Assembly (NCBI RefSeq): GCF_003790525.1 | Contig: NZ_CP033635.1 | Direction: 5' to 3' (one strand) | Length of the DNA: 64,000 nucleotides | Origin: Escherichia coli | GTDB lineage: Bacteria > Pseudomonadota > Gammaproteobacteria > Enterobacterales > Enterobacteriaceae | Shown: one piece after another, positions 1 through 64,000 of the stretch | How the letters are laid out: every line of letters starts with the position of its first letter | How positions within the stretch are numbered: the first letter of the stretch is position 1 | Program-made: the position numbers and the translations under genes | Notes under the pieces: model-generated | Told to the model about the DNA's origin: nothing | The model's database searches: none | What the model saw: the letters and a program-made list of their open reading frames with translations, nothing else

Positions 1-1
1 A

Positions 2-373
2 GATGCGAATGGCGGCAAGTACGAAGGCTACCGTACCCATTACAAATGGGACAACGGACTTGCTCTGCGTGACTGGCGTTATGTTGTTCGCATTGCAAAC
101 ATCGATGTCAGCAATCTTTCAGAACCTTCCTCTGCCGCAAATATTGCGAAGTTGATGGTTAAAGCACTGCATCGCATTCCAAATCGTGGCATGGGTCGCC
201 CGGTGTTCTACATGAACCGCACTGTAGGCCAGGCTCTTGATCTGCAATCTCTGGAGAAAACATCTCTGGCGATCAGCGTAAAAGAGACAGAAGGCGAGTG
301 GTGGACTTCATTCCGTGGTGTACCAATCCGTGAAACTGATGCGCTTCTGGAAACAGAAGCCCGCGTGGTGTAA
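2..373 (+). CDS. Phage head protein, C-terminal part (probably major capsid protein); 5' end is upstream of the window
   Basis: Open frame runs from window position 2 with no stop until TAA at 371-373; position directly upstream of the tail tubular genes; identity as capsid is inference from gene order. Confidence 0.45.
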   Translation, partial: DANGGKYEGYRTHYKWDNGLALRDWRYVVRIANIDVSNLSEPSSAANIAKLMVKALHRIPNRGMGRPVFYMNRTVGQALDLQSLEKTSLAISVKETEGEWWTSFRGVPIRETDALLETEARVV

Positions 374-389
374 CGCCTGTTATTAACCT

Positions 390-409
390 GTGGGTCGTAA
401 CAGACCCAC
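390..409 (+). promoter_or_regulatory. Intercistronic stem-loop GTGGGTC-N6-GACCCAC after the head gene, no U-tract
   Basis: Perfect 7-bp inverted repeat read directly; lies between stop at 373 and the RBS (GGAG 414-417) of the next gene; possible RNA processing or stability element. Confidence 0.4.
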
Positions 410-424
410 TAATGGAGAAAGAAG

Positions 425-862
425 ATGATCACCGACAAACTGTTGATGTTCTCCGAAGCTCAGGCGGTTACGAATACCGCGGCTTCTACTGACGTAATCG
501 ATCTCGGTCCAATTGACGGAAAACGTCGTGATATCGGCGTGGGTTACCCGCTTGAGTTTTGGGCGCTGGTTAACACAGCCGCCGCGGCAAGCGGTGATGC
601 AACTGTAAACATCCAGTTGCAGACGAGTGAGAATAACAGCTCATGGACCACTATTTATGATAGTGGCGCACTGGCAAAGACCGCCCTGACAGCAGGTAAA
701 CGAGTTGTTTCTGCAAAGGTGCCTGCCGGTGTTCAGCGATATCTGCGTGTTAACTACTCCGTCGCAACTGGCCCACTAACGGCTGGCGAATTCACTGCTG
801 GTATCAGTCTTGATGTTGATGCCAATACGCCGTATCCGATCCGCTCAAAAGTAACTGGTTAA
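425..862 (+). CDS. Hypothetical phage virion protein (145 aa)
   Basis: ORF with ATG preceded by GGAG 8 nt upstream; sits in the structural operon. Confidence 0.6.
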   Translation: MITDKLLMFSEAQAVTNTAASTDVIDLGPIDGKRRDIGVGYPLEFWALVNTAAAASGDATVNIQLQTSENNSSWTTIYDSGALAKTALTAGKRVVSAKVPAGVQRYLRVNYSVATGPLTAGEFTAGISLDVDANTPYPIRSKVTG

Positions 863-872
863 GGTGATATCG

Positions 873-1208
873 ATGTCAGGTGAGAAACCAAGATACCGCG
901 TTCTGCGCCTCTCTCATATCCATAACACTCTGTGGCCGGAGGGGGCAGAAATCGAATACGAAGGTGAGCCCGGTAGCGCACTGGAACCTGTTAACGATGC
1001 AGCCAGACAGGCAAAAGCAAAAATTGCAGGAAAGGTGTCAATGGCAGCAACCAGCACCAAAATCATCAACGATGTGTCAGATGATGGTGAACTGGATAAG
1101 CTCCGTGAAGAGTACGAATTGCTCTTTAACGAGAAGCCACACCATAACGCCAAAGCCGAAACGCTCCGCGAGAAGATCGCAGATAAGCGTAAAGAACTGG
1201 GCGTGTAA
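873..1208 (+). CDS. Hypothetical phage protein (111 aa from ATG 873; ORF track begins at GTG 864)
   Basis: AAGGTGA RBS at 861-867 placed 5 nt before ATG 873. Confidence 0.55.
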   Translation: MSGEKPRYRVLRLSHIHNTLWPEGAEIEYEGEPGSALEPVNDAARQAKAKIAGKVSMAATSTKIINDVSDDGELDKLREEYELLFNEKPHHNAKAETLREKIADKRKELGV

Positions 1209-1226
1209 GCCTCGCGGATCAGACAA

Positions 1227-1246
1227 GGGGCTTCGGCCCCTTTATT
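1227..1246 (+). terminator. Intrinsic terminator inside the structural operon (GGGGC-UUCG-GCCCC followed by TTTATT)
   Basis: GC stem with UUCG tetraloop and T-rich tail read directly; placed after the head-proximal genes, analogous in position to the T7 T-phi terminator (established knowledge). Confidence 0.55.
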
Positions 1247-1258
1247 GCAGGAGTGTAT

Positions 1259-1582
1259 ATGGAACTCGTAAACCTCAAAACCGGCACTGACAGCTACCAG
1301 GATGAGAGCGGAGAAACCAGAACTCGCGATGAATACCCGTGGGGGCTGTGCATCACTCTTAATAACGACACATTGAATAAGCTGAAGGCGCAACCTCAGG
1401 GCGTCGGAACAGAAGTGATGATAACTGCAAAGGCTGTTATTCGAGGCCTGTCTGCCAGAGAAACTGACGATGGTGTTAATCGCAGCGCCGATCTGCAGAT
1501 CACTGATATGGCGATCGCTCCTGTTTCCGGGGATGTAGAAAAATCAGCGGCTGAAACCCTGTACGGCAATGGGGGTGAGTAA
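1259..1582 (+). CDS. Hypothetical phage virion protein (107 aa)
   Basis: GCAGGAG RBS 5 nt before ATG 1259; stop overlaps the next start (TAATG). Confidence 0.55.
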   Translation: MELVNLKTGTDSYQDESGETRTRDEYPWGLCITLNNDTLNKLKAQPQGVGTEVMITAKAVIRGLSARETDDGVNRSADLQITDMAIAPVSGDVEKSAAETLYGNGGE

Positions 1583-2187
1583 TGGCCTCTGTAGTAGAGA
1601 TCTGCAATCGTGCGCTGTCCAATATTGGCAATAGCCGCAGCATTAACAGCCTGACGGAAGCCAGCAAGGAAGCGGGGGAATGTTCGCTGCACTTTGAGGC
1701 CTGCCGTGATGCTGTGCTTTCTGATTTTGACTGGAACTTTGCTACCAAACGCGTGGCGCTTGCAGATACGAGCAATCCACCGCCTGACTGGGAATATGCG
1801 TACCAGTACCCGTCAGATTGTCTGCGCATTACTGAAATTATGCTTCCTGGTGTACGCAATCCAACAGCAGCAATGCGCGTTCAGTACGAAGTTGGTGCAG
1901 ACACCAACGGAACAGGAAAGTTGATCTACACAGACCAGCCTCAGGCATGGCTCAAGTATGTCTCTCTCGTTACAGATGTGAACATGTTTGATGCCATTTT
2001 TATGGAGGCGTTGGCCTGGCGTCTTGCGGCAGCTATTAACATGGCGCTGACTGGGAATGCAGACCTCGGTACGTTTGCCCTCAATATGTACAATCGCGTG
2101 ATTCTTAGTGCTGGCTCGCATAGCCAGAATGAATCACAGGAACCACAGCCACCGGTTGATGAGTTTACCATTGCGAGGTTGTCCTGA
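1582..2187 (+). CDS. Tail tubular protein A-like (T7 gp11-like)
   Basis: 201 aa; size, position and N-terminal sequence pattern resemble T7 gp11 from memory; stop/start overlap with neighbours. Confidence 0.6.
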   Translation: MASVVEICNRALSNIGNSRSINSLTEASKEAGECSLHFEACRDAVLSDFDWNFATKRVALADTSNPPPDWEYAYQYPSDCLRITEIMLPGVRNPTAAMRVQYEVGADTNGTGKLIYTDQPQAWLKYVSLVTDVNMFDAIFMEALAWRLAAAINMALTGNADLGTFALNMYNRVILSAGSHSQNESQEPQPPVDEFTIARLS

Positions 2188-4658
2188 TGGCTATCAGTTG
2201 GATCCAGCCCAGCTTTGCCGGTGGTGAGATTGGACCGTCGTTGTACGGGCGTATTGACATGGCGAAGTACCAGGTAGCATTGCGCAAGTGCGATAACTTT
2301 ATCGTGCGGCAGTATGGCGGCGTTGAGAATCGACCTGGTACGCGTTTTGTCGGTGCCGCCAAATACCCAAATCGGAAATGCCGCCTGATCCCGTTCCAAT
2401 TCTCGACGGTTCAGACTTATGCTCTGGAGTTCGGACACCAGTACATGCGCGTTATCAAAGATGGTGCGTTGGTGCTGAACAGCAGCAATGTTATTTATGA
2501 AATTGCCACGCCATATACTGAAGCCGATCTGTTCCGAATTAAATTCACGCAAAGCGCCGACGTGCTTACGCTGGTTCACCCGGCATACCCGCCGAAAGAG
2601 CTGCGCCGCTATGCGCATGACAACTGGCAACTGGTTGATGTGGTAACGAAGAACGGGCCATTTGAAGATATCAATATTGATGAGTCAGTGACGGTTTATG
2701 CCAGCGCCAGCACCGGGACAATTACGTTAACGGCAAGCGCCTCTATTTTTGGCGCGGAGCAGGTAGGCAAATTGTTCTATCTGGAACAGCCTGCAGTGGA
2801 TTCTGTGCCGGTATGGGAAACCAGTAAGAGTACGTCGATTGGCGATATTCGCCGTGCAGACAGTAACTACTATCGCGCCGTTACAGCAGGCAAAACAGGC
2901 ACTTTGCGCCCTTCGCATACAGAAGGCACATCATGGGATGGCTGGGGCGGATCCGGTGATGATGATACTGGCATTGAGTGGGAGTATCTGCACAGTGGTT
3001 TTGGCATTGCCCGTATAACTGCTGTAAATGGCACTACTGCAACTGCTGAGGTGATTTCCTATATCCCTTCGCAGGTCGTTGGCGAGGATAATGCCAGCTA
3101 TAAATGGGCTAAATATGCCTGGAACAGTGTTAATGGTTATCCTGGCACTGTTGTTTATTATCAACAACGTCTTTACTTCGCCGCATCGACTGCGTTCCCT
3201 CAGACCATCTGGGCCAGCCGTACCGGGGATTATAAGGATTTTGGCAAAAGCAATCCTACGCAGGATGACGACAGAATTATCTACACCTATGCCGGGCGTC
3301 AGGTTAATGAGATCCGTCACCTGATTGATGTTGGTTCTCTGGTGGCGCTGACTTCCGGAGGTGAGTACGTCATCACCGGCGACCAGAACAAAGTGTTAAC
3401 CCCATCATCATTTGCATTCAGCTCTCAGGGATCAAATGGCTCGAGTAATGTCCCACCAATTGCCGTAGCGAATATTGCTCTGTTCGTCCAGGAGAAAGGC
3501 AGTGTTGTCCGTGATCTGGCCTACTCATTCGATGTTGACGGCTATCAGGGGAACGACCTGACCATCCTTGCCAATCATCTTTTTCAGAAGCACAGCATTG
3601 TTGACTGGTGCTTCTCGATTGTCCCTTACTCCAGCGCCTTCTGCATCCGTGATGACGGTAAATTACTGGTGATGACCTATTTGCGTGATCAACAGGTTTT
3701 TGCATGGGCACCACAGTCCAGTACCGGAAAATATGAAAGCACATGCAGTATCAGCGAAGGCAATGAAGATGCGGTGTATTTCGTCGTTAACCGAACCGTT
3801 AACGGGCAAACAGTGAGATACATCGAGAGACTGTCCAGCCGTTTATTTACCAGCGATGAAGATGCTTTCTTTGTTGATTCTGGCCTTAGCTATGATGGAA
3901 GAAATACGTCTGACAGAACGATGACCATCACTGGTGGTTCTGGTGAATGGGATTACCGCGCGGAATATACAATCAGTGTTTCTGGTGGTGCGTACTTCAC
4001 CAGTAGTGATGTCGGTGCGCAACTACAGTTCCCTTATACCGGAACTGATCCTGATACTGGCGATGAAGTGTCAAAAGAATTACGTTGCGACATTATTTCT
4101 GTAACCAGCAATACCGCTGTAGTGGTTCGTGCTAACAGGAACGTCCCGCCATCCCTCAGGAATGTGGCCACCACGAACTGGCAGATGGCGCGCCGGACAT
4201 TTGGAGGCCTGTCTCATCTTGAAGGCCAGACCGTAAACATTCTTTCTGATGCGAATGTTGAGCCACAGAAAGTTGTTTCCGGAGGTGCCGTCACACTGGA
4301 ATCACCGGGGGCTGTAGTGCACATCGGCCTGCCAATAACTGCTGAATTCGAAACACTGGATATCAACATTAACGGACAGGAAACGCTGCTGGACAAAAAA
4401 CAGGTGATCCCCTCCGTTACTCTGGTTGTGAATGCCAGCCGCGGCATCTGGGCGACTACGCCTGGCGGTAAATGGTACGAACATCCACAGCGTGAATTCG
4501 AGTTCTACGATGATCCTGTTGATGATGCTACCGGAAAAGTAGAAGTGAAACTGGACAGTAACTGGGGCAAAAACGGACGTGTAAAAATCCGTCAGCTTGA
4601 CCCGTTGCCGCTGTCTGTTCTTGCCGTTATTCCTCGCCTTACTGTTGGGGGATTCTGA
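2187..4658 (+). CDS. Tail tubular protein B-like (T7 gp12-like, nozzle)
   Basis: 823 aa directly after the gp11-like gene; N-terminal GG...RPG pattern like gp12; TGATG overlap at both ends. Confidence 0.6.
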   Translation: MAISWIQPSFAGGEIGPSLYGRIDMAKYQVALRKCDNFIVRQYGGVENRPGTRFVGAAKYPNRKCRLIPFQFSTVQTYALEFGHQYMRVIKDGALVLNSSNVIYEIATPYTEADLFRIKFTQSADVLTLVHPAYPPKELRRYAHDNWQLVDVVTKNGPFEDINIDESVTVYASASTGTITLTASASIFGAEQVGKLFYLEQPAVDSVPVWETSKSTSIGDIRRADSNYYRAVTAGKTGTLRPSHTEGTSWDGWGGSGDDDTGIEWEYLHSGFGIARITAVNGTTATAEVISYIPSQVVGEDNASYKWAKYAWNSVNGYPGTVVYYQQRLYFAASTAFPQTIWASRTGDYKDFGKSNPTQDDDRIIYTYAGRQVNEIRHLIDVGSLVALTSGGEYVITGDQNKVLTPSSFAFSSQGSNGSSNVPPIAVANIALFVQEKGSVVRDLAYSFDVDGYQGNDLTILANHLFQKHSIVDWCFSIVPYSSAFCIRDDGKLLVMTYLRDQQVFAWAPQSSTGKYESTCSISEGNEDAVYFVVNRTVNGQTVRYIERLSSRLFTSDEDAFFVDSGLSYDGRNTSDRTMTITGGSGEWDYRAEYTISVSGGAYFTSSDVGAQLQFPYTGTDPDTGDEVSKELRCDIISVTSNTAVVVRANRNVPPSLRNVATTNWQMARRTFGGLSHLEGQTVNILSDANVEPQKVVSGGAVTLESPGAVVHIGLPITAEFETLDININGQETLLDKKQVIPSVTLVVNASRGIWATTPGGKWYEHPQREFEFYDDPVDDATGKVEVKLDSNWGKNGRVKIRQLDPLPLSVLAVIPRLTVGGF

Positions 4659-5122
4659 TGATCGATGTTCGAATTATTCCCGCTACCGAAGAGCATCTTC
4701 AGATGATTTTGCCGGATGTTCGTCAGGCTGATATTGACGAACTGTATGCGGTATCGCTGATGACTACCGAAGATGCGCTGCGCGTTGGTCTGCGCACTGC
4801 GACTATGGCCTGGTCAGGGTTCGCGAACGGAGAACTGGTAACCATGTTTGGTGTATCTCCGGCGTCAATGATCGGTGGCAATGGTACACCCTGGCTGGTC
4901 GGGACCAGCCGTATTGAAAAATATCAGAAGACATTTCTGCGCCACTGCCGCCCTGTATTGCAGCAGATGCTGGCAGTTTATCCGCGCCTGGAAAACTACG
5001 TCGACGAGCGAAACTATGTTGCCAAAGCATGGCTGCACTGGCTTGGATTCAGGCTTGAAGAGGCCGCGCCTTATGGTGCTCTTGGTCTTAATTTCCACAG
5101 ATTTCACATGGAGAGAAAATAA
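4658..5122 (+). CDS. Internal virion protein (gp13-like position)
   Basis: 154 aa; gene order only. Confidence 0.45.
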   Translation: MIDVRIIPATEEHLQMILPDVRQADIDELYAVSLMTTEDALRVGLRTATMAWSGFANGELVTMFGVSPASMIGGNGTPWLVGTSRIEKYQKTFLRHCRPVLQQMLAVYPRLENYVDERNYVAKAWLHWLGFRLEEAAPYGALGLNFHRFHMERK

Positions 5123-5667
5123 TGTGCGATCCGGTTATTGCTGGTGGCGCAATGCTCGCCATGAGTGGCATTCAGGCATACACCCAGTACCAACAGGGAA
5201 AGTATGCCTCGAAGGTTGCAGAAGCGAACGCAGATATAGCCACTGCTCAGGCAAATGATGCAATAAACATAGGTAACGCTGAAGCTGAGCAACGGCGCAG
5301 AGAGACCCGACAGCGGCTTGGTACACAGGCGGCGACAATGGGGGCTACCGGCGCTGATTTATCTACAGGTAACGCGCTGGATATATTTGGCGACACTGCT
5401 CAGTTTGGCGCTCTTGATGCGCTGACGACGGTGAATAACGCGCAACGCGAGGCTTACGGTTATCAGATGCAGGCTGCTAACTATAAAGCAGAAGCCAGTT
5501 CAGCCCGTAAACAGGGGAATGTGGGAGCAGCAACAACATTGCTCACTGCGCCTCTGAAGGCATACGGTGCGTACCAGATGTTTGGTGGGACGTGGAGTCC
5601 GTTTACTCAAAGCACTCCTGCGCCAATCGGGGCAGCAGCAGGAACCAGATTACCCGGAGGATTATAA
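5122..5667 (+). CDS. Internal virion protein (gp14-like)
   Basis: 181 aa, starts MC..., Ala/Gln-rich, same size class and position as T7 gp14. Confidence 0.5.
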   Translation: MCDPVIAGGAMLAMSGIQAYTQYQQGKYASKVAEANADIATAQANDAINIGNAEAEQRRRETRQRLGTQAATMGATGADLSTGNALDIFGDTAQFGALDALTTVNNAQREAYGYQMQAANYKAEASSARKQGNVGAATTLLTAPLKAYGAYQMFGGTWSPFTQSTPAPIGAAAGTRLPGGL

Positions 5668-8180
5668 TGCCAGTCGTACCAACAGTATCCGGACGTCAGG
5701 TTGAGAGCCGTGGAGTTCAGTCAGCAGGCTTGCAGACGTTTTCTCAGCCAGGTATTGGTGATGCTTTTGTTCTGGCAGGGGAAGAGGCAATTGATGTTTT
5801 TGGGCAGGCAAAACAGCGTGCCAATATTGCCTTGGCTCAGGAGGCATCTCTTAACCTCAGTCAGATAAGCAGTGATTTGCTGAATAATCCTGAAACAGGA
5901 TTGCTTAACCTGAAAGGGAAAAATGCTATTGGAAAAGGCCATGAGTATACGCAGCAGTTTGATGCTCAGGTCGAACAATTGGCTATGTCGCTGCCGGATG
6001 AACAGGCTCGTAATGCTTTCATGCAGCAGGCGCAGCAGCAGCGCATTCAGTTCACTACGCAGGCCGGGCGGCACGAGATAGGGCAAATAAATGCCTACGA
6101 AGAAGGCCAGTTTCAGGCGACGCTGCTGAACAATGGTAAAAATGCCGCAGCATTGTATGGCGACAACGCCGCATACGTATTGGCTAATAAGCAAACTTTC
6201 CAGCAAATTGAGGATTACGGCATTGCGCATGGCTGGAGCGACGAGCAAATCCAGGCCAAGAAAATCGAGTTTAAAGAGAAGGTTGCTGATGCCGCATTGT
6301 CCCAGTGGTCGGCAAACAATGCGACCGCATTCATCCAAAGTAATGGCGAGTTAAGTGATACTGCTGCTGGAGCTCGCCGTGCTGTAGCAGATAGTGACTC
6401 TTCCGAGCGTGCCCGTGGCATACGCAACAATAACCCAGGAAATCTCGAATACAGCAAAACTAATCCGTGGGTAGGCCAGACCGGTGATGATGGTCGATTT
6501 GCTAAATTCGAAACACCTGAACACGGGATTCGTGCATTAGGGCGGAACCTGATGTCGTATCAGAGGCAGGGTATTGATACCGTCAGCGAGATAATTAATC
6601 GCTGGGCACCGCCTACTGATAAAAATGACACTATGTCGTATATCAAAGCAGTGTGCGAACAACTTGGCGTTTCTGCTGATGAGCCTCTCGATGCATCTAA
6701 TCCTGATACCCTGAAGGCGCTTTGTGCAGCCATTATCCATCATGAGAACGGTAGCCAGCCATACAGTGATCAGCAGTTAACTGCTGGTGTCAGTGCAGCA
6801 CTTGGTTTATCAACAATTCCAACCAACATCAAACGCTATACCGGTAATGCAGCATTCGATGCGGCATCTCCTGAGGCGCAGGCAAGTTTTATGCGACAGG
6901 CGGATCAACTGCGTCGGCAGCAGCAGGCTGAATATAAAACGATGATTGACAGCCAGGTTCGCGATGCGACAGCTGCGTATATGCGTGGCGTTGAATTTCC
7001 TAACCCACCTGGTGAGGCTGATTTTATTGCAGCTTATGGAGTCAGAGAAGGAAACCTGCGATATACCGAGTTCAGAAATGCGCAAATCGCCGGACAGTAT
7101 ATAGGCTCTTTCCGCAACATGCCGACAAGCAGCATTACATCATATGTTGAGCAATTACGCCCGGATACTGGTGAGACAGGGGAGGGTTATGCGGCACGAG
7201 CCGCTCTTTATGACAACGTTGTGTCGGCTGCAAGTCAGGTGATAAAGCAGCGACAGGCTGATCCTGTACAGTTCTCTCTTGCCGCCGGACAGGCAAAGCC
7301 TATCGACATGAGCAATAAGGATAACTTTGGACAGAGCGTTGCCTTGCGTGCCGCTCAGGTCAGTGACCTTGCTAAGTCATATGGCACTCCACTGACGTTC
7401 TTTTCCAAAGACGAGGCCAATCAGATCGGTGTTTTCTTTCGTGATGCGCCCGTTTCCCAACAGGCAGCATATCTCGATACCATCAGGCAGAGCACTGGTG
7501 GTGGGCAGGTGTATATGTCAGCACTACAGCAGATCAGTGCCAACGCTCCATCTGCTGCCGTTGCCGGGATACTGATGGATAAGCCAGGTGGTATTTTGGC
7601 AGAAAAAAACTGGTTTAATCCGGATGTTTCCGTGTCTCCTGAAACCGCTGCGCAGACAATTCTTGCTGGCGCGGCGGCTCGTAAAGGTACTGATGACGCG
7701 AAAGGTATTCCGATGCCTAAAGATGCTGATCTTCGCCTTGAGTTTTCTGACATGGTGAAGGATGCATTTGCTGGTGATGCTCAGGGGGCATCAATGGCAT
7801 ACGAGATCGCAAAGGACTATTACGCTGGTGTGATGGCGAAAAAAGGCGTGGTATCAGGCGAAATTGACAATGATATCTGGAAACAGGCTGTTAACGTAGC
7901 TACAGGTGGCGTGCATGACTATAACGGAATGGGGAATGTTCTTTTGCCGTGGGGAATGTCTGCAGAGCAATTCGATAAGCAGGTTAATCAGGCTTGGAAT
8001 GAACAAGTTGTTGGCACAGGGATAAAAACACCGCCTGGTCAGTATGGTTTGCAAAGTTACGGCGATAGTCAGTACCTGGTGAAACTTGGTACTGGTTATC
8101 TGCTAAAAGATGATGGTTCTCCCGTTGTTCTTGATCTGACACAGAAGCGTCAGAGATTCTCCGGAGATATTCCGAAATGA
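5667..8180 (+). CDS. Internal virion / ejection protein (gp15-like position), 837 aa
   Basis: Start moved from ORF-track 5592 to ATG 5667, which overlaps the upstream stop (TAATG) and has GGAGG 7 nt upstream; contains a conserved-looking NNPGNL...W...RWAP motif block. Confidence 0.55.
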   Translation: MPVVPTVSGRQVESRGVQSAGLQTFSQPGIGDAFVLAGEEAIDVFGQAKQRANIALAQEASLNLSQISSDLLNNPETGLLNLKGKNAIGKGHEYTQQFDAQVEQLAMSLPDEQARNAFMQQAQQQRIQFTTQAGRHEIGQINAYEEGQFQATLLNNGKNAAALYGDNAAYVLANKQTFQQIEDYGIAHGWSDEQIQAKKIEFKEKVADAALSQWSANNATAFIQSNGELSDTAAGARRAVADSDSSERARGIRNNNPGNLEYSKTNPWVGQTGDDGRFAKFETPEHGIRALGRNLMSYQRQGIDTVSEIINRWAPPTDKNDTMSYIKAVCEQLGVSADEPLDASNPDTLKALCAAIIHHENGSQPYSDQQLTAGVSAALGLSTIPTNIKRYTGNAAFDAASPEAQASFMRQADQLRRQQQAEYKTMIDSQVRDATAAYMRGVEFPNPPGEADFIAAYGVREGNLRYTEFRNAQIAGQYIGSFRNMPTSSITSYVEQLRPDTGETGEGYAARAALYDNVVSAASQVIKQRQADPVQFSLAAGQAKPIDMSNKDNFGQSVALRAAQVSDLAKSYGTPLTFFSKDEANQIGVFFRDAPVSQQAAYLDTIRQSTGGGQVYMSALQQISANAPSAAVAGILMDKPGGILAEKNWFNPDVSVSPETAAQTILAGAAARKGTDDAKGIPMPKDADLRLEFSDMVKDAFAGDAQGASMAYEIAKDYYAGVMAKKGVVSGEIDNDIWKQAVNVATGGVHDYNGMGNVLLPWGMSAEQFDKQVNQAWNEQVVGTGIKTPPGQYGLQSYGDSQYLVKLGTGYLLKDDGSPVVLDLTQKRQRFSGDIPK

Positions 8181-9979
8181 GTTACTTTGGCCTTAATCCA
8201 GTAAACCAGAATCAGCAGCTTGACGAAGCAGCATCAAATCCAGTTGGCTTTAACAGCGATGTTGGTTTTTTCGACAATGCTGTAGGAGCGGCATTGTCTG
8301 GTTTGTACTCCGGGCTGGTGGCAAAGCCTGATCAGTTGCTCTGGGCAGGGATGGATAAAATCGTATCCCCGATTGCTCAGTTTGTTAACGAAAACACCTC
8401 GCTCAATGACACTTCAGTTTCATACATTGCCGAGCAGAGAAAACTAGCAGAGCAGCAGGTTAAGCGGCTGACGCCTGATGCCGCGACAACCGGAACCGCC
8501 GGGCAGGTTCTTTATGGGTTGTTCGATATGGGCGGGCAGGCTGTTATCGGTACAACGCTCGGTGGTCCGGTCGGAGGTGCTGCGGCGGTAACTTCGCTAC
8601 AGGGTTTTTCTGAGTTTGAACGGCTGACAGCACAGGGTGTTGATTTCAGGACGGCGCAGGAAGCGGGATTAGTGCAGGGTATTACTGCTGGTGCCGGAAC
8701 ACTGATCCCTATGAGCCTCGGGTTACGTGCTGGTGGTGCGCTGGCGGAAGGTGTGGCGGCTCAGCTTGCGCGGACGGGTGAAAGTTCAGTGCGACGCGCC
8801 GCAGCAACAGCAGTACGTGCAACGCCAGATATTGCCTATGCCGCAGGTACAAATATTGCGTTCGGTATGGCACAGCGTGGGCTTACTGCAAAAACGCTTC
8901 GTGATGGTGGCTATAGCGAAATGGCTAACCAGTATGATGTGTTGGATCGACAGGCAATTGCTATTGATGCTGTTCTTGGGGTGGCGTTTGGTGGTGTCGG
9001 CAGATTTATTAACTCTCGCGGCGAGTCTACAAGCGCACCAAATTTTTCACCAGTTGATATCGATGCTGCACTGGCGGCGAATGCCGCTCATCATGCTGAA
9101 ATTGATATTGCTCCCGGTGTGCCGATCAACGTGCTTTCGCGTAATTCGCACATTCAGGCTCTGCGAAAAGCCATGTCTGATGTTAGCCAGGGGAGACCTG
9201 TAGACGTTGCCAGCATTGTTGAGTCTGCATCTTTCAGTGAAATTCCTGGGCGCAAGAGTCTGCTTTCTCAGGCAGTTAATGAGGCTCTGTCATCTGTAGA
9301 TGATGGAGTAACGGCGCGCGCTATAGAAAATCGGTTGCTTGAAGAACAGGCCGCGCAGCTTTTGCCGCGTGGCGATAGACAGGTTTACCAGTCTGAAATC
9401 GCTAATAGCCAACGAATTATTGAAAATCTCACTGAACAGCGCGCACAAATTCTTGCAGAAGAGCCAACCGGTAGCGGTAAAGCTTTGTCTCGTGCTCGAT
9501 CAGATAAACAGGCCAGACTTCGCGATATTGATCAACGAATCCGGCAGGCACAAGAACGCCTGGAGTTTTCCCGTAACGCGTTGGCTCCGCACGAGCCTGG
9601 CGGTCAGTTTTTTGAAGCTCGAGCAGAACTGGCACGACGACAGCAGGCAGAAAGTGAACTTAATGCTCAGGCTGTTTCATTCTATAAAACAGCAGAGGTC
9701 AGGACGCCAGACGAAGTAGCTCCTTTTGAGCCCGGTAAGATATTGCAACAGACAGAACAAAAAATGATGGCAGATCCGGCAGGAGATATTGATCTGCGTA
9801 TAGCTGAAGACTCGCTGCTTGAATCTCCGGACATGATAATCACCGTGCTGGATGATGATGGTAATCCACAATCGCGCAGTGCGCGTGAAGTACTGGATGA
9901 AGCGAACAGGGAAAGTGAGCAGGCAATACAGGATTCCAGCCTGTTTGATGTTGCTGTGGCGTGTTTCTTGAGAGGTTAA
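8177..9979 (+). CDS. Internal virion / ejection protein, 600 aa, Gly/Ala-rich
   Basis: ATGA overlap with upstream gene; gene order. Confidence 0.5.
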   Translation: MSYFGLNPVNQNQQLDEAASNPVGFNSDVGFFDNAVGAALSGLYSGLVAKPDQLLWAGMDKIVSPIAQFVNENTSLNDTSVSYIAEQRKLAEQQVKRLTPDAATTGTAGQVLYGLFDMGGQAVIGTTLGGPVGGAAAVTSLQGFSEFERLTAQGVDFRTAQEAGLVQGITAGAGTLIPMSLGLRAGGALAEGVAAQLARTGESSVRRAAATAVRATPDIAYAAGTNIAFGMAQRGLTAKTLRDGGYSEMANQYDVLDRQAIAIDAVLGVAFGGVGRFINSRGESTSAPNFSPVDIDAALAANAAHHAEIDIAPGVPINVLSRNSHIQALRKAMSDVSQGRPVDVASIVESASFSEIPGRKSLLSQAVNEALSSVDDGVTARAIENRLLEEQAAQLLPRGDRQVYQSEIANSQRIIENLTEQRAQILAEEPTGSGKALSRARSDKQARLRDIDQRIRQAQERLEFSRNALAPHEPGGQFFEARAELARRQQAESELNAQAVSFYKTAEVRTPDEVAPFEPGKILQQTEQKMMADPAGDIDLRIAEDSLLESPDMIITVLDDDGNPQSRSAREVLDEANRESEQAIQDSSLFDVAVACFLRG

Positions 9980-9984
9980 ATTAA

Positions 9985-12459
9985 ATGAGACAGGAATGTA
10001 TACAAGCGGTCCAGCAGGCGGCGCAGCGCACGTTAACGGCGCGAGAAATACAGAACATTGAAGACCGCATTTATCGAAATATGCGCTCCATTGCTCGTGA
10101 TGACCCGATGTCGTGGCGACAACTTTCCGAATCAGAACGGTTGTATCGTGCAGCACAATTGGCATCTGAAGAATTACAGCGAGAAGCGGCATTAAAGAAA
10201 CGTCGTGTGGCCCTCACTATAGCCGCACGTCAGAGATTGGATAAATTTATCAATAGCTATCAAGGGGCTGATGGGAAACTTGGCGCTCTTAACCGTACTA
10301 TTGCTTTTAATGCAGACGGTAAATCGAATTTCCTCTCTGTTGAATCCAGAACAAAAGCCACCCGTGATTATGCATTGAGTCAATTGCAGGAGGCATTCGA
10401 AGCAGTTGATCCTCGCTTTTTTGGTCTGTTTGAAGATGAAGCGGGCGTACGTGACCTGGTATATGAAATGCGGGGGCAAAATACTGGCAATGCTAAAGCA
10501 AGAAAAGGTGCTAAGGCGTGGAGAGAAGTTACAGAGCTGCTGCGCCGCCGGTTTAATGATGCTGGTGGGGACATTGGCTATCTCGAAAACTGGGGGATCC
10601 CTCAACATCATTCTATGGAAAAGGTTGGGGCGGTATCAAAGGATAAGTGGGTTAGCGATGTTATAGGTAAGCTGGATCGCAAATATTATACCCGAGCCGA
10701 TGGACAACTGATGAACGATGCCGAGTTGTCTGAATTTCTTGGAGAGGCTTATAACACGATCGCTACTGGTGGGCTGAATAAGCTTACTGATACCGGAATG
10801 CGAATTTCCGGCGCACGTGCTAACCGTGGTAATGCATCACGACAGATACATTTCAAAGATGCAGATTCCTATCTGCAATATCAGCAACTTTATGGCGATC
10901 GCTCTCTATGGGAAATCATGGTCGGTCACCTGGAAGGTATCAGTAAAGATATTGCGCTGGTGGAAACATATGGCCCAAACCCCGATCATGTTTTCCGCTC
11001 CCTTCTTGATCAGGTTAAGGCAGAAACGGCAACAGCTAACCCGAGTAAAACCGGTAGCGTCGAGCGTCTGGCGAACAAAACAGAGAACTTGTACAACTTT
11101 ATTTCCGGAAAAACACAGCCTGTAGCGAATCCGCACATCGCGCGATGGTCTGACAATATCCGCAACTGGCTGGTTGCCAGCAGACTCGGATCCGCGTTGC
11201 TGTCATCGTTCTCTGATCTTGGAACCATGTATCTGTCTGCGAAGGTTACCAACCTTCCAATGAACCAGTTATTTCGCAACCAGCTTGAAGCTATGGACCC
11301 AACGAACCGTACAGAACTTGCGCGGGCGCGCCGCGCTGGCCTGGCGATGGAATCTCTACTTGGCAGCGTTAACCGCTGGGCGATGGATAATATGGGGCCG
11401 TCTGTGTCTCGTTGGGCGGCAACGGCGGTAATGCGTGCCAGTGGGCTTACAGCATGGTCAGATGCGCACAAGCGCGCCTATGGCGTAACCATGATGGGAA
11501 GCCTGGGAGAAGTAGTGTCACGGACACCAGACCTTCGTAGCCTCGATGACTCTGATTTTCGTATCCTGAAAAGCAAAGGGATTACTGACACAGACTGGAG
11601 CGTATGGAAGCTGGCGCAACAGGAGGACTGGGGGAACGGTAATAATACGATGCTGACACCGGAAAGCATTATGCGTATCCCTGATTCAGCAGTTAAACAT
11701 CTTGGTGAGCCTGAACGCGTGAAATTTGAGGCAATGCGTAAACTGCTCGGTGCCGTAACTGAAGAAGTTGATATGGCTGTTATTACACCGGGCGCACGTG
11801 AACAGATGTTCGTAGGGTCTGGTCTTCAGCGTGGAACATGGAAAGGTGAATTAACGAGAAGTGTTTTCCTGTTTAAATCGTTCCCTATCTCGGTAGTTAT
11901 GCGTCACTGGCATAGAGCTATGGGGATGCCGTCTGCTGGTGGGCGTGCGGCATATATAGCAACGTTTTTAGCAAGCACAACCATGCTTGGTGCTCTTTCC
12001 ATGCAGATTACTGATCTTATTAATGGGAGAAATCCAAAAGAAATGACCGGTGACAACATGGTTAAATTCTGGATAAATGCATTTTTAAAAGGTGGTGGGG
12101 CAGGGTTGTATGGTGATTTTCTTTTCTCTGACCACACCAGGTACGGGAGCGGCGCACTAGCGTCGATGCTTGGCCCGGTAGCTGGTCTGGTTGATGACGT
12201 AGTGAAGATTGCTCAGGGCATACCGTTAAATGCTGTGGAAGGGAAGAATGAGCAGACTGGTGGTGATCTGGTTAAGCTTGGGAAAGGTTTGATGCCTGGT
12301 GCGAATCTCTGGTACTTGAAGGCGGCTCTCGATCACATGATCTTTAATCAGATGCAGGAGTATTTTTCACCAGGCTATTTGCGTAAAATGGAGCAACGTT
12401 CGAAGAAAGAGTTTAACCAGACATACTGGTGGCGACCTCAGGATGTCACTCCGCAATAA
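9985..12459 (+). CDS. Internal virion / ejection protein (gp16-like position), 824 aa
   Basis: Last large gene of the structural operon; AGAGG RBS upstream. Confidence 0.5.
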   Translation: MRQECIQAVQQAAQRTLTAREIQNIEDRIYRNMRSIARDDPMSWRQLSESERLYRAAQLASEELQREAALKKRRVALTIAARQRLDKFINSYQGADGKLGALNRTIAFNADGKSNFLSVESRTKATRDYALSQLQEAFEAVDPRFFGLFEDEAGVRDLVYEMRGQNTGNAKARKGAKAWREVTELLRRRFNDAGGDIGYLENWGIPQHHSMEKVGAVSKDKWVSDVIGKLDRKYYTRADGQLMNDAELSEFLGEAYNTIATGGLNKLTDTGMRISGARANRGNASRQIHFKDADSYLQYQQLYGDRSLWEIMVGHLEGISKDIALVETYGPNPDHVFRSLLDQVKAETATANPSKTGSVERLANKTENLYNFISGKTQPVANPHIARWSDNIRNWLVASRLGSALLSSFSDLGTMYLSAKVTNLPMNQLFRNQLEAMDPTNRTELARARRAGLAMESLLGSVNRWAMDNMGPSVSRWAATAVMRASGLTAWSDAHKRAYGVTMMGSLGEVVSRTPDLRSLDDSDFRILKSKGITDTDWSVWKLAQQEDWGNGNNTMLTPESIMRIPDSAVKHLGEPERVKFEAMRKLLGAVTEEVDMAVITPGAREQMFVGSGLQRGTWKGELTRSVFLFKSFPISVVMRHWHRAMGMPSAGGRAAYIATFLASTTMLGALSMQITDLINGRNPKEMTGDNMVKFWINAFLKGGGAGLYGDFLFSDHTRYGSGALASMLGPVAGLVDDVVKIAQGIPLNAVEGKNEQTGGDLVKLGKGLMPGANLWYLKAALDHMIFNQMQEYFSPGYLRKMEQRSKKEFNQTYWWRPQDVTPQ

Positions 12460-12468
12460 GGAACAACA

Positions 12469-12882
12469 ATGAAGGAATTATTGCTGTTATCGGTATTTTT
12501 GATATCCGCTTGCTCGACATCCTATGATGTTTATGACGGTGTTGATAAGGCATATTGCGACAAAGTTAAAATGGATTTTTCTCTTGCCAAGACGGCGAAG
12601 GATAGTTGTATTGATCACTACGTCAAGACTTATACCAAGCCAGCCTCATCGGCATCTGATATTGCTGAAGGTGCTGTGTTTGAGTGTAACAAGGTGATAT
12701 CCATCGCAGCGAGTTCTTCATACGATGCTGCTGTATGTGCAATGGCTGAAAGAAACGGCATGTCAGTGCAAAAAATTAATAGCATGATAAGCAGTAATGA
12801 CGAAGCCAAAATAAGAACTGATATCAGCTCGGTGAAAAAAGATGCCATGAACAGAGTTGTAAAATATCAGTCATCTTTATAA
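12469..12882 (+). CDS. Prophage lipoprotein (signal peptide with lipobox L-I-S-A-C), 137 aa, AT-rich gene
   Basis: N-terminus MKELLLLSVFLISAC read directly; AAGGA RBS; sits at the start of the accessory island. Confidence 0.65.
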   Translation: MKELLLLSVFLISACSTSYDVYDGVDKAYCDKVKMDFSLAKTAKDSCIDHYVKTYTKPASSASDIAEGAVFECNKVISIAASSSYDAAVCAMAERNGMSVQKINSMISSNDEAKIRTDISSVKKDAMNRVVKYQSSL

Positions 12883-12897
12883 GTCGTGACATGTCAC

Positions 12898-12922
12898 AGG
12901 CCGCTTTCGCGGCCTTGTTTTT
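12898..12922 (+). terminator. Intrinsic terminator of the structural operon / lipoprotein gene
   Basis: AGGCCGC-TTTC-GCGGCCT hairpin followed by TGTTTTT. Confidence 0.6.
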
Positions 12923-13082
12923 AACGAATGCCACCGCCACCCGGGCGGGAATCCGCAGAACGCCCACCGCAGCGGGAGCCGTCAGCAGCAGTGTCGCTGT
13001 CGTGCTGACAACGACCGGCAAAGGCCTGAGTTGAAGCTACCAGAGACAACAAAACGAACAGTGCAGCAAATGCTTTTTTCAT
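12921..13082 (-). CDS. Candidate small secreted peptide (53 aa, Sec signal MKKAFAALFVLLSLVASTQAFA, two Cys)
   Basis: Internal ATG of the 77-aa ORF; convincing signal peptide but weak RBS; possible TTGACG / TATAGA promoter just upstream. Confidence 0.3.
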   Translation of the reverse strand: MKKAFAALFVLLSLVASTQAFAGRCQHDSDTAADGSRCGGRSADSRPGGGGIR

Positions 13083-13154
13083 TGTGAAATTTCCATCTAT
13101 AAGCCACCTCAATGTGGCGTCAATGAGTGTAGCACTGACTTTTGTTTCGCCCAC

Positions 13155-13176
13155 AAAAAAGCCCGCAGCGCGGGCT
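13155..13176 (-). terminator. Intrinsic terminator of the cargo operon
   Basis: AGCCCGC-GCU-GCGGGCU hairpin followed by six U on the - strand; overlaps the stop codon at 13175. Confidence 0.6.
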
Positions 13177-13615
13177 ATTCTTCTTCATCATTAAAAAGCG
13201 GATTGTTGTTTCCATCTGATGAAAGGAAAGGTATGTGTTCTCTTGAAAATCCAACAATGACAATTTCATTATCATTTTTTGCATAATGAATGCATTCATT
13301 AGAATGCCTTCCGCCAGGGTTGAAATTTAAGTTAATGGTATAATTCTTAAATGTGTTTGGATACCATGTTGGCCCACAATGATAATGCCAATAATTCTCT
13401 TGCTCATAATTGTCTGAGCCGGGAATTTTATCATGGTTATCATCAACCCACGAGGGCTTGTTTTTTCCAACAAGCGCCCTTCCATTGGCAACATCCTCTA
13501 AAAAACTTTGTATGATTTTTATTTCATCATCAGTAAGGAAAGGTCCGTCTACAGCGAAAGGGGTGTTGCTTTCCCCATGTAGAAAACTATTAGATATTCT
13601 AATGTTAAACTTCAA
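13175..13615 (-). CDS. Hypothetical cargo protein, about 146 aa, low GC, Asn-rich, no recognised domain
   Basis: Probable TTG start at 13615 with AGGAG RBS 6 nt upstream, 20 nt after the stop of the 55-aa ORF; ORF track shows a longer frame from 13756 that overlaps the upstream gene. Confidence 0.5.
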   Translation of the reverse strand: MKFNIRISNSFLHGESNTPFAVDGPFLTDDEIKIIQSFLEDVANGRALVGKNKPSWVDDNHDKIPGSDNYEQENYWHYHCGPTWYPNTFKNYTINLNFNPGGRHSNECIHYAKNDNEIVIVGFSREHIPFLSSDGNNNPLFNDEEE

Positions 13616-13635
13616 GGAAAACTCCTGATGTGCTT

Positions 13636-13803
13636 CTATTTGGAGCGAAATGCCGCCTTGAAGTCGCTGAAAGATGTTCCTGTCTGGTAAACCATATCCT
13701 TGTCGCGCTCTTTGCTTGCGCGGCCAAGCATAACTTTTCCAATGACATCCCAGCATTGCTTGGCTTGTTCATTGTGCTGAGTACGATTTTTCAACGCTGT
13801 CAT
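13636..13803 (-). CDS. Small protein (55 aa), first gene of the cargo operon; possible regulator or antitoxin-like partner
   Basis: ATG with AGGAGG RBS 6 nt upstream, placed immediately downstream of promoter P_A; translated by hand. Confidence 0.5.
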   Translation of the reverse strand: MTALKNRTQHNEQAKQCWDVIGKVMLGRASKERDKDMVYQTGTSFSDFKAAFRSK

Positions 13804-13815
13804 ATCGCGCCTCCT

Positions 13816-13858
13816 TTACCTTTAAGGTAATAGTACGCTATTCACCCACAGTCTGCAA
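13816..13858 (-). promoter_or_regulatory. Promoter P_A (-35 TTGCAG at 13853-13858, 17-bp spacer, -10 TACTAT at 13830-13835) with operator copy A (TTACC-TTTAA-GGTAA, 13816..13830)
   Basis: Hexamers and the 15-bp palindrome read directly; the operator abuts the -10 and the RBS. Confidence 0.55.
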
Positions 13859-13867
13859 TCTGTACAG

Positions 13868-13894
13868 AATTATTTAAAGGCACATCCCTGTGCC
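13868..13894 (-). terminator. Terminator-like hairpin after the antirepressor-like gene (GGCACA-GGGA-TGTGCC then TTTAAATAATT)
   Basis: Hairpin read directly; T-rich but interrupted tail. Confidence 0.45.
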
Positions 13895-13902
13895 GCCGCC
13901 CG

Positions 13903-14589
13903 TCAGAAGAACCCAGCCTTGTCGTTGATGTACTCCGCGTGGGTCTGGATATCACGCAGGCATTTGCTCACACCAACAATGTAGCAGAACATGGTGGTCA
14001 GCTCCGCCGCCGCGCCCGATACGTCGTGCCCGTCTTCCTGTAACTGGTTCAGCAGATTCATCAGCAGTGAGTTCTCCGTCAGGCCGAGAACACCAGACGG
14101 AGAATGAATCAGGCTGCGGTAGCCGGGCTTCAGTGGGGCACTGTAGGTTTTGTTCTCTATCTTCATTGCCTGCATCACTGCTGATGCTGTGGCGTTGGCT
14201 ACCTGGTCGGCAACTATCTTTATGCGTTCTTCCTGCGGGAGCGAGTTTTTAATGTAACTTCCGGTGCGGCGGATCTGAGGAAGAACCTCACCTGTAACCC
14301 ATTTACGAAAGCGGTAGGGGATAGTGCCTGGTGTCACTGCGTCGCGGCAGCGGAGGATCAGTGTGTAGAGGCCTGACTCGTTGATAATATTGGTTTCACC
14401 TTGACGGCCTAAGTTAAATTTAGCCCTTTCATCATCATCAAGAGATTTTATTGACATAGTGGGGTTTGTCAGTTGAAGAGCTTTAATAACGTCTTTGGCA
14501 ACAAACCAAGGATTTCCATCAATAACAATGGCTCGAATGGTGGCTTCTGATTCAAAATGAAAAACAGATGGGGTTACGTTAGCAGTCAT
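13903..14589 (-). CDS. Antirepressor-like protein with N-terminal BRO-N / AntA-type domain, 228 aa
   Basis: Motifs FHFE...IR..IDG.PWFVAKDV and ESGLY.LI read in the translation (BRO-N family, from memory); start set at ATG 14589 with AAGGTGA RBS rather than ORF-track 14742, which has no RBS and a Gly/Cys-rich non-protein-like extension. Confidence 0.8.
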   Translation of the reverse strand: MTANVTPSVFHFESEATIRAIVIDGNPWFVAKDVIKALQLTNPTMSIKSLDDDERAKFNLGRQGETNIINESGLYTLILRCRDAVTPGTIPYRFRKWVTGEVLPQIRRTGSYIKNSLPQEERIKIVADQVANATASAVMQAMKIENKTYSAPLKPGYRSLIHSPSGVLGLTENSLLMNLLNQLQEDGHDVSGAAAELTTMFCYIVGVSKCLRDIQTHAEYINDKAGFF

Positions 14590-14742
14590 AGTGATCACCT
14601 TTGTAGTTAGGTTAATCACCACTACCGACGCCAATCGGTTGGTGGTGAACTGTGCAGGGTTGGCGTAACCGGCTACAAAGGACCCGGCGCACCTTTCGGT
14701 GCCCCCACACAGCCCACCATAGAATAGGTGCGCTTTACACAT

Positions 14743-14761
14743 AAAAAAACCGCTTATGCGG
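14743..14761 (-). terminator. Short intrinsic terminator or attenuator in the leader of the antirepressor-like gene (CCGC-AUAA-GCGG followed by seven U)
   Basis: Read on the - strand; stem is only 4-5 bp, so call is tentative. Confidence 0.4.
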
Positions 14762-14855
14762 CATATGTGCCTCTGTAGTAACCCGGGACGCCAATCCCGG
14801 CACTGGATTTTGCCAGTGCCCGATTACTATGGCACAAGAGGAGTGCGATGTAAAT

Positions 14856-14898
14856 TTACCGAAAAGGTAATAATAAACACTCTACTTGGTAATTGCAA
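14856..14898 (-). promoter_or_regulatory. Promoter P_B (-35 TTGCAA at 14893-14898, 17-bp spacer, -10 TATTAT at 14870-14875) with operator copy B (TTACC-GAAAA-GGTAA, 14856..14870)
   Basis: Near-consensus sigma70 hexamers with exact 17-bp spacing; palindrome overlaps the -10 and start site. Confidence 0.6.
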
Positions 14899-14901
14899 AC
14901 C

Positions 14902-15159
14902 TTATCTGGTTTGTTTTCGTAATTGTTCGGCACAATAGTCGAGATGTGTTTGCAGATCCCGCATAGACATCTGTGAGCTGGTGACGTAGTTAATCAGTGC
15001 AGTCAGTTCGGCAAGTGGGCCATCGACATTAAATCCATCCTTATCGAGATCCCGGAGTAATTTCATCAAGTGCGATCCCTCCACCAGTGACCTGACGCCT
15101 CCCGGCGTGTGAATCCTTTCGGTAAATCCGTCTTCCAGTGGATAGTGATACTGCTGCAT
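14902..15159 (-). CDS. Small protein (85 aa) paralogous to the C-terminal domain of the adjacent antirepressor-like protein; candidate SOS-controlled small antirepressor
   Basis: By-eye alignment with the last ~70 aa of the 228-aa protein shows about 40 percent identity; ATG 15159 with GGAG RBS; LexA box directly upstream. Confidence 0.6.
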   Translation of the reverse strand: MQQYHYPLEDGFTERIHTPGGVRSLVEGSHLMKLLRDLDKDGFNVDGPLAELTALINYVTSSQMSMRDLQTHLDYCAEQLRKQTR

Positions 15160-15178
15160 CTTATCTTCTCCATGCAAT

Positions 15179-15198
15179 AACTGTATATTTATACAGTA
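15179..15198. promoter_or_regulatory. LexA (SOS) box AACTGTATATTTATACAGTA
   Basis: 18 of 20 positions match the consensus TACTGTATATATATACAGTA including both CTGT and ACAG arms; located immediately upstream of the 85-aa gene. Confidence 0.65.
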
Positions 15199-15235
15199 TC
15201 AAATAATTTGTTTGCTATCCAGCACGTTTTGCAAA

Positions 15236-15250
15236 TTACCCGAAAGGTAA
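15236..15250. promoter_or_regulatory. Operator copy C (TTACC-CGAAA-GGTAA) in the divergent region between the 85-aa gene and the tailspike gene, next to a TTGCAA hexamer (15229-15234)
   Basis: Third copy of the 15-bp palindrome; promoter partner hexamers not clearly assignable. Confidence 0.45.
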
Positions 15251-15354
15251 TATCTATTCGTATTTACAGTCTTTCTATCCATATGTGGTTTTTCAGGTAA
15301 TAGAATAACCAGATATGCGGCGCAACGGGTGCTGCGACTATCTGGAGATTTAAC

Positions 15355-17544
15355 ATGACGGTCTCAACCGAAGTTGACCACAACGAATACACCGGTAACG
15401 GCGTTACGACATCATTTCCGTATACCTTCCGTATTTTCAAAAAAACCGACCTGGTTGTTCAGGTGTCTGACCTGAACGGGAACGTAACAGAATTGGTTCT
15501 GGATACCGGTTATAAGGTAACTGGAGCGGGCACTTATAGTGGCGGTGAAGTGGTTCTCCAGTCGCCGCTTGCTGCTGGCTGGCGAATTACGATAGAGCGT
15601 GTGCTTGATGTGGTGCAGGAGACTGATCTTCGCAATCAGGGAAAATTTTTCCCCGAAGTTCATGAAGATGCATTTGACTACCTGACGATGCTGATCCAGC
15701 GATGTTTTGGGTGGTTCAGACGTGCATTGATGAAACCATCTTTGCTTGCAAAATATTACGATGCAAAGCAAAACAAAATTTCTAACCTTGCAGATCCATC
15801 ATTTGAGCAGGACGCTGTAAATAATCGCTCAATGCGTAATTATGTCGATGCTGCAATCGCCGGGGTTGTTGGTGGTTTTGGTTGGTTTATACCGTCAGGA
15901 AGCGGGGCAAGACAACGAACATTTCAAAGCAAAATGAGGGATATAATTTCTCCTTGTGATTACGAAGATAATATTTTTATGATTAAGGAGTTGATATCCA
16001 AAGGCAAAAATGCCGCTGTTTTTAACTCATATTATACTTTTGTTATTACTGTTGGCGAATGGGGTGATTTCCCTACACTCAAAGATGCAATCATTGCAGC
16101 CCAGTCAATGAGACCTATGTGGGATGGTGGTAATGCTTTCTGCGAAATAAGAATTAAGACCGGGCATATTATCAACTATCAAATTGAATTCAGTTCAGGT
16201 GTTGATTTGTCTTGGATTAAAATAACATCAGAAGACTCAGTGGTTTTCTCTGACACTCGTTTGTTTACTAAAATCGTTAGAACGTATTACGAATACAAGT
16301 ATTTATTTTACATTTGCGATGCAGCAAAAAGTCCTGTATTTGCTATTCAGATCGAAGAAAATAGAGATGATAGCGATGTTTGTGCATTTATTGTAACTCA
16401 AAAAGCTGAACTTAATTTCTATCCGTATTCAGGTGCTCGAAAGTTCTACGTTGGAATTCATGGTAGTTTTGGTGCAAAAATTAGTGCATATCATACCGGA
16501 TGTGCTCCTGATGAGGAAAGTGTTGCTGCATATATGCCAGAAGGGTATTACGTATGTGATTTTTCTTATAGCAGATACTCTTCCCTGCAACTGGTAAATA
16601 ATGTCAAGGCATCAATGCCTGTAAGCAAGTTTGAACGGTGCACAGAGAGTACGGTTGCGTCAGTTAATTGTATTTATAATGTTAAAGCAGATTTTCAGGG
16701 GTCAAGTGCAAGCTATTGTTATATAGGATGGAATGTAAGAGATGGTTCAAATGTTAATATACGCGACCATAAAACTATACATTGCTCATATCGTGGATTA
16801 ACCTGCATTCATACAGCATATGTTGATGCAAGACGACATGACGTTGAAGAAAGTGATGCAGAAACAAGTGGTAAAGTCCTTGAACCAAATATTGAAAAAG
16901 GTTTTTATGGATGTGCACTTGGTGTGCGTATTGATGGTGCGGGTTGCGTTGATGTTGCTGGTAATGATATGCGCAATTGTGGAACAGCCGTTAATGCAGA
17001 CACTGGTGCTGTTATTTCAGGAAAGGCTGTAGATATCTCAGGGGCTGAGCTGGGATTTGATTGCCATGCAGGAGCATCTGTTAATTTTCCAAGGCTATGG
17101 GGTACAGATATAAAAAAATTAATGCACCTCCAAGATGGTGTAAGGTTTAACTCTAATATTTGTCATGTATTTGGTGCAAATCCCACAAAAGATATTAGAT
17201 GGATTGATGTAGAGAGATCTGAAGCTTCTTTTATGAATGCAACGCTGGATGCAGATTCAGGATTTATTGCCGACTGTGGTAGTAGGATAACCATTGAAGG
17301 AAGTAAAGTTAAAAACCAAACAATAAGAAGTTTTTTTGGATCATATGTGGCTATAAATAATACTGTTGCTGACAGAACTTATTCAGATATAGCCGATGTT
17401 CCGCAGTTGACTATTAGTGGAGGATCTTTTATTTCTGCTACAGGATATTCTAATTCTGACTCCAGCCCTCTGAGGTTGAGCACAACACGAAATACACTTG
17501 GCGTTGGAGGAGCCATATTTTCAACCAATGGGGAAGTTTCATGA
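15355..17544 (+). CDS. Tailspike / tail fiber protein, 729 aa: conserved N-terminal virion-attachment domain plus divergent C-terminal receptor-binding part
   Basis: N-terminus carries the YTGNGVTT.F.Y.F pattern typical of podovirus tail fiber or tailspike adapters (from memory); C-terminal two thirds are AT-rich and Cys-rich; GGAG RBS 7 nt upstream. Confidence 0.7.
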   Translation: MTVSTEVDHNEYTGNGVTTSFPYTFRIFKKTDLVVQVSDLNGNVTELVLDTGYKVTGAGTYSGGEVVLQSPLAAGWRITIERVLDVVQETDLRNQGKFFPEVHEDAFDYLTMLIQRCFGWFRRALMKPSLLAKYYDAKQNKISNLADPSFEQDAVNNRSMRNYVDAAIAGVVGGFGWFIPSGSGARQRTFQSKMRDIISPCDYEDNIFMIKELISKGKNAAVFNSYYTFVITVGEWGDFPTLKDAIIAAQSMRPMWDGGNAFCEIRIKTGHIINYQIEFSSGVDLSWIKITSEDSVVFSDTRLFTKIVRTYYEYKYLFYICDAAKSPVFAIQIEENRDDSDVCAFIVTQKAELNFYPYSGARKFYVGIHGSFGAKISAYHTGCAPDEESVAAYMPEGYYVCDFSYSRYSSLQLVNNVKASMPVSKFERCTESTVASVNCIYNVKADFQGSSASYCYIGWNVRDGSNVNIRDHKTIHCSYRGLTCIHTAYVDARRHDVEESDAETSGKVLEPNIEKGFYGCALGVRIDGAGCVDVAGNDMRNCGTAVNADTGAVISGKAVDISGAELGFDCHAGASVNFPRLWGTDIKKLMHLQDGVRFNSNICHVFGANPTKDIRWIDVERSEASFMNATLDADSGFIADCGSRITIEGSKVKNQTIRSFFGSYVAINNTVADRTYSDIADVPQLTISGGSFISATGYSNSDSSPLRLSTTRNTLGVGGAIFSTNGEVS

Positions 17545-17837
17545 TTAAGAGCATTGATGTCACTCCATTTCTTCACTCGCTTTGCGCTTTTGCGGCTCAG
17601 GTACTGGTTGGTATTTTTACCGGAAACTGGGCTTACGGTGCGATAGCCGGTTGTACGTTCTTCATTGCGCGTGAACACACCCAGGCAGAATATCGCTGGA
17701 TAGAAAAGTTTGGGAAAGGGAAACGTATCAACATGCCGTGGTGGGGAGGTTTTGATCCACGCGTGTGGGATGTGGGAAGTCTGTTGGATTTTGCTGTTCC
17801 TGTTGTTTTTTGTTTTTGTGTTTATTTCTCTATTTGA
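17541..17837 (+). CDS. Small membrane protein (98 aa, two hydrophobic helices)
   Basis: ATGA overlap with the tailspike stop; hydrophobic stretches in translation. Confidence 0.5.
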   Translation: MIKSIDVTPFLHSLCAFAAQVLVGIFTGNWAYGAIAGCTFFIAREHTQAEYRWIEKFGKGKRINMPWWGGFDPRVWDVGSLLDFAVPVVFCFCVYFSI

Positions 17838-18039
17838 CTGCTACCGCGCCATTAAATGGTGCGGTATTCAACCTGCTCTTCACTGTTTGTTTCTTCAGAG
17901 TCATGTAAAAGGTGAGCTTTATTCTCGGCATGAAAAACAGGGAATTGACGATGTTAAAGTAACAAAAAACCATAAATGGTTTATTATGCGTAATGCTTTA
18001 CTGTTCAGGAGGTTGTTATGCATATAAACGGTGGAAAAC

Positions 18040-18444
18040 ATGTCAGCTCAACTAACCAGTGAAACTTTAAATCAGTGGCTTAGCATGAGTTCTCTGGCGG
18101 CGGTGATAGCAGGAGTTCCTCCTGAGGTTGCTTTGGGTGCTTTGGCTGGAGCGGTAATTTTTGTTACCTCTGCAGTAGAGTACCCCATCCGTCGCCGGGT
18201 GCTCCTGTCGATGCTCAGCTTTCTTTGCGGCCTTCTCTTTTACAAACCAGCAGCATCAATTCTTATCGGCATAGCCAGCCTGATCCCTACCATCACGCAG
18301 GACTCTTTTGAAAAAGGGATTGTTTTCTCTGCAGGCGCATTCGTGTCAGCAATTGTCGCTGTGCGTATTGGTATATGGCTCTATCACCGTTCCGATAATC
18401 CACGCGAGTTAATTCCGGGGAGAAAAGACGATGGTAACGCATGA
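18040..18444 (+). CDS. Membrane protein, holin or antiholin candidate (in-frame alternative start GTG 18031)
   Basis: Several predicted transmembrane stretches; two in-frame starts three codons apart (GTG-GAA-AAC-ATG). Confidence 0.45.
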   Translation: MSAQLTSETLNQWLSMSSLAAVIAGVPPEVALGALAGAVIFVTSAVEYPIRRRVLLSMLSFLCGLLFYKPAASILIGIASLIPTITQDSFEKGIVFSAGAFVSAIVAVRIGIWLYHRSDNPRELIPGRKDDGNA

Positions 18445-18739
18445 GTTTTTTTTGCTTATCACCAATGCAGTTATTTGCACTGGCATAGCAATTCGCGTTG
18501 TCACATTCCGGCGTAACGGCTCTCAACACCGAAGGTGGGGAGGATGGCTTGCTTATTTCCTGATTGTTGCTGCGGCCAGTATTCCTGTTCGTGTCGCCTA
18601 TGCAATCTGGTTACGTACGCCAATGGCTGTGGATTTATCTGAGGTCATTATCAACGCTGTCATGCTAGCTGCGGTTATTAAAACGCGCGGTAACGTCGTT
18701 CAAATTTTCAAAGTATCGAGGTCTAAACATGGAGATTAA
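18431..18739 (+). CDS. Holin candidate (102 aa, 2-3 transmembrane helices) immediately upstream of the endolysin
   Basis: Position and hydrophobicity pattern; overlaps neighbours at both ends. Confidence 0.5.
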
Positions 18740-19358
18740 ACAATTCCAGCGAGCTGCTGGTATCAGCGAGGCACTGGCCGCACGCTGGTTCTCGCATATA
18801 ACTTCTGCGATGAAAGAGTTTGGTATCAGCAAACCAGAAGATCAGGCTATGTTTATTGCTCAGGTCGGGCATGAGTCTGGAGGCTTCACCCGGTTGCAGG
18901 AGAATTTCAACTACAGCGTCAGCGGACTGGCTAACTTTGTTCGGGCTGGGCGTCTCACTCAGGGACAGGCCAACGCATTGGGGCGACGTGCAGGCGAACC
19001 ACCATTGCCACTTGAGCGCCAGAGAGCGATTGCCAATCTGGTGTACAGCAAACGCATGGGGAACAATGCCCCTGGTGATGGCTGGAACTACCGTGGGCGC
19101 GGGCTTATCCAGGTTACCGGTTTGAATAACTATCGTGACTGTGGAAACGGTCTTAAGGTTGACCTGCTGGAGAGTCCTGAACTGCTGGCGCAGGACGAAT
19201 ACGCGGCTCGTAGCGCGGCGTGGTTCTTTGCCAGCAAAGGATGCATGAAGTATACCGGCGATATTGCACGTGTAACTCTGATTATCAATGGTGGCCGGAA
19301 CGGCATCGACGACCGGCGCGCGCGATACATCAATGCCAGTAAGGTGCTGGCGGTATGA
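18729..19358 (+). CDS. Endolysin, glycoside hydrolase family 19 (chitinase-like) type
   Basis: Motifs [18 protein letters not shown] and NYRD read in the translation, recalled as GH19-type phage lysozyme signatures; position between holin and Rz. Confidence 0.8.
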
Positions 19359-19837
19359 TCTGGGCATTCGTAAAAGCATACTGGAAACAGTTGGTTATCA
19401 TGGCGATGCTTGCTGTTCTGGTCATATCAGGAGTTGTAGCCTGGAATGCACACGGTAGTCGTCAGTACGACGCCGGGTATGCGCAGGCGGAAGAAGACCG
19501 CAAAGACGAAGAAGACAAAGTTCGTCAGTACTACGAACAGGAGAAAGTGACCAATGAACGTGAAGCGCAGCAAAGAATCGACCAGGCGCGCAATGATGCT
19601 CTTGATGCTGCCGCTCGCGCTGGCAGGTTGCAGCAACAACTCTTTGCCATCCGTGAGCAGCTCAGGCAGTATAACGCCATTGTCGGCGCTGGGACGTCAG
19701 CCGCAGACACCGGAGTTTTGCTTGCCGACGTGCTCAGCAAATCTCTCGAGAGAAACAGACAACTGGCAGAGTATGCTGACCGGGCAGCCGAAGCCGGAAG
19801 AGTCTGCGAAAAACAGTACGACACCCTGACCAGATAG
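19355..19837 (+). CDS. Rz-like i-spanin (N-terminal transmembrane helix, coiled-coil periplasmic domain)
   Basis: ATGA overlap with endolysin stop; typical Rz architecture. Confidence 0.7.
19554..19829 (+). CDS. Rz1-like o-spanin lipoprotein, fully embedded in the Rz gene in the +1 frame
   Basis: Signal peptide ending in lipobox LAGC, Pro-rich mature part, embedded arrangement as in lambda Rz/Rz1 (established knowledge). Confidence 0.65.
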   Translation: MNVKRSKESTRRAMMLLMLPLALAGCSNNSLPSVSSSGSITPLSALGRQPQTPEFCLPTCSANLSRETDNWQSMLTGQPKPEESAKNSTTP

Positions 19838-19992
19838 CATGGTATTTTTCATGGCACTGATTTCCGGTGACGGTATATAAAACGGTACGGGAAAAGTTGA
19901 GCTTTGGAAAAATGTTATCACTCAATTGGTTATGGTGTCCGTGAATAATTGAGTGGGAATGATTTTGATCCCTGCACTATGAATGAACAAAA

Positions 19993-20018
19993 CCCTCTGT
20001 TACTACAGAGGGTTTTTT
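19993..20018. terminator. Bidirectional intrinsic terminator (CCCTCTGT-TACT-ACAGAGGG flanked by A-run and T-run) at the prophage / yfgI junction
   Basis: Perfect 8-bp stem with six T after it on + and four on -. Confidence 0.6.
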
Positions 20019-20056
20019 ATACTCACGAATCATAGGCTTGAAGTTACTGACATCGC

Positions 20057-20596
20057 TTAGTTAAACCAGCTGTCCGATTTGTTCTCTTCTGCTTTGCCCA
20101 CGCTTTTCATCAGATCGCGACCGCCTTCAGTCATATTTCTGTTTGCGTCAGCTTCAGATTGCACCACATCGGTTTGCGCAGCTTTGTGCTTCAGTTCCTG
20201 ATCGATAAATTCGTTTTCTCGCTTAACGCGGGCTTCTTCTTTCGCCAGCGCCAGTTTTTGTTTCTGAATCTCTAAGCTGCGTAGCTCATCTTCATAACTT
20301 TGATCGCGTTTTTTGTCCGCAGTGGCTTCGGCGTCCAGTTTATCCTGACGAGCTTTCTTATTCGCTGCTGCCGTTGCCGCTCTTTTATTAGCCGCGGCCT
20401 GGGCGTTTGCGCGACGTTGCTTCTCTTGCTGGATTTCCCTGTTGCGCTCCGCGACCCATTCGTCATGCTGCCTTTGCTCTTCATTTTTACCTTGCTGTTC
20501 CGCTTCTGCGACAGCAGAGAGTTGATCCTGCAATGATGAGGCGATAGCCGGATAGCTTAAGGAGGCTAAGATGGCGCAAAGAAAAACTTTCTTCAT
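20057..20596 (-). CDS. yfgI: YfgI, periplasmic protein (179 aa)
   Basis: Signal peptide plus Lys/Glu/Ala-rich repeats; matches recalled K-12 protein and gene order. Confidence 0.85.
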   Translation of the reverse strand: MKKVFLCAILASLSYPAIASSLQDQLSAVAEAEQQGKNEEQRQHDEWVAERNREIQQEKQRRANAQAAANKRAATAAANKKARQDKLDAEATADKKRDQSYEDELRSLEIQKQKLALAKEEARVKRENEFIDQELKHKAAQTDVVQSEADANRNMTEGGRDLMKSVGKAEENKSDSWFN

Positions 20597-20611
20597 GACT
20601 CCTCCTGATTA

Positions 20612-21130
20612 TTAGCTCTTTTCAGGACATTTGGTATTTGGCTGAATACGCGTTTCGTTATACGTCGTGGTAATAACAACGGCTAAACCTGTCGTAAACT
20701 GGCACTCTTTACCCACCTGGGTGGAGGTATACACTTTGGTGCCTTCCTTATACGTTAGAGAAACACCTTCCACTAAGGTTTTATCATTCACCATAGAACC
20801 CGCTGCCGCGCCAACAGCTCCGCCGCCAACTGCACCTGCCGTCGTTCCGGAATTGCTGCCAGACCCCACGTTGTGGCCGATTACACCGCCAGCGACTGCA
20901 CCAATAAGTGCGCCGAAGGCTTGTGCGTTTCGTTTATTTTGGGAGTTGTCTACGGCAACTTTTGCGGGAAGAATGGAAATAATATTAACGGTTTTAGTTT
21001 CTTGTTTGGTATTCAGTTGATCGGTTTGATAAACATCGGCGGCATGATCATCAGCATTTGACTGGCATCCTGCCAGAGTGAATGACGCTAACATTGCCAC
21101 AGGCAGAAGACATTTTTTAAATTTCATCAC
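20612..21130 (-). CDS. yfgH: YfgH, glycine-zipper outer-membrane lipoprotein (172 aa)
   Basis: Lipobox LAGC and Gly-rich zipper in translation; K-12 gene order. Confidence 0.85.
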   Translation of the reverse strand: MMKFKKCLLPVAMLASFTLAGCQSNADDHAADVYQTDQLNTKQETKTVNIISILPAKVAVDNSQNKRNAQAFGALIGAVAGGVIGHNVGSGSNSGTTAGAVGGGAVGAAAGSMVNDKTLVEGVSLTYKEGTKVYTSTQVGKECQFTTGLAVVITTTYNETRIQPNTKCPEKS

Positions 21131-21440
21131 TATTCCTTGTTATACACATTACGAAAAATAAGACATTTAAGATCATCAAAAGAGGAAAGTAAATGTATTG
21201 CGTATAAAGGAATAGATTAAATTTATTAAAATTCATGTGGGAAATAATTTATAAAAATACATCATTAAAATATATGTATTAATTTTATATTTATTTCGCA
21301 GCCAAACAGGATAAACATCAGTCAGGACAAAGACGTAAAATTTAAGATGAAAGAATATCTGCCGCTTTGATAATCCCAAAGAGCAAAAGCATCCGACAGC
21401 GAGGTGCCGTTATGTTCTGTGAAAGTGGAGAAGGTAACCG

Positions 21441-21632
21441 CTAACGTTGTACCGGTGATTCGACGGAGAGTGTGGATTGCTGAGCTTCTTTTTTGCTCTG
21501 ATGGTGCTGCCATGCACCGACGGACGAGTAGATAAAACGGCCAAAGAAGAAGATAAAGCTGATGAGCAGTACGATACGGGTCATGCGACTGTTAAATCGG
21601 TGTCGTTTTCGCATACTGGTTGCCTGACTCAC
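21441..21632 (-). CDS. yfgG: YfgG, small membrane protein (63 aa)
   Basis: Size and position between yfgH and pdeF as in K-12. Confidence 0.7.
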   Translation of the reverse strand: MSQATSMRKRHRFNSRMTRIVLLISFIFFFGRFIYSSVGAWQHHQSKKEAQQSTLSVESPVQR

Positions 21633-21983
21633 AAAAGGTTCCTTGAAGTATGTCCCACGCTGTGGACAGTACTTACATTAAGGCACAACAGGACAAAATG
21701 GTCAATTCTTCGTTATGTAAAAAAGCGTCAGTGGATACATATTTTAATGTTATGGAAGTTAATTTAATTATTTACAATGATGATGTAATAATGATGAATT
21801 AACATGATAAACGTAATAATTCATTAATCAGGGTTATTTTGTTTGATATATATCAATTGGAACTTTCATATGACACTTAGAATCAATGCTCTCTATAGTG
21901 ATGAATAATCATCATTCGAAGTCAGGTGGGATGCCTGTCTGAATACACCTCCTTCAGGATGTGGGGGATTCTGCTGAGCATCT

Positions 21984-24227
21984 ATGAAACTGAATGCAAC
22001 TTATATAAAAATACGTGATAAATGGTGGGGGCTTCCGCTGTTCCTGCCTTCTTTAATCTTGCCCATTTTCGCCCACATTAATACTTTCGCGCATATTTCT
22101 TCCGGTGAGGTTTTTCTCTTTTATCTGCCTCTGGCTCTGATGATCAGCATGATGATGTTTTTCAGCTGGGCGGCATTGCCAGGGATCGCCTTAGGGATTT
22201 TTGTCCGCAAATATGCAGAGCTGGGTTTTTACGAAACGCTCTCATTAACGGCTAATTTTATTATCATTATCATTCTCTGTTGGGGCGGTTACAGGGTCTT
22301 TACTCCCCGGCGTAACAACGTTTCACATGGTGATACCCGTTTAATTTCCCAGCGTATATTCTGGCAGATTGTGTTTCCTGCAACGCTGTTTCTGATACTT
22401 TTCCAGTTTGCTGCGTTTGTAGGATTACTGGCGAGCAGAGAAAATCTGGTCGGCGTCATGCCTTTTAACCTCGGGACCTTAATCAATTATCAGGCCTTAC
22501 TGGTGGGCAATCTGATTGGTGTCCCGCTGTGCTACTTCATCATTCGTGTAGTGCGAAATCCGTTTTATTTACGCAGTTATTATTCGCAATTAAAACAGCA
22601 GGTTGATGTCAAAGTCACCAAAAAAGAGTTCGCACTCTGGCTACTGGCATTAGGTGCTTTACTGCTGCTGTTATGCATGCCGTTAAATGAAAAAAGCACA
22701 ATTTTTAGCACCAACTATACCTTGTCATTATTGCTGCCCCTGATGATGTGGGGAGCGATGCGCTATGGTTATAAGCTGATTTCGCTGCTCTGGGCGGTCG
22801 TGTTGATGATCAGCATCCACAGCTATCAAAATTACATTCCCATTTATCCTGGCTATACCACGCAACTGACCATAACCTCCTCCAGTTATCTGGTATTCTC
22901 TTTTATTGTCAATTATATGGCTGTACTGGCAACCCGTCAGCGAGCGGTAGTCAGACGCATTCAGCGGCTTGCGTATGTGGACCCGGTGGTTCATCTGCCA
23001 AATGTTCGCGCCCTGAATCGCGCGTTGCGTGATGCCCCCTGGTCTGCGCTTTGTTATTTACGCATCCCTGGCATGGAAATGCTGGTTAAGAACTATGGCA
23101 TCATGCTACGGATTCAATACAAGCAAAAACTTTCTCACTGGCTGTCACCCTTGCTGGAACCGGGTGAAGATGTTTATCAGCTTTCGGGTAACGATCTCGC
23201 GCTGCGACTGAATACAGAATCGCACCAGGAGCGCATTACCGAACTGGATAGCCATCTCAAGCAATTTCGTTTCTTTTGGGATGGAATGCCGATGCAACCG
23301 CAGATTGGCGTCAGTTACTGCTATGTGCGCTCGCCAGTGAATCATATCTACCTGCTGCTGGGAGAGCTAAATACGGTCGCCGAGCTTTCCATCGTGACCA
23401 ACGCCCCGGAAAATATGCAGCGTCGCGGGGCAATGTATTTGCAACGCGAATTGAAAGATAAAGTCGCGATGATGAATCGGCTACAGCAGGCGCTGGAACA
23501 CAACCATTTTTTCCTGATGGCCCAGCCGATTACCGGTATGCGTGGTGATGTCTACCATGAAATTCTTCTGCGCATGAAAGGTGAGAATGATGAACTGATC
23601 AGCCCCGACAGCTTCTTGCCGGTCGCGCACGAATTTGGTTTATCGTCGAGTATCGACATGTGGGTCATTGAGCATACGCTGCAATTTATGGCTGAAAACA
23701 GAGCGAAGATGCCCGCTCACCGTTTTGCGATTAATCTGTCGCCAACCTCGGTATGTCAGGCGCGTTTTCCCGTTGAAGTCAGTCAGCTGCTGGCTAAATA
23801 TCAAATTGAAGCGTGGCAACTTATTTTTGAAGTCACCGAAAGTAATGCTCTGACCAATGTTAAGCAGGCGCAAATCACCTTGCAGCATCTTCAGGAATTA
23901 GGCTGCCAGATTGCGATTGATGATTTCGGCACCGGCTATGCCAGCTATGCGCGGCTTAAAAATGTGAATGCCGATTTGCTTAAAATTGACGGCAGTTTTA
24001 TCCGCAATATTGTGTCAAATAGTCTGGATTATCAGATAGTGGCGTCGATTTGCCACCTGGCGCGAATGAAGAAAATGCGGGTAGTGGCAGAGTACGTTGA
24101 AAACGAAGAGATCCGCGAGGCGGTGTTCTCTTTGGGGATCGATTATATGCAGGGTTATCTTATTGGTAAGCCGCAACCGTTAATTGATACGCTGAATGAA
24201 ATCGAACCCATTCGCGAAAGTGCCTGA
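21984..24227 (+). CDS. pdeF: Cyclic-di-GMP phosphodiesterase PdeF (YfgF), membrane MASE1 domain plus GGDEF-like and EAL domains
   Basis: 747 aa with N-terminal multi-helix membrane region and C-terminal EAL-type motifs; K-12 order after ppx. Confidence 0.9.
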   Translation: MKLNATYIKIRDKWWGLPLFLPSLILPIFAHINTFAHISSGEVFLFYLPLALMISMMMFFSWAALPGIALGIFVRKYAELGFYETLSLTANFIIIIILCWGGYRVFTPRRNNVSHGDTRLISQRIFWQIVFPATLFLILFQFAAFVGLLASRENLVGVMPFNLGTLINYQALLVGNLIGVPLCYFIIRVVRNPFYLRSYYSQLKQQVDVKVTKKEFALWLLALGALLLLLCMPLNEKSTIFSTNYTLSLLLPLMMWGAMRYGYKLISLLWAVVLMISIHSYQNYIPIYPGYTTQLTITSSSYLVFSFIVNYMAVLATRQRAVVRRIQRLAYVDPVVHLPNVRALNRALRDAPWSALCYLRIPGMEMLVKNYGIMLRIQYKQKLSHWLSPLLEPGEDVYQLSGNDLALRLNTESHQERITELDSHLKQFRFFWDGMPMQPQIGVSYCYVRSPVNHIYLLLGELNTVAELSIVTNAPENMQRRGAMYLQRELKDKVAMMNRLQQALEHNHFFLMAQPITGMRGDVYHEILLRMKGENDELISPDSFLPVAHEFGLSSSIDMWVIEHTLQFMAENRAKMPAHRFAINLSPTSVCQARFPVEVSQLLAKYQIEAWQLIFEVTESNALTNVKQAQITLQHLQELGCQIAIDDFGTGYASYARLKNVNADLLKIDGSFIRNIVSNSLDYQIVASICHLARMKKMRVVAEYVENEEIREAVFSLGIDYMQGYLIGKPQPLIDTLNEIEPIRESA

Positions 24228-24232
24228 ATAAT

Positions 24233-24259
24233 GCGGGCCGACATTTCTCGTCGGCCCGC
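24233..24259. terminator. Convergent-gene hairpin GCGGGCCGAC-N7-GTCGGCCCGC between pdeF and ppx (no clear U-tract)
   Basis: Perfect 10-bp inverted repeat read directly. Confidence 0.45.
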
Positions 24260-24265
24260 AAAGCA

Positions 24266-27878
<3,613 letters not shown>

Positions 27879-28049
27879 TACCACTTTTACTCCGTTTTAT
27901 TCACGGGACACTGCCTGGATATTATGGCGAGCAATATTGGCAGATGTCCAACTATGCCAGAAAAGGGGGAAAAAAACTGCTGGAGCTTGCGATTTACAGG
28001 TGAATTGAAAAACGCCAGCGGCAGAGCTGGCGCTTTAACTACGGGGGCA

Positions 28050-28687
28050 TTACTCGTCGGCAGCGTAGCCCTGCGGCGGCAGACGTTGACCATCCAGCCA
28101 CGCGGCGTTTTCGTGCATTTTCAGACGACCATCGGCAAACCAGCTAATCACCAGTGGATAAATAGCGTGTTCCTGGGTTTGCACGCGGGCGGTGATGTCA
28201 TCTTCCGTATCACCAGCAAATACCGGGACTTTCGCCTGTAAAATAACCGGGCCACCGTCCAGTTCATCGGTGACGAAATGCACCGATGTACCGTGCTCCT
28301 CATCGCCATTTTCCAGCGCCTGACGATGGGTGTGTAATCCGGGATATTTCGGCAGCAGAGAAGGGTGAATGTTCAGCAAACGCCCGGCATAATGGGAGAC
28401 AAACGCCGGGCTGAGAATGCGCATAAAACCAGCCAGCACGACCACATCGGGTGCGTACATGTCGATTTCATGAATCAACTCCCGGTCATAGGCTTCACGA
28501 CTGTCAAACGCGCTGGTGATGAGCGTATGTGTTGCAATACCCGCCTGGCGGGCGCGTTCAAGGCCGAACGCGTCGGCCTTATTGCTGAAAACTGCCCGTA
28601 CGGTGCCTTTAATTTTGTTGGTTTTGCAGGCGTCAATAATTGCCTGCAAATTACTTCCGTTGCCGGAAATAAGCACCACAATATTCA

Positions 28688-28688
<1 letters not shown>
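28050..28688 (-). CDS. purN: Phosphoribosylglycinamide formyltransferase
   Basis: 212 aa, MNIVVLISGNGSNLQ N-terminus. Confidence 0.95.
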
Positions 28689-29743
<1,055 letters not shown>

Positions 29744-30049
29744 TTACTTGCGGTAGAAAAATAAAATTCGGCGCAATTCTAACAGGGAAAGCAAACGTTT
29801 GCGAGACTGCTTTACACAACCTTTTTGTACGTCTTTTCCCCAGGCGCGCGGCAAAAGAATACTTGTACCAGGGTAAAGGTTAGTTTTCGGATGGAATAAT
29901 CTTCTTCCATAACCATTTGAATATAAAATAACTTTATCTCAAACCGTTATCATTTTGACTAAAGTCAACGAAAATAATATTGCCGCCTTGAAGAAAGGAG
30001 GTATAATCCGTCGATTTTTTTTGTGGCTGCCCCTCAAAGGAGAAAGAGT

Positions 30050-30676
30050 ATGAAGATCGTGGAAGTCAAACACCCACTCGTCAAACACAAGCTGGGACTG
30101 ATGCGTGAGCAAGATATCAGCACCAAGCGCTTTCGCGAACTCGCTTCCGAAGTGGGTAGCCTGCTGACTTACGAAGCGACCGCCGACCTCGAAACGGAAA
30201 AAGTCACTATCGAAGGCTGGAACGGCCCGGTAGAAATCGACCAGATCAAAGGTAAGAAAATTACCGTTGTGCCAATTCTGCGTGCCGGTCTGGGGATGAT
30301 GGACGGTGTGCTGGAAAACGTTCCGAGCGCGCGCATCAGCGTCGTCGGTATGTACCGTAATGAAGAAACGCTGGAGCCGGTACCGTACTTCCAGAAACTG
30401 GTTTCTAACATCGATGAGCGTATGGCGCTGATCGTTGACCCAATGCTGGCAACCGGTGGTTCCGTTATCGCGACCATCGACCTGCTGAAAAAAGCGGGCT
30501 GCAGCAGCATCAAAGTTCTGGTGCTGGTAGCTGCGCCAGAAGGTATCGCTGCGCTGGAAAAAGCGCACCCGGACGTCGAACTGTATACTGCATCGATTGA
30601 CCAGGGACTGAACGAGCACGGATACATTATTCCGGGCCTCGGCGATGCCGGTGACAAAATCTTTGGTACGAAATAA
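30050..30676 (+). CDS. upp: Uracil phosphoribosyltransferase
   Basis: 208 aa from [18 protein letters not shown]-track N-terminal extension trimmed. Confidence 0.95.
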
Positions 30677-30693
30677 AGAATAAAAATAATTAA

Positions 30694-30721
30694 AGCCGAC
30701 TTTAAGAGTCGGCTTTTTTTT
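30694..30721 (+). terminator. Intrinsic terminator / attenuator between upp and uraA
   Basis: AGCCGAC-N7-GTCGGCT hairpin followed by eight T. Confidence 0.6.
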
Positions 30722-30761
30722 GAGTAAAGCGCCTATAACACATAATACAGAGGATAATACT

Positions 30762-32051
30762 ATGACGCGCCGTGCTATCGGGGTGAGTGAAAGACCGCCA
30801 CTTTTACAGACAATCCCGCTTAGTTTGCAACATTTGTTCGCCATGTTTGGTGCAACCGTCCTGGTGCCCGTCTTATTTCATATTAACCCGGCGACTGTAC
30901 TGTTATTTAACGGTATAGGAACGCTGCTGTATCTCTTCATCTGTAAAGGGAAAATCCCGGCTTATCTTGGTTCCAGCTTTGCCTTTATTTCACCGGTATT
31001 GTTACTGTTGCCGTTAGGGTATGAAGTCGCGCTGGGCGGCTTTATTATGTGCGGCGTGCTGTTCTGCCTGGTTTCTTTTATCGTGAAGAAAGCGGGGACC
31101 GGCTGGCTGGACGTGCTGTTTCCACCTGCGGCAATGGGCGCAATCGTTGCCGTCATCGGTCTGGAGTTGGCGGGCGTAGCTGCCGGTATGGCAGGTTTAC
31201 TCCCGGCTGAAGGGCAAACGCCAGACTCCAAAACCATCATCATCTCCATTACCACCCTGGCGGTCACGGTTTTAGGTTCCGTGCTGTTTCGTGGTTTCCT
31301 GGCAATTATCCCGATTTTAATTGGCGTGCTGGTGGGCTACGCGCTCTCTTTCGCAATGGGAATTGTCGATACCACGCCGATTATTAATGCTCACTGGTTT
31401 GCGCTGCCAACCCTCTATACGCCGCGCTTCGAGTGGTTTGCCATTCTGACTATTCTACCAGCGGCGTTAGTGGTTATTGCCGAACACGTAGGGCACCTGG
31501 TGGTAACGGCTAATATCGTCAAAAAAGATCTGCTGCGCGATCCAGGTCTGCACCGTTCGATGTTTGCTAACGGCTTGTCGACCGTGATCTCCGGCTTCTT
31601 TGGCTCCACGCCAAACACCACTTACGGAGAAAACATTGGCGTGATGGCGATCACCCGTGTTTACAGTACCTGGGTTATCGGCGGTGCGGCGATTTTCGCT
31701 ATCCTGCTTTCCTGCGTCGGTAAACTGGCTGCTGCTATCCAGATGATTCCATTGCCGGTGATGGGCGGCGTTTCGCTGCTGCTTTACGGTGTCATCGGTG
31801 CTTCCGGTATTCGTGTGTTGATCGAATCGAAAGTGGATTACAACAAAGCACAGAACCTGATCCTGACTTCCGTTATTTTGATCATCGGCGTCAGTGGCGC
31901 GAAGGTAAACATTGGCGCGGCGGAGCTGAAAGGTATGGCGCTGGCGACCATCGTCGGTATCGGCTTAAGTTTGATCTTCAAACTGATTAGTATGCTGCGC
32001 CCTGAAGAAGTGGTGCTGGACGCAGAAGACGCGGATATAACAGACAAATAA
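30762..32051 (+). CDS. uraA: Uracil permease
   Basis: 429 aa from [10 protein letters not shown]; polytopic membrane protein. Confidence 0.95.
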
Positions 32052-32145
32052 TGTACCGACCGGGCAGTGTTGCTGCCCGGTTCAAACATCATGGGATTCT
32101 GTGGTAAACTTCTCGCGATTTTGTGAAATCCTGGTTGAGGTATCT

Positions 32146-32847
32146 CTGAACACACCGGCACAGCTCTCTTTGCCACTTTATCTTCCTGACGACGAAACCT
32201 TTGCAAGTTTCTGGCCGGGGGATAACTCCTCTTTACTGGCCGCGCTGCAAAACGTGCTGCGTCAGGAACATAGCGGTTACATCTATCTCTGGGCACGCGA
32301 AGGCGCGGGGCGCAGCCATCTGCTGCACGCGGCTTGCGCGGAATTGTCACAGCGTGGCGATGCGGTGGGTTATGTCCCGCTGGATAAACGCACCTGGTTT
32401 GTTCCGGAAGTGCTCGACGGTATGGAGCATTTGTCGCTGGTCTGTATCGACAACATTGAGTGTATTGCAGGCGATGAGTTGTGGGAGATGGCGATTTTCG
32501 ATCTCTACAATCGAATTCTGGAATCGGGTAAAACACGGTTGTTGATCACCGGCGATCGTCCACCGCGGCAGTTGAATCTGGGATTACCGGATCTCGCGTC
32601 GCGTCTCGACTGGGGGCAGATCTACAAATTGCAGCCACTTTCTGATGAAGATAAGTTGCAGGCGCTACAGTTACGCGCTCGTTTGCGTGGTTTTGAACTG
32701 CCGGAAGATGTGGGGCGTTTCTTGCTGAAGCGGCTCGACAGAGAAATGCGCACGTTATTTATGACGCTGGATCAGTTGGATCGTGCGTCGATTACCGCGC
32801 AACGTAAGCTGACCATTCCGTTTGTGAAAGAAATTCTGAAGTTGTAG
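32146..32847 (+). CDS. hda: DnaA regulatory inactivator Hda (non-AUG start; ORF-track frame begins at GTG 32101)
   Basis: Established knowledge places the Hda start at an in-frame CTG giving 233 aa; CTG present at 32146. Confidence 0.8.
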
Positions 32848-32883
32848 ACAAGACGTTTATTGTCGGAAATGCACCCATAGTAT

Positions 32884-32926
32884 TCGTCGGCCGGATAAGA
32901 CGCGGCAAGCGTCGCATCCGGCAATG
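32884..32926. repeat. REP (repetitive extragenic palindromic) element
   Basis: GCCGGATAAG...GCATCCGGC-type palindromic unit in the hda / yfgD intergenic region. Confidence 0.6.
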
Positions 32927-32952
32927 TGCTTCAACTAGCGATGGAGCACTTC

Positions 32953-33312
32953 TTAACCCACGATTTCCAGTACCTGCTCCGGTGGACGACCAATCCGCGC
33001 TTTGCCATTCGCGACCACAATCGGGCGCTCCATTAGCTTTGGATTATCCACCATTGCCTGAATCAGCGCCCCTTCGCTAAGCGAACTGTCAGCCAGGTTC
33101 AGTTCTTTATAAAGATCCTCTTTCTGGCGCATCAATTCACGAGCGCTATTCATTCCCAGCATTTTCAGCAAATCACGCAGCGTTGCCGCATCGGCGGGTG
33201 TCTGAAGGTAGAGCACCACTTCTGGCTCCACGCCGTTTTCTTTCAGCAGGTTCAGCGTTTCCCGGCTCTTTGAACAGCGTGGGTTATGGTAGATTTTTAC
33301 CTGTTTGGTCAT
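32953..33312 (-). CDS. yfgD: ArsC-family protein YfgD (119 aa)
   Basis: Size and position as in K-12; N-terminal ...YHNPRCSKSR motif. Confidence 0.85.
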   Translation of the reverse strand: MTKQVKIYHNPRCSKSRETLNLLKENGVEPEVVLYLQTPADAATLRDLLKMLGMNSARELMRQKEDLYKELNLADSSLSEGALIQAMVDNPKLMERPIVVANGKARIGRPPEQVLEIVG

Positions 33313-33332
33313 TGTTCTTCCTTTAATGCGAA

Positions 33333-34796
33333 TTACATCTTGGTATAAGGCTTAAAGCGTTCCTGCAGCTGGCGCAACTGGTCGATGCGCGCATCGTAAC
33401 GCGCTTGTTGCAGGCTGCCTAATTTCACCTGCGAACTGGCGCTACTCAACAAGGAAATGGCCTGATCGAGTCGCCCGGCGAGCGCATAACCTTCTGCTCG
33501 CGCAGCCAGTTCCTGATCGCGGTTATTTAGCGCGGCTTCCGCCTGTGCCAGTAAATCCCAGCCGTTGCTGTCATCTTTATTATTAAAAGTGTAGCGATTC
33601 AGAATATTGGCCGCTTCTTGTGGTTGACCGCCTTGCAGATAAGCGTTCGCCAGGTTGAGCTGCAACACCGGATTGGTGCGCAAATCACGGGCATTTTTCA
33701 GGCGATTGATTGCCTCATTGGCTTTGTTTTGCCCAAGATCGATATCGGTAGCCAGATCGAGATACCATGCGTTACCAGGTTCTGCCGCCAGTAACGGTTG
33801 CAGCGTTTTACGCGCCTCATCGTATTTATTGGCTTCCATCGCCTGTAGAGCACGACCATATTGCGCCGCTCGTTGCTGACGAACGTTTCCTTTCGCCCAT
33901 TCATCCAGCAAATCACTGGTGAGCTGGTTACGTCCGGAATTATACATCCCCAGTGTGCGCACTTTTGCCAGATAGAAATCTTCTGACGATTGCACCACCA
34001 TCGGGCGCATCTGATTGGCACGGTTACGGGCATCAGCCAGACGGCTTTCCGGTAGTGGGTGAGTGAGCAGAATTTCTGGTGGGCGCGAGGAGTAACGCGC
34101 CTGATCGAGTAATTTTTCGAGGAAGGTCGGCATCGCCTGCGGATCGAATCCCGAGCGTTGCAGCACCTGAATACCAATGCGGTCCGCTTCCTGTTCATTT
34201 TGCTGGGTGAAACTGATCATCCCCTGGCGCGTTCCCGCCAGTGTACCGGTCAGCGCCGCCATCCCCGCCTGCGGACTGGCCATCGCCAGTAAAATAGAAC
34301 CTAACGCGCCGACCCAGGTCAGCGGCGCGCTGCGCTGCTGATCTTCCATCGCTCGCGCCAGGTGACGTTGGGTGACGTGGGAGATTTCGTGCGCCATAAC
34401 TGAAGCCAGTTGACTTTCGTTATCGGAATAACGGAACAGGGCAGAGTGCAGCACCACGTTGCCGCCAAAGAAAGCAAAGGCGTTAATTTCGTCGTTGTTG
34501 ATCAGAAAGAAATGAAACGGTGTCTTAACCGAATTGGCATGCGAAACCAGACGCATCCCCAGCGAATTAATATATTGCGTTAACAGCGGGTCATTAATTA
34601 ACGGCGCGCTGCCGCGTAGCTGGCGGACATAATAGTCGCCCATCTGCATTTCCTGGCCAATGGAAAGCGTGCTTCCTGCGGAGGTTCCCATATCCGGCAA
34701 GGTGTCTGCGCTGTCGGCAAACGCCGGGGCTACCTGACCAATGGTCATAGCAGCAATGAGGGTTGCAACCAGGTTTTTTTTCAACTGCCTGAACAT
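33333..34796 (-). CDS. bepA: Periplasmic beta-barrel assembly-enhancing protease BepA (M48 peptidase with TPR domain)
   Basis: 487 aa with HEISH zinc motif and signal peptide. Confidence 0.9.
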
Positions 34797-35008
34797 AACC
34801 TCTATCCTGTATTTCTGAAGATAGTCATTTGACCGATACTGTGAAATATCGTTCCCACCGCGCCGCCTTTGAGTGTAACGGCGAAGATTAGCCCACTCAA
34901 ATGACTTTTCAGTTTCCTGAATCCGTCATAAAAAGCGAAGTCTTTTTTGTGACATTTCGATACAATTGCGGATCGCAATCCCGCTCTTGAGGTTCAGGGA
35001 AGGTCTTT

Positions 35009-36070
35009 ATGCTCGAAATGTTGATGCAATGGTATCGCCGCCGTTTTAGCGACCCGGAAGCGATTGCCTTGCTGGTTATTTTAGTTGCCGGATTTGGCAT
35101 TATCTTTTTCTTTAGTGGCCTGCTTGCTCCGTTGCTGGTGGCTATTGTGCTGGCCTATTTGCTGGAATGGCCAACCGTGCGCCTGCAATCTATTGGCTGC
35201 TCCCGCCGCTGGGCGACGTCGATTGTATTGGTGGTTTTCGTCGGTATATTGCTACTGATGGCGTTCGTGGTGCTGCCTATCGCCTGGCAACAGGGCATCT
35301 ACTTAATCCGCGATATGCCGGGGATGCTCAATAAGCTTTCTGACTTTGCCGCCACGTTGCCGCGCCGCTATCCGGCGTTAATGGACGCGGGCATTATTGA
35401 TGCAATGGCCGAAAATATGCGCAGTCGGATGCTGACCATGGGCGATTCGGTGGTGAAAATTTCCCTCGCCTCGCTGGTCGGTTTGCTGACCATAGCCGTC
35501 TATCTGGTGCTGGTGCCATTGATGGTCTTCTTCCTGCTGAAAGACAAAGAGCAGATGCTGAACGCCGTTCGTCGGGTGCTGCCGCGTAACCGTGGGCTGG
35601 CAGGACAGGTGTGGAAGGAGATGAATCAACAAATCACCAACTATATCCGCGGCAAAGTGCTGGAGATGATCGTGGTGGGGATCGCCACCTGGCTGGGGTT
35701 CTTACTCTTCGGGCTGAACTATTCGCTGCTGCTGGCGGTGCTGGTCGGCTTCTCGGTACTTATTCCGTACATTGGTGCATTTGTGGTGACCATTCCGGTG
35801 GTTGGCGTGGCGCTATTCCAGTTTGGTGCTGGCACGGAATTCTGGAGCTGCTTCGCGGTGTATCTGATTATTCAGGCGCTGGACGGCAACCTGTTAGTAC
35901 CTGTGTTGTTCTCCGAAGCGGTTAACCTGCATCCGCTGGTCATTATTTTATCAGTAGTGATCTTCGGTGGTTTGTGGGGATTCTGGGGCGTATTCTTCGC
36001 CATTCCATTGGCGACGCTGATCAAAGCCGTGATTCACGCCTGGCCCGATGGGCAAATCGCGCAAGAATAA
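35009..36070 (+). CDS. perM: Predicted permease PerM (AI-2E transporter family)
   Basis: 353 aa polytopic membrane protein, K-12 order. Confidence 0.9.
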   Translation: MLEMLMQWYRRRFSDPEAIALLVILVAGFGIIFFFSGLLAPLLVAIVLAYLLEWPTVRLQSIGCSRRWATSIVLVVFVGILLLMAFVVLPIAWQQGIYLIRDMPGMLNKLSDFAATLPRRYPALMDAGIIDAMAENMRSRMLTMGDSVVKISLASLVGLLTIAVYLVLVPLMVFFLLKDKEQMLNAVRRVLPRNRGLAGQVWKEMNQQITNYIRGKVLEMIVVGIATWLGFLLFGLNYSLLLAVLVGFSVLIPYIGAFVVTIPVVGVALFQFGAGTEFWSCFAVYLIIQALDGNLLVPVLFSEAVNLHPLVIILSVVIFGGLWGFWGVFFAIPLATLIKAVIHAWPDGQIAQE

Positions 36071-36074
36071 TCTT

Positions 36075-36109
36075 CAGCCCGACGAACTGTTTCGCCGGGC
36101 TGATTTTTA
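36075..36109 (+). terminator. Intrinsic terminator after perM
   Basis: Long imperfect hairpin (CAGCCCGACGAA...TTCGCCGGGCTG) followed by ATTTTTA. Confidence 0.55.
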
Positions 36110-36955
36110 GGGTTCCTGACGTAAATAAATAGCCCGATAACAAATACTCACCAGCACTGCACCGCCGATAATATTACCCAGCATCACCGGGAGCAGATTG
36201 GCGGTAATAAAATGGCTGACCGTCAGTGCCGGAAAATGGTCTGCGCTACTGTGCGCCAGTTGCCAGAAGGAGGTAGGGGCGAAATGGCGAATGGCAATGG
36301 CGAACGGAATCACAAACAAATTGGCGATACAGTGCTCAAAACCACTGGCGACAAACAGGGTGATGGGCAAAATCATGGCGACGATTTTGTCGCATAACGA
36401 ACGTCCGCAATAACTCATCCACAGCGCCAGGCAAACCATCACATTGCACATAATGCCGAGGCTGACTGATTCAGTAAATGTATGATGCATTTTGCCCTCG
36501 GCGCAGTGTAAAACCGCGACTCCCCACATCGCGTTTTCACTCATCACCAGCCCGGAAAACCAAATTAACAAACTGAAACAGGCAATACCTGCCAGATTAC
36601 CGCAGGCCACCAGAAGTGCATTAATCAGCCATGTTCGCCAGCTAATAACGCCCCGACTTTTTGCCATCACCGTCATTACCGACGAGGTGAACAGGCTGGT
36701 GCCGCAAACCGCCAGCAAAATAAAGCCGAGCGTAAAGCAAAGGCCTCCCACCAGATGGGTTAATGCCTGTGAAGACGGGGCATCGGCGATAACGGTAAGG
36801 TAAAAAGTAAATCCGATCGCCATAAACACGCCTGCGGACATCGCCATTAAAAAGACCGACACTTTGCTGCGGGCAATTTTATGGGCGGCAATCCGTTCAG
36901 CGATTGCCGCTTTTCTGGCGCTCAACTGCAAGTCGAAAGAGAGTTTGTTTCTCAT
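36107..36955 (-). CDS. focB: Formate channel FocB
   Basis: 282 aa FNT-family membrane protein downstream of hyfR. Confidence 0.9.
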   Translation of the reverse strand: MRNKLSFDLQLSARKAAIAERIAAHKIARSKVSVFLMAMSAGVFMAIGFTFYLTVIADAPSSQALTHLVGGLCFTLGFILLAVCGTSLFTSSVMTVMAKSRGVISWRTWLINALLVACGNLAGIACFSLLIWFSGLVMSENAMWGVAVLHCAEGKMHHTFTESVSLGIMCNVMVCLALWMSYCGRSLCDKIVAMILPITLFVASGFEHCIANLFVIPFAIAIRHFAPTSFWQLAHSSADHFPALTVSHFITANLLPVMLGNIIGGAVLVSICYRAIYLRQEP

Positions 36956-36976
36956 GAATACTCCTGCAAAAGCAGA

Positions 36977-38989
36977 TTACAACACCTCGCGAACCGAGAT
37001 CCCCAGACGCTGCATTCGTGACAGCAGCGTGGTGCGCTTCATCCCTAATCGTGTCGCCGCGCCACGGGGCCCGGCAACAATGCCATTGGTTTCTCGCAAT
37101 ACCTGAACAATGCGCTGACGTTCTTCTTCGTCATTCTCTGGCGTCGTCGGGTGCAGCAACTGCGCCATTGAACTGCGAAGCGCTGAATCTTCATTTAGCG
37201 TCGGCAGTAAACGGCTTTGTCGGACATTAAGATGTAAATTCAGACTGTTACCGCGAGTCAGTAGTACCGCTCGCTCAATCACGTTTTCCAGCTCGCGCAC
37301 GTTGCCCGGCCAGTCCCACGACATCAACTGGCGTAGCGCCTCGGTCGGGATGGCGTCAATTGCGCGATTCATATGGCGCGCCATTTTTTGCGTGAAATGC
37401 TTTGCTAAAAGAGGGATATCTTCCGGACGGTCGCGCAGTGGCGGCAGTTCCAGTGGGAAGACATTCAGGCGATAAAAGAGATCGCTGCGAAACTGGCGAT
37501 CTTCAACCATTTGCCACAAATCACGGTTGGTGGCGGCAATGACTCTGACATTTACCGGGATCGTTCTACTCCCGCCGAGACGCTCAATCTCCCGTTCCTG
37601 CAATACGCGCAGCAGTTTAGGCTGAAGTTCTAACGGCAGATCGCCAATTTCATCGAGAAACAACGTGCCGCCATCGGCAATTTCAAAACGACCACGATGG
37701 GTATTAATCGCACCAGTAAATGCCCCTTTGTCATGACCGAATAACTCACTTTCCAGAAGACTGGCGGGGATGGCAGCGCAGTTGATTTTGACCAGTGGCT
37801 TGTCGCGTCGTGGGCTAAGTTGATGGATCGCTCTGGCGATCACCTCTTTGCCGGTTCCGGTTTCACCACAAATCAACACCGTACTGTCGCTCTTCGCCAC
37901 AATATCTACCTGCTGGAGCAGGTCTTCCATTGCCTGGCTTTGATAGATAATGTCACCGACGCCCAGATTCGAAAGGAGCTGCTCGCTAAGCTGGTGGTTT
38001 TCTTGCTGCAAGCTTTCCTGCAAATCGGTCATGCTGCGCCAGGCATCGGCATTGCCAACGGCAATAGCGATGCGATCGGCAATATGTTGTAGTAGCTGGC
38101 AGTTTTCCTCACTAAAGAGAGTGGAAGAGGTATGCGCCAGCAACAATGCACCCGGTGTATGGTTGCCAAAGGTGAGCGGTATAAGGAGCGCAGATTCGCA
38201 GCCGTTAGATGCAAGTAAGTGTAATAACGGGTCGCGTTGCCAGAGAAACAGATCGTCTGCACGGTGCGTCAAGGTCGGTTGTCGGGTTTGTAGCGTTTGT
38301 GTCAGCAATACACTGTCGCCAGCCATATTGCGTGGCAGACACGCACAATGTGAGGCAGAAAGATCGCTGCACCACAGGCTGAACTTCTCGTTCTTTCGAT
38401 GATCGCCCAGTACCATACTGACTGAAGCCAGACCGAAAAAATGATGGATCTCACGAGCGACGTCAGCGATCAGATTGTCGAGATCAAGATGTGACAACAC
38501 TGCATTAGTGATATCCACCAGTACCCGATGATGATCGCGATCTTTCTCCAGCAAACGCAGCGCCACCTGCTGTTCTTCATCATTGAGCCATGATTGCAGA
38601 ACCGGAGTGATTATGTGTGCCAGCCAGTTAAACAGTGTGCAATCCTGGGGAGTAAAACGACTGCCGTGGGTGCGAATAAAGCGTAGCTCCGCCATTCCAC
38701 TACTGCCGAGAAGGACGGCGTGGCGCGAATAATCGACCATCTCACCCTGATACTTTGTTGTTGCCGTCACATCGCTGCCATCATCATGGTAGCGGTAATA
38801 GAAGTTGCTTTTGAGAACATGCAGTTCAATAAGTTGTACCGGGCTGAACGGCGGCGGCAGCGGGATGAAGGCGCGTAATAAAGACGCCTTGCCGTGTTTC
38901 TGCGCTAACCGCTCCGCGAGCATTCCGTTTACCGCTTCAATTGTTATTCCTTGCGGCGGGGCAAACATCGCCTCGTCTGACATAGCCAT
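36977..38989 (-). CDS. hyfR: Sigma54-dependent transcriptional activator HyfR
   Basis: GAF-like N-terminus, AAA+ sigma54-interaction motifs ([14 protein letters not shown]), C-terminal HTH. Confidence 0.9.
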
Positions 38990-39018
38990 CAACAGTCCTT
39001 ATTAATGAGAAATCCTTC

Positions 39019-39432
39019 TCACGCAATTTTTCTGGCCATCAGATAGATGGCCGGTTCCTGCACAATTTCATCCAACAGATGAATGAATTGAATGCTACGC
39101 GCCTGCCACGCCGACGTCGCGTCATCTGCCAGTGGCGCGAATGCCCGGGTCAACAGGGCGGTGTGGCTGGCGTCAATAACAATCTCACCAAAAGTCATCA
39201 CCCCCAGCATCTTACGTCGGGCTTGCTCCTCTTCGACCAGTGCAAGCCAATCTTCGTATTCCGTCAGTGGGCAGCGGAAGGCGACATTCAGACAATCAAT
39301 CACGCCAACGTGATGGCCGATAGCTAGCGAGTAATACATTACCTGAGAGCTGTGTTCCGGCATCTCGTCGCTACTGGCGACAAACTTTTTTCGCAGCGTC
39401 CAGAAAACAATTTCCCCGCACTCTTCAGTCAT
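39019..39432 (-). CDS. hyfJ: Hydrogenase-4 component J
   Basis: 137 aa from [14 protein letters not shown]-track extension trimmed. Confidence 0.85.
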
Positions 39433-40183
39433 GTAACCCCCGGAGTACGCGAAAGAGTTGCTGAACGATACTATTGAGACGTGGATCGTCGGCATCGCGC
39501 AACCAGGTGTTAACCCGATTTCCTGTAGGATCGTCGCTTAAATGGCGCAGGAGTCGATCGCAAATTTCTCGCCCTTGACGATAGCCCGCCAGCCGCCTCG
39601 CTTCTCGCTCAATGGCGATACGCTGTGATGGCGGGATCTGCGGCCACAGCGGTTGCATGGTCACCCCGGTGGGATCGCGATAATCCACCGCGTGAATCTT
39701 CTGTTGCAGCAAACCGAGCGCCACGGCGAAACCGTGAATGGTGGCGGCCGGTGTTGGCGGGCAGCCGGGGATCCAAACATCAATGGGGACAATGGTGTCG
39801 CTGCCGCCCCAGACGCTGTAAAGATCGTGGAAAATACCGCCGCCGACACCGCACGCGCCGTAGGAAACACAAATTTTATGATCGGGGGCAGACTCATATG
39901 CCCGAAGTGCAGGCATACGCATCGCACGGGTGACTGCGCCAGTAAATAACAAAATATCGGCGTGACGCGGTGATGAAACAACCTTAATGCCAAAACGTTC
40001 TGCGTCGAATACGGGTGTGATGGCGGCAAAAATTTCGATTTCGCAGGCGTTACAGCCGCCGCAATCGACGCGATAAACGTAAGCCGAGCGACGGATATCC
40101 TGTAGCAAATGCTGCTTCATCTTTTGCGTTTGCTCGTCCAGCGTAATGGGCTGGCTGACATGTTGCGTAAGCACTGGACTCAT
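39425..40183 (-). CDS. hyfI: Hydrogenase-4 small subunit-like component I
   Basis: 252 aa, NuoB-like Cys motifs. Confidence 0.9.
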
Positions 40184-40725
40184 AGCTGCTCCTTAGCCAC
40201 CAGCGGTTCATTTGTGTCGTCGTTGATCAGCGTCGCGCGTTGTTTGCATTCCGGGCAGACGCTCGCTTGCGCCCGTAACATTTCGCGGTTTTGTGGTGCA
40301 TTTTGTTGCTGTGCCAACAGTTCTGCAGCCAGTGCGACGGTTTTTTGCGGGGCAAACGGGCGTTCGCAACGGCTGCAACGTTGTAGATGGAACGTCGCGC
40401 GGGTATAGAGATCGGCTTTATTGGTGACGGTCAGTTCAAAGTTATTGGTAAGCTGAATGGCTCTGGTCGGGCACACTTCTTCACAACGTCCGCAGTAAAT
40501 ACAACGCCCCAGATAGAGCTGCCAGGTGCGCGTATTTTGCTGGTCGTCGGTCTGGATAGTCAGCGCATTTGCCGGACAAGCACAGGCGCAGGCACCGCAG
40601 GCAATACATTGGCTGGGCATCAGGTCCGGTTTCCCGCGAAAGCCTGGGCTGACCTCCAGTGGCGCGAAGGGATACTTCACCGTCGCGGTTCCGGCGCGCA
40701 TAATAGTTTTCAGTAACTTCAGCAT
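40180..40725 (-). CDS. hyfH: Hydrogenase-4 ferredoxin-type component H
   Basis: 181 aa with two 4Fe-4S Cys clusters. Confidence 0.9.
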
Positions 40726-40734
40726 TTTCTGTCC

Positions 40735-42450
40735 TTACTTCAGCGGCGAACGGTTACGATCAATGCCGTAGCGTTCGATCTCTTTATACGGCACGGTTTT
40801 TGACTGGCGCTTGCGCACATCAACCAGCGTCACACGGTCGGTACAGGAGTAACAGGGATCAAGGCTACCGATAATCAGCGGTGCGTCAGAAACGGTATTG
40901 CCGCGCAGCATGTAACGCAGCACTGGCCAGTTGGCGTAGGTGGCGGCACGACAGCGCCAGCGGAACAATTTTTGGTTATCACCGAGCATGCTCCAGTGCA
41001 CGTCTTCACCGCGTGGCGCTTCAACAAAGCCCAGCGCGAATGCGTGAGGTTTATAGCTAAAGCCTTCGGTCAGCAGTGGGGTATCCGGCATGTTGTCGAG
41101 GGCAAATTCCAGCATTGCCAGCGAATCAAACGTCTCTTTGACACGGACCATCACGCGGGAGAAGACATCGCCGCCGGTAAAGGTAAACAGCGTTTTGGGA
41201 ATATTACCGTAGTCGGCGTAGGGGTGATCAAAGCGCAAATCACGGGCAAAACCACTGCCGCGGATCAGCGGCCCGACAGGGCTATAATCACGGGCGATTT
41301 GTCGGTCGAGAATGCCAATGCCCTGAGTGCGTTGTTCCATATTCGGCGTGGCAAGCAGCATCTCTACCAGCTCCGACACGTCGGCGCGCATCTCGCGCAC
41401 CAGTTTCAGCGTTTGCAGACGTTGCTCTTTGAGAATATCGCGGCGAACACCACCAATCAGATTCAGACCGTAGGTTTTACGCGACCCGGTCAGCAATTCC
41501 GCCATCGTCATCGACTTTTCCCGCACGCGGAAAAATTGCATAAAGCCGGTATCAAAACCAACAAAATGGCAGGAGAGGCCAAGGTTGAGCAAATGACTAT
41601 GCAGCCGTTCGACTTCCAGCAGAATCGAGCGAATAGTATGCGCTCGTTGCGGCACCTCAATCCCCAGTGCATTTTCAACCGAGTTGGTATAGGCCACACT
41701 GTGGGCAAAACCGCAAATCCCACACACGCGGTCGGATAAGAAGGTCACTTCGTTGTAGCCCATCCGCGTTTCTGCCAGTTTCTCCATGCCGCGATGGACA
41801 TAAAACAGGCGGTAATCAGCATCGACAATTTGCTCGCCATCCACAAACAAGCGGAAGTGACCTGGTTCATCGGAGGTGATATGCAGCGGGCCGACAGGGA
41901 TCACCCGCGCATCGCTGTTGCCCTCGTTGATAAACGGATACGTTTCGGTATCAGTCGTCGGTTCTGGGCGCAGTCGATAATCCATCGCGTCTTTGCGCAG
42001 CGGATGCATATCTTCCGGCCAGTCATCGGGCAACACCAGCCGACGCTGATCCGGCAGGCCAACCGGAATCAGCCCGTACATATCGCGAATTTCTCGCTCG
42101 CCCCAGACCGCGGCAGGGACGCGCGGTGTGACTGACGGAAACTCCCGACTGTCGGCATCGACCAGTGCCTTCACCACGATCCAGCATTTTTCGGCCCCTT
42201 CCATAGAAAGGGCATAATAAACCGCGTAATGACCGTTAAGTGTCCGCTCGTCGTTGCCAAACAGGACTGGAAGCCAGCCATCATGTTGATAATAAAGATA
42301 ATGCACAACGTCAGGCAGCAGATTGATTTTCACCGTAATGGTGACCTGTTCAGGCGTTTGTCGCTCTTCATCCAGCACCGCGCCGGGGAACTGCGTTTTC
42401 AGGGCGGCGAGAATCGCTTCGCCACGATTTGACGATGAATTAACGTTCAC
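40735..42450 (-). CDS. hyfG: Hydrogenase-4 large subunit component G (start uncertain; GTG at 42450 chosen)
   Basis: NiFe large-subunit-like; ORF-track start 42495 would overlap hyfF by 56 nt. Confidence 0.85.
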
Positions 42451-44020
42451 TGTGTTTCTCCGAAACAGATGCGGTGCCTGAAGGCAAAAAATCATGCCAG
42501 GTGCTACGTTGTGCAGGCAGGTCGTGCGTCCCTGAGAGGACTATAGTGGAAGCGCCCGCCAGGATCCTGATGACAGGTTGTGGAATATGCGTTCCCATCG
42601 CCAGCATCATGACCAGCAGAATCACCATTGGCGAGGTGGTCAACCAGCCAAGTTCACCCCGGTTAACGGCCTGCGGCGGTTTCGCCATTAACACCCGCGC
42701 AGCCATCCGTACCAGGCCCGCCAGCACCAGCGTTAACAGCAATAACAGCAGGACGATAAGCAGCAGATGATTACGCGCCAGCCCTGCGGTAACGGTCATA
42801 AATTCGCTAAGAAAAATGTTGAAGGGCGGCATCCCGGCCAGCGCCAGCGCACCGCCGCCAAACAGCACGGCGGTAAATGGCATGATTTTGAGCATTCCGC
42901 AGACGACGTTGAGATCGCGCGTGCCGTACTTGAGCAGTACATTGCCGGAACCGCAGAACAGCAGCGTTTTTGCCAGACTGTGGTTTAAGGTGTGCAGCAG
43001 CGCGGCAAAAATTCCCAGCGGCCCGCCAATGCCTAACGCCACCGCGACCAGTCCCATGTTCTCCACGCTGGAGTACGCCAGCAGACGCTTAATGTCCCGC
43101 TGTACCAGAATGAAAAATGCCGCCACGGCAACCGACAACATGCCGAAGATGAGCAACAACCGGTTGGGGAAATCGCTGCCGATGGCCTGGCAAATAATGA
43201 TGTAATAGCGAATCAGCACCAACAGCGCGCAGTTCAGCAATACGGCGGAGAGCAGGGCGCTGACCGGACTCGGCGCTTCACTGTGAGCATCTGGCAGCCA
43301 GGCGTGCATGGGGAATAGCCCGGTTTTAGTGCCAAAGCCAATTAGCACAAACACAAAGGCCAACAGCATTAATGTTGGGTCAAGCAAGGACGATTGCTTA
43401 AGAACCTCGCTCCAGAATATCGCCATTTCTGCCTGCGGCATAACGCTGGCGGCGTTGGCGTATACCAGCACGGTACCGAACAGACCAAAAGCGACACCAA
43501 CAGTACAAATAATGATGTACTTCCATGCAGCTTCCAGCGATGAACGCTGACCGTAAATGCCTACCAGAAACGCCGAGCTTAAGGTGGTGGCTTCGATCGC
43601 CGCCCACATCACAATCAGGTTATTGCTGGTAACAACCAGCAGCATGGTGAACAAAAACAGATGGAAGAAACCGTAGTAATCGCACAGCGTAACGGGTGAA
43701 AGCTCGCCGTGCTCCACTTCATGACGCATGTAGCCAATCGAGTAAACACCGGTGAGAAAGCCAATCACACCAAGAATGGCGAGGAACAAACCGCCCAGAC
43801 CATCAATATGAAGCCACAGTCCCGCAGCGAATATTTCTCCCGCATCAGCGGCTGTTTGGACCACCCAGAGTGCCAGAATCAGCAGCAGTGTGATCCCTAA
43901 GCTATGTAATACTGTCACCGCGCGAGTCGGAGAGTGCCCCCGTTTCCGGCAGGCAAAACAGAGCAGCGAAAAAAGCAGCGGCGTGAGCAGGAGTAAAGCG
44001 AACATCACAGAATAACTCAT
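42440..44020 (-). CDS. hyfF: Hydrogenase-4 membrane component F (NuoL/M/N-like antiporter subunit)
   Basis: 526 aa polytopic membrane protein. Confidence 0.9.
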
Positions 44021-44024
44021 CTCA

Positions 44025-44675
44025 TTATCCCTTCAGCGCGGTCAAGTTGTTCACGTTCAGCGTGCCGTGGGTACGCCATATTTTTCTTGCCAGTAACACC
44101 ATCACAATGACGGCGAAGATGGCGTCGGTAGCGATACCAATTTCCACCAGTTCCGGTGCACGCCAGGCAAGAAGCGCCAGCACCAGATGGGAGCCGTTTT
44201 CCATCAGGCAGTAACCAAAAATTTGCCGCAGGATATTGCGCTGGCTGACAATGCACAGCAGGCCAAGCAGAAAATGACCTAACGCCACCGCCAGCGCCGG
44301 TTTCAGCCCGGTAGCCATCGGTAGCTTCACGGGCTGAACGACAAATGCGCAAAGCAGGACAATTAACGCCGCGAGCAGTGTCATCATTGCCGGACCGAAT
44401 AACGCTTTTTCCGGGAGGTTCTGGGGAATATTTCGTGCAGCGTAAGTCATGATTAACGGTACCAGCAGCACTTTGGTGATAAAGGCGCTGGCGGACCAGA
44501 TCAGCAGTTGCTCTGCGGCGAACAGGCACGAGAGAGTGGCGAAAATAGACACCAGCACCAGCGACTGGCAGGCGTAAAATCCGCATGACAGGCGATAGCT
44601 TTTGACACTAATCACAAACAGCGATGTCAGCATCATCAGTCCCGCCAGATTATTTACGATCATAGAACCGGTCAT
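44025..44675 (-). CDS. hyfE: Hydrogenase-4 membrane component E
   Basis: 216 aa membrane protein. Confidence 0.9.
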
Positions 44676-44686
44676 TCATCATCTCC

Positions 44687-46126
44687 TTACTGCAACCAGG
44701 TCGCGGCGATTACGCTGGAAATCAGCGACATCACAATCAGTACAATCAACACCAGGCGCATTGATCCTGGCAGCGGTGCGGCATCGGCGACGGCCTCGCT
44801 CGGTTTGCCAGGCACGACGCGACCAAACCAGCGAATAAACCAGGCGAAACTGGCGACCGATTCAATCATCAGCAGAATCATGGCGGGCAGCAGGATCCAG
44901 TACTCCACTGACAACGAAAAACCGGCAGCAAACAGCGGGAATTTACTGAAGAAGCCGTTGAACGGCGGTACGCCAGTAATCGCCAGCGCGGCTACGCAGA
45001 AACCCACGCCTGGCAACGGCAGGGTGTGCAATACGCCACGCAGACGCGGCAACAAGCGCGTGCCGCAGCTGTAACTCAGCGCACCTGCTACAAGGAAAAA
45101 CAGGCTTTTAGCGAACGCGTGGTTGACGATGTAGGCGATGCTGCCCTCCAGCGACAGCCGCGAGCCGAAGATGGAGAGCGACAAGCCGAAAAACATCCAG
45201 CCAAGTTGAGTGATGGTCGACCAGGCCAGCAACCGCTTCATATCCTGCTGTGGCAAATACATCAGGAAGCCGTAAAGAATGGTGACCAGTGCCATAACCA
45301 TGCCAACGCCGCCAATCACATGCGGGATATTGCCGCCGTCGATAATGGCACGGGCAAAAATGTAAACGCCCACTTTCACCATCGATGCGGCGTGGAGATA
45401 GGCGCTGATCGGTGTTGGCGCTTCCATTGCATCCGGTAGCCACGCTTGCATCGGTAGCTGGGCCGATTTCCCCCACGCGGCAAACAGAATGCCGCCATAA
45501 ACCAGATAACGTGCGTCGCCGTGTAACTCGCTCATCGCGCTAAGCGCAAACGTTCCGGTCTGCAAAAACAGCGTGGCGGCGGCAAGATACAACCCCAGCG
45601 AACCGATATGAGTGATAAGTAACGCTTTTAGTGCTGAACGCTGCGCTTTATCGCTCTGGTAATAACTGATCAACGCCCAGGAGCAGCCGCCCGTAATTTC
45701 AAAAAACAACAACTGACCGAGCAGCGTTGAGGAGAGTACCAGTCCCGCCATCGCGCCGATAAACACCAGCAAAAATGCGTAATAACGATTCGTGCCGTTA
45801 TGCGGGTGTTCGCGATTTTTATCCGTCAGATAACCCGTGGAGTAGATCGTGACCAGCAAACCGAGGAACACCACCACAAACAGAATCAGCGTACTCACGC
45901 GATCAATGACCAGGCCAAACAACGCCACATCCCCCACGTTGACCAACGTCAACGTGACGGCAACTTTATCGGCCTGATAAAACGCGGAGATCAGCGACAA
46001 CATGCACAGCGTGGTCAGCGCGGCGAACAAAATCCCCCATTCGGCGGCCCGACGTTGTGGCGAAAACGAAACGACCAGTGCGCCGATAAAAGGCAGCAAT
46101 AACGTCGTCAGAGCAAGATTTTCCAT
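44687..46126 (-). CDS. hyfD: Hydrogenase-4 membrane component D
   Basis: 479 aa antiporter-like subunit. Confidence 0.9.
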   Translation of the reverse strand: MENLALTTLLLPFIGALVVSFSPQRRAAEWGILFAALTTLCMLSLISAFYQADKVAVTLTLVNVGDVALFGLVIDRVSTLILFVVVFLGLLVTIYSTGYLTDKNREHPHNGTNRYYAFLLVFIGAMAGLVLSSTLLGQLLFFEITGGCSWALISYYQSDKAQRSALKALLITHIGSLGLYLAAATLFLQTGTFALSAMSELHGDARYLVYGGILFAAWGKSAQLPMQAWLPDAMEAPTPISAYLHAASMVKVGVYIFARAIIDGGNIPHVIGGVGMVMALVTILYGFLMYLPQQDMKRLLAWSTITQLGWMFFGLSLSIFGSRLSLEGSIAYIVNHAFAKSLFFLVAGALSYSCGTRLLPRLRGVLHTLPLPGVGFCVAALAITGVPPFNGFFSKFPLFAAGFSLSVEYWILLPAMILLMIESVASFAWFIRWFGRVVPGKPSEAVADAAPLPGSMRLVLIVLIVMSLISSVIAATWLQ

Positions 46127-46142
46127 ATTCCGTCAGTGCTCC

Positions 46143-47090
46143 TTACAGACCGGTTAACCAGAAGACCCAGGCAAGCGCAGCAAGGCTGAAGCCAAGCCAG
46201 GTCACATGGTGAATGAGTAAAAAACGCCCGCGTGCCAGCGTGTTTTCTGCGATAGAGGCCAGAACAAAAATCAGCAAAACCTTGAGCAGCGTAACGACAA
46301 GTGAAGTCAGCAGGCAGGTGAGAGAAAGCTCTTGCGCGCGCCCAAAGGGCAGAAACAGGGCCACAAACAGTGATGCCATCACGACCTGTTTCAGCCCCAG
46401 CCCCAACTTCGCCAGCGCCAGCCCGGCACCGGAATATTCGGTCAGCGGGCCTTCCTGTAATTCCTGTTCTGCTTCAGCAACATCAAAGGGAATTTTTCCC
46501 ATCTCAATGAAGCAGGCAAAACCACAGGCCAGTAACGCCAGTACGGTGGTTAGCGGCGAGTTCCAGCCCGTCGCCAGCGTCTTGCTGATCATCTCGATAT
46601 GCGTGGAATCCGCTATCAGCGCCAATACCAGCAGTGAGAGAATGAGCATGGGTTCGACCAGAATGCCGAGCGTTAACTCGCGACTGGCACCGATTCCCGC
46701 AAAGGGGCTTCCGGTATCCAGCCCGGAAAGAGCAAAGAAAAAACGAAATAGGGCAAGAAGATAGATAAGGGTGATCAGATCGCCGCCGCCCGCAAAAGGG
46801 GAAACAGTAATAAATAGTGGTAGGGCCATCGCCAGCACCAGCATGCTGCTGATTAATACCCACGGCATCAGGCGGAACATCAGACCTGAAGATGTCGGCG
46901 CAACTTCCTGGCGTTTAAACAGTTTGTGGATATCGCGATAATCCTGCCAGATCCCCGGTCCGCGACGGGAGTGCATACGCGCGCGTATCTGCCGGGAAAT
47001 CCCCGTAAAAAGCGGGGTTAGCGCCAGCAGAATCACGGCCTGTGCTAACGCAAAAATGATCAGATATCCGTCGCAAAGAGTTTGTCTCAT
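46143..47090 (-). CDS. hyfC: Hydrogenase-4 membrane component C (NuoH-like)
   Basis: 315 aa from MRQTLCDGYL. Confidence 0.9.
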   Translation of the reverse strand: MRQTLCDGYLIIFALAQAVILLALTPLFTGISRQIRARMHSRRGPGIWQDYRDIHKLFKRQEVAPTSSGLMFRLMPWVLISSMLVLAMALPLFITVSPFAGGGDLITLIYLLALFRFFFALSGLDTGSPFAGIGASRELTLGILVEPMLILSLLVLALIADSTHIEMISKTLATGWNSPLTTVLALLACGFACFIEMGKIPFDVAEAEQELQEGPLTEYSGAGLALAKLGLGLKQVVMASLFVALFLPFGRAQELSLTCLLTSLVVTLLKVLLIFVLASIAENTLARGRFLLIHHVTWLGFSLAALAWVFWLTGL

Positions 47091-47100
47091 GGTGATTTCC

Positions 47101-49119
47101 TTAGACGGCAATAGCGATTAGCAGCACAACCAGTGCGGCGACCACATACAGGCAATAGAGACGAAAGTCGCCGCTTTGCAGATGCTGTATTTCTTTGGCC
47201 AGCCGTTGGGTGGCGCTCACGATGGGGCGGATCACCCGCTCATCCCAGAAGGGTTCTGTGCTCTGAGCCCTGGCGGTGACGTGCGCAAGACCTTTGTTCA
47301 GCCTCAGCGTAGGGTCGAGCTGTTGTCGTAGACGAAATAGCGCACAAAAGACCACACGCAGCGGCTGCATCACGCCATTGCCTGACGGGGCCATCGCATT
47401 ATCCCAGCCGTAGCCGCATGCCCAGGCATCTCCTGTGCGACGAAACGCTGCGCGGCGCGAACGACACCACAGCCAGTAAAGGCCAGGCAGCAAAGGCATC
47501 GCCAGTAGTAACAGCAACAGTAATGAGGGAGTGACCCGTGTATGAAACGTGCCGGGTACAAGTGCTATTCCGCTGGCGACAGTGACGGGAGGGGTATTGG
47601 TAAACGCATGGGCAATGTGCATTATCTTCGGTGCCAGCCAACTGGCACTAAGCGCAATGAATACGCAGAGTGCCGCGAGCAGTAGCATGGCGACGATCAT
47701 CGTATTTGGCACGTCCTGTGCCTCTTCAGCGTGTGTACTGCGCGGCGCACCACAGAAAGTAATGCCGTACATTTTGACGAAGCACATTACTGCCAGCCCA
47801 CCAGTGACTGCCAGCATCACCATAGCAATAGGACCCGCAAGTTGTAGCGCTACGGCTTCCACACGACTTAGTGAGAACAGCGACTGCCAGGTGTACCATT
47901 CGCTGATAAAACCATTCAGCGGAGGAATGGCTGATATCGCGAGGCAACCAATCAGGCATGCTGCGGCTGTCCACGGCATCCGTTTTGCCAGTGCCCCCAT
48001 TTTTTCCATGTCGTGGGTATGCAAACGCGAAATAATCGCACCCGCGCCGAGAAATAGCAGCCCTTTGAACAGCGCATGGTTGAGCAGATGAAACAGTGCG
48101 CCGAGCAGTCCAACCATGGTGAGCAGCGGGTCGTGCAGTGACAGACCGACCATGGACACACCGACCGCCAGCAAAATAATGCCGACGTTTTCGACGGTAC
48201 TCCAGGCCAGCAGCCGTTTGATATCCTGTTCCGCCAGCGCATACAGCACGCCCAGGAGCGCGGAGATTGCGCCGATCGCCATCACCAGAATGCCCCACCA
48301 CAGCGGCAAACCCGTTTGCGCCAGCAGATCCATCGCCACTTTCAGGATGCCGAAAATACCGATTTTGACCATTACGCCAGACATCAACGCCGAAGCGTGC
48401 GATGGTGCGGCAGGGTGAGCGCGCGGCAACCAGCTGTGCAACGGCATCATCCCGGCTTTCGCGCCAAAACCGAAGAAGGCCAGCAGGAACACCGCCGACG
48501 CCAGCCCCGGAGAAAGTGAAAGCGTGCGGAAACTGGCAAAATCGAGGCTGCCGCTTTCGCGCCCCATCAGCAAGAAGGCGATCATAATCAGCACCGATCC
48601 GGCGTGGGCGATAAAAACGTAGAGCATGCCAGCGTTGATTGACGTTTTATCCTGCCTGGCAATGACCAGAAACCAGGAAGACAGCGACATCATTTCAAAC
48701 AGCACGATGAACCAAAAAGCGTTATCCATCACCAGCAGGGCAACCATCGAGGCGATGAAAAGATTCATAAAGAAGCCCATCGCCGCCGCGCCTTTGCCCT
48801 CGTATTCGCGCATATAAGTCAATGAATAGAGCGAACAAACCACCACCAGCAAGGAGATAACCAGCACCATAAATGCCGAGAGGCTATCCATTCGCAGGGT
48901 TAAATCGGCAAAGTCAAAAGGCGTGGCAAAACGGGCGACTAAAGTTACGCCTGCATGTAATTGCGTAATTCCGCTGATGATGCCAATCACGCCGCCCACC
49001 AGCGATGTGATGCCGGAAAGCTTAATAGCCAGTCTGTCCAGACCGAGTAAAAACAGCGAAGCCAGACTGGCAAACAGATAGAGGATCAGCGACCAGGTTA
49101 ATAATTGCAGGGCATCCAT
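47101..49119 (-). CDS. hyfB: Hydrogenase-4 membrane component B
   Basis: 672 aa antiporter-like subunit. Confidence 0.9.
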   Translation of the reverse strand: MDALQLLTWSLILYLFASLASLFLLGLDRLAIKLSGITSLVGGVIGIISGITQLHAGVTLVARFATPFDFADLTLRMDSLSAFMVLVISLLVVVCSLYSLTYMREYEGKGAAAMGFFMNLFIASMVALLVMDNAFWFIVLFEMMSLSSWFLVIARQDKTSINAGMLYVFIAHAGSVLIMIAFLLMGRESGSLDFASFRTLSLSPGLASAVFLLAFFGFGAKAGMMPLHSWLPRAHPAAPSHASALMSGVMVKIGIFGILKVAMDLLAQTGLPLWWGILVMAIGAISALLGVLYALAEQDIKRLLAWSTVENVGIILLAVGVSMVGLSLHDPLLTMVGLLGALFHLLNHALFKGLLFLGAGAIISRLHTHDMEKMGALAKRMPWTAAACLIGCLAISAIPPLNGFISEWYTWQSLFSLSRVEAVALQLAGPIAMVMLAVTGGLAVMCFVKMYGITFCGAPRSTHAEEAQDVPNTMIVAMLLLAALCVFIALSASWLAPKIMHIAHAFTNTPPVTVASGIALVPGTFHTRVTPSLLLLLLLAMPLLPGLYWLWCRSRRAAFRRTGDAWACGYGWDNAMAPSGNGVMQPLRVVFCALFRLRQQLDPTLRLNKGLAHVTARAQSTEPFWDERVIRPIVSATQRLAKEIQHLQSGDFRLYCLYVVAALVVLLIAIAV

Positions 49120-49736
49120 TAGCGTTGCTCCTGAGTGAGGGAAAGGGGATCCTCCCCGCCATTGGCAAACCAGCTTGCGGCAAGGCGCTGTTTTTCTTTC
49201 ATCTGACGTTGCAGTCTATCGTCGGTGATCAGCCGTAACGCCTGATTCGGACAAGCGCGAACGCAGGCCGGACCTTCTGGCAAGAAATCACACAGGTCGC
49301 ATTTCACCGCGACGGTCTGGACACCCGGTTCCCAGCGCAGCAAAGCATGTTGGGTCGACACGTTTTCTTCGCCGTCTTTGAGTGAGCCCTCAGCCTGAAA
49401 AACATATTGCGCAGGGGCATTCACCGGACGGCTTCCTGAAGCGCTGATTGCGCCAAATGGGCAGACCACGGCGCAAAGCTTGCAACCAATACAAAGGCTT
49501 TCGTTGAGTTGGATCGCATCATCCCTCTGGGAGATGGCATTGACCGGGCAGACCTGCAGGCAAGGGGCTTCCTCACAGTGATGACACACGACAGGGGCAG
49601 TGAGTGTTGACGTCTTCGCCAGGGCCAGGCGCGGGTGTTGCTGTAAACCTTGCGTTTTATGCACGTCCGAACAGGCAGCGAGACAGGTATTACATCCTGT
49701 ACACCACAGTGGTTCGGCCACCACAAAGCGGTTCAT
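49119..49736 (-). CDS. hyfA: Hydrogenase-4 ferredoxin component A
   Basis: 205 aa from MNRFVVAEPLWCTGC, multiple 4Fe-4S motifs. Confidence 0.9.
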   Translation of the reverse strand: MNRFVVAEPLWCTGCNTCLAACSDVHKTQGLQQHPRLALAKTSTLTAPVVCHHCEEAPCLQVCPVNAISQRDDAIQLNESLCIGCKLCAVVCPFGAISASGSRPVNAPAQYVFQAEGSLKDGEENVSTQHALLRWEPGVQTVAVKCDLCDFLPEGPACVRACPNQALRLITDDRLQRQMKEKQRLAASWFANGGEDPLSLTQEQR

Positions 49737-49777
49737 GTCGGCTCCTTGAAAATGATATGAAACATTGCATTTCATAT

Positions 49778-49793
49778 TGCATAAAGAATGCCA
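49778..49793 (-). promoter_or_regulatory. Sigma54-type promoter (-24 TGGCAT, -12 TGCA) upstream of hyfA
   Basis: TGGCAT-N5-aTGCA read on the - strand with GG and GC in the canonical 12-nt register; hyf is known to be sigma54- and HyfR-dependent. Confidence 0.5.
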
Positions 49794-49988
49794 GTCTGAT
49801 TAATTTAATATATTCAATAAGTTATGAATTAACTGTATTCTGAACGGTACAAAAATGATGGTCATTAACGTTCAGCAATAAATGGATTCGACACCCGTGT
49901 CGCAGGGGAAAGCGAGAATGTGATCTTGATCACGAGAAGTGAGGTGTGCTGGCCGCAAGCACAGCCAGCACGGAATGGAGCAAAGTAA

Positions 49989-50459
49989 TCAGGCGTGTTC
50001 TTTCAGCCAGTTCAGCACAACGTCGTGGTGATTGCTGGTTTTGAAATCGTCAAAGACATGTTCGATTTTGCCATCAGCGTCAATCAGGAAGCTGATGCGA
50101 TGAATACCATCGTAGGTTTTGCCCATGAAGGACTTTTCACCCCAGACGCCGAATTGTTCGCACACCTGGTGGTCCTCATCAGACAGGAGCGTAAAGTTAA
50201 GCAGCTCTTTTTCCGCAAAACGGGAGAGTTTTTCGGGTTTATCGGTGCTGATACCCAGCACATCGACGCCCGCTTTTTTCAACTCATCCATGTTATCGCG
50301 TAAGCCGCAGGCCTGTACGGTACAGCCGGGGGTCATGGCTTTCGGGTAGAAATAAACCAGAACACGCTGTCCCTGGAAGTCGGTCAAATTAACTTGTTCT
50401 CCGTCTTGATCCGGCAAGCTAAATTTCGGTGCGATATCACCGGCTTTCAGTGGATTCAT
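49989..50459 (-). CDS. bcp: Thiol peroxidase (bacterioferritin comigratory protein)
   Basis: 156 aa peroxiredoxin with TPGCT motif. Confidence 0.95.
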   Translation of the reverse strand: MNPLKAGDIAPKFSLPDQDGEQVNLTDFQGQRVLVYFYPKAMTPGCTVQACGLRDNMDELKKAGVDVLGISTDKPEKLSRFAEKELLNFTLLSDEDHQVCEQFGVWGEKSFMGKTYDGIHRISFLIDADGKIEHVFDDFKTSNHHDVVLNWLKEHA

Positions 50460-51031
50460 TACTTAACTCCATCCTGTTCATCATGTTGGGAATAATTGAC
50501 GACGTTAATACTGCCTTGTGCATTGAGTTCTGTACATAGGGCTTTGAACGCTTGCTCAATATTTGCTGCGTCCGCAGATGCGGGGCTGTGGGCAGTTATC
50601 TGAATATGCAACTGCGCAGCCCGTTCATTTTCAGCAGGTTGCGTGCGCGACACCAGCTCCGCAATGTTCATATGATGCGCGTCGAAAAGTGCTGTGAAGC
50701 GTTCAATTAAATGCGGGGAGTCTGCCACATCGACCTGAACCCAGACAGATGCTGGCATTGGCGGACGCGGACGCGCCGTCGTGCGCTTCATCACGATTAA
50801 AAGATCCAGTTCGGCACCTTTCAACGGTAACGTTGATTCAATCAGAGTAATGGCATTCCATGAACCGGAAAGCAGCATGATAAACGTGAACTCTTCTCCC
50901 AGCATCGCCAGGCGACTGTCTTCAATATTACAGCCGCAACTACTGACATGACGGGTGATGGTGTTCACTATTCCAGGGCGATCGGCACCCAACGCAGTGA
51001 TCACCAGATAATGTTGCGATGACAGTGTCAA
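50459..51031 (-). CDS. gcvR: Glycine cleavage system transcriptional repressor (TTG start)
   Basis: 190 aa from (M)TLSSQHYLVITALGADRPGIV; TTG at 51031. Confidence 0.85.
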   Translation of the reverse strand: MTLSSQHYLVITALGADRPGIVNTITRHVSSCGCNIEDSRLAMLGEEFTFIMLLSGSWNAITLIESTLPLKGAELDLLIVMKRTTARPRPPMPASVWVQVDVADSPHLIERFTALFDAHHMNIAELVSRTQPAENERAAQLHIQITAHSPASADAANIEQAFKALCTELNAQGSINVVNYSQHDEQDGVK

Positions 51032-51176
51032 ACTGGTTATTCCTTCAAGGGGTGAGTTGTTCTTAAGGAAAGCATAAAAAAAACATGCATACAACAATCA
51101 GAACGGTTCTGTCTGCTTGCTTTTAATGCCATACCAAACGTACCATTGAGACACTTGTTTGCACAGAGGATGGCCC

Positions 51177-52055
51177 ATGTTCACGGGAAGTATTGTCGCG
51201 ATTGTTACTCCGATGGATGAAAAAGGTAATGTCTGTCGGGCTAGCTTGAAAAAACTGATTGATTATCATGTCGCCAGCGGTACTTCGGCGATCGTTTCTG
51301 TTGGCACCACTGGCGAGTCCGCTACCTTAAATCATGACGAACATGCTGATGTGGTGATGATGACGCTGGAGCTGGCTGACGGGCGCATTCCGGTGATTGC
51401 CGGGACCGGTGCTAACGCTACTGCGGAAGCCATTAGCCTGACGCAGCGCTTCAATGACAGCGGTATCGTCGGCTGCCTGACGGTAACCCCTTACTACAAT
51501 CGTCCGTCGCAAGAAGGTTTGTATCAGCATTTCAAAGCCATCGCTGAACATACTGACCTGCCGCAAATTCTGTATAATGTGCCGTCCCGTACTGGCTGCG
51601 ATCTGCTCCCGGAAACGGTGGGCCGTCTGGCGAAAGTAAAAAATATTATCGGAATCAAAGAGGCAACAGGGAACTTAACGCGTGTAAACCAGATCAAAGA
51701 GCTGGTTTCAGATGATTTTGTTCTGCTGAGCGGCGATGATGCGAGCGCGCTGGACTTCATGCAATTAGGCGGTCATGGGGTTATTTCCGTTACGGCTAAC
51801 GTCGCAGCGCGTGATATGGCCCAGATGTGCAAACTGGCAGCAGAAGGGCATTTTGCCGAGGCACGCGTTATTAATCAGCGTCTGATGCCATTACACAACA
51901 AACTATTTGTCGAACCCAATCCAATCCCTGTGAAATGGGCATGTAAGGAACTGGGTCTTGTGGCGACCGATACGCTGCGCCTGCCAATGACACCTATCAC
52001 CGACAGTGGTCGTGAGACGGTCAGAGCGGCGCTTAAGCATGCCGGTTTGCTGTAA
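51177..52055 (+). CDS. dapA: 4-hydroxy-tetrahydrodipicolinate synthase
   Basis: 292 aa from [15 protein letters not shown]. Confidence 0.95.
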
Positions 52056-52071
52056 AGTTTAGGGAGATTTG

Positions 52072-53106
52072 ATGGCTTACTCTGTTCAAAAGTCGCGCCT
52101 GGCAAAGGTTGCGGGTGTTTCGCTTGTTTTATTACTCGCTGCCTGTAGTTCTGACTCACGCTATAAGCGTCAGGTCAGTGGTGATGAAGCCTACCTGGAA
52201 GCGGCACCGCTTGCGGAGCTTCATGCCCCGGCTGGAATGATTTTGCCGGTGACCTCCGGTGATTATGCAATCCCGGTGACCAACGGTAGTGGTGCTGTCG
52301 GTAAGGCGCTGGACATTCGTCCACCAGCCCAGCCGCTGGCACTGGTTTCTGGCGCGCGTACCCAGTTCACGGGCGATACCGCTTCATTGCTGGTGGAAAA
52401 TGGTCGTGGCAATACTCTGTGGCCGCAGGTGGTTAGCGTGCTGCAGGCGAAAAACTACACCATCACCCAACGTGATGATGCTGGTCAGACACTGACCACC
52501 GATTGGGTACAATGGAACCGTCTGGACGAAGACGAGCAGTATCGTGGTCGTTATCAAATCTCTGTTAAGCCGCAGGGTTATCAGCAGGCGGTTACGGTTA
52601 AACTGCTGAACCTGGAACAGGCGGGCAAACCGGTTGCAGACGCGGCTTCCATGCAGCGTTACAGCACGGAGATGATGAACGTTATTTCCGCCGGTCTGGA
52701 TAAATCTGCCACTGACGCCGCGAACGCTGCGCAAAATCGTGCCTCCACCACTATGGACGTACAAAGTGCAGCTGATGACACCGGTTTACCGATGCTGGTC
52801 GTACGCGGGCCGTTCAATGTGGTTTGGCAACGTCTGCCAGCGGCGCTGGAAAAAGTGGGCATGAAAGTGACCGACAGCACCCGTTCGCAGGGTAACATGG
52901 CCGTAACTTACAAGCCGCTGTCTGACAGCGACTGGCAGGAACTGGGCGCGAGCGATCCAGGCCTGGCATCCGGTGACTATAAACTGCAGGTTGGCGATTT
53001 AGATAACCGCAGCAGCCTACAGTTCATCGATCCGAAAGGTCATACTCTGACTCAGAGTCAGAATGACGCGCTGGTAGCTGTCTTCCAGGCTGCGTTTAGC
53101 AAGTAA
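52072..53106 (+). CDS. bamC: Outer membrane protein assembly factor BamC (lipoprotein)
   Basis: 344 aa, lipobox LAAC. Confidence 0.95.
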
Positions 53107-53210
53107 AAATACAGGGCTGGAGTCATCCGGCCCTTTTTTCTGATATGATACGCAAACGTGTGCGTCGGCAGAAAAACGCGATTTTAGCGGTAATTCGCAC
53201 GAAATTTGTT

Positions 53211-53255
<45 letters not shown>

Positions 53256-53318
53256 ACATCTGGCACACCAGACAGCAATAGATTTTAAAACGTTAATTCA
53301 CACCCAGGAGTGATAAAG

Positions 53319-54032
53319 ATGCAAAAGCAAGCTGAGTTGTATCGTGGTAAAGCGAAAACCGTATACAGCACGGAAAACCCGGACCTGTTGGTGCTCGAAT
53401 TCCGCAATGATACGTCAGCAGGGGATGGCGCGCGCATTGAGCAGTTTGATCGCAAAGGTATGGTGAACAACAAGTTCAACTACTTCATTATGAGCAAACT
53501 GGCTGAAGCGGGTATCCCGACTCAAATGGAGCGTCTGCTCTCCGATACCGAATGTCTGGTGAAAAAGCTGGATATGGTGCCGGTTGAGTGTGTCGTGCGT
53601 AACCGTGCTGCTGGCTCTCTGGTGAAACGTCTTGGAATCGAAGAAGGTATTGAGCTGAACCCGCCACTGTTCGATCTGTTCCTGAAAAACGACGCCATGC
53701 ACGATCCGATGGTCAACGAATCTTACTGCGAAACCTTTGGCTGGGTGAGCAAAGAGAACCTGGCGCGTATGAAAGAGCTGACCTACAAAGCGAACGACGT
53801 GCTGAAAAAACTGTTCGATGATGCTGGTCTCATTCTGGTCGACTTCAAGCTGGAGTTTGGTCTGTACAAAGGCGAAGTGGTTCTGGGCGATGAGTTCTCC
53901 CCGGACGGCAGCCGCCTGTGGGACAAAGAAACGCTGGAGAAAATGGACAAAGACCGTTTCCGCCAGAGCCTCGGTGGCCTGATCGAAGCCTATGAAGCCG
54001 TTGCCCGCCGCCTGGGTGTACAGCTGGACTGA
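53319..54032 (+). CDS. purC: SAICAR synthetase
   Basis: 237 aa from [16 protein letters not shown]. Confidence 0.95.
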
Positions 54033-54199
54033 TTTTTCTATTCATCATCTTGCCGTGCTGCTGGCACGGCAAGACAACCGCTCTCATAAGATGTGCATTG
54101 AACGCTCATTCCTCCGCCATTTCATCCCGCTTTCCTGTGGTAATCTTCCTCTGAACCACCTACGATCATTTCTATAATGAATATATTGTTGAGGTATCT

Positions 54200-55063
54200 A
54201 TGCGTTGGCAAGGGCGACGTGAAAGTGACAATGTTGAAGACAGGCGCAATAGCTCCGGCGGTCCGTCAATGGGCGGTCCCGGTTTTCGCCTGCCAAGCGG
54301 TAAAGGCGGGCTGATTTTACTGATAGTCGTGCTGGTTGCAGGCTACTATGGCGTTGATTTAACCGGGTTGATGACCGGACAGCCGGTTTCCCAACAGCAA
54401 TCAACGCGGTCAATTAGCCCTAATGAAGACGAAGCCGCAAAATTCACCTCGGTGATTCTGGCAACCACGGAAGACACCTGGGGACAGCAATTCGAGAAGA
54501 TGGGTAAAACCTATCAGCAACCGAAGCTGGTCATGTACCGTGGAATGACGCGTACCGGCTGCGGGGCGGGACAGTCCATAATGGGGCCATTCTATTGCCC
54601 GGCGGATGGCACAGTTTATATCGATCTCTCCTTCTATGATGACATGAAAGACAAACTTGGCGCGGATGGCGATTTTGCCCAGGGGTACGTTATCGCTCAT
54701 GAAGTCGGTCATCATGTGCAGAAACTGCTAGGCATCGAGCCGAAAGTTCGTCAACTGCAACAAAACGCGACGCAGGCGGAAGTAAACCGCTTATCTGTGC
54801 GTATGGAACTCCAGGCCGACTGTTTTGCCGGTGTCTGGGGGCATAGTATGCAGCAGCAAGGTGTTCTGGAAACCGGCGATCTGGAAGAGGCGCTGAACGC
54901 GGCGCAGGCCATCGGCGATGACCGTTTACAACAGCAAAGTCAGGGGCGAGTAGTACCAGACAGTTTCACTCATGGCACTTCTCAGCAACGCTACAGCTGG
55001 TTTAAACGTGGTTTCGACAGCGGCGATCCGGCACAATGCAATACTTTTGGTAAAAGCATTTAA
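54200..55063 (+). CDS. ypfJ: Putative zinc metallopeptidase YpfJ
   Basis: 287 aa with HEVGHH motif and N-terminal membrane anchor. Confidence 0.9.
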
Positions 55064-55077
55064 CTTCCGGGGCAGGG

Positions 55078-57093
55078 ATGGCTGAACTGACTGCGCTTCA
55101 CACATTAACAGCGCAAATGAAACGTGAAGGGATCCGCCGCTTGCTGGTGTTGAGCGGGGAAGAGGGTTGGTGTTTTGATCATGCGCTTAAGTTGCGTGAT
55201 GCCTTACCTGGCGACTGGCTGTGGATTTCGCCGCAGCCAGATGCTGAAAACCACTGTTCTCCCTCGGCACTACAAACTTTACTTGGGCGCGAGTTCCGGC
55301 ATGCGGTATTCGACGCCCGCCACGGCTTTGATGCCGCTGCCTTTGCGGCACTTAGCGGAACGTTGAAAGCGGGAAGCTGGCTAGTGTTGTTACTCCCTGT
55401 ATGGGATGAGTGGGAAAACCAACCTGATGCCGACTCGCTGCGCTGGAGTGATTGCCCTGACCCTATTGCGACGCCGCATTTTGTCCAGCATTTCAAACGC
55501 GTACTTACGGCGAATAACGACGCTATCCTCTGGCGGCAAAACCAGCCGTTCTCGTTGGCGCATTTTACTCCCCGTACTGACTGGCACCCCGCGACCGGCG
55601 CACCACAGCCAGAACAACAGCAACTCTTACAGCAGCTACTGACCATGCCATTGGGCGTGGCGGTGGTAACGGCTGCGCGTGGGCGCGGTAAATCGGCGCT
55701 GGCAGGGCAACTCATTTCTCGTATTGCGGGTAGTGCGATTGTCACCGCGCCCGCAAAAGCGGCAACGTATGTACTGGCACAATTTGCGGGCGAGAAGTTT
55801 CGCTTTATTGCACCGGATGCCTTGTTAGCCAGCGATGAGCAAGCCGACTGGCTGGTGGTCGATGAAGCCGCAGCCATACCTGCGCCGTTGTTGCATCAAC
55901 TGGTATCGCGTTTTCCTCGAACGTTGTTAACCACTACGGTGCAGGGCTACGAAGGCACCGGACGTGGTTTTTTGCTGAAATTTTGCGCTCGCTTTCCGCA
56001 TTTACACCGTTTTGAACTGCAACAACCGATCCGCTGGGCGCAGGGATGCCCGCTGGAGAAAATGGTCAGCGAGGCACTGGTGTTTGACGATGAAAACTTC
56101 ACTCACGAACCACAAGGTGACATCGTCATTTCTGCTTTTGAACAGACGTTATGGCGAAGCGAACCAGAAACGCCGTTAAAGGTATATCAGCTATTGTCTG
56201 GCGCGCACTACCGGACCTCGCCGCTGGATTTACGCCGGATGATGGATGCACCAGGGCAACATTTTTTACAGGCGGCTGGCGAAAACGAGATTGCCGGAGC
56301 GCTGTGGCTGGTGGATGAGGGGGGATTATCTCAACAACTCAGTCAGGCGGTATGGGCAGGTTTTCGTCGCCCTCGGGGTAATCTGGTGGCCCAGTCGCTG
56401 GCGGCGCACGGCAGCAATCCACTGGCAGCGACATTGCGTGGACGGCGGGTAAGCCGGATAGCAGTTCATCCGGCGCGTCAGCGGGAAGGCACAGGGCGGC
56501 AACTTATTGCTGGTGCTTTGCAATATACGCATGACCTCGACTATCTTTCGGTGAGTTTTGGTTACACCGGGGAGTTATGGCGTTTCTGGCAACGCTGCGG
56601 TTTTGTGCTGGTGCGAATGGGTAATCATCGTGAAGCCAGCAGCGGTTGCTATACGGCGATGGCACTGTTACCGATGAGTGATGCGGGTAAACAGCTGGCT
56701 GAACGTGAGCATTACCGTTTACGTCGCGATGCGCAAGCTCTCGCGCAGTGGAATGGCGAAATGCTTCCCGTTGATCCACTAAACGATGCCGTCCTTTCTG
56801 ACGACGACTGGCTTGAACTGGCCGGTTTTGCTTTCGCTCATCGTCCGCTATTAACGTCGTTAGGTTGCTTAATGCGTCTGTTACAAACCAGCGAAATGGC
56901 ATTACCGGCGCTGCGTGGGCGTTTACAGAAAAACGCCAGTGACGCGCAGTTATGTACCACACTTAAACTTTCAGGCCGTAAGCTGTTACTGGTCCGTCAG
57001 CGGGAAGAGGCCGCGCAGGCGCTATACGCACTTGATGATGTTCGCACTGAGCGTTTGCGCGATCGCATAACGCAATGGCAATTTTTTCACTGA
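55078..57093 (+). CDS. tmcA: tRNA(Met) cytidine acetyltransferase
   Basis: 671 aa, helicase-like Walker A (ARGRGKS) plus GNAT-like C-terminal part. Confidence 0.9.
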   Translation: MAELTALHTLTAQMKREGIRRLLVLSGEEGWCFDHALKLRDALPGDWLWISPQPDAENHCSPSALQTLLGREFRHAVFDARHGFDAAAFAALSGTLKAGSWLVLLLPVWDEWENQPDADSLRWSDCPDPIATPHFVQHFKRVLTANNDAILWRQNQPFSLAHFTPRTDWHPATGAPQPEQQQLLQQLLTMPLGVAVVTAARGRGKSALAGQLISRIAGSAIVTAPAKAATYVLAQFAGEKFRFIAPDALLASDEQADWLVVDEAAAIPAPLLHQLVSRFPRTLLTTTVQGYEGTGRGFLLKFCARFPHLHRFELQQPIRWAQGCPLEKMVSEALVFDDENFTHEPQGDIVISAFEQTLWRSEPETPLKVYQLLSGAHYRTSPLDLRRMMDAPGQHFLQAAGENEIAGALWLVDEGGLSQQLSQAVWAGFRRPRGNLVAQSLAAHGSNPLAATLRGRRVSRIAVHPARQREGTGRQLIAGALQYTHDLDYLSVSFGYTGELWRFWQRCGFVLVRMGNHREASSGCYTAMALLPMSDAGKQLAEREHYRLRRDAQALAQWNGEMLPVDPLNDAVLSDDDWLELAGFAFAHRPLLTSLGCLMRLLQTSEMALPALRGRLQKNASDAQLCTTLKLSGRKLLLVRQREEAAQALYALDDVRTERLRDRITQWQFFH

Positions 57094-57166
57094 CTCCTTC
57101 AATTTTCTCCCATGGTCATTGTGAGTCAGCGGCGTAAAATTAATGACATCAGTTAAGGAGTTCGCC

Positions 57167-57865
57167 ATGAAACATGACCATTTTGTTGTTCAAAGCCCGG
57201 ATAAACCTGCGCAACAATTGTTACTGCTTTTCCACGGTGTCGGGGATAACCCGGTGGCAATGGGGGAAATAGGCAGCTGGTTTGCGCCGCTATTTCCTGA
57301 TGCGCTGGTGGTGAGTGTCGGAGGCGCGGAGCCGAGCGGTAATCCGGCGGGGCGTCAGTGGTTTTCGGTGCAGGGTATTACGGAAGATAATCGCCAGGCG
57401 CGTGTGGATGCCATCATGCCGACGTTTATTGAAACGGTGCGCTACTGGCAGAAACAGAGCGGAGTAGGGGCTAACGCCACGGCGCTAATCGGTTTCTCTC
57501 AAGGCGCGATTATGGCGCTGGAGAGCATTAAAGCCGAACCGGGCCTTGCCTCACGCGTCATTGCCTTTAACGGACGGTATGCGAGCCTGCCGGAAACTGC
57601 GTCTACAGCCACGACAATTCACCTGATTCATGGCGGTGAAGATCCGGTTATCGATCTGGCGCATGCGGTTGCGGCGCAGGAAGCGTTAATCAGTGCCGGT
57701 GGTGACGTGACGCTGGATATCGTGGAGGATTTAGGCCATGCGATCGACAATCGCAGTATGCAATTTGCTCTGGATCACTTGCGTTATACCATTCCGAAAC
57801 ATTATTTCGACGAAGCGCTAAGCGGCGGTAAGCCTGGCGATGATGATGTGATTGAAATGATGTAA
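57167..57865 (+). CDS. ypfH: Esterase YpfH
   Basis: 232 aa from MKHDHFVVQSPDKPAQQ. Confidence 0.9.
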   Translation: MKHDHFVVQSPDKPAQQLLLLFHGVGDNPVAMGEIGSWFAPLFPDALVVSVGGAEPSGNPAGRQWFSVQGITEDNRQARVDAIMPTFIETVRYWQKQSGVGANATALIGFSQGAIMALESIKAEPGLASRVIAFNGRYASLPETASTATTIHLIHGGEDPVIDLAHAVAAQEALISAGGDVTLDIVEDLGHAIDNRSMQFALDHLRYTIPKHYFDEALSGGKPGDDDVIEMM

Positions 57866-57870
57866 TAATA

Positions 57871-57940
57871 GCCGGGTAGGTCTGATAAGACTGTATCAGG
57901 CATCATGGCCGGATGCGGCGTTAACGCCTTATCCGGCCAC
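57871..57940. repeat. REP element cluster
   Basis: GGCCGGATGCGGCGTTAACGCCTTATCCGGCC-type palindromes between ypfH and ypfN. Confidence 0.6.
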
Positions 57941-57945
57941 TTAGC

Positions 57946-58146
57946 TTACTTCTTCGGTTGATCCTTTTTCGGCCAGTCGTCGTCATCGTCCCACTTATCG
58001 TTGAAATCACGATGCGGGGGAAGCTCCGGCTTGTTGGCGAGAAATTTCTTATGGTCGACGCGCTTGAGATCTTTAATCACGTTCAGCAGGACGCCTACCA
58101 AAAAGACAATCACCAGAATCCACCAATATTTAGCCAGCCAGTCCAT
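57946..58146 (-). CDS. ypfN: Small inner-membrane protein YpfN (66 aa)
   Basis: [22 protein letters not shown]-terminus; ORF-track extension trimmed. Confidence 0.85.
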
Positions 58147-58173
58147 GCTTATTTCCTCTTGCGGAACCACTCA

Positions 58174-59301
58174 TCACGCGACGAGCTGTTCCATGATACG
58201 TTGATACATACGGGCAAGTAGCTGCAGGTCGGCAGCGTTCACACATTCATTAATTTTATGAATAGTGGCATTGACCGGCCCGAGTTCCACCACCTGCGCC
58301 CCCATGCGGGCAATAAAGCGCCCGTCGGACGTTCCGCCTGTGGTCAGTAGCTGCGGTTTAATTTCATTATAGTGCTCAACCGCGTTAACGACCGCATCCA
58401 CCAGTTTACCGCGTGCGGTCAAAAATGGCTGCCCGGAAAGCCACCAATCCACCGTATAGCGCAGTTGATGTTTTTCAAGCAGGGCAAGTACCTGCGCTTT
58501 GATCATCTCATCCGTCAGTTCGGTGCTGAAGCGGAAGTTAAACTGCACAAACAGTTCACCCGGAATAACGTTGTTACTGCCCGTTCCCGCCTGAATATTG
58601 GCAATCTGCATACTGGTCGCCGGGAAAAATTCATTGCCCTGATCCCACTCAATAGCCACTAATTCATTAAGGAAAGGTGCTGCGCGATGTACCGGATTGT
58701 CAGCCAGATGCGGGTAGGCAACATGCCCCTGAACGCCATGAATGGTAAGGTTGCAGGTTAATGATCCGCGACGACCATTTTTCACCACATCACCTACCAC
58801 TTCGATACTCGACGGTTCGCCGACCAGGCAGTAATCGAGACGCTCATTACGTGCCATTAACGCCTCGACGACTTTTACCGTACCGTTGTGGGCACTGGCT
58901 TCTTCATCAGAGGTGATCAGAAATGCCAGTCGCCCCGTATGGTTGGGATGTTGTGCGACAAAACGTTCTGCCGCTACCACCATCGCCGCCAGCGAGCCTT
59001 TCATATCTGCCGCACCGCGCCCGAATAACATGCCGTCACGAATGGTGGGTTCAAACGGCGGATTGATCCAACGGTCGGCGTCGCCAGGCGGCACCACGTC
59101 GGTATGCCCGGCAAAGGCTAACGTTTCACCTTGCCCACGCCATGCCCAAAAATTCTGCGTATCGGCAAAGTCCATGCGTTCAACGGTAAAACCGATCGCC
59201 TGCAAACGTTCAATCAACAAAGCCTGGCATCCTGCGTCATCAGGACTCAGGGAAGGGCGGCGAATAAGCTGTTGTGTCAGCTCAATAACCGGGCACGACA
59301 T
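58174..59301 (-). CDS. dapE: Succinyl-diaminopimelate desuccinylase
   Basis: 375 aa M20 peptidase-family protein. Confidence 0.95.
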
Positions 59302-59304
59302 AGA

Positions 59305-59679
<375 letters not shown>

Positions 59680-60041
59680 TTATGAGAATAAATACTCATT
59701 TAAGGGTGAAAACATTTTGCCTGCAAATGATCATCAGGAAATATAACATTATCGAAGTATTCAAATTAACAACTATTAAATAACATTAAACATTTTTAAC
59801 GTAAACATTAAGAATATTCATCTTGTTATCTGTCTGTATTTTAACCAGAATTAAATCAGTATTAGATGCCGTATGAATATCTCGAAATGTTGCTGTGTAT
59901 CACATACAAATTATCACCGCAGGACCATAGTATTTACATAAGGTTTGTCCCCCGGAGGTAGTCATCGCAGCAATCGAGTAAATTAGCTTCACCACGGTAT
60001 ATTGTTTCCGTAGAATACCCATAATTATAAGAGAGGTTGTT

Positions 60042-60101
60042 ATGATTGAACGTGAACTGGGGAACTGGAAAGACTTTATCGAAGTTATGCTTCGTAAGTA
60101 A
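60042..60101 (+). CDS. ypfM: Small protein YpfM (19 aa, MIERELGNWKDFIEVMLRK)
   Basis: Not in the ORF track because of length; ATG with GAGAGG RBS 6 nt upstream; matches recalled K-12 small protein. Confidence 0.7.
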   Translation: MIERELGNWKDFIEVMLRK

Positions 60102-60161
60102 TTCCTGAGACAAAGTACAAACAGCAAGAACCCGCTGAGCAGGTTCTTAATCGGAAAGTTG

Positions 60162-60194
60162 AAAAAGGCGACACATTAGCATGTCGCCTTTTTT
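60162..60194. terminator. Bidirectional intrinsic terminator between ypfM and acrD
   Basis: GGCGACA-N8-TGTCGCC hairpin flanked by A-run and T-run. Confidence 0.6.
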
Positions 60195-60199
60195 ATTGC

Positions 60200-63100
60200 T
60201 TATTCCGGGCGCGGCTTCAGCGGGAAGCGGCGGCGCACCAGCACAAAGAACAGCGGCACGAAGTAAATAGCCAGAATAGTGGCCGAAATCATCCCGCCCA
60301 TTACGCCAGTACCCACCGCATGCTGACCACCGGAACCGGCACCCGTGCTGGTTGCCATTGGCAATACGCCGAAGATAAATGCCAGCGAAGTCATCAGAAT
60401 CGGGCGTAAACGCTGACGGCAGGCGTGGAGCGTCGCTTCAAACAGGTCGTGGCCTTTTTGGTTCATCTCGTTAGCAAACTCGACGATCAGGATGGCATTT
60501 TTCGCCGATAAACCAATGACCGTTAACAGGCCCACCTGGAAGTAAACGTCGTTTTCCAGCCCGCGCATCCAGGTTGCCAGCAGCGCGCCGATAACCCCCA
60601 GCGGCACGACCAGCATTACCGAGAACGGCACCGACCAGCTTTCATACAACGCCGCAAGACACAGGAATACCACCAGCAAGGAAATGGCGTACAGCGCCGG
60701 AGCCTGCGCGCCGGAAAGCCGCTCCTGATACGACATCGCCGTCCACTCCAGACCAAAGCCGTTTGGCAACTGCTTCACTAACGATTCCATAATATCCATC
60801 GCCGTACCGGTACTGACCCCCGGTGCGGCTTCCCCTACAATCTCTACCGCAGAATAACCGTTATAGCGTTCCAGACGCGGCGAGCCTGTCTCCCAGCGTG
60901 AGGTCGCGAAAGCAGAGAAGGGCACCATGCCGCCATCTTTATTTCGGACATACCAGAGATTGATGTCATCTGGCAGCATGCGATACGGCGCAGCTGCCTG
61001 CACATAGACTTTCTTCACGCGACCGCGATCCATAAAGTCATTCACATAGCTCGAACCCCAGGCGGTTTGCAGTGTGTCGTTAATATCGTCGATAGCAACG
61101 CCCAGCGCCTGAGCTTTACGCTGGTCGATATCAATCTGCAACTGCGGACTGTCGTCGAGGCCGTTATGGCGCACACGGGTTAGCTCCGGGTTTTCCGCCG
61201 CCAGCGCCAGCAACTGGTTACGTGCTGCCATCAGCGCATCGTGACCCGCTCCAGCGTGGTCCTGCAACTCCATATCAAAACCCGCAGAACTACCAAGACC
61301 GCTAATTGCTGGCGGGCTGCTGGCGATAACGCGAGCTTCTTTAATCTTGTTAAACGCCTTCGTTGCACGCTCGATAATGGCAAACGAGGTGCCGGTCTTA
61401 CTGTCGCGTTCGCTCCAGTCTTTCAGGCGGATAAACATTCTCGCCACGTTTTGCCCGTTACCCCCAGGGCCAGAACCAACAGTGGCAAACACCGACATGA
61501 TGTTGTCTTTTTCATGGGTGAAGTAGTATTTCTCGATTTGCTCAACGACTTTCAGGGTCTGTTGTTGGGTTGAACCGCTGGGCAACTGTACCGAGGTAGT
61601 AAACATGCCACGGTCTTCCAGTGGCAAGAACGACGTCGGCAAACGCAGGAACAGGAACACCATGCCGCCAAGCAGCAGGACATAAATCACAATCCAGCGC
61701 AGGCTACGGTGGAGAATTTTCGCCACCCCTTTTTCGTAGCGTTCGGCGTTGCGGTTAAACATCTGGTTAAACCAGGCAAAAAAGCCTTTTTGCCCGTGAT
61801 GCTCACCTTTTTTCAGTGGCTTAAGTAGCGTGGCACACAGAGCCGGAGTGAGGATCATCGCTACCAGTACTGACAGCACCATCGCTGCAACAATGGTAAT
61901 AGAGAACTGGCGATAGATGGCACCGGTGGTGCCGCCGAAGAAGGCCATTGGTACAAATACCGCCGAAAGCACCATCGCAATCCCGACCAGTGCCCCCTGG
62001 ATCTGCCCCATCGATTTACGTGTGGCTTCGCGAGGAGTGAGTCCTTCCTCACTCATAATACGTTCGACGTTTTCCACCACCACGATGGCGTCATCCACCA
62101 GCAGACCGATCGCCAGCACCATCGCGAACATGGTTAAGGTGTTGACGCTGTAACCGAAGGCATAAAGTACGGAGAAGGTTCCCATCAACACCACCGGCAC
62201 GGCGATAGTGGGTATCAGCGTGGCGCGGAAGTTTTGCAGGAACAGATACATAACGAGGAAAACCAGAGCGATAGCTTCCAGCAGCGTTTTCACCACGTCT
62301 TCAATGGAGGCTTTAACAAACGAGGTGGTTTCATACGCCACCTTGTATTCCAGTCCGTGCGGGAAATACTGCGCCAGCTCGTCGAGACGATTGAGCACCA
62401 GCTCCGCTGTCGCCATTTCGTTCGCGCCGGAGGCCAGTTTTACCCCCAGCCCGGAGGCTGGCATACCATTGAAGCGGCTAAGATAATCGTATTTTTCCGC
62501 CCCCATTTCGATGGTGGCGACATCGCCCAGCCTTACCTCTGAGCCGTCCTGATTCACCCGCAAGGTGATATCGCGGAACTGTTCTGGTGTTTGTAGCAGT
62601 GACTGGGCGTTAATGGTGGCGTTGAGCGCCTGCTTATCGACGGAAGGCGTACCACCAAGTTGCCCAACCGCAATCTGCGCGTTCTGTGACTCAATGGCAT
62701 CAGTGACATCTTTAGCCGTCATCTGGAAACTGTTGAGTTTCGCCGGGTCCAGCCAGATACGCATGGAATATTGCGAACCATAGGCATCGATATCCCCGAC
62801 GCCATTCACGCGGCTTAACGGATCCTGAATATTACTGGCAACGTAATCGGCAATATCCTGTTTATCCATCGAACCATCGGTAGAGACGAAGGCAATGGTC
62901 AGAATATTGGTATCGCCGGTTTTACGCACCGTCACGCCCTGATTTTGCACCGCCTGCGGTAACTTTCGCATGGCTGATTGCAGCTGGTTTTGTACTTGCT
63001 GCACGGCTTCGTCCGGATCGGTGCCTGCTTTAAAACTTAAAGTGACAGATGCCTGGCCGGTGCCACTGCTCTGAGACGACATATACATGAGATTATCGAG

Positions 63101-63313
63101 GCCGGTCATATTTTGCTCGATAACCTGGGTCACGGTGTTTTCCAGCGTCTGGGCCGATGCGCCGGGATAGTTAGCGGTCACTCGCACATTCGGTGGCGCG
63201 AGATCGGGGTATTGTTCAACGGGCAATGAAAAAATCGCCAGGGTACCTGTCAGACACAACAGGATTGCCAGCACCCAGGCAAAAATGGGGCGATCAATAA
63301 AGAAATTCGCCAT
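60200..63313 (-). CDS. acrD: RND aminoglycoside / multidrug efflux pump AcrD
   Basis: 1037 aa RND transporter, [19 protein letters not shown]-terminus. Confidence 0.95.
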
Positions 63314-63476
63314 TAAAAGAGGACCTCGTGTTTCTGCGTATCGTTGTAGGCTTGACTTGCTTCACTGTAGCGGCAAGGTACGAGCCAATCGTGGAGAAAA
63401 AAAGGAGTTAATGTAAATTATCATGCCCTTTTATACTGAACCTTAAGTGCCACTATTCTTTGGTCAATAAGAGGCA

Positions 63477-64000
63477 TTACATCAGCTGACTTTCCTCACC
63501 CTCCGCAGAGCGAAAGCTAATACTCACTAACGTGCCGCCGCCGGAAGGTTGCGAAAAAGTCAGCGTCCCACCCAATCTTTCCGCGCGTTCGCGCATGATA
63601 TTCAGACCATAATGGCCTTCGGGTTCTTTCGGTTCACCGATGCCAATCCCGTTGTCGCGAATATAGACTGTGTGATTGCCATCCGGCGCGGTGACGCAGC
63701 TAACGGCGATTTCGCTGGCGTTGGCGTGCTTCATCGCATTCAGCACCGCTTCGCGAATAATTTGCAACAAATGCACCTGCATTTGCGCATCCAGCGCCAG
63801 GGTTGGCAGACGGCAGTCGAGGGTCAGTTTGGCGCTGGTTTGATTTTGTAACGTATCCAGCATTTCCCTCAACGCGGAGGGGAGATCCGCCTGCTGCAGC
63901 GTCAGGCGGAAAGTAGTTAACAGCTCGCGTAACTGCCGATAAGCATCATTCAACGCCTGGGAAAAATCGGCCATGATACTTTGTGCGGTGGCATTATCTT
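63477..64000 (-). CDS. narQ: Nitrate/nitrite sensor histidine kinase NarQ, C-terminal part (5' end beyond window)
   Basis: HATPase_c-like motifs (RDNGIGIG, GHYGL..MRERA); frame continues past the window end. Confidence 0.85.
   Translation of the reverse strand, partial: DNATAQSIMADFSQALNDAYRQLRELLTTFRLTLQQADLPSALREMLDTLQNQTSAKLTLDCRLPTLALDAQMQVHLLQIIREAVLNAMKHANASEIAVSCVTAPDGNHTVYIRDNGIGIGEPKEPEGHYGLNIMRERAERLGGTLTFSQPSGGGTLVSISFRSAEGEESQLM

What the first reader, a model, noticed from the sequence alone, without database searches (positions are those of the whole stretch)
18007..18062. Strong RBS feeds a 14-codon upstream ORF that overlaps two in-frame starts of the first lysis membrane protein
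Seen: AGGAGG (18007-18012) is 5 nt from ATG 18018, which opens a 14-aa frame (MHINGGKHVSSTNQ) ending at 18062. The membrane protein has GTG 18031 and ATG 18040 in another frame, giving forms that differ by the N-terminal residues M-E-N. Established knowledge: lambda S uses a dual-start motif to make holin and antiholin. Inference: translational coupling or dual-start control of lysis timing.
Basis: partly seen in the sequence, partly recalled or inferred. Interest (0 to 1): 0.3.

Follow-up and report, generated by a model that had tools for sequence, protein, structure and literature searches.

The report
Hairpin-masked leader mini-ORF before prophage lysis genes
The strong ribosome-binding site and 14-codon mini-ORF in front of the first lysis membrane gene of this epsilon15/phiV10-like prophage are real, are conserved across related phages and lie inside a conserved RNA hairpin. 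They most likely gate and feed translation of the lysis genes, whereas the proposed lambda-style dual start is not supported.

Summary
The locus is the leader of the lysis operon (two holin-like proteins, GH19 endolysin, Rz/Rz1) of a Uetakevirus-type prophage inserted next to guaA/yfgI.

**Conservation.** In 98 distinct leader variants from 168 related loci (E. coli, Salmonella, Klebsiella, Enterobacter phages), 90 keep a strong Shine-Dalgarno sequence (SD) plus ATG 22-23 nt upstream of the gene's ATG.
- The mini-ORF occurs in two different frames and in lengths of 1-17 codons.
- What is conserved is the initiation site, not the peptide.

**Hairpin.** This site is buried in the 3' arm of a conserved, plus-strand-specific RNA hairpin.
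- Window coordinates are 17976-18032. It is weak here (-17 kcal/mol) but -30 to -35 kcal/mol in epsilon15 and Klebsiella types.
- The epsilon15 RefSeq record already labels it a predicted RNase III site.

**Real gene start.** It is ATG 18040. GTG 18031 is simply part of that start's weak SD, GGTGG. The residues between the two codons vary (EN, VI, VT and others) and are never Lys or Arg.

**Best model.** Hairpin-gated coupling, in which ribosomes loaded at the mini-ORF deliver translation to a poorly accessible gene start. This part is inferred, not shown.

Modest interest: a new variant of known leader-ORF/hairpin control.

The parts
17971..17981 (+). Conserved motif CATAAATGGTT at the 5' foot of the leader hairpin. 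It is the first conserved sequence of the lysis module.
   Evidence: The same motif (CATATGTGGTT) lies upstream of the tailspike gene in the window (15280-15290) and upstream of gp3 and the lysis genes in epsilon15. Sequences upstream of it are unrelated between phage groups.
17976..18032 (+). Leader RNA hairpin 1. The 5' arm is 17976-18002, the loop 18003-18006 and the 3' arm 18007-18032. It pairs all six bases of the mini-ORF SD, the mini-ORF ATG and two bases of the gene's SD.
   Evidence: MFE -17.4 kcal/mol and z = 0.07 in the window; -34 to -41 kcal/mol and z -4.5 to -5.7 in the epsilon15, phiV10, Klebsiella and Enterobacter homologues; 91.6% of cells paired against 35-56% in slid controls, with 3 pairs showing compensatory change; more stable on the + strand than the - strand in 38/38 variants. 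The homologous stretch in epsilon15 RefSeq is annotated 'RNaseIII, mRNA processing'.
17982..17994 (+). Two -10-like hexamers inside the 5' arm: TATTAT at 17982-17987 and CGTAAT at 17989-17994. The second aligns with TATGAT/TATAAT of the epsilon15 and phiV10 types.
   Evidence: One search finds GTAACA-17-TATTAT (9/12; one such hit is expected by chance). Whether either hexamer is a promoter element is unresolved.
18007..18012 (+). Shine-Dalgarno AGGAGG of the mini-ORF.
   Evidence: The anti-SD duplex is -11.0 kcal/mol. SD-like sequence is conserved as GGAGG, GGGGG, GTGGG or GGAGA. One SD position shows a compensatory C-G to U-A change with its hairpin partner (columns 30/43).
18018..18062 (+). 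Leader mini-ORF: 14 codons (MHINGGKHVSSTNQ) plus TGA.
   Evidence: An ATG lies at -22/-23 in 91 of 98 leader variants. Of these, 81 are in the other frame (12 codons, TAA at +13) and 10 are in this frame. The G of the ATG is held as a G.U wobble in 78 of 91 variants.
18030..18034 (+). Weak Shine-Dalgarno GGTGG of the gene's ATG, 5 nt upstream of it. It contains the 'GTG 18031' of the finding.
   Evidence: The anti-SD duplex is -5.1 kcal/mol. Phage Tyrion annotates the homologous GGTGGT as the ribosome-binding site.
18040..18444 (+). First lysis membrane protein, 134 aa: a homologue of epsilon15 gp23 / phiV10 p27, with about 3 hydrophobic segments and a charged C-terminus.
   Evidence: Pfam PF16931 Phage_holin_8, E = 4.4e-12. 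Hydropathy. Annotated as a 405-nt CDS starting at the ATG in the eight records opened.
18052..18083 (+). Hairpin 2 inside the first codons of the gene (extended form 18046-18090). Its 5' arm carries both mini-ORF stop codons: the TAA of CTAACC and the TGA of AGTGA.
   Evidence: the same fold is predicted in most of the 71 variants. The synonymous positions CTA (a rare Leu codon) and CTT are almost invariant. Opening -13..+20 of the gene start costs a median 16.3 kcal/mol. The fold is not significant by energy alone (z -0.46).
18431..18739 (+). Second holin-like membrane protein, 102 aa.
   Evidence: Pfam PF05449 Phage_holin_3_7, E = 5e-27. Annotated 'holin' in epsilon15 and phiV10.
18729..19358 (+). 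Endolysin, glycoside hydrolase family 19.
   Evidence: Pfam PF00182. Annotated endolysin in related phages.
19355..19837 (+). Rz-like spanin (DUF2514) with an embedded Rz1-like lipoprotein frame at 19554-19829.
   Evidence: Pfam PF10721, E = 9e-43. The embedded ORF carries LALAGC. The same arrangement is annotated in epsilon15 and phiV10.

Best explanation
The finding is the translation-control leader of the lysis operon of an epsilon15/phiV10-like prophage.

**Shown**
- The first lysis membrane gene starts at ATG 18040, behind a weak SD (GGTGG).
- Its first about 45 nt fold into a second hairpin, so its own initiation site is poor.
- Twenty-two nt upstream lies a mini-ORF with a strong SD. 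Its SD and ATG, but not its peptide, frame or length, are conserved.
- This strong initiation site is base-paired within a conserved plus-strand RNA hairpin. The 5' arm of that hairpin overlaps a promoter-like motif.

**Inferred mechanism**
1. While the full hairpin is present, neither the mini-ORF nor the gene is translated efficiently.
2. The strong SD becomes exposed when the 5' arm is absent or removed. Two routes are possible: a transcript that starts inside the hairpin, as in IS10 fold-back inhibition, or RNase III cleavage as annotated for epsilon15.
3. Ribosomes then translate the mini-ORF across the gene's SD and ATG and melt hairpin 2.
4. They terminate 13-20 nt inside the gene and re-initiate at ATG 18040, or clear the way for new 30S subunits to initiate there.

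The mini-ORF thus acts as a ribosome-loading cistron, and the hairpin decides which transcripts can express the lethal lysis proteins. In this particular prophage the hairpin is weak, so the gate is probably leaky or largely open.
For: **Conservation of the initiation site**
- 90 of 98 leader variants keep SD plus ATG at -22/-23. They do so in two frames and with lengths of 1, 6, 12, 14 and 17 codons.
- The SD varies in sequence but stays SD-like, and always lies on the 3' side of the hairpin, 5-7 nt before the ATG.
- The G of the ATG is kept as a G.U wobble in 78 of 91 variants, although A-U would pair better. Where the pair changes, it is the 5' partner that changes, U to C.

**Masking is itself selected**
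- The hairpin is kept in the great majority of variants and is 91.6% paired.
- Compensatory changes include one at an SD position and A-U to G-C at columns 19/61.
- It is more stable on the + strand than the - strand in 38/38 variants, mean -21.9 against -9.4 kcal/mol.

**Accessibility**
- Opening the mini-ORF start costs a median 19.6 kcal/mol in the full leader (9.7 in the window) but about 3.7 when the 5' arm is missing.
- The gene's own start costs a median 16.3 kcal/mol to open and has a weak SD.

**Correlated loss**
- The L069 type lost the ATG (now ATA) and the SD, kept the hairpin base, and acquired a strong AGGAG SD on the gene together with a more open start.

**Geometry**
- The mini-ORF stop lies within -20 to +28 nt of the gene's ATG in every variant. 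From my own knowledge, this is within the range reported for termination-reinitiation (Adhin and van Duin 1990; MS2 coat-lysis coupling).
Against: - There is no experimental evidence that ATG 18018 is used.
- In epsilon15- and Klebsiella-type leaders the site is locked in a -30 to -35 kcal/mol hairpin. It would be silent unless the hairpin is removed, and neither the transcription start nor RNase III cleavage is known.
- The ATG could partly be a by-product of complementarity to the conserved TATGAT of the 5' arm.
- Three mini-ORF-less lineages (L036, L038, L048) show no strengthening of the gene's SD.
- The loci are related prophages, so the counts are not independent events.
- In the window itself the hairpin is no more stable than shuffled sequence (z = 0.07).
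- A translating ribosome also occludes the gene start, so the net effect could be negative rather than positive.
Confidence: 0.45

Rival explanations
1. Hairpin only. The functional element is the conserved leader hairpin, acting as an RNase III processing site, a 5' stabiliser, or a fold-back inhibitor that masks the gene's SD foot. The SD-like run and the ATG are structural by-products, and the mini-ORF is not translated to any effect.
For: - The hairpin is more widely kept than the mini-ORF. The L069/L077 type keeps the stem base with no SD or ATG.
- The ATG pairs with the invariant TAT of the 5' arm, so an ATA/ATG triplet is expected there.
- The site is buried at 18-25 kcal/mol in most lineages.
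- Similar motif-plus-hairpin leaders precede the tailspike gene and epsilon15 gp3 without any mini-ORF.
- The epsilon15 annotators saw only an RNase III site.
Against: - It does not explain why the purine-rich SD-like strand is always on the 3' side at 5-7 nt from the ATG.
- It does not explain why the 3' strand departs from perfect complementarity towards GGAGG/GGGGG.
- It does not explain why a weaker G.U pair is held at the G of the ATG in 78 of 91 variants.
- It does not explain why the L069 type gained a strong SD on the gene when it lost the upstream site.
Confidence: 0.28
2. Repressive mini-ORF. Ribosomes starting at the strong upstream site run over the gene's SD and ATG and out-compete it. 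This keeps the first holin-like protein low relative to the second, setting a ratio or delay.
For: - The mini-ORF completely overlaps the gene's initiation region.
- The upstream SD is much stronger than the gene's SD.
- Two holin-like proteins in one cassette suggest that their ratio could matter.
Against: - The lineage that lost the mini-ORF strengthened the gene's SD rather than weakening it (L069). This fits loss of an activator better than loss of a repressor.
- The gene's start is intrinsically poor (weak SD, 16 kcal/mol to open), so extra repression seems unnecessary.
- Masking a repressor's start site in the hairpin would increase lysis-gene expression from read-through RNA, which is the opposite of a safety device.
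Confidence: 0.13
3. Lambda-type dual start. GTG 18031 and ATG 18040 give a 137-aa antiholin and a 134-aa holin.
For: - The two codons are in frame and three codons apart.
- An in-frame GTG at -9 is present in 91 of 98 variants, and nine also have an in-frame ATG at -12.
Against: - The GTG is the core of the SD GGTGG and disappears when the SD is AGGAG.
- No SD serves it; AGGAGG lies 18 nt upstream.
- The extension is variable and uncharged or acidic, never Lys or Arg. The known antiholin forms require an added positive charge.
- A long hydrophilic N-terminus precedes the first hydrophobic segment.
- The eight annotated records opened all use the ATG.
Confidence: 0.04
4. Chance: an SD-like hexamer and an ATG that happen to lie upstream of a gene.
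For: AGGAGG-N4-8-ATG is expected 1.67 times per window by chance. About half of random 14-codon out-of-frame readings hit a stop.
Against: Conservation in 90 of 98 variants across four host genera, with variable surrounding bases.
Confidence: 0.03

Closest known systems
Lambda S / phage 21 S / P22 gene 13 dual-start holin-antiholin with the sdi stem-loop
   Same: A phage lysis membrane gene whose translation start region carries an upstream RNA structure and more than one start-like codon. The goal is control of lysis.
   Different: - Here the second start codon belongs to a separate out-of-frame mini-ORF 22 nt upstream, not to an in-frame extension.
- The in-frame GTG is just the SD.
- The extension has no Lys or Arg.
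- The hairpin is about 25 bp and masks the upstream site rather than tuning the choice between two adjacent starts.
IS10/Tn10 (and IS50) fold-back inhibition of transposase translation from read-through transcripts (from my own knowledge: Davis, Simons and Kleckner 1985)
   Same: A hairpin whose 5' arm lies at or upstream of the element's own promoter and whose 3' arm covers the ribosome-binding site. Only transcripts that start inside the hairpin would be translatable. It protects against expression from outside transcription.
   Different: - The transcription start is not mapped here, so the key feature is untested.
- The masked site is a leader mini-ORF rather than the gene itself.
- The hairpin is weakest in the lineage (this window) where co-directional upstream genes make read-through most likely.
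hok/mok/sok type I toxin-antitoxin loci
   Same: A small membrane toxin whose translation depends on an overlapping upstream reading frame (mok). The start site of that frame is sequestered by mRNA folding, and RNase III is involved.
   Different: No antisense promoter or sok-like RNA was found. There is no sequence relationship. The element here lies in a late lysis operon, not a stand-alone addiction module.
MS2 coat-lysis coupling and bacterial termination-reinitiation (from my own knowledge: Adhin and van Duin 1990)
   Same: A lysis gene with a poor, structured start that is reached by ribosomes terminating a short distance away on an overlapping frame.
   Different: The upstream frame here is a dedicated 1-17 codon leader ORF with its own strong SD. 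It is not a major structural gene.
RNase III-processed leaders of phage genes (lambda N leader, T7 early mRNAs) and Mu Com-mom translational activation
   Same: A long leader hairpin next to or covering a start site. Cleavage or protein binding changes translation.
   Different: Cleavage or a binding protein is only predicted here (an in-silico annotation in the epsilon15 record). No mini-ORF is involved in those systems.

Membership tests
Lambda-type dual-start holin/antiholin | Two in-frame start codons 1-3 codons apart at the 5' end of the holin gene | tested here: met
   GTG 18031 and ATG 18040 are in frame. The GTG, however, is part of the SD GGTGG.
Lambda-type dual-start holin/antiholin | The longer form carries an extra positively charged residue (Lys or Arg) at the N-terminus | tested here: not met
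   The extension is M-E-N here. Across 98 variants it is VI, VT, VA, EN, VEN, VF and others, never K or R. The requirement is stated in PMC9636201.
Lambda-type dual-start holin/antiholin | Each start is served by a ribosome-binding site, with the choice tuned by an adjacent structure | tested here: not met
   No SD lies within 5-13 nt upstream of the GTG, and AGGAGG is 18 nt away. Variants with an AGGAG SD lack any in-frame alternative start.
Lambda-type dual-start holin/antiholin | The N-terminus is immediately followed by a transmembrane segment whose topology the extra charge controls | tested here: not met
   About 17 hydrophilic residues carrying one Glu precede the first hydrophobic segment. 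This rests on simple hydropathy only.
Pfam PF16931 Phage_holin_8 (putative holin) | Match above the curated gathering score | tested here: met
   46.6 bits against a cutoff of 26.4, E = 4.4e-12. Holin function of this family has not been tested for this protein.
Leader-ORF translational coupling (termination-reinitiation or structure melting) | Conserved SD plus start codon of a short upstream ORF, independent of the peptide sequence | tested here: met
   90 of 98 variants, in two frames and five lengths.
Leader-ORF translational coupling (termination-reinitiation or structure melting) | The upstream ORF's stop lies close to or overlaps the downstream start | tested here: met
   Stop positions relative to the gene's ATG: +13 in 78 variants, +20 in 10, and -5, -20 and +28 in one each.
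Leader-ORF translational coupling (termination-reinitiation or structure melting) | The downstream start is intrinsically weak or structured | tested here: met
   The gene's SD gives -5.1 to -5.6 kcal/mol against -10.3 for the upstream SD. Opening -13..+20 costs a median 16.3 kcal/mol.
Leader-ORF translational coupling (termination-reinitiation or structure melting) | Downstream translation depends on upstream translation | not testable with these tools
   This needs reporter fusions, toeprinting or ribosome profiling.
IS10-type fold-back inhibition | The 3' arm of an RNA hairpin covers the ribosome-binding site | tested here: met
   All six SD bases and the ATG of the mini-ORF are paired, as are 2-3 bases of the gene's SD.
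IS10-type fold-back inhibition | The element's own transcript starts inside the hairpin, so it lacks the 5' arm | tested here: inconclusive
   - A recurrent promoter-like motif, CATATGTGGTT-N7-TA..AT, overlaps the 5' arm.
- Conservation begins only about 10-20 nt upstream of the hairpin.
- The window's own hexamer is CGTAAT, a poor -10.
- No transcription-start data exist.
RNase III processing site | About two turns (20 bp or more) of mostly regular double-stranded RNA | tested here: met
   24-27 pairs in the epsilon15 and Klebsiella types. The window version has two bulges and many G.U pairs.
RNase III processing site | Cleavage by RNase III in vivo or in vitro | not testable with these tools
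   Only an in-silico annotation exists in NC_004775.2. The epsilon15 genome paper is not held in the library.
hok/mok/sok type I toxin-antitoxin | A cis-encoded antisense RNA with its own promoter overlapping the upstream frame's start site | tested here: not met
   No promoter-like site was found on the minus strand of 17400-18200. There is no Rfam match.

The most novel reading that the evidence does not exclude
The lysis operon of Uetakevirus prophages may be protected by a promoter-complementary fold-back hairpin that masks a dedicated ribosome-loading mini-ORF.

Only transcripts that start at the operon's own late promoter, or that have been cut by RNase III, would expose the strong SD. 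Through coupling, they would then translate the holin-like protein. Any read-through RNA made in the lysogen would stay translationally silent.

This would be an IS10-style safety device combined with mok-style coupling, applied to phage lysis timing. It may be shared in simpler form by the other late leaders of these phages (tailspike, gp3).
Probability: 0.22. Interest if true: 0.55.

Novelty: new variant of a known kind. Interest (0 to 1): 0.35.

Why it matters
Holin expression must stay silent in a lysogen and be precisely dosed late in infection. The known translational controls are the in-frame dual starts of lambda-like phages. A conserved hairpin-masked leader ORF would be a different solution to the same problem, in a widespread prophage family. 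More than a third of complete E. coli genomes carry sequence matching the 904-nt query that spans the upstream ORF, the leader and the first holin-like gene.

It also gives a practical warning for annotation. The mechanical ORF start (GTG 18031) is wrong, and the gene starts at ATG 18040.

The finding is easily testable with reporter fusions in E. coli. It remains a niche regulatory detail, and its mechanism is inferred only from sequence comparison.

Tried and rejected
- **Dual start.** Rejected; see the membership rows.
- **Programmed frameshift from the mini-ORF into the gene.** Rejected because the mini-ORF lies in different frames in different lineages, so no single shift direction is conserved.
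- **Functional small peptide.** Rejected as unsupported. The peptide differs between frames and lengths, and its conserved residues are explained by overlap with the gene's SD and coding sequence.
- **DNA-level palindrome or operator.** Disfavoured. The mismatches are almost all G.U on the plus strand, and the hairpin is 12 kcal/mol weaker on the minus strand on average.
- **SD brought close to ATG 18040 by a small intervening hairpin (T4 gene 38 style).** The palindrome 18012-18029 cannot form a stable hairpin, having 3 A-U pairs around a minimal loop by inspection.
- **Rfam.** No family matched.
- **RNAalifold on the mixed alignment.** It gave no structure because of indels. On a homogeneous subset it recovered only the lower stem, so I specified the structure by hand.
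- **Distant relative.** Hafnia phage yong2 (35% identical holin) has neither the hairpin nor the mini-ORF. The feature is therefore confined to the epsilon15-like lysis module.
- **Literature.** No paper describing a uORF before a holin gene was found. The epsilon15 genome paper (PMC2698709) is not held. The ZX5 paper has no data on this leader.
- **Promoter assignment.** I could not settle where transcription starts.
Full report
**Context**

The window region 15355-19964 is the right end of an epsilon15/phiV10-like (Uetakevirus) prophage.
- Gene order is tailspike (15355-17544), a small membrane ORF (17541-17837), then a lysis cassette:
  - a PF16931 'Phage_holin_8' protein (18040-18444)
  - a PF05449 holin (18431-18739)
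  - a GH19 endolysin (18729-19358)
  - a DUF2514 Rz-like spanin with an embedded Rz1 frame (19355-19837)
- Megablast finds the same cassette in phiV10, epsilon15, SPN1S, TL-2011b, ZX5, Tyrion, BUCT554 and Klebsiella prophages at 77-99% identity.
- The att core reported for phiV10, epsilon15 and ZX5 (PMC9782041) lies at 19948-19964.
- An identical copy in E. coli PD23 is followed by yfgI and yfgH.

**The observation**

- AGGAGG lies at 18007-18012, followed by a 5-nt spacer.
- ATG 18018 opens 14 codons that end with TGA at 18060-18062.
- GTG 18031 and ATG 18040 are in frame, with GAA AAC between them.
- An in-frame TAA at 18025-18027 makes the GTG the first start-like codon after a stop, which is why a mechanical ORF list starts there.

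A strong SD followed by ATG is expected 1.67 times per window by chance. The single occurrence therefore proves nothing by itself.

**Which start does the gene use?**

The eight annotated relatives I opened begin the gene at the ATG, giving a 405-nt CDS: epsilon15, phiV10, EC.W1-9, BUCT554, two Klebsiella phages, Tyrion and a PGAP-annotated E. coli chromosome. Tyrion's authors mark GGTGGT as its ribosome-binding site.
- GTG 18031 is the centre of this GGTGG (18030-18034), which sits 5 nt before the ATG.
- Across 98 distinct leader variants, the in-frame GTG is present whenever the SD is GGTGG-like (91 of 98). It is absent when the SD is AGGAG.
- The residues between it and the Met are VI, VT, VA, EN, VEN, VF and others, never Lys or Arg.
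- The antiholin forms of lambda S and phage 21 S owe their function to an added positive charge (PMC9636201).
- The protein has about 17 hydrophilic residues before its first hydrophobic stretch.

The dual-start reading therefore fails its defining tests.

**Is the mini-ORF more than chance?**

I collected 168 related loci: two scans of viral contigs plus phage records and the window. They give 98 distinct versions of the -75..+60 leader.
- Ninety have an ATG 22 or 23 nt upstream of the gene's ATG, preceded at 5-7 nt by an SD whose duplex with the 16S 3' end is -5.9 kcal/mol or stronger. The mean was -10.3 in the first set, against -5.1 for the gene's own SD.
- The SD varies in sequence (GGAGG, GGGGG, GTGGG, GGAGA) and the spacer varies freely.
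- A 1-nt indel puts the mini-ORF in one frame in 81 variants (12 codons, TAA 13 nt into the gene). It lies in the other frame in 10 variants (14 codons, TGA at +20; the window type).
- phiV10 has 6 codons ending 5 nt before the gene. One variant is ATG-TGA and another has 17 codons.

So the initiation site is conserved, not the peptide, and the stop always falls within about 28 nt of the gene's start.

Seven variants (25 loci) lack the ATG.
- The L069 type reads ATA, has no SD, and has instead a strong AGGAG SD on the gene.
- L048, L036 and L038 show no such compensation.

The leader folds into a long stem-loop.
- In the window it runs from 17976 to 18032.
- It pairs all six SD bases, the mini-ORF ATG and two bases of the gene's SD.
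- It is weak here (-17.4 kcal/mol, z = 0.07).
- In the epsilon15, phiV10, Enterobacter and Klebsiella homologues the same fold has -34 to -41 kcal/mol and z -4.5 to -5.7.
- The epsilon15 RefSeq record labels exactly this stretch 'RNaseIII, mRNA processing', a prediction by its annotators.

On a 25-sequence alignment with the structure given by hand:
- 91.6% of cells are standard pairs, against 35-56% when partners are slid.
- Three pairs show changes on both sides. One is at an SD position, C-G in GGGGG types and U-A in GGAGG types.

Per-sequence folds of 38 variants show a further A-U to G-C exchange.

The stem is rich in G.U pairs and is more stable on the plus strand than the minus strand in 38 of 38 variants, mean -21.9 against -9.4 kcal/mol. 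It is therefore an RNA feature of the sense transcript, not a DNA palindrome.

The G of the mini-ORF ATG is held as a G.U wobble in 78 of 91 variants. Where the pair differs, it is the 5' partner that changed, U to C. This argues that the ATG is selected for itself and not only as a pairing partner.

**Accessibility**

- Opening the mini-ORF start costs 9.7 kcal/mol in the window's full leader and a median 19.6 over all variants. It costs only about 3.7 if the RNA lacks the 5' arm.
- The gene's own start is poor. It has a weak SD and a second predicted hairpin at +13..+45 (window 18052-18083), and a median 16.3 kcal/mol is needed to open -13..+20.
- The 5' arm of that second hairpin carries both mini-ORF stop codons.
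- The synonymous positions involved (CTA, a rare Leu codon, and CTT) are almost invariant. This fits a constraint beyond the protein, although coding constraints confound the argument.

**Where does the transcript start?**

This is unresolved.
- The 5' arm overlaps a motif, CATATGTGGTT-N7-TA..AT. The motif recurs upstream of the tailspike gene (window 15280) and upstream of gp3 and the lysis genes in epsilon15.
- Homology between phage groups begins only 10-20 nt upstream of that motif. In one context a terminator lies just upstream, and in others the neighbouring genes are divergent.
- This suggests the promoter lies inside the conserved module. Late transcripts would then start within the hairpin and lack its 5' arm, the architecture of IS10 fold-back inhibition (from my own knowledge).
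- Against this, the window's own hexamer is CGTAAT.
- The gp3 and tailspike leaders also show motif-plus-hairpin folds (z about -3), which could mean the motif is an RNA element.

Either way, a masked strong start site implies that its use has consequences.

**Most likely mechanism and rivals**

My best account, at about 0.45, is hairpin-gated coupling.
1. The hairpin keeps the strong mini-ORF start closed.
2. When the 5' arm is absent or cleaved, ribosomes load there and read across the gene's weak start.
3. They melt hairpin 2, terminate 13-20 nt inside the gene and re-initiate at ATG 18040.

Rivals:
- The hairpin alone is functional and the mini-ORF is incidental (0.28).
- The mini-ORF represses the gene by occlusion (0.13).
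- The lambda-type dual start (0.04).
- Chance (0.03).

The steps shown are the coordinates, the conservation, the pairing and the energy estimates. Use of ATG 18018, the direction of its effect, RNase III cleavage and the transcription start are all inferred.

**Comparison with known systems, and verdict**

The arrangement works most like a combination of three things:
- leader-ORF coupling (MS2 coat-lysis, mok-hok)
- masking of a start site by a leader hairpin (IS10 fold-back inhibition)
- RNase III-sensitive leaders (lambda N)

It is not a member of the dual-start holin class. I found no Rfam family and no paper describing a uORF before a holin gene in the held library. A distant holin relative in Hafnia phage yong2 lacks the feature.

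I rate it a new variant of a known kind, of modest interest (0.35). It is well conserved and easy to test, but narrow in scope and supported only by comparative sequence evidence.

Noticed in passing
window 15280-15352: The tailspike gene has its own leader. The same CATATGTGGTT motif is followed by a predicted hairpin (-25 kcal/mol, z -3.2) whose 3' arm runs into the tailspike SD (CTGGAG). The epsilon15 gp20 and gp3 leaders look similar, so motif-plus-hairpin leaders may be a general feature of late operons in these phages.
   Followed up: partly
window 13815-13831, 14855-14871, 15235-15251: There are three close matches to the dyad ATTACC-N5-GGTAAT, with 11 matches at 2 mismatches or fewer in the window against 1.6 expected. 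The epsilon15 record annotates the same dyad as predicted repressor-binding sites. One lies about 45 nt upstream of the tailspike leader motif.
   Followed up: no
window 18052-18083 (extended 18046-18090): A second predicted hairpin lies inside the first codons of the holin-like gene. The synonymous positions (rare Leu codon CTA; CTT) are nearly invariant across 71 variants. The L069 type, which lacks the mini-ORF, has a re-registered version of this hairpin.
   Followed up: partly
window 19948-19964 and 20057-21130: The att core ATTGAGTGGGAATGATT marks the prophage's right end. The flanking host genes are yfgI and yfgH, so the prophage sits at the guaA-side attachment site reported for phiV10 and ZX5.
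   Followed up: yes
window 17541-17837: A 98-aa ORF with two hydrophobic segments and no Pfam match lies between the tailspike and the lysis leader. PGAP calls a shorter version (285 nt). No terminator-like site was found between it and the lysis genes, so in this phage type the lysis genes could also be reached by read-through from the tailspike operon.
   Followed up: partly
loci L010, L019, L028, L030, L033, L043, L047, L064 and L036 (position -12 relative to the gene's ATG): A C-to-T change turns ACG GTG into ATG GTG, creating an in-frame ATG four codons upstream of the normal start (MVENM and similar) in 9 of 98 variants. No SD serves it. It also changes a G-C pair at the hairpin base to G.U.
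   Followed up: partly
locus L048 type (11 loci), -75 to -1: This lineage has a replaced leader with neither the long hairpin nor an ATG-initiated mini-ORF. A TTG occupies the homologous position with poor SD spacing, and the gene's SD is weak. It is a natural counter-example worth testing.
   Followed up: no
Klebsiella-type loci (for example L098, L106), about -85 to -75: An upstream TACC(A/G)TTTAT is complementary to TAAACGGTG, which is the hairpin's 3' foot plus the gene's SD. It is predicted to take over this pairing in variants whose GGTTTA foot is mutated. This hints that masking of the gene's SD is also maintained.
   Followed up: no

Follow-up and report, generated by a model that had tools for sequence, protein, structure and literature searches.

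A predicted Rz/Rz1 spanin pair, with Rz1 nested in the +1 frame of Rz, at the right border of a Uetakevirus prophage integrated at guaA in Escherichia coli

Close to the right end of a prophage of Escherichia coli, a gene of 483 nt contains, in another reading frame, a second and shorter open reading frame (ORF). Is this ORF a gene in its own right, do the two frames encode the two subunits of a spanin, and what does their presence say about the prophage that carries them? We addressed these questions in the window, by which we mean the whole 64,000-nt stretch of E. coli DNA that was analysed (contig NZ_CP033635.1), and in which all features described here lie on the + strand. The answer that we favour, and which we consider very probably correct, is that the two frames are Rz and Rz1, an i-spanin/o-spanin pair with which the late lysis operon of a Uetakevirus (epsilon15/phiV10-type) prophage ends, the prophage being integrated at the guaA 3' end.

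The outer frame, Rz (19355-19837), is an i-spanin ORF of 160 amino acids (aa) that matches phrog_312 'Rz-like spanin' at 1.6e-59 and the Pfam family DUF2514 (PF10721) at 9.3e-43, with 146.5 bits against a cut-off of 26; besides DUF2514, the Pfam scan at E <= 0.01 returned a sub-threshold match to SpoIIIAH. The hydropathy maximum of the protein (Kyte-Doolittle mean 2.37) falls on an N-terminal membrane helix at approximately residues 12-30 (nt 19388-19444), and since the same scan detected no second hydrophobic segment, Rz is predicted to possess a single N-terminal transmembrane helix, probably in type II orientation (N-in/C-out). In an AlphaFold2 model built from a 9-sequence alignment, and of moderate confidence (pLDDT 74.7, pTM 0.30), residues 10-110 form one helix and residues 115-159 another, with a break at 111-114. 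The periplasmic domain is thus modelled as long and mainly helical, composed of two helices separated by one break; helix contents of 84-85% are listed for the i-spanins of phiV10 and epsilon15 in SpaninDB (PMC6139136). A search of PDB sequences with an Rz profile returned only insignificant, coiled-coil-like matches (E >= 0.028).

Rz is preceded by three genes with which it forms a compact cassette. The first encodes a second holin-type membrane protein of 134 aa (18040-18444; phrog_198 holin, 6.9e-42; PF16931 Phage_holin_8, 4.4e-12). Its ATG lies at 18040, the mechanically called ORF beginning at a GTG at 18031, and its 405 nt equal the length of phiV10 p27 and epsilon15 gp23. It is followed by a holin of 102 aa of the Phage_holin_3_7 type (18431-18739; phrog_217, 1.5e-35; PF05449, 5.1e-27) and by a GH19-type endolysin of 209 aa (18729-19358; phrog_181, 2.5e-91; Pfam Glyco_hydro_19), residues 1-208 of which match the SPN1S endolysin (PDB 4OK7) at 1.7e-116. 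These genes overlap one another and Rz tightly, by 14, 11 and 4 nt, the last overlap being the ATGA at 19355-19358 that the Rz start shares with the endolysin stop. The Rz/Rz1 pair is translationally coupled to an intact endolysin and holins. Scanning all five lysis proteins against NCBIfam gave zero matches. Since all five genes have the full length of their phiV10 and epsilon15 counterparts, the cassette is complete by homology, and the earlier note was right to describe a complete Gram-negative lysis cassette, which comprises two holin-type proteins, a GH19 endolysin and Rz/Rz1.

Just to the right of this cassette the prophage ends. Phage homology stops at 19964 and homology to prophage-free E. 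coli, in which the matching features are guaA and yfgI, starts at 19948; the 17-bp overlap, ATTGAGTGGGAATGATT (19948-19964), is the attR core and copies the last bases of guaA. It occurs as a single exact copy in the window and is the core that has been published as attP/attB for phiV10, epsilon15 and vB_EcoP_ZX5 at the guaA 3' end (PMC9782041). In the host DNA immediately right of attR, folding identified a hairpin followed by a U-run (19989-20016), with a free energy of -18.2 kcal/mol (z = -6.07) that none of 200 shuffled sequences equalled. When the prophage is integrated, the lysis transcript probably terminates at this hairpin. A terminator scan of 17400-20200 did not call it, probably because A/T flanks lengthen the stem into the T-run, and direct folding confirmed it.

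The earlier note had gone further and had taken the lysis cassette as support for a functional prophage rather than a remnant. As evidence that a prophage is viable, however, an intact lysis cassette is weak, and the pair could also be a genuine spanin by descent in a defective prophage, never expressed lytically, in which decay has not yet reached the lysis genes. The window opens inside the prophage, with a capsid-cement gene as its first gene, so that the right 20 kb of approximately 39-40 kb are visible and the view excludes the genes for integrase, immunity, replication, terminase, portal and major capsid protein; in E. coli EC332, used as an annotation proxy, the portal, protease and major capsid genes fall upstream of window position 1. 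Defects may thus be present in the left half. A stop at Rz codon 26 in one relative locus (L048) indicates that prophages of this kind are subject to decay, and in some E. coli genomes an IS200 element is inserted in the region. Against a defective prophage stand the unchanged phiV10/epsilon15 lengths of the five lysis ORFs and the large structural ORFs of the visible right arm, all of which are open and none broken. Moreover, 96% of this 20-kb arm is covered at 97.2% identity by phage HEMP4, and the arm is collinear with phiv142-3 and phiV10 except in the accessory and tailspike modules. Finally, the relative vB_EcoP_ZX5, which uses the same guaA site, was found to be spontaneously induced, at about 1e7 PFU/mL (PMC9782041). 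On balance, we regard a spanin stranded in a defective prophage as improbable.

We now turn to the inner frame. Rz1 (19554-19829) is an o-spanin ORF encoding a prolipoprotein of 91 aa with a mature part of 66 aa, and it matches phrog_11621 'Rz-like spanin' at 4.3e-41. It starts with an ATG in the +1 frame, 199 nt into Rz, its stop codon ending 8 nt short of the end of Rz; it therefore lies wholly inside Rz, exactly as the earlier note had it. In relative terms it extends from 199/483 nt (0.41 L) to 475/483 (0.98 L) of the Rz gene, and embedded o-spanins typically run from about 0.4-0.5 L to 0.9-1.0 L of the i-spanin gene (PMC6139136). Ten nucleotides 5' of the ATG, within the Rz coding sequence, is a GGAG (19540-19543), the putative Shine-Dalgarno sequence of Rz1: it is retained in 62 of 62 distinct related sequences, and the same 10-nt spacing is found in phages Akira, P184 and Magia.

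The N-terminus of Rz1 carries a predicted signal-peptidase-II signal sequence (19554-19631, from a regular-expression match and hydropathy), in which a basic n-region precedes a hydrophobic core and a lipobox. The latter is LAGC, as had been claimed, at residues 23-26 (nt 19620-19631), with the codon of Cys26 at 19629-19631. The residue at +2 is Ser, and the absence of Asp at this position agrees with sorting to the outer membrane. The mature part had been called Pro-rich, which holds moderately, since 8 of its 66 residues (12%) are Pro, and is otherwise overstated: there is neither a Pro-Pro dipeptide nor a poly-proline run, and with 30% Ser/Thr the sequence is mainly Ser/Thr-rich. In an alignment of nine o-spanins the invariant columns are C26, Q49, P50, P53, C56, L57, T59, C60, S61, L64 and W71, most of which fall in a conserved core at residues 49-71 (19698-19766). 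This core is co-encoded with a conserved segment of Rz, whose invariant columns in nine homologues include L123 to D142. The periplasmic cysteines of the pair, C56 and C60 of mature Rz1 and C151, the sole Cys of Rz, are likewise invariant in the nine homologues.

An embedded frame of this kind may arise without being used, and the +1 ORF could have no coding role and simply result from the codon composition of Rz, which would then be the sole gene of the locus. Its length is compatible with this explanation. Synonymous shuffling of Rz left the +1 frame open for at least 92 codons in 43% of cases and gave an ATG-initiated ORF of at least 91 codons in that frame in 14%, and across synonymous and codon-order shuffles +1 ORFs as long as Rz1 were obtained in 5-43% of trials; ORF length was dropped as evidence for Rz1, such lengths being common in shuffles. 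Database records also appear to favour Rz as the only gene. The exact Rz protein is found in NCBI on 38 contigs and the exact 91-aa product of the inner frame does not occur in a collection of 15 billion proteins; PGAP leaves Rz1 unannotated in EC332, the one genome for which the full feature table was inspected; and Rz1 gave zero matches to the NCBIfam and Pfam libraries that were scanned, the Pfam set not including PF28595. The precomputed PF28595 label is carried by 44 database relatives of Rz1. The phrog_11621 match and the listing of the o-spanin in the curated SpaninDB both speak against a non-coding frame.

Because the length of Rz1 alone is not significant, we relied on a test for ORFs with a lipoprotein signal and on comparative tests. 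An out-of-frame ORF whose start combined a charged n-region with a hydrophobic core and a lipobox Cys appeared in 8 of 20,000 synonymous shuffles, and a lipoprotein-type ORF out of frame in 3 of 20,000 codon-order shuffles, so that a signal peptide with a lipobox would be expected by chance at a frequency of only about 4e-4. The comparative set consisted of the window and 84 related loci from IMG/VR and GenBank, which reduce to 62 distinct Rz nucleotide sequences with identities of at least 86%. The Rz1 ATG, the length of 91 codons and the lipobox Cys are kept in all 62. Among the first 60 relatives, 58 have LAGC followed by S, one has LSGC and one has LAGC followed by R.

Substitutions that would interrupt the inner frame are avoided where the two frames overlap. 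None of the 32 possible changes creating a +1-frame stop is realised in the overlap, compared with 12 of 39 upstream of it (Fisher p = 3e-4), and of the changes that are synonymous in Rz and alter Rz1, 36 of 175 are realised in the overlap compared with 51 of 108 upstream (p = 5e-6); both tests count related sequences as independent events, and the contrast between upstream and overlap is weakened because each of the three codon positions varies more in the 5' part of Rz. The changes realised most often are those silent in both frames (5 of 8). Conservation of the C-terminal half of Rz1 is inseparable from that of the co-encoded Rz helix. The comparative evidence for Rz1 is stronger than that of the shuffles.

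Conservation of the inner frame extends well beyond these close relatives. Rz genes of a Klebsiella prophage and of Klebsiella phage KP591P1, Salmonella phage Akira, Klebsiella schitovirus P184, Ralstonia phage DU_RP_II and Burkholderia phage Magia were read in the +1 frame. The Ralstonia, Burkholderia and schitovirus members share 29-34% identity with the Rz protein and 41-47% with Rz1. A nested +1 lipoprotein with the motif QPxxPxxCLxTCS was found in nine of the nine DUF2514-type Rz genes examined, and the core pattern shared across the distant phages is QPxxPxxCLxTCS...L......W. Their lipoboxes, LAGC, LVGC, LMGC or LAAC, are functionally kept; the LMGC of the Ralstonia o-spanin, which a regular-expression pass had missed, was recognised by reading the +1 frame. 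In phage Magia the pair is annotated as i-spanin/o-spanin and nested likewise, and in schitovirus P184 the o-spanin extends 25 nt beyond the stop of Rz and is thus overlapped, not embedded. With a lipoprotein signal that survives sequence divergence across phages of Klebsiella, Salmonella, Ralstonia and Burkholderia, and with ATG, Cys and length unbroken among the close relatives, a non-coding inner frame is very improbable, and Rz1 is best read as the o-spanin partner of Rz.

Which spanin family the pair belongs to is answered by its nearest relatives. DNA identity over the Rz/Rz1 region is 89% to phiV10 and 82-83% to epsilon15; the corresponding protein identities are 89% and 86% for Rz, and 94.5-95% (p30a) and 87-88.8% (p07) for Rz1. 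Both phages have two nested coding sequences annotated 'Rz-like spanin', with offset and lengths as here. In SpaninDB (Kongari et al. 2018, PMC6139136), both subunits of epsilon15, phiV10, TL-2011b, SPN1S and SPN9TCW are assigned to the embedded 'Bcep176 family', and the SpaninDB rows for epsilon15, phiV10 and TL-2011b read embedded, +1 frame, 483 nt, offset 199 and 8 nt from the end, with the o-spanin extending from 0.412 L to 0.983 L (PMC6139136). The comparison with curated spanin sets that the earlier note had proposed as a check is thus positive, the geometry in these rows being that of the window. The pair is already known, as an allele of a curated spanin family, and by sequence it is to be filed in the two-component embedded spanin class and in the Bcep176/DUF2514 family, with its PF28595 o-spanins.

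How such a pair would act can be proposed by analogy with the lambda spanin paradigm (Berry, Rajaure, Cahill and Young; summarised in PMC6139136). As read from the two frames, which are both open and conserved in relatives, one stretch of DNA encodes two polypeptides, a predicted inner-membrane-anchored Rz and a predicted lipoprotein, Rz1, which is translated from the internal ATG in the +1 frame and has a lipoprotein signal without an inner-membrane retention residue. Lipidation of Rz1 would take place on Cys26; after cleavage by signal peptidase II, Lol would deliver the protein to the inner leaflet of the outer membrane. The C-terminal part of Rz1 would bind the C-terminal helix of Rz, and the resulting complex would thereby span the periplasm through the peptidoglycan mesh; covalent dimers may form through the periplasmic cysteines, C151 of Rz and C56 and C60 of Rz1. 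Once the holin has released the GH19 endolysin and the wall has been degraded, the Rz-Rz1 complexes would be free to collapse, and in doing so would fuse the inner and outer membranes, which would eliminate the final obstacle to the release of virions.

The literature searched yielded no experiment on lysis, lipidation or complex formation for Bcep176/DUF2514 spanins. These spanins may depart from the lambda mechanism in detail and use a different disulfide lock, a proposal to which we give a rather low probability and which arises from two features, an o-spanin without a proline-rich fusion motif and an invariant CxxxC opposite the single invariant Cys that lies close to the C-terminus of Rz. 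Such a lock could consist of an intramolecular CxxxC loop in the o-spanin or of a heterotypic Rz-Rz1 bond.

The significance of the locus is mostly limited to correct annotation. Automated pipelines call Rz only a 'DUF2514 domain-containing protein', the name under which the exact protein appears in NCBI, and leave out the nested Rz1; no o-spanin name occurs in the abbreviated feature lists of other matching genomes. The absence of Rz1 from these records is a known annotation gap for embedded o-spanins, and this o-spanin is systematically missed by automated annotation. Of 5,426 complete E. coli genomes, at least 362 have the Rz-attR-yfgI junction. The pair serves as a marker for the right end of a Uetakevirus prophage integrated at guaA and is by itself no proof of viability.

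Among known systems, those of phiV10 and epsilon15 are the closest. The Rz/Rz1 geometry of Salmonella phage epsilon15 (p06/p07) and of the E. coli phages phiV10 (p30/p30a) and TL-2011b is identical to that of the window pair, and phiV10 and epsilon15 share its gene order (membrane protein, holin, GH19 endolysin, Rz/Rz1, attP core) as well as the att core and the guaA site. Differences within the pair are allelic only, with a few substitutions in the membrane helix and linker of Rz and in the n-region of Rz1. The neighbouring tailspike and accessory genes differ, however, and the window prophage has an ORF for a 98-aa membrane protein where epsilon15 and phiV10 have an O-acetyltransferase or O-antigen polymerase module.

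The lambda Rz/Rz1 pair, by which the embedded two-component spanin was defined experimentally, shows the same design in another sequence family. Both pairs combine a type II inner-membrane protein whose two periplasmic helices are separated by a break with an outer-membrane lipoprotein nested in the +1 frame, a topology that is predicted in our case; the succession of membrane helix, first helix, linker and second helix in lambda Rz is also seen in the Rz model. Both have periplasmic cysteines and occupy the last position of the lysis cassette (PMC6139136). In contrast, at E <= 0.01 the Pfam models of lambda-type Rz and Rz1 were matched by neither protein of the window pair, and to judge by their sequences the two do not belong to the lambda Rz/Rz1 families. 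Mature Rz1 has approximately 40 aa in lambda and 66 aa here; that of lambda contains 24% Pro and a penta-proline run, whereas the window protein has half this Pro content and an invariant CLxTC motif in place of the penta-proline stretch (PMC6139136). Lambda Rz has two Cys, compared with one in the window Rz. By analogy, we infer that the pair works like lambda Rz/Rz1. Its o-spanin is fully embedded, which distinguishes it from the overlapped or separated architectures of P2 LysB/LysC and T4 PseT.3/PseT.2, and its membrane anchor and lipobox reside on two separate polypeptides, so that it is not a u-spanin of the kind represented by T1 gp11. With all three of these systems the window pair nevertheless has its functional class in common, the outer-membrane disruption that ends lysis (PMC6139136).

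At the spanin locus, only the outer gene, Rz (19355-19837, +), is represented in automated annotation: at the corresponding place in the proxy genome EC332 (21856-22338 of its locus), RefSeq/PGAP calls a single "DUF2514 domain-containing protein", with no annotation of the nested Rz1. In a collection of 15 billion proteins, a protein identical to Rz occurs on 38 contigs, and the exact product of Rz1 (19554-19829, +) was not found. In a close relative (L048, IMGVR_UViG_2703718858_000001), Rz carries a stop at codon 26, within the membrane helix, and the nested Rz1 frame is intact; this locus is an example of a decayed prophage spanin.

About 20 database proteins of 151-160 aa (mostly 157 aa) join a DUF2514 N-terminus to an Rz1 C-terminus (PF10721 + PF28595, the latter a precomputed label on Rz1 relatives). 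These hybrids, among them P0002, P0003, P0005, P0009 and P0016, are nearly all singletons from Logan assemblies, and their length is compatible with a shift to the +1 frame inside the overlap. They probably stem from frameshifts introduced in sequencing or assembly, not from a genuine fusion product.

Just to the right of the attR core (19948-19964), the host DNA carries a probable hairpin terminator (19989-20016), AACCCTCTGTTACTACAGAGGGTTTTTT. Phages phiV10 and epsilon15 have a close mimic of this host hairpin, the terminator AACCCTCTGTTTTTACAGAGGGTTTTT, at the equivalent position of their attP flanks (3540-3580 and 3500-3540 of their respective loci, L001 and L002). Integration would place the phage copy at attL, behind guaA, where it would stand in for the terminator that this gene loses.

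Further into the right arm, a BRO-N/Ant anti-repressor gene lies on the minus strand (13903-14742, 279 aa as a mechanical ORF). Its 5' end is overlapped and directly preceded by Rfam matches on the same strand to the C4 antisense RNA (RF01695, 14638-14724, 79.5 bits) and the Hfq-binding sRNA isrK (RF01394, 14743-14819, 74.7 bits). Together these RNAs and the Ant ORF look like an RNA-controlled anti-repressor module of the P1 immI type, and the true Ant start probably lies downstream of the mechanical one. The putative module has the tail genes on one side and the tailspike on the other.

A small accessory cluster (12469-13756), which separates the Ant module from the last internal-virion/tail gene, encodes a putative lipoprotein of 137 aa with a signal ending in ISAC (phrog_8691), a secreted or membrane-associated "moron" protein of 77 aa (phrog_3117/14503) and a protein of 193 aa with no known function (phrog_5954); its gene content differs from that of EC332. 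A predicted membrane protein of 98 aa with no known function (17541-17837, +; phrog_1443) overlaps the stop codon of the tailspike gene (ATGA) and fills the slot taken by the O-acetyltransferase oac in phiV10 and by O-antigen-conversion genes in epsilon15; it is possibly a different superinfection- or serotype-related moron.

What the first reader, a model, noticed from the sequence alone, without database searches (positions are those of the whole stretch)
19838..20056. Prophage / chromosome junction with no recognisable att core or tRNA
Seen: about 150 bp of non-coding DNA between the Rz stop and the yfgI terminator with no tRNA-like structure and no obvious direct repeat inside the window. 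The attachment core must lie in this interval.
Basis: inference. Interest (0 to 1): 0.4.

Follow-up and report, generated by a model that had tools for sequence, protein, structure and literature searches.

The report
Known phage attachment site at guaA

Summary
The junction is real and lies inside 19838-20056, but the claim of "no recognisable att core" is wrong. The core ATTGAGTGGGAATGATT is at 19948-19964. [quoted passage not shown] Its first 15 bases are the last four codons and the stop codon of guaA.

- **Left of 19948:** the DNA is phage. The P arm is 89-92% identical to the Rz-to-core segment of phiV10 and ZX5, and it carries the predicted integrase arm site GTGACGGTAT.
- **From 19948 rightwards:** the DNA is the native guaA-yfgI spacer with its bidirectional terminator. 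It is 100% identical to an empty-site strain, and K-12 also aligns from exactly 19948.

The prophage starts beyond the left edge of the window, so attL, the integrase gene and guaA are not in it. In a related lysogen (MS20659) the second core copy sits between guaA and int.

No tRNA is involved, because this phage group targets a protein gene. About 10% of complete E. coli genomes (550 of 5,426) carry the same junction. This is already known and of low interest.

The parts
19355..19837 (+). Rz-like i-spanin, the last gene of the prophage late/lysis operon
   Evidence: ORF. PHROG phrog_312 Rz-like spanin, E=1.6e-59. 93-95% nucleotide identity to phiV10, ZX5 and BP9.
19554..19829 (+). Rz1-like o-spanin, embedded in Rz in another frame
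   Evidence: ORF. phrog_11621 Rz-like spanin, E=4.3e-41. The same embedded gene is annotated in phiV10 and epsilon15.
19838..19947 (+). P arm of attR: phage-derived DNA between the Rz stop and the core
   Evidence: Ungapped identity to the same segment of free-phage attP is 98/110 for phiV10, 101/110 for ZX5 and 82/110 for epsilon15. Identity to the guaA sequence that occupies this position at the empty site is only 30/110.
19867..19876 (+). Predicted arm-type integrase binding site GTGACGGTAT, with a second ACGGTA half-copy at 19882-19887
   Evidence: Exact match to the 10-mer annotated 'integrase / integration' at four places in the epsilon15 RefSeq record. The first of these is at the homologous position. 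Binding has not been tested.
19916..19928 (+). IHF-like motif TATCACTCAATTG (consensus WATCAANNNNTTR, one mismatch)
   Evidence: Found. It lies within the segment homologous to the IHF site annotated in epsilon15 at L003 2562-2584, which maps to window 19916-19938. This is a prediction only.
19948..19964 (+). att core (O): ATTGAGTGGGAATGATT, the identity segment shared by attP, attB, attL and attR
   Evidence: Single exact copy in the window. Exact copies are present in phiV10, ZX5 and epsilon15 attP, in empty-site attB (XDL, K-12 type) and at both ends of the MS20659 prophage (alignments). It is identical to the core published in PMC9782041.
19948..19962 (+). Detached 3' tail of guaA: ATT GAG TGG GAA TGA = I E W E stop
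   Evidence: Empty-site matches starting at 19948 overlap the annotated guaA CDS. In XDL, guaA ends at L002 2515 and the core is at 2501-2517.
19951..19957 (+). Inferred 7-bp overlap (strand-exchange) region GAGTGGG. It is flanked by the imperfect inverted repeats AATAATT (19944-19950) and AATGATT (19958-19964)
   Evidence: Read directly from the sequence. The reverse complement of the right half matches the left half at 6 of 7 positions. This is inference by analogy with lambda-type core sites. It has not been tested.
19965..20056 (+). B' arm: native guaA-yfgI intergenic DNA
   Evidence: 92/92 identical to empty-site strain XDL. Colinear with a K-12-type strain apart from a few substitutions and small indels.
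19989..20016 (.). Bidirectional intrinsic terminator hairpin shared by the convergent genes guaA and yfgI. In the lysogen it now ends the phage late operon on the + strand
   Evidence: 12-bp stem, 4-nt loop, T-run on the + strand and A-run (T-run on the other strand). Folding energy is -17.9 kcal/mol on the + strand and -21.2 kcal/mol on the - strand, z = -4.3 and -5.0, with 0 of 200 shuffles as stable. The simple consensus scanner did not call it.
20057..20596 (-). yfgI (DUF5384 protein), the first chromosomal gene to the right of the prophage
   Evidence: ORF. Annotated yfgI in all matching genomes.

Best explanation
Window 19838-20056 is the attR junction (P arm - core - B' arm) of a Uetakevirus (epsilon15/phiV10-like temperate podovirus) prophage. 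[quoted passage not shown]

Shown:
- The phage attP lies between the last late gene (Rz/Rz1) and int.
- It shares a 17-bp identity segment, ATTGAGTGGGAATGATT, with the last four codons, the stop codon and two further bases of guaA.
- Recombination within this segment linearises the phage so that int is next to guaA at attL and the lysis cassette is next to yfgI at attR.
- In the window, the core is 19948-19964. Everything to its left is phage DNA, and everything from it rightwards is the unaltered guaA-yfgI spacer.
- Because the stop codon is inside the core, guaA stays intact in the lysogen.

Inferred:
- Strand exchange occurs in the central GAGTGGG, between imperfect inverted core-type sites.
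- It is assisted by Int bound at the arm sites GTGACGGTAT and by IHF.
- A phage-borne look-alike of the guaA terminator in the P' arm insulates int from guaBA read-through. The native terminator at 19989-20016 stops the late operon before yfgI.
For: 1. The 17-mer occurs exactly once in the window, at 19948-19964. The same 17-mer is in attP of phiV10, ZX5 and epsilon15, in attB of two empty-site strains, and at both prophage ends in MS20659 (alignments).
2. PMC9782041 reports this same sequence as the attP/attB core of ZX5, verified by PCR and Sanger sequencing of attB, attL and attR. It states that the sequence was already proved for phiV10 and epsilon15. TL-2011b, a phiV10 relative, is also reported to be inserted in guaA.
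3. More than 5,000 E. coli genomes with an empty site, including K-12 MG1655, align to the window only from 19948 onwards, and the match overlaps the guaA CDS.
4. The P arm is 89-92% identical to phiV10 and ZX5 attP, against 27% identity to the guaA sequence it replaces. The B' arm is 100% identical to XDL.
5. Window 1-19964 is 97% covered at 97.2% identity by phage HEMP4 and 80% covered at 96% by phiV10. The HEMP4 and phiv142-3 records end or begin exactly at the core.
6. In MS20659, the order is guaA - core - terminator - int ... Rz - core - yfgI. The guaA protein accession is the same as in the empty-site strain.
7. 550 of 5,426 complete E. coli genomes have the same P-arm/core/B' junction. 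That fits site-specific rather than random insertion.
Against: The second core copy, int and guaA of this particular strain are outside the window. Completeness and excision competence of this prophage therefore cannot be shown from the window.

The exact cleavage positions, Int arm binding and IHF binding are predictions. They rest on GenBank annotation of epsilon15 and on motif matches, not on experiments seen here.

The epsilon15 and phiV10 primary papers could not be read. Their att data are cited second-hand through PMC9782041.
Confidence: 0.95

Rival explanations
1. The true junction lies further left, inside or at the Rz gene, and 19838-20056 is entirely chromosomal intergenic DNA.
For: None found. 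It was only a prior possibility, because the interval is non-coding.
Against: K-12 and all other empty-site genomes align only from 19948. 19838-19947 is 89-92% identical to free-phage DNA between Rz and the core.
Confidence: 0.01
2. Insertion without an att core, by transposition (Mu-like), illegitimate recombination, or integration into a tRNA or tmRNA gene that has since decayed.
For: No tRNA in the window. No repeat within the window.
Against: A 17-bp core identical to the published attP/attB is present. The same site is occupied in 550 genomes. Relatives encode a tyrosine integrase next to attP. The empty site has no tRNA, only the guaA stop and a terminator.
Confidence: 0.01
3. The junction is a fossil. 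It is an intact-looking attR belonging to a defective or truncated prophage whose int/attL end has been lost or rearranged, so the site no longer functions.
For: The window holds only about 19.9 kb of an expected prophage of about 39.5 kb. The left end cannot be inspected. Some related lysogens carry IS200C insertions or pseudogenes in or near the element.
Against: The core is perfect, the arm site is perfect, and the P arm is as conserved as in viable phages. All late and lysis ORFs in the window are open and full length against PHROG profiles. The visible part is colinear with isolated phages.
Confidence: 0.1

Closest known systems
attP/attB of Escherichia phage vB_EcoP_ZX5 (Uetakevirus), integrating at the 3' end of guaA (PMC9782041)
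   Same: Identical 17-bp core. Same target (guaA stop codon region). Same position of attP, between the Rz stop and int. The P arm is 101/110 identical.
   Different: The window prophage has a different tailspike: a 729-aa phrog_5662 protein, not the endosialidase-type protein. Some accessory genes also differ. There is no difference at the att site itself beyond 9 substitutions in the P arm.
Escherichia phage phiV10 and Salmonella phage epsilon15 att sites (Perry et al. 2009; Kropinski et al. 2007, as cited in PMC9782041; RefSeq NC_007804, NC_004775)
   Same: Identical core. The arm-type 10-mer GTGACGGTAT is at the homologous position. The terminator lies downstream of the core in attP, and int follows.
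   Different: The epsilon15 P arm is only 74.5% identical. phiV10 and epsilon15 carry O-antigen-modifying genes upstream of the lysis cassette, which the window prophage lacks at that position.
Lambda-type (arm-binding tyrosine integrase) att site architecture
   Same: A short identity core flanked by long phage arms that carry a repeated arm-type motif and IHF-like motifs. The integrase in relatives is a P4/lambda-class tyrosine recombinase.
   Different: The target is the 3' end of a protein-coding gene, not an intergenic site (lambda) or a tRNA (P4, P22). The protein-DNA contacts and the overlap region have not been mapped experimentally, as far as the material read here shows.

Membership tests
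attR of a Uetakevirus (epsilon15/phiV10/ZX5-type) prophage at guaA | Presence of the 17-bp core ATTGAGTGGGAATGATT | tested here: met
   Exact single copy at 19948-19964. Published core sequence in PMC9782041.
attR of a Uetakevirus (epsilon15/phiV10/ZX5-type) prophage at guaA | The core coincides with the 3' end (stop codon) of guaA and is followed by the native guaA-yfgI spacer | tested here: met
   Empty-site alignments start at 19948 and overlap the guaA CDS. The B' arm is 92/92 identical to XDL.
attR of a Uetakevirus (epsilon15/phiV10/ZX5-type) prophage at guaA | DNA to the left of the core is homologous to the phage attP P arm and is contiguous with Rz/Rz1 | tested here: met
   98/110 (phiV10) and 101/110 (ZX5) ungapped identity. 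Rz and Rz1 confirmed.
attR of a Uetakevirus (epsilon15/phiV10/ZX5-type) prophage at guaA | The adjacent prophage is colinear with Uetakevirus genomes | tested here: met
   Window 1-19964 is 97% covered at 97.2% identity by HEMP4 and 80% covered at 96% by phiV10.
attR of a Uetakevirus (epsilon15/phiV10/ZX5-type) prophage at guaA | A second core copy (attL) between guaA and a tyrosine integrase gene at the other prophage end | not testable with these tools
   The other end is outside the window. The feature is met in the related lysogen MS20659: core at L001 41546-41562, between guaA (41548-43125) and int (40105-41355).
attR of a Uetakevirus (epsilon15/phiV10/ZX5-type) prophage at guaA | Recombination competence: excision regenerates attP and attB | not testable with these tools
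   Needs induction and junction PCR. This was shown experimentally for ZX5 only.
Lambda-type arm-dependent tyrosine-integrase att site | Repeated arm-type Int binding motif in the phage arms | tested here: inconclusive
   GTGACGGTAT at 19867-19876 matches the motif annotated four times in epsilon15. This is a sequence prediction, with no binding data.
Lambda-type arm-dependent tyrosine-integrase att site | IHF bending sites between the arm sites and the core | tested here: inconclusive
   One-mismatch matches to WATCAANNNNTTR at 19916-19928 and 19920-19932. IHF sites are annotated at the homologous place in epsilon15.
tRNA/tmRNA-targeting prophage integration | A tRNA or tmRNA gene, or its 3' fragment, at the junction | tested here: not met
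   ARAGORN found 0 genes in the whole window. Rfam gave only sub-threshold leader hits caused by the terminator hairpin.

The most novel reading that the evidence does not exclude
The phage P' arm, seen in phiV10, ZX5 and epsilon15 attP and in attL of lysogens but not in the window, carries a terminator whose sequence is 25/27 identical to the host guaA terminator, although the spacer between core and terminator is unrelated.

This could mean that the ancestral phage captured the guaA 3' flank, for instance by imprecise excision, and has kept only the two functional pieces: the core and the terminator. If so, each junction of the lysogen ends in the same hairpin, and int is insulated from the strongly expressed guaBA operon. 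Such patchy attP/attB homology does not appear to be remarked on in the material I could read.
Probability: 0.35. Interest if true: 0.2.

Novelty: already known. Interest (0 to 1): 0.07.

Why it matters
It matters only for annotation. It fixes the prophage boundary at 19947/19948 to single-base accuracy on the phage side, with the 17-bp core at 19948-19964. It identifies the element as a Uetakevirus prophage at its canonical guaA site. It also explains why no tRNA or repeat was visible. The case illustrates that a prophage can target the 3' end of a protein gene, and that the second att copy may lie outside a fixed-size window. No new biology is implied.

Tried and rejected
- **Terminator scan:** the consensus scan found nothing in 19700-20200, although a strong hairpin with a T-run is present. 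I treated the scan as a false negative.
- **Rfam at a permissive threshold:** it gave only His and Phe leader hits (21 and 20 bits, against gathering scores of 49 and 55). These overlie the terminator hairpin, so I rejected them as chance.
- **k-mer search for repeats:** it found one 13-mer inverted match at 14770-14782. Reading the sequence shows no hairpin or att-like context, so I rejected it as chance (0.39 expected).
- **Epsilon15 genome paper, PMC2698709:** it is not held, so the att data for epsilon15 and phiV10 are second-hand via PMC9782041 and the GenBank annotations.
- **Source strain:** I looked for it among complete E. coli genomes to obtain its own attL. The best matches are 98.7-98.9% identical. 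No exact strain was found, so attL was taken from the related lysogen MS20659.

Full report
**What is at the coordinates**

The interval 19838-20056 lies between the stop codon of a 160-aa ORF (19355-19837, + strand) and the stop codon of yfgI (20057-20596, - strand). The 160-aa ORF is an Rz-like i-spanin (phrog_312, E=1.6e-59). An Rz1-like o-spanin is embedded in it at 19554-19829 (phrog_11621, E=4.3e-41). Upstream lie a GH19-type endolysin, two holin-family proteins and a 729-aa tail fibre/tailspike protein. To the right come yfgI, yfgH, yfgG and pdeF (yfgF), as in every E. coli chromosome examined. ARAGORN finds no tRNA or tmRNA anywhere in the 64-kb window.

**Where the junction is**

A megablast of 19600-20300 against 5,426 complete E. 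coli genomes matched 5,416 of them. In the great majority the match starts at query base 349, which is window 19948, and overlaps the annotated 3' end of guaA. In 362 genomes it covers the whole query including Rz.

A junction-only query (19852-20056) gave the same breakpoint at query base 97, again window 19948, for K-12 MG1655 and other empty-site strains. It gave full-length matches in 550 genomes.

That does not occur. The chromosome begins at 19948.

**The core**

I aligned the window junction with four other kinds of sequence:
- both ends of the related prophage in strain MS20659 (L001);
- the empty site of strain XDL (L002);
- a K-12-type strain (L006);
- the Rz-to-int region of free phages phiV10, ZX5 and epsilon15 (L004, L005, L003).

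One 17-bp segment, ATTGAGTGGGAATGATT, is common to all of them. It occurs exactly once in the window, at 19948-19964. It occurs once in each attP and attB, and twice in MS20659, once at each prophage end.

Its first 15 bases are ATT GAG TGG GAA TGA, the last four codons and the stop codon of guaA. In XDL, guaA ends at L002 2515 and the core spans 2501-2517.

The arms on either side behave as expected:

| Segment | Compared with | Identity |
|---|---|---|
| P arm, 19838-19947 | phiV10 attP P arm | 98/110 |
| P arm, 19838-19947 | ZX5 attP P arm | 101/110 |
| P arm, 19838-19947 | epsilon15 attP P arm | 82/110 |
| P arm, 19838-19947 | guaA sequence at this position in the empty site | 30/110 |
| B' arm, 19965-20056 | XDL empty site | 92/92 |

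This is the classical P-O-B' structure of an attR.

**It is a published site**

PMC9782041 describes the temperate Uetakevirus vB_EcoP_ZX5. It gives "attgagtgggaatgatt" as the core of attP (190 bp upstream of int) and of attB (3' end of guaA). [quoted passage not shown] Another phiV10 relative, TL-2011b, is reported as inserted in guaA.

The window's phage DNA (1-19964) is 97% covered at 97.2% identity by Escherichia phage HEMP4, and 80% covered at 96% by phiV10. The HEMP4 and phiv142-3 records end or begin exactly at the core. The prophage is therefore a member of this group at its canonical site.

The prophage is about 39.5 kb in relatives, and only its right-hand 19.9 kb is in the window. 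The second core copy, the integrase gene and guaA lie beyond window position 1.

Within the window, no repeat of 14 bases or more links the interval to anything else. A 13-mer inverted match at 14770 is a chance hit.

In MS20659 the other end reads guaA (L001 41548-43125) - core (41546-41562) - phage terminator - int (40105-41355), all in one orientation. The guaA protein there has the same accession as in the empty-site strain, so the gene is not damaged by integration.

**Anatomy and likely mechanism**

Shown:
- the core and the two arms;
- the position of attP between the last late gene and int in the free phages;
- a strong bidirectional hairpin terminator at 19989-20016. It has a 12-bp stem and folds at -17.9 kcal/mol on the + strand and -21.2 kcal/mol on the - strand, with z-scores of -4.3 and -5.0.

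Predicted:
- The 10-mer GTGACGGTAT at 19867-19876 is identical to the motif annotated as an integrase binding site four times in the epsilon15 RefSeq record, once at the homologous place. A second ACGGTA follows at 19882-19887.
- An IHF-like motif, TATCACTCAATTG, lies at 19916-19928, inside the stretch annotated as an IHF site in epsilon15.

Inferred from the sequence:
- The core and its left flank read AATAATT-GAGTGGG-AATGATT. These are two 7-bp imperfect inverted repeats (6/7) around a 7-bp centre.
- This is the layout of core-type sites around an overlap region in lambda-type systems. I therefore propose strand exchange within GAGTGGG (19951-19957).

The integrase of the relatives is a P4/lambda-class tyrosine recombinase with an arm-binding N-terminal domain.

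**A small extra**

Downstream of the core, the phage P' arm carries a terminator, AACCCTCTGTTTTTACAGAGGGTTTTT. It is 25/27 identical to the host guaA terminator, AACCCTCTGTTACTACAGAGGGTTTTT. The 44-nt phage spacer and the 26-nt host spacer between core and terminator are unrelated. The local alignment score is 23, against a shuffle mean of 8.9 and a shuffle maximum of 15, with 0 of 2000 shuffles reaching it.

In the lysogen, guaA therefore keeps a near-identical terminator, supplied by the phage, between it and int. The original terminator now ends the phage late operon in front of yfgI. This is consistent with the general rule that phages integrating into the 3' ends of genes carry a replacement for what they displace. 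It is tidy but not surprising.

**Verdict**

The feature is real and precisely placed, but it is an already described attachment site. The "missing core" is an artefact of reading without reference sequences and of the window edge. I rate the novelty as already known and the interest at about 0.07.

What remains uncertain is whether this particular prophage is complete and excision-proficient. That cannot be judged from the window.

Noticed in passing
L004 2655-2681 (phiV10 attP P' arm); L001 attL region about 41470-41500; compare window 19989-20016: The phage P' arm carries a terminator 25/27 identical to the host guaA terminator, although the spacer between core and terminator is unrelated (44 nt in the phage, 26 nt in the host). 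0 of 2000 shuffles reach the alignment score. It probably insulates int from guaBA read-through and replaces the displaced guaA terminator.
   Followed up: partly
window 15355-17544: The tailspike/tail fibre (729 aa) shares only its N-terminal ~200 aa with many PHROG tail families. The full length matches a single family, phrog_5662. The related prophages in MS20659 and ZX5 carry a ~1040-aa endosialidase-type (K1 capsule) protein at this position instead. This is the usual receptor-binding module swap, implying a different host surface specificity.
   Followed up: partly
window 17541-18030: Between the tailspike and the lysis cassette, phiV10 carries the O-acetyltransferase gene oac, and epsilon15 carries its O-antigen conversion genes. 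The window has only a 98-aa membrane-like ORF of unknown function (phrog_1443), which overlaps the tailspike stop, followed by about 190 bp without an ORF. No obvious serotype-conversion gene is present at that position.
   Followed up: no
window 13903-14742 (-) and 13175-13756 (-): There is an anti-repressor (Ant/BRO-N type, phrog_130, E=1.6e-56) and an unknown-function gene on the opposite strand, between the tail genes and the tailspike. Some related prophages have a YafO-family toxin annotated in this variable region.
   Followed up: no
window 19964-19968 versus L001 and L006: The T-run immediately right of the core is polymorphic in length. The window and XDL read GATTTTGATC, MS20659 reads GA-TTTGAAC, and the K-12 type reads GATT-TGA-CC. 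The 17-bp core itself is unaffected.
   Followed up: yes
E. coli genomes H7, H56, H58-H62: Several genomes have an IS200C transposase annotated under or next to the match to the guaA-yfgI/prophage-end region. This suggests that the terminator hairpin region is also a recurrent IS200 target.
   Followed up: no
window 19700-20200: The consensus terminator scanner reported no terminator, although a 12-bp-stem hairpin with a T-run is present at 19989-20016. This is a tool false negative worth knowing about.
   Followed up: yes

What the first reader, a model, noticed from the sequence alone, without database searches (positions are those of the whole stretch)
49778..49793. Sigma54-type -24/-12 element upstream of hyfA
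Seen: TGGCAT-N5-aTGCA on the - strand about 40 nt upstream of the hyfA start codon. Established knowledge: hyf expression depends on sigma54 and the activator HyfR encoded at the other end of the operon.
Basis: partly seen in the sequence, partly recalled or inferred. Interest (0 to 1): 0.3.

Follow-up and report, generated by a model that had tools for sequence, protein, structure and literature searches.

The report
Known sigma-54 promoter of hyf operon
The flagged motif is the already characterised sigma-54 (-24/-12) promoter of the E. coli hydrogenase-4 (hyf) operon, present here as a rare allele with its key bases intact, so the finding is correct but ordinary.

Summary
On the minus strand at 49794..49778 the window reads CTGGCATTCTTTATGCA. 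GG and GC have the canonical sigma-54 spacing (GG-N10-GC), and the motif ends 41 nt before the hyfA start codon (49736).

The window is E. coli chromosome: bcp, then hyfABCDEFGHIJ-hyfR-focB. The K-12 orthologue, ATGGCATCCTTTATGCA, differs at two non-core bases. It is listed as a sigma-54 ChIP-seq site (OS23, flagged experimentally confirmed in EcoCyc; PMC4591121). The same spacer gives one of the strongest RpoN-holoenzyme peaks in genomic SELEX (PMC8743547).

The motif alone is not significant in 64 kb; about one equally good hit is expected by chance. Its position is significant. It is the top-scoring site in the window. A sigma-54 site also sits 38-62 nt upstream of hyfA in all nine other loci examined, from E. 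fergusonii to Proteus, Hafnia and Aeromonas.

Conserved upstream elements are a CRP-type site (about -158), an FhlA/HyfR-type palindrome (about -128), a conserved block (about -99) and an IHF-like site (about -51).

One nuance: the literature names both FhlA and HyfR as activators, and hyfR is followed by focB.

Verdict: already known, low interest.

The parts
49778..49794 (-). Sigma-54 -24/-12 promoter element CTGGCATTCTTTATGCA (GG at 49792-49791, GC at 49780-49779)
   Evidence: Sequence. Top weight-matrix hit in the window, 15.75 bits. The K-12 orthologue is ChIP-seq site OS23, and the spacer holds a top genomic SELEX peak. TGGCA...TGC is invariant in the 8-sequence alignment and in 8 E. coli alleles.
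49766..49767 (-). Predicted transcription start, giving a 5' UTR of 30-31 nt
   Evidence: Rule used in PMC4591121: the start lies 19 bp downstream of the motif centre, which gives 49767, 31 nt before the ATG, as listed for K-12. From memory, Skibinski 2002 mapped it 30 bp upstream by primer extension; that paper was not readable here.
49734..49747 (-). Shine-Dalgarno AAGGAG (49747-49742) and hyfA start codon ATG (49736-49734)
   Evidence: GGA and ATGAACCGC are invariant across species. The longer mechanical ORF starting at 49775 is not conserved upstream of MNRF.
49812..49824 (+). IHF-like site ATTCAATAAGTTA (1 mismatch to WATCAANNNNTTR), centred at about -51 in an AT-rich stretch
   Evidence: The TTGA core (TCAA on the other strand) is invariant in the alignment. 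Function is inferred only.
49850..49873 (-). Conserved block (G)AACGTTAATGACCATCATTTTTG centred at about -99; possible second activator site
   Evidence: Strongly conserved in E. coli, E. fergusonii, Citrobacter, the Klebsiella-like locus and Kosakonia. Weak FhlA-matrix match of 4.8 bits.
49889..49902 (-). Palindrome CGACAC-GG-GTGTCG centred at about -128; likely FhlA/HyfR enhancer (UAS)
   Evidence: Inverted repeat I10. Found at -126 to -128 in all 7 sequences with an alignable spacer (E. coli window and K-12, E. fergusonii, two Citrobacter, the Klebsiella-like locus, Kosakonia). The same CGWCA-N4-TGWCG type lies upstream of K-12 fdhF, and CGACA/TGTCG half-sites fill the hyc-hyp spacer. The FhlA-matrix score is only 5.0 bits.
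49919..49934 (-). CRP-type site cGTGA-TCAAGA-TCACA centred at about -158
   Evidence: One mismatch to TGTGA-N6-TCACA; one of only two such sites in the window. Perfect TGTGA-N6-TCACA with a variable spacer at the same position in E. fergusonii and two Citrobacter. It is also the best FhlA-matrix hit in the spacer (9.98 bits), so the assignment is ambiguous.
49946..49971 (-). Strong hairpin just after the bcp stop codon (bcp ends at 49989)
   Evidence: Inverted repeat I6. RNA fold -20.8 kcal/mol, z = -4.17. No U-tract follows, so the simple terminator scan does not call it.
36977..38989 (-). hyfR, sigma-54 enhancer-binding activator gene of the operon
   Evidence: Annotation of the identical strain SC516 mapped onto the window. 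Pfam: GAF, Sigma54_activat (E = 4.7e-75) and AAA_lid_14.
39019..49736 (-). hyfABCDEFGHIJ structural genes transcribed from this promoter
   Evidence: Annotation of strain SC516, 100% identical over the 501-nt query spanning the spacer; ORFs.

Best explanation
This is PhyfA, the sigma-54-dependent promoter of the hydrogenase-4 operon hyfABCDEFGHIJ(-hyfR-focB).

RNA polymerase carrying sigma-54 binds the GG (-24) and GC (-12) elements at 49792-49779 and forms a stable closed complex that cannot open by itself. An FhlA-family AAA+ activator (FhlA and/or HyfR, both GAF-domain proteins) binds upstream, most likely at the conserved palindrome at about -128 and perhaps at the -99 block. The AT-rich region with an IHF-like site at about -51 lets the DNA loop so that the activator contacts the polymerase. 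ATP hydrolysis then drives open-complex formation, and transcription starts about 30 nt before hyfA. A conserved CRP-type site at about -158 probably adds cAMP-CRP input.

Shown: Inferred: which upstream elements bind which protein, and the role of IHF.
For: The motif has canonical spacing and is the best sigma-54 matrix hit in the window.

The K-12 orthologous motif is a ChIP-seq sigma-54 site flagged as confirmed, and the spacer holds a top genomic SELEX peak.

In 9 of 9 further loci the best site on the coding strand lies 38-62 nt before the start codon, scoring 11.6-17.6 bits against 9.3 or less for the second best. The chance of that is about 0.003 per locus.

TGGCA...TGC is the most conserved block of the spacer and is intact in all 8 E. 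coli alleles sampled.

No sigma-70-like promoter is found in the spacer, and no Rfam family matches it.

hyfR encodes a sigma-54 activator.

The upstream palindrome and CRP-type site hold conserved positions and resemble the fdhF and hyc-hyp upstream regions.

In Proteus mirabilis, hyf promoter activity fell in fhlA and rpoN mutants (PMC7658346).
Against: The motif on its own is at chance level for 64 kb.

No experiment exists for this particular allele, which differs from K-12 at two positions of the 17-mer.

The -128 palindrome scores only 5.0 bits with the published FhlA matrix. The best FhlA-matrix hit coincides with the CRP-type site, so the enhancer assignment is uncertain.

The literature titles call hyf a 'silent operon' and note poor native expression, so binding does not imply much transcription under laboratory conditions.

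The primary mapping papers could not be read here.
Confidence: 0.95

Rival explanations
1. The motif is a chance match with no promoter function.
For: About one equally good hit is expected per 64 kb. Comparable hits occur inside hyfF (14.0 bits) and hyfR (13.4 bits).
Against: The site is in the right spacer, on the right strand and at the right distance. It is conserved at 38-62 nt upstream of hyfA in 9 other loci, several with unrelated flanking genes. The orthologous K-12 site is occupied by sigma-54 in vivo and in vitro.
Confidence: 0.01
2. Sigma-54 binds here, but the site is a poised, essentially silent closed complex in E. coli. Any physiologically relevant hyf expression would come from read-through from bcp or from an unrecognised sigma-70 promoter.
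For: Paper titles and text call hyf a 'silent operon' and note poor native expression. Replacing the promoter did not yield Hyd-4 activity (PMC7654741). Sigma-54 binds its sites whether or not they fire (PMC4591121).
Against: A strong hairpin follows bcp. No sigma-70-like -35/-10 is found in the spacer. The promoter and upstream sites are conserved in species where hyf is functional. The Proteus hyf promoter depends on rpoN and fhlA.
Confidence: 0.04

Closest known systems
E. coli K-12 hyfA promoter (hyfAp; sigma-54 ChIP-seq site OS23, ATGGCATCCTTTATGCA)
   Same: Orthologous position, the same 41-nt distance to the ATG, the same GG/GC core, and the same flanking genes bcp and hyfA.
   Different: Two substitutions in the 17-mer: C instead of A 5' of TGGCA, and T instead of C in the spacer. 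This raises the matrix score from 13.5 to 15.75 bits. The window allele is rare, exact in 28 of 5,426 genomes against 2,602 for the K-12 allele.
Other formate-regulon sigma-54 promoters of E. coli (hycA, hypA, fdhF, hydN)
   Same: -24/-12 promoters with short 5' UTRs (20-41 nt) and 'TGGCA(C/T)' cores. They have upstream CGWCA/TGWCG half-sites and FhlA-family activators.
   Different: hyf has its own paralogous activator gene (hyfR) within the operon. It has a conserved CRP-type site at about -158. Its palindrome has a GC-rich centre (GGG) where the other alignable relatives have A/T-rich triplets such as TAA, TAG, AAA or TTG.
Proteus mirabilis hyf promoter (PMC7658346)
   Same: A predicted RpoN site plus two FhlA-type sites upstream of hyfA, with reporter activity reduced in rpoN and fhlA mutants. 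In the Proteus faecis locus I found a 17.6-bit site 62 nt upstream of hyfA.
   Different: Different genomic neighbourhood, a longer 5' UTR, no CRP-type site detected, and no hyc operon in that organism.

Membership tests
Sigma-54 (-24/-12) promoter | GG and GC dinucleotides separated by 10 nt within a TGGCAC-N5-TTGCW-like sequence | tested here: met
   CTGGCATTCTTTATGCA, GG-N10-GC. Score 15.75 bits on a matrix of 41 independent sites whose range is 8.9-21.9 bits with median 16.3.
Sigma-54 (-24/-12) promoter | Located upstream of a gene, in sense orientation, with a short leader | tested here: met
   Lies in the 252-bp bcp-hyfA spacer on the hyfA strand, 41 nt from the ATG.
Sigma-54 (-24/-12) promoter | Evolutionary conservation of the core at the same position | tested here: met
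   Best site lies 38-62 nt upstream in 9 of 9 other loci. TGGCA/TGC are invariant in the alignment and in E. coli alleles. Null probability is about 0.003 per locus.
Sigma-54 (-24/-12) promoter | Occupancy by sigma-54 holoenzyme | not testable with these tools
   Literature for the K-12 orthologue only: ChIP-seq OS23, fold-above-threshold 16, and genomic SELEX peaks of 92% and 100%.
Sigma-54 (-24/-12) promoter | Transcription start about 12 nt downstream of GC, and rpoN-dependent transcription | not testable with these tools
   Flagged 'C' (experimentally confirmed in EcoCyc) in PMC4591121. The primary paper (Skibinski 2002) is not held.
Sigma-54 (-24/-12) promoter | A cognate bacterial enhancer-binding protein is available | tested here: met
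   hyfR in the window encodes GAF plus Sigma54_activat (E = 4.7e-75) plus AAA lid domains.
Sigma-54 (-24/-12) promoter | No competing sigma-70 -35/-10 promoter | tested here: met
   0 sigma-70-like sites in 49650-50050, with 0.9 expected. This is a simple consensus scan only.
FhlA/HyfR-activated formate regulon promoter | Upstream activating sequence of FhlA type about 100-150 bp upstream | tested here: inconclusive
   The conserved palindrome CGACAC-GG-GTGTCG at about -128 resembles fdhF CGTCAAAACTGACG and the hyc-hyp half-sites. It scores only 5.0 bits on the published FhlA matrix, and the best matrix hit (9.98 bits) overlaps the CRP-type site.
FhlA/HyfR-activated formate regulon promoter | Induction by formate, low pH and anaerobiosis through FhlA/HyfR | not testable with these tools
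   Supported only by the title of Skibinski 2002 and by my memory of its abstract.

The most novel reading that the evidence does not exclude
Natural variation at this promoter could tune the notoriously 'silent' hyf operon. Three observations bear on this. The window carries a rare allele that is 2.2 bits closer to the sigma-54 consensus than K-12. E. coli as a whole has a GC-rich centre (GGG) in the conserved -128 enhancer palindrome, where the other alignable relatives have A/T-rich triplets. At least one strain carries a 14-bp duplication inside the promoter. If these differences change sigma-54 or activator binding, hyf expression would depend on strain, which could help explain conflicting reports on Hyd-4 activity.
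Probability: 0.1. Interest if true: 0.3.

Novelty: already known. Interest (0 to 1): 0.08.

Why it matters
It matters little beyond correct annotation.

It also adds a view of allele diversity in E. coli. Both could guide mutagenesis aimed at understanding why hydrogenase-4 is so poorly expressed in E. coli.

Tried and rejected
1. Reading the primary papers failed. Skibinski 2002 (PMID 12426353, PMC135417) and Self 2004 (PMC305750) are not held. Statements about the mapped start site (30 bp upstream), the FhlA versus HyfR dependence and the CRP requirement therefore rest on my memory and are marked as such.

2. The genome-contig scan with a degenerate DNA pattern for MNRFVVAEP returned only four unrelated loci (Arthrobacter, Rhodospirillum, Breoghania, Verrucomicrobia) and no Escherichia. 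My guess is that the species representative lacks hyf. I replaced it with a protein search plus contig look-ups.

3. An Rfam scan of the spacer found nothing at E <= 1. No riboswitch or small-RNA reading is supported.

4. The simple terminator scan found nothing, although a strong hairpin follows bcp.

5. The 8-bp inverted repeat ATATGAAA-N7-TTTCATAT is centred on the predicted start site. I considered it as an operator or RNA hairpin. It is specific to E. coli and only weakly mirrored in relatives. By my own rough estimate about 0.4 such repeats are expected in this AT-rich spacer. The left arm lies upstream of the start, so an RNA hairpin is unlikely. I left it as a side note.

6. The longer mechanical ORF starting at 49775 (218 aa) was rejected as the hyfA start. 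The upstream 13 codons are not conserved, whereas the Shine-Dalgarno sequence and MNR are invariant.

7. The FhlA matrix alone could not assign the enhancer, because its best hit coincides with the CRP-type palindrome.

Full report
**Observation.** The minus strand of the window at 49800-49734 reads atcagaCTGGCATTCTTTATGCAatatgaaatgcaatgtttcatatcattttcAAGGAGccgacATG. GG lies at 49792-49791 and GC at 49780-49779, which is the canonical sigma-54 GG-N10-GC spacing. The motif ends 41 nt before the hyfA ATG (49736). The ORF list and the annotation of an identical strain confirm the gene order on the minus strand: bcp (50459..49989), a 252-bp spacer, hyfA (49736..49119), hyfB to hyfJ, hyfR (38989..36977) and focB (36955..36107).

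**Is it more than chance?** Not on its own.
- The degenerate pattern has 0.63 expected matches in the window, and 48 of 100 shuffles give at least one.
- I built a weight matrix from the 41 other intergenic sigma-54 ChIP-seq sites of PMC4591121, leaving hyfA out.
- By that matrix the site is the best of all positions on both strands (15.75 bits; training median 16.3). Even so, about one hit that good is expected per 64 kb.
- The significance comes from position. The chance of such a site on the correct strand within the 252-bp spacer is about 0.002 by my own estimate (0.975 hits per ~128,000 positions x 252). Conservation adds further weight (below).

**Identity.** The window is E. coli chromosome.
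- The 501-nt query spanning the spacer is 100% identical to strain SC516 and 95-99% identical to most other E. coli genomes.
- Over a 303-column alignment of the spacer and gene starts, K-12 is 98% identical. In the 17-mer it differs at two non-core positions: ATGGCATCCTTTATGCA in K-12 against CTGGCATTCTTTATGCA here.
- That K-12 17-mer is listed as sigma-54 ChIP-seq site OS23 upstream of hyfA. Its fold-above-threshold is 16, the predicted start lies 31 nt before the gene, and it carries the flag 'C', meaning experimentally confirmed in EcoCyc (PMC4591121).
- In genomic SELEX with reconstituted RpoN holoenzyme, the bcp>hyfA spacer gave a 92% peak with holoenzyme alone and the 100% reference peak with NtrC present (PMC8743547).
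- The primary study is Skibinski et al. [quoted passage not shown] It is cited by several held papers but could not be read. From memory, it mapped the start 30 bp upstream of hyfA by primer extension.

**Cross-species test done here.** A HyfA protein search and contig look-ups gave nine further loci:
- E. fergusonii, Citrobacter amalonaticus, Citrobacter sp. NCU1 and Kosakonia, all with the bamC-dapA-gcvR-bcp>hyfA synteny;
- a Klebsiella-like contig, Trabulsiella, Proteus and Hafnia, each in a different neighbourhood;
- a hyc-type Aeromonas locus, used as an outgroup.

In all nine, the best sigma-54 matrix hit on the coding strand of the upstream spacer lies 38-62 nt before the start codon. 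Scores are 11.6-17.6 bits, against 9.3 or less for the second-best site. On real-sequence background, a site of at least 11.6 bits in that 25-position window has a probability of about 0.003 per locus. In the eight-sequence alignment, TGGCA and T..TGC are invariant. Together with the Shine-Dalgarno sequence and start codon they form the most conserved part of the spacer. Eight E. coli alleles all keep TGGCA-N7-TGC.

**Anatomy of the rest of the spacer.** Positions are relative to a start at 49767.
- *Hairpin after bcp (49946-49971).* It folds at -20.8 kcal/mol with z = -4.2. No U-tract follows.
- *CRP-type site, about -158.* cGTGA-N6-TCACA at 49919-49934 is one of only two sites in the window within one mismatch of the consensus. 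E. fergusonii and both Citrobacter have a perfect TGTGA-N6-TCACA with a variable spacer at the same position. From memory, Self et al. 2004 reported a cAMP-CRP requirement; that paper was not readable.
- *Palindrome, about -128.* CGACAC-GG-GTGTCG at 49889-49902 is conserved at -126 to -128 in every sequence whose spacer is alignable to it (E. coli window and K-12, E. fergusonii, two Citrobacter, the Klebsiella-like locus, Kosakonia). Proteus, Hafnia and Aeromonas carry palindromes of the same CGWCA...TGWCG type. K-12 fdhF has CGTCAAAACTGACG upstream, and the hyc-hyp spacer is full of CGACA/TGTCG half-sites. This is my best candidate for the FhlA/HyfR enhancer, although it scores only 5.0 bits on the published FhlA matrix of PMC7658346.
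- *Conserved block, about -99.* AACGTTAATGACCATCATTTTTG may be a second activator site.
- *IHF-like site, about -51.* An AT-rich stretch holds a one-mismatch IHF-like site whose TCAA core is invariant.
- *Negative results.* No sigma-70-like promoter and no Rfam family was found.

**Mechanism.** Sigma-54 holoenzyme occupies the -24/-12 element as a closed complex. An FhlA-family AAA+ activator bound about 100-130 bp upstream contacts it by DNA looping, probably assisted by IHF, and uses ATP to open the promoter. hyfR in the window encodes such an activator, with GAF, Sigma54_activat and AAA-lid domains. FhlA is encoded elsewhere in the genome. Transcription starts about 30 nt before hyfA. Sigma-54 binding and the promoter's identity are shown for K-12 in the literature and supported by conservation here. 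The assignment of the individual upstream sites is inferred.

It is supported, with two refinements.
- Both FhlA and HyfR are named as activators in the primary paper's title. From memory of its abstract, a chromosomal hyfR deletion had no effect on native expression.
- hyfR is followed by focB, so it is not strictly at the end of the operon.

**Novelty.** None for the element itself. The allele is uncommon. The 36-nt promoter core of the window is exact in 28 genomes, against 2,602 for the K-12 version. It scores 2.2 bits higher. No functional consequence is known.

Noticed in passing
L021 (NZ_CP062863.1, E. coli Res13-Lact-PEB14-36), promoter region upstream of hyfA: A 14-bp tandem duplication lies inside the promoter: ATGGCATCCTTTATGCA|ACATCCTTTATGCA|ATATG. 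The intact -24/-12 element is moved 14 bp further from hyfA (55 nt instead of 41), and an orphan second '-12' copy is left behind.
   Followed up: no
window 49737-49830 (promoter-proximal 94 nt): The window's allele is rare. Only 27 of 4,297 hyf-carrying genomes are >=99% identical over these 94 nt, and 2,945 fall in the 90-95% band. This stretch is more diverse than the 501-nt region as a whole (95-99% identical in most genomes). All sampled variation spares the GG/GC core.
   Followed up: partly
window 49119-49988 (hyfA and spacer) versus the E. coli population: About 1,129 of 5,426 complete E. coli genomes match only the bcp part of the query and have no match to the hyfA promoter region. 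If the genome-contig collection's single E. coli representative is one of these, that would explain why the scan found no Escherichia; I did not check this.
   Followed up: partly
window 49755-49782 (-): A perfect 8-bp inverted repeat ATATGAAA-N7-TTTCATAT is centred on the predicted transcription start. A direct repeat ATGCAAT x2 (12-nt spacing) has its first copy overlapping the -12 element. Both are specific to E. coli; relatives have only a weak CAAA...TTTG counterpart. This could be an operator or simply chance in AT-rich DNA.
   Followed up: partly
window 42960-42976 (-) and 37152-37168 (-): These are the second- and third-best sigma-54 matrix hits in the window: CTGGCAAAAACGCTGCT (14.0 bits) inside hyfF, and ATGGCGCAGTTGCTGCA (13.4 bits) in the 3' end of hyfR, about 200 nt upstream of focB. 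A text search of the ChIP-seq paper found no hyf entry other than hyfA, so they are probably chance hits.
   Followed up: partly
L012 (Trabulsiella odontotermitis) 2692-3000: Here hyfA is divergent from hypABCD. The spacer carries a second strong sigma-54-like site on the opposite strand (14.1 bits) and a 13.7-bit FhlA-matrix site. This mirrors the E. coli hyc-hyp divergent arrangement, but with hyf.
   Followed up: no
L010 (Klebsiella-like metagenome contig) 1708-3000: A 1.3-kb stretch with no called gene lies between gltX and hyfA, in a different chromosomal location from the E. coli-type synteny. The promoter-proximal ~150 nt still align with E. coli and Citrobacter.
   Followed up: no
window 49946-49971 (-): A strong 11-bp-stem hairpin lies 18 nt after the bcp stop codon (-20.8 kcal/mol, z = -4.2). 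It has no U-tract and is not conserved in sequence in relatives. It may be a bcp terminator or mRNA stabiliser.
   Followed up: partly

What the first reader, a model, noticed from the sequence alone, without database searches (positions are those of the whole stretch)
60042..60101. 19-aa gene ypfM is missed by the ORF track
Seen: ATG with GAGAGG RBS encoding MIERELGNWKDFIEVMLRK in the yffB / acrD intergenic region, followed by a bidirectional terminator. Established knowledge: matches the recalled K-12 small protein YpfM. Included as a reminder that short genes elsewhere in the window, including the prophage island, could be missed the same way.
Basis: partly seen in the sequence, partly recalled or inferred. 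Interest (0 to 1): 0.2.

Follow-up and report, generated by a model that had tools for sequence, protein, structure and literature searches.

The report
Known 19-residue gene ypfM, confirmed
The short reading frame is the already catalogued E. coli gene ypfM, which makes a real 19-amino-acid protein of unknown function. It was missed only because ORF lists have a minimum length, so the finding is correct but ordinary.

Summary
Window 60042-60101 (+) reads ATG...TAA and encodes MIERELGNWKDFIEVMLRK. A GAGAGG Shine-Dalgarno lies 5 nt upstream, and the ORF sits between yffB and acrD. It is identical to K-12 MG1655 ypfM (b4606): 260 of 261 nt match across the locus, and the single difference is in the terminator loop. 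About 5,411 of 5,426 complete E. coli genomes hold the locus; every row listed that covers the ORF annotates 'protein YpfM'. It passes the NCBIfam equivalog model small_YpfM (58.9 bits, cut-off 33).

It is a real gene rather than a chance ORF. In loci anchored on yffB from 80 species, 71 carry the ORF, 70 of them at exactly 19 codons. pN/pS is about 0.12-0.15, variation concentrates at third codon positions, and the other frames are closed. Published mass spectrometry detected the intact formyl-Met peptide.

The unit is a monocistronic mRNA of about 175 nt: σ70 promoter TTCACC-17-TAGAAT, a 5' UTR of about 19 nt, the ORF, a variable 3' UTR, and a conserved A-tract/hairpin/T-tract terminator shared with convergent acrD. 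Rfam 'STnc250' is the Salmonella version of this mRNA.

Function is unknown. The peptide looks like a soluble amphipathic helix. This is already known and of low interest.

The parts
59988..60016 (+). σ70-type promoter of ypfM: -35 TTCACC (59988-59993), 17-nt spacer, -10 TAGAAT (60011-60016). The predicted transcription start is about 60023 (inferred).
   Evidence: The consensus scan found it. Shimada et al. 2014 genomic SELEX lists the same hexamers, TTCACC-17-TAGAAT, as the ypfM constitutive RpoD promoter (PMC3946193). A -10 box (TAgAAT, TATAAT or TAAAAT) sits at a near-constant distance from the ATG in most of the 71 loci.
60031..60036 (+). Shine-Dalgarno sequence GAGAGG, 5 nt upstream of the ATG.
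   Evidence: Read directly from the sequence. GAGG or GAGAGG is conserved at this position in 70 of the 71 orthologous loci; Dickeya has GGAG further upstream.
60042..60101 (+). ypfM coding sequence: 19 codons plus TAA, encoding MIERELGNWKDFIEVMLRK.
   Evidence: Translation. Identical to K-12 b4606. RefSeq names it 'protein YpfM', WP_001386977.1. NCBIfam NF033843 scores 58.9 bits against a cut-off of 33. pN/pS is 0.15 with third-position periodicity. The intact fMet peptide was detected by top-down MS (PMC12529367).
60102..60159 (+). Variable 3' UTR containing an Escherichia-specific hairpin at 60125-60149. On the minus strand this hairpin also looks terminator-like for acrD read-through.
   Evidence: Fold and the minus-strand terminator-like call. 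The length and sequence of this segment are not conserved between genera: the stop-to-terminator distance is 27-120 nt, median 63.
60160..60195 (.). Intrinsic terminator hairpin with a palindromic A5 / GGCGACA stem / T6 architecture, shared by ypfM (+) and convergent acrD (-). The acrD stop codon is at 60200-60202.
   Evidence: Terminator scan. Both strands fold strongly: z = -3.1 for the whole ypfM transcript (+ strand), and z = -5.4 for a 101-nt minus-strand segment spanning both hairpins. The architecture recurs in most genera, with 34 different stem arms that keep pairing. The only difference from K-12 lies in the loop, at 60178.
60081..60200 (+). Sub-threshold match to Rfam RF01409 'STnc250 Hfq binding RNA'. 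This is the 3' part of the ypfM mRNA (last 6 codons, 3' UTR and terminator), not a separate gene.
   Evidence: 37.1 bits against a gathering score of 42; the model begins at the codons for E-V-M-L-R-K-stop. Sittka et al. 2008 state that STnc250 is the small ypfM mRNA (PMC2515195).

Best explanation
This is the known enterobacterial small-protein gene ypfM. It is a free-standing monocistronic unit, divergent from yffB-dapE-ypfN and convergent with acrD.

A σ70 promoter (TTCACC-17-TAGAAT) starts a transcript near 60023. A strong GAGAGG Shine-Dalgarno, 5 nt from the ATG, drives translation of a 19-residue peptide. The transcript ends about 175 nt later at an A-tract/hairpin/T-tract terminator that also serves acrD from the other side.

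The functional product is the peptide, not the RNA. Selection acts on the amino-acid sequence, while the 3' UTR drifts freely.

The peptide is predicted to be soluble and uncharged overall, and to form a single amphipathic α-helix. Its conserved hydrophobic face is I2, L6, W9, F12, I13, M16 and L17. Its variable positions (4, 8, 11, 15) point the other way. The most likely mode of action, inferred and not shown, is that it docks through this face onto a larger protein and modulates it, as other bacterial small proteins do. The partner and the physiological role are unknown.
For: Shown:
- The sequence and its identity to K-12 b4606.
- The locus is present in about 5,411 of 5,426 complete E. coli genomes, and every listed row covering the ORF is annotated 'protein YpfM'.
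- NCBIfam small_YpfM equivalog: 58.9 bits against a cut-off of 33, aligned end to end.
- In loci chosen through yffB, not through ypfM, 71 of 80 species carry the ORF at the same place and orientation. Seventy have exactly 19 codons.
- Mean pairwise pN is 0.076 and pS is 0.507. Entropy by codon position is 0.21, 0.20 and 0.69. Both alternative sense frames carry stops in nearly all species.
- YpfM is more constrained than neighbouring YffB in the same genomes: pN 0.039 against 0.149.
- The promoter hexamers match the published SELEX promoter.
- The -10 box, SD and spacing are conserved.
- The terminator architecture is conserved with compensatory stem changes, while the 3' UTR varies in length and sequence.
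- Published detection of intact formyl-Met YpfM with 100% sequence coverage, plus PRM quantitation (PMC12529367).
- A stable short mRNA was seen on Northern blots in Salmonella (PMC2515195).

Inferred:
- Amphipathic helix: µH is 0.546 against 0.267 ± 0.134 for shuffles (top 3%), GRAVY is -0.43 and net charge is 0.
- The variability vector points 160° away from the hydrophobic vector.
Against: - No function, partner or phenotype is reported in any held paper. One review calls it 'ypfM of unknown function'.
- The helix and docking model rests on composition only. At 19 aa the peptide is below the structure tool's 30-aa minimum, there is no Pfam family and no PDB relative.
- The clustering of variable positions on one face is not statistically strong (p about 0.08).
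- The transcription start and transcript length are predicted, not measured here. Salmonella Northern blots gave about 220 nt, longer than the roughly 175 nt predicted for E. coli.
- The synonymous rate is lower than in yffB (0.31 against 0.59). This could hint at some RNA-level constraint, or it could be codon bias or noise from only 18 codons.
Confidence: 0.97

Rival explanations
1. The transcript is mainly, or additionally, an Hfq-binding regulatory RNA (STnc250) that base-pairs with target mRNAs. On this reading the ORF is secondary, making this a dual-function RNA.
For: There is a sub-threshold match to Rfam RF01409 'STnc250 Hfq binding RNA' at 60081-60200 (37.1 bits, E = 7.5e-6). In Salmonella the RNA was enriched 4-fold in Hfq co-immunoprecipitation, 24 against 6 reads (PMC2515195). 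The RNA ends in a strong terminator with a U-tail, the usual Hfq-binding module. The synonymous rate is somewhat low relative to yffB.
Against: The authors who named STnc250 reclassified it as a small mRNA. Its Hfq enrichment is weak next to bona fide sRNAs in the same table, which reach 20-27-fold. Outside the ORF and terminator, the RNA is not conserved in sequence or length between genera, so there is no conserved candidate seed. Conservation follows the codon pattern expected of a protein. The Rfam score is below the gathering threshold.
Confidence: 0.08
2. YpfM is a dedicated accessory or regulator of a neighbouring gene product: either the convergent RND pump AcrD (by analogy with AcrZ-AcrB) or the divergent YffB/DapE unit.
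For: The gene order acrD-ypfM-yffB is conserved. acrD and ypfM are both present next to yffB in 69 of 80 species and both absent in 7. In those 7, ypfM did not stay with yffB. ypfM and acrD share a terminator. ypfM and yffB share a 380-nt divergent control region with a reported H-NS site in E. coli and a MarA site in Salmonella.
Against: The co-occurrence is phylogenetically confounded, and ordinary synteny-block retention would produce it. There are exceptions: Dickeya has ypfM without acrD, and Erwinia endophytica has acrD without ypfM. YpfM is hydrophilic (GRAVY -0.43, no transmembrane segment), unlike AcrZ, which from my own knowledge is a membrane helix. ypfM has its own constitutive promoter and is not co-transcribed with either neighbour.
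Confidence: 0.1
3. The ORF is a chance reading frame in an intergenic region, and its annotation has simply been propagated.
For: Short ORFs are abundant here by chance. Two antisense ORFs of 59 and 75 aa overlap it.
Against: The ORF keeps its 19-codon length in 70 of 71 loci spread across many genera, with pN/pS about 0.15. The SD and promoter are conserved. The intact peptide has been detected by mass spectrometry. In contrast, the antisense frames are broken by stops in 35-40% of species.
Confidence: 0.01

Closest known systems
E. coli K-12 ypfM (b4606; YP_001165325.1; RefSeq WP_001386977.1; NCBIfam NF033843 small_YpfM)
   Same: The 60-nt CDS, promoter, SD and 3' UTR are identical. The position between acrD and yffB and the orientation are the same.
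   Different: One base in the terminator loop (window 60178 is A, K-12 has G). The host strain is not K-12: it carries a prophage next to yfgI/guaA.
Salmonella STnc250 (Rfam RF01409, 'Hfq binding RNA')
   Same: It is the orthologous transcript. The Rfam model starts at the codons for E-V-M-L-R-K-stop and ends at the same GGCGAC terminator. Its discoverers described it as the ypfM small mRNA.
   Different: The E. coli 3' UTR has a 24-nt larger insert carrying its own hairpin (60125-60149). The score therefore falls below Rfam's gathering threshold (37.1 against 42). The 'sRNA' label in Rfam is a historical misnomer for an mRNA fragment.
Other validated E. coli small proteins encoded by free-standing short mRNAs (for example MgtS/YneM, MntS, AzuC)
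   Same: All are very short ORFs with a strong SD, their own promoter and terminator, found through conservation and RBS models and then validated by tagging or MS (the Hemm et al. 2008 and 2010 work is cited from my own knowledge because those papers are not held).
   Different: Those examples have known partners or roles, or are membrane-associated. YpfM has no assigned function and is predicted to be soluble.

Membership tests
YpfM (NCBIfam NF033843 small_YpfM, equivalog) | Scores above the curated cut-off with a full-length alignment to the 19-position profile | tested here: met
   58.9 bits against a cut-off of 33, with residues 3-21 of the padded query aligned to profile positions 1-19 of 19. 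The query was padded with the two upstream in-frame codons (VV) only because the tool requires at least 20 residues.
YpfM (NCBIfam NF033843 small_YpfM, equivalog) | Sequence identity to the K-12 reference gene b4606 | tested here: met
   The 60-nt CDS is 100% identical, and 260 of 261 nt match over 59950-60210.
YpfM (NCBIfam NF033843 small_YpfM, equivalog) | Conserved genomic context: between acrD and yffB, divergent from yffB | tested here: met
   The arrangement is the same in the window, in K-12, in E. coli CFSAN061771, and in 69 of 80 species sampled through yffB.
YpfM (NCBIfam NF033843 small_YpfM, equivalog) | Actually translated into a stable peptide | not testable with these tools
   Not testable on this strain. 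For E. coli, published top-down MS found the intact fMet peptide with 100% coverage, and PRM quantified it (PMC12529367). The coding signature found here agrees.
Rfam RF01409 STnc250 (Hfq-binding sRNA) | Covariance-model score at or above the gathering threshold | tested here: not met
   37.1 bits against a gathering score of 42. The match is homologous (orthologous mRNA 3' part) but falls below threshold because of an insert.
Rfam RF01409 STnc250 (Hfq-binding sRNA) | Acts as a non-coding, Hfq-dependent base-pairing regulator | not testable with these tools
   Only indirect evidence is available. There is no conserved non-coding segment that could serve as a seed, and the original authors call it a small mRNA.
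Bidirectional intrinsic terminator | GC-rich hairpin flanked by an A-tract 5' and a T-tract 3', so that both strands read hairpin plus U-run, placed between convergent genes | tested here: met
   A5-stem-T6 at 60160-60195, and both strands fold. The hairpin lies 58 nt after the ypfM stop and 4 nt after the acrD stop. The architecture recurs across genera.
Bidirectional intrinsic terminator | Transcripts from both directions actually end there | not testable with these tools
   This needs 3'-end mapping (Term-seq or similar). The minus-strand U-run is only 5 nt, and a second minus-strand terminator-like hairpin follows at 60149-60125.

The most novel reading that the evidence does not exclude
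The most novel reading not excluded is that YpfM is a dedicated modulator of the neighbouring RND pump AcrD or of the YffB/DapE unit, or that its mRNA also works as an Hfq-dependent riboregulator. Either would give this long-orphaned, highly conserved 19-residue peptide a defined role. The evidence is only conserved linkage with acrD (69 species with both, 7 with neither), a shared terminator, a shared divergent control region, and weak Hfq association in Salmonella.
Probability: 0.12. Interest if true: 0.4.

Novelty: already known. Interest (0 to 1): 0.05.

Why it matters
It matters little as a discovery. ypfM has been in the K-12 annotation for years, is named by NCBI's pipeline in the complete E. 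coli genomes inspected, and has been seen by mass spectrometry.

Its value is methodological. It is a clean positive control showing that length-thresholded ORF lists drop real genes. It also shows that an 'sRNA' family in Rfam (STnc250) is really the tail of a small mRNA.

The biological gap is that a peptide more strongly conserved than its enzyme neighbour still has no known function.

Tried and rejected
- The primary papers on small-protein validation (Hemm et al. 2008, PMC2614699; Hemm et al. 2010, PMC2798279; EcoSal 2020, PMC7212919) are not held. Their content is cited only from memory and is not used as evidence.
- The Pfam scan and the PDB sequence search returned nothing.
- Structure prediction was not possible because 19 aa is below the 30-aa minimum.
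- I searched for NarQ upstream of yffB in the species lacking acrD and ypfM, to test for a clean block deletion. There were no hits, because the 2.5-kb flanks are too short and the neighbourhoods differ.
I therefore could not check whether ypfM travels with acrD elsewhere in those genomes.
- The two antisense ORFs (59900-60127 and 59934-60113, minus strand) were considered and rejected as chance. They are broken by stops in 35-40% of species and are unannotated.
- The overlapping +1-frame 20-aa TTG ORF (60046-60108) was rejected. That frame carries stops in all species.
- My automated A-run/T-run counter undercounts when the stem extends into the A/T tracts, and it misses hairpins with a mismatch. 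The qualitative conclusion relies on the printed sequences and on the folds.

Full report
**1. Observation**

Window 60042-60101 on the + strand reads ATG ATT GAA CGT GAA CTG GGG AAC TGG AAA GAC TTT ATC GAA GTT ATG CTT CGT AAG TAA. This translates to MIERELGNWKDFIEVMLRK*.

GAGAGG lies at 60031-60036, five bases from the ATG. The ORF sits in the 538-bp gap between yffB (59305-59661, minus strand) and acrD (60200-63313, minus strand).

The ORF list omits it only because its floor is 20 aa. A 19-codon ORF is not unusual by itself: the same 2.5 kb holds about forty ORFs of 20 aa or more. The case for a gene therefore has to come from other evidence.

**2. Identity**

K-12 MG1655 annotates ypfM (b4606, 'uncharacterized protein YpfM') as a 60-nt CDS at 2590807-2590866, between acrD and yffB.

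An alignment of window 59950-60210 to K-12 shows 260 of 261 identical positions. The single difference (window 60178 A, K-12 G) falls in the terminator loop.

A 601-nt query around the ORF is present at 80% coverage or more in 5,411 of 5,426 complete E. coli genomes. Every listed row that covers the ORF names 'ypfM: protein YpfM'. The rare exceptions include an IS1 insertion and partial deletions.

The peptide passes NCBIfam NF033843 'small_YpfM' (an equivalog model) with 58.9 bits against a cut-off of 33, aligned end to end. For that scan the query was padded with the two upstream in-frame codons, only to reach the tool's 20-residue minimum.

Pfam has no family for it and the PDB has no relative.

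**3. Is it a real gene?**

To avoid selecting on the small ORF itself, I fetched 80 loci from different species using the neighbouring protein YffB.

A permissive scan of all 10-60-aa ORFs found a YpfM-like ORF upstream of, and divergent from, yffB in 72 loci. Of these, 71 match a strict motif, and one (Lelliottia, L029) has K19N with read-through. Seventy of the 71 are exactly 19 codons. Yersinia has 20.

Twenty-one peptide variants occur. M1, E5, W9, K10, F12, I13, M16, L17, R18 and K19 are invariant.

Across 51 unique coding sequences:
- Mean entropy per codon position is 0.21, 0.20 and 0.69.
- Mean pairwise pN is 0.076 and pS is 0.507, a ratio of 0.15.
- The two other sense frames give ratios above 1 and contain stops in 51 of 51 and 50 of 51 sequences.

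In the same genomes YpfM is more constrained than YffB, with pN 0.039 against 0.149. The two antisense frames that are open in the window are closed by stops in 35-40% of species.

The literature agrees:
- Top-down proteomics detected intact YpfM with 100% coverage and N-terminal formyl-methionine. DIA and PRM also detected it, most reproducibly in low-Mn2+ minimal medium (PMC12529367).
- In Salmonella the locus gives a stable short mRNA on Northern blots (PMC2515195).

**4. Anatomy of the unit**

*Promoter.* The scan finds TTCACC-17-TAGAAT at 59988-60016. Shimada et al. list exactly these hexamers as the constitutive RpoD promoter of ypfM, with H-NS binding in the ypfM<>yffB spacer (PMC3946193). 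A -10 box (TAgAAT, TATAAT or TAAAAT) is present at a near-constant distance from the ATG in most genera, and the GAGAGG SD and its spacing are conserved. The start is predicted near 60023, giving a 5' UTR of about 19 nt. This is inferred.

*3' end.* A 14-pair hairpin at 60160-60195 (A5, GGCGACA stem, 8-nt loop, T6) is called as a terminator. It forms in the minimum-free-energy fold of both strands. The + strand transcript folds at -48 kcal/mol (z = -3.1), and a 101-nt minus-strand segment spanning both hairpins folds at -36.9 kcal/mol (z = -5.4). The acrD stop codon (60200-60202) is 4 nt away, so the element sits exactly between two convergent genes.

Across genera the A-tract/GC-stem/T-tract palindrome recurs, with 34 different stem arms that keep pairing. 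Examples are GGCGAC/GTCGCC, GGCGGC/GCCGCC and AGCGAC/GTCGCT.

The segment between the stop codon and the terminator is 27-120 nt long (median 63) and is not alignable between genera. In Escherichia it holds a second hairpin (60125-60149), which on the minus strand also looks terminator-like.

The predicted transcript is about 175 nt. Salmonella Northern blots gave about 220 nt.

**5. The Rfam hit**

Rfam RF01409, 'STnc250 Hfq binding RNA', matches 60081-60200 at 37.1 bits, below its gathering score of 42.

The model's consensus starts with the codons for E-V-M-L-R-K-stop and ends with the same terminator. It is therefore the 3' part of the ypfM mRNA. The E. coli score is reduced by a 24-nt larger insert.

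[quoted passage not shown] Its Hfq enrichment was 4-fold (24 against 6 reads), compared with 20-27-fold for classical sRNAs in the same table.

Because nothing outside the ORF and terminator is conserved, a base-pairing role is unlikely, although it is not excluded.

**6. How it probably works**

The following points are shown. ypfM is an independent, σ70-transcribed, efficiently translated small mRNA. Its peptide product exists in cells and is under strong purifying selection.

The following points are inferred. The peptide has GRAVY -0.43, four acidic and four basic residues, and a helical hydrophobic moment of 0.546. Shuffles give 0.267 ± 0.134, and 3% of them reach the observed value. Its hydrophobic residues follow an i, i+3/4 pattern (I2, L6, W9, I13, M16/L17, plus F12). 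The variable positions 4, 8, 11 and 15 point 160° away from the hydrophobic vector, although that clustering is weak (p about 0.08).

This is the pattern of a soluble amphipathic helix that buries one face on a partner. The partner is unknown. No held paper reports a function, and one describes it as 'ypfM of unknown function'.

**7. Linkage with neighbours**

acrD and ypfM are both present next to yffB in 69 of 80 species and both absent in 7.

The exceptions are:
- Dickeya, which has ypfM only.
- Erwinia endophytica, which has acrD only.
- One truncated locus that cannot be scored.

This is compatible with a functional tie to AcrD. Retention of a synteny block explains it equally well, and the counts are not phylogenetically independent.

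A MarA site was mapped in the Salmonella ypfM<>yffB spacer (PMC10268841).

**8. The 'reminder' about other short genes**

The window is collinear with ordinary E. coli chromosome from about 19,948 onward, running from yfgI to acrD. Before that it carries the late and lysis half of a podovirus-like prophage, with C4 antisense RNA and isrK matches.

In K-12's curated annotation, ypfM is the only CDS under 60 aa in the collinear 40 kb. The next smallest are yfgG at 63 aa and ypfN at 66 aa. The best-matching annotated prophage has nothing under 53 aa. Unannotated micro-ORFs cannot be excluded, but nothing specific emerged.

**9. Verdict**

The observation and the interpretation are both correct. 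The feature is an already known, well-annotated and experimentally supported gene. Interest is low. The only open question is the function of the peptide.

Noticed in passing
window 1-19947: This stretch is the late and lysis half of a podovirus-like prophage next to yfgI/guaA: major capsid, Bbp16-type cement protein, T7 gp14-family core protein, two holins, GH19 endolysin and DUF2514. It is absent from K-12 and from strain CFSAN061771, and is about 98% identical to a prophage in E. coli MS 198-1.
   Followed up: partly
window 14638-14724 (-) and 14743-14819 (-): Two Rfam matches above the gathering score lie inside the prophage: C4 antisense RNA (79.5 bits) and isrK (74.7 bits). They are adjacent on the minus strand near a BRO-N gene, the typical phage immunity/antirepressor control RNA arrangement.
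   Followed up: no
window 60081-60200 (+): The Rfam family RF01409 'STnc250 Hfq binding RNA' is really the last six codons, 3' UTR and terminator of the ypfM mRNA. E. coli falls below its gathering score because of a 24-nt larger insert.
   Followed up: yes
L003-L082 (yffB-anchored loci): acrD and ypfM are gained or lost together next to yffB: both present in 69 species and both absent in 7. The exceptions are Dickeya L081 (ypfM only) and Erwinia endophytica L082 (acrD only).
   Followed up: partly
L029 (Lelliottia nimipressuralis), minus strand, 2019-2159: The ypfM orthologue here has K19N and has lost its stop codon, so the frame reads on (…EDMLRNDLQEELQEHLI). It is the only disrupted C-terminus among 72 orthologues.
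   Followed up: no
window 60042-60098 compared with 59305-59661: Synonymous divergence of ypfM (pS 0.31) is about half that of neighbouring yffB (pS 0.59) in the same genomes. This could reflect codon bias, RNA-level constraint, or noise from only 18 codons.
   Followed up: no
window 21650-21802 (+): A 50-aa ORF (MSHAVDSTYIKAQQDKMVNS…) between yfgG and pdeF is annotated as a hypothetical protein in strain CFSAN061771 but has no counterpart in the K-12 annotation.
   Followed up: no
E. coli genomes H6, H30 and H55: A few of the 5,426 genomes have the locus disrupted. Strain NH-21 has an IS1 insertion in the ypfM-yffB region, strain 81 matches only the yffB-side 37% of the query, and Res13-Sevr-PER06-05-b-A has a split promoter region.
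   Followed up: no
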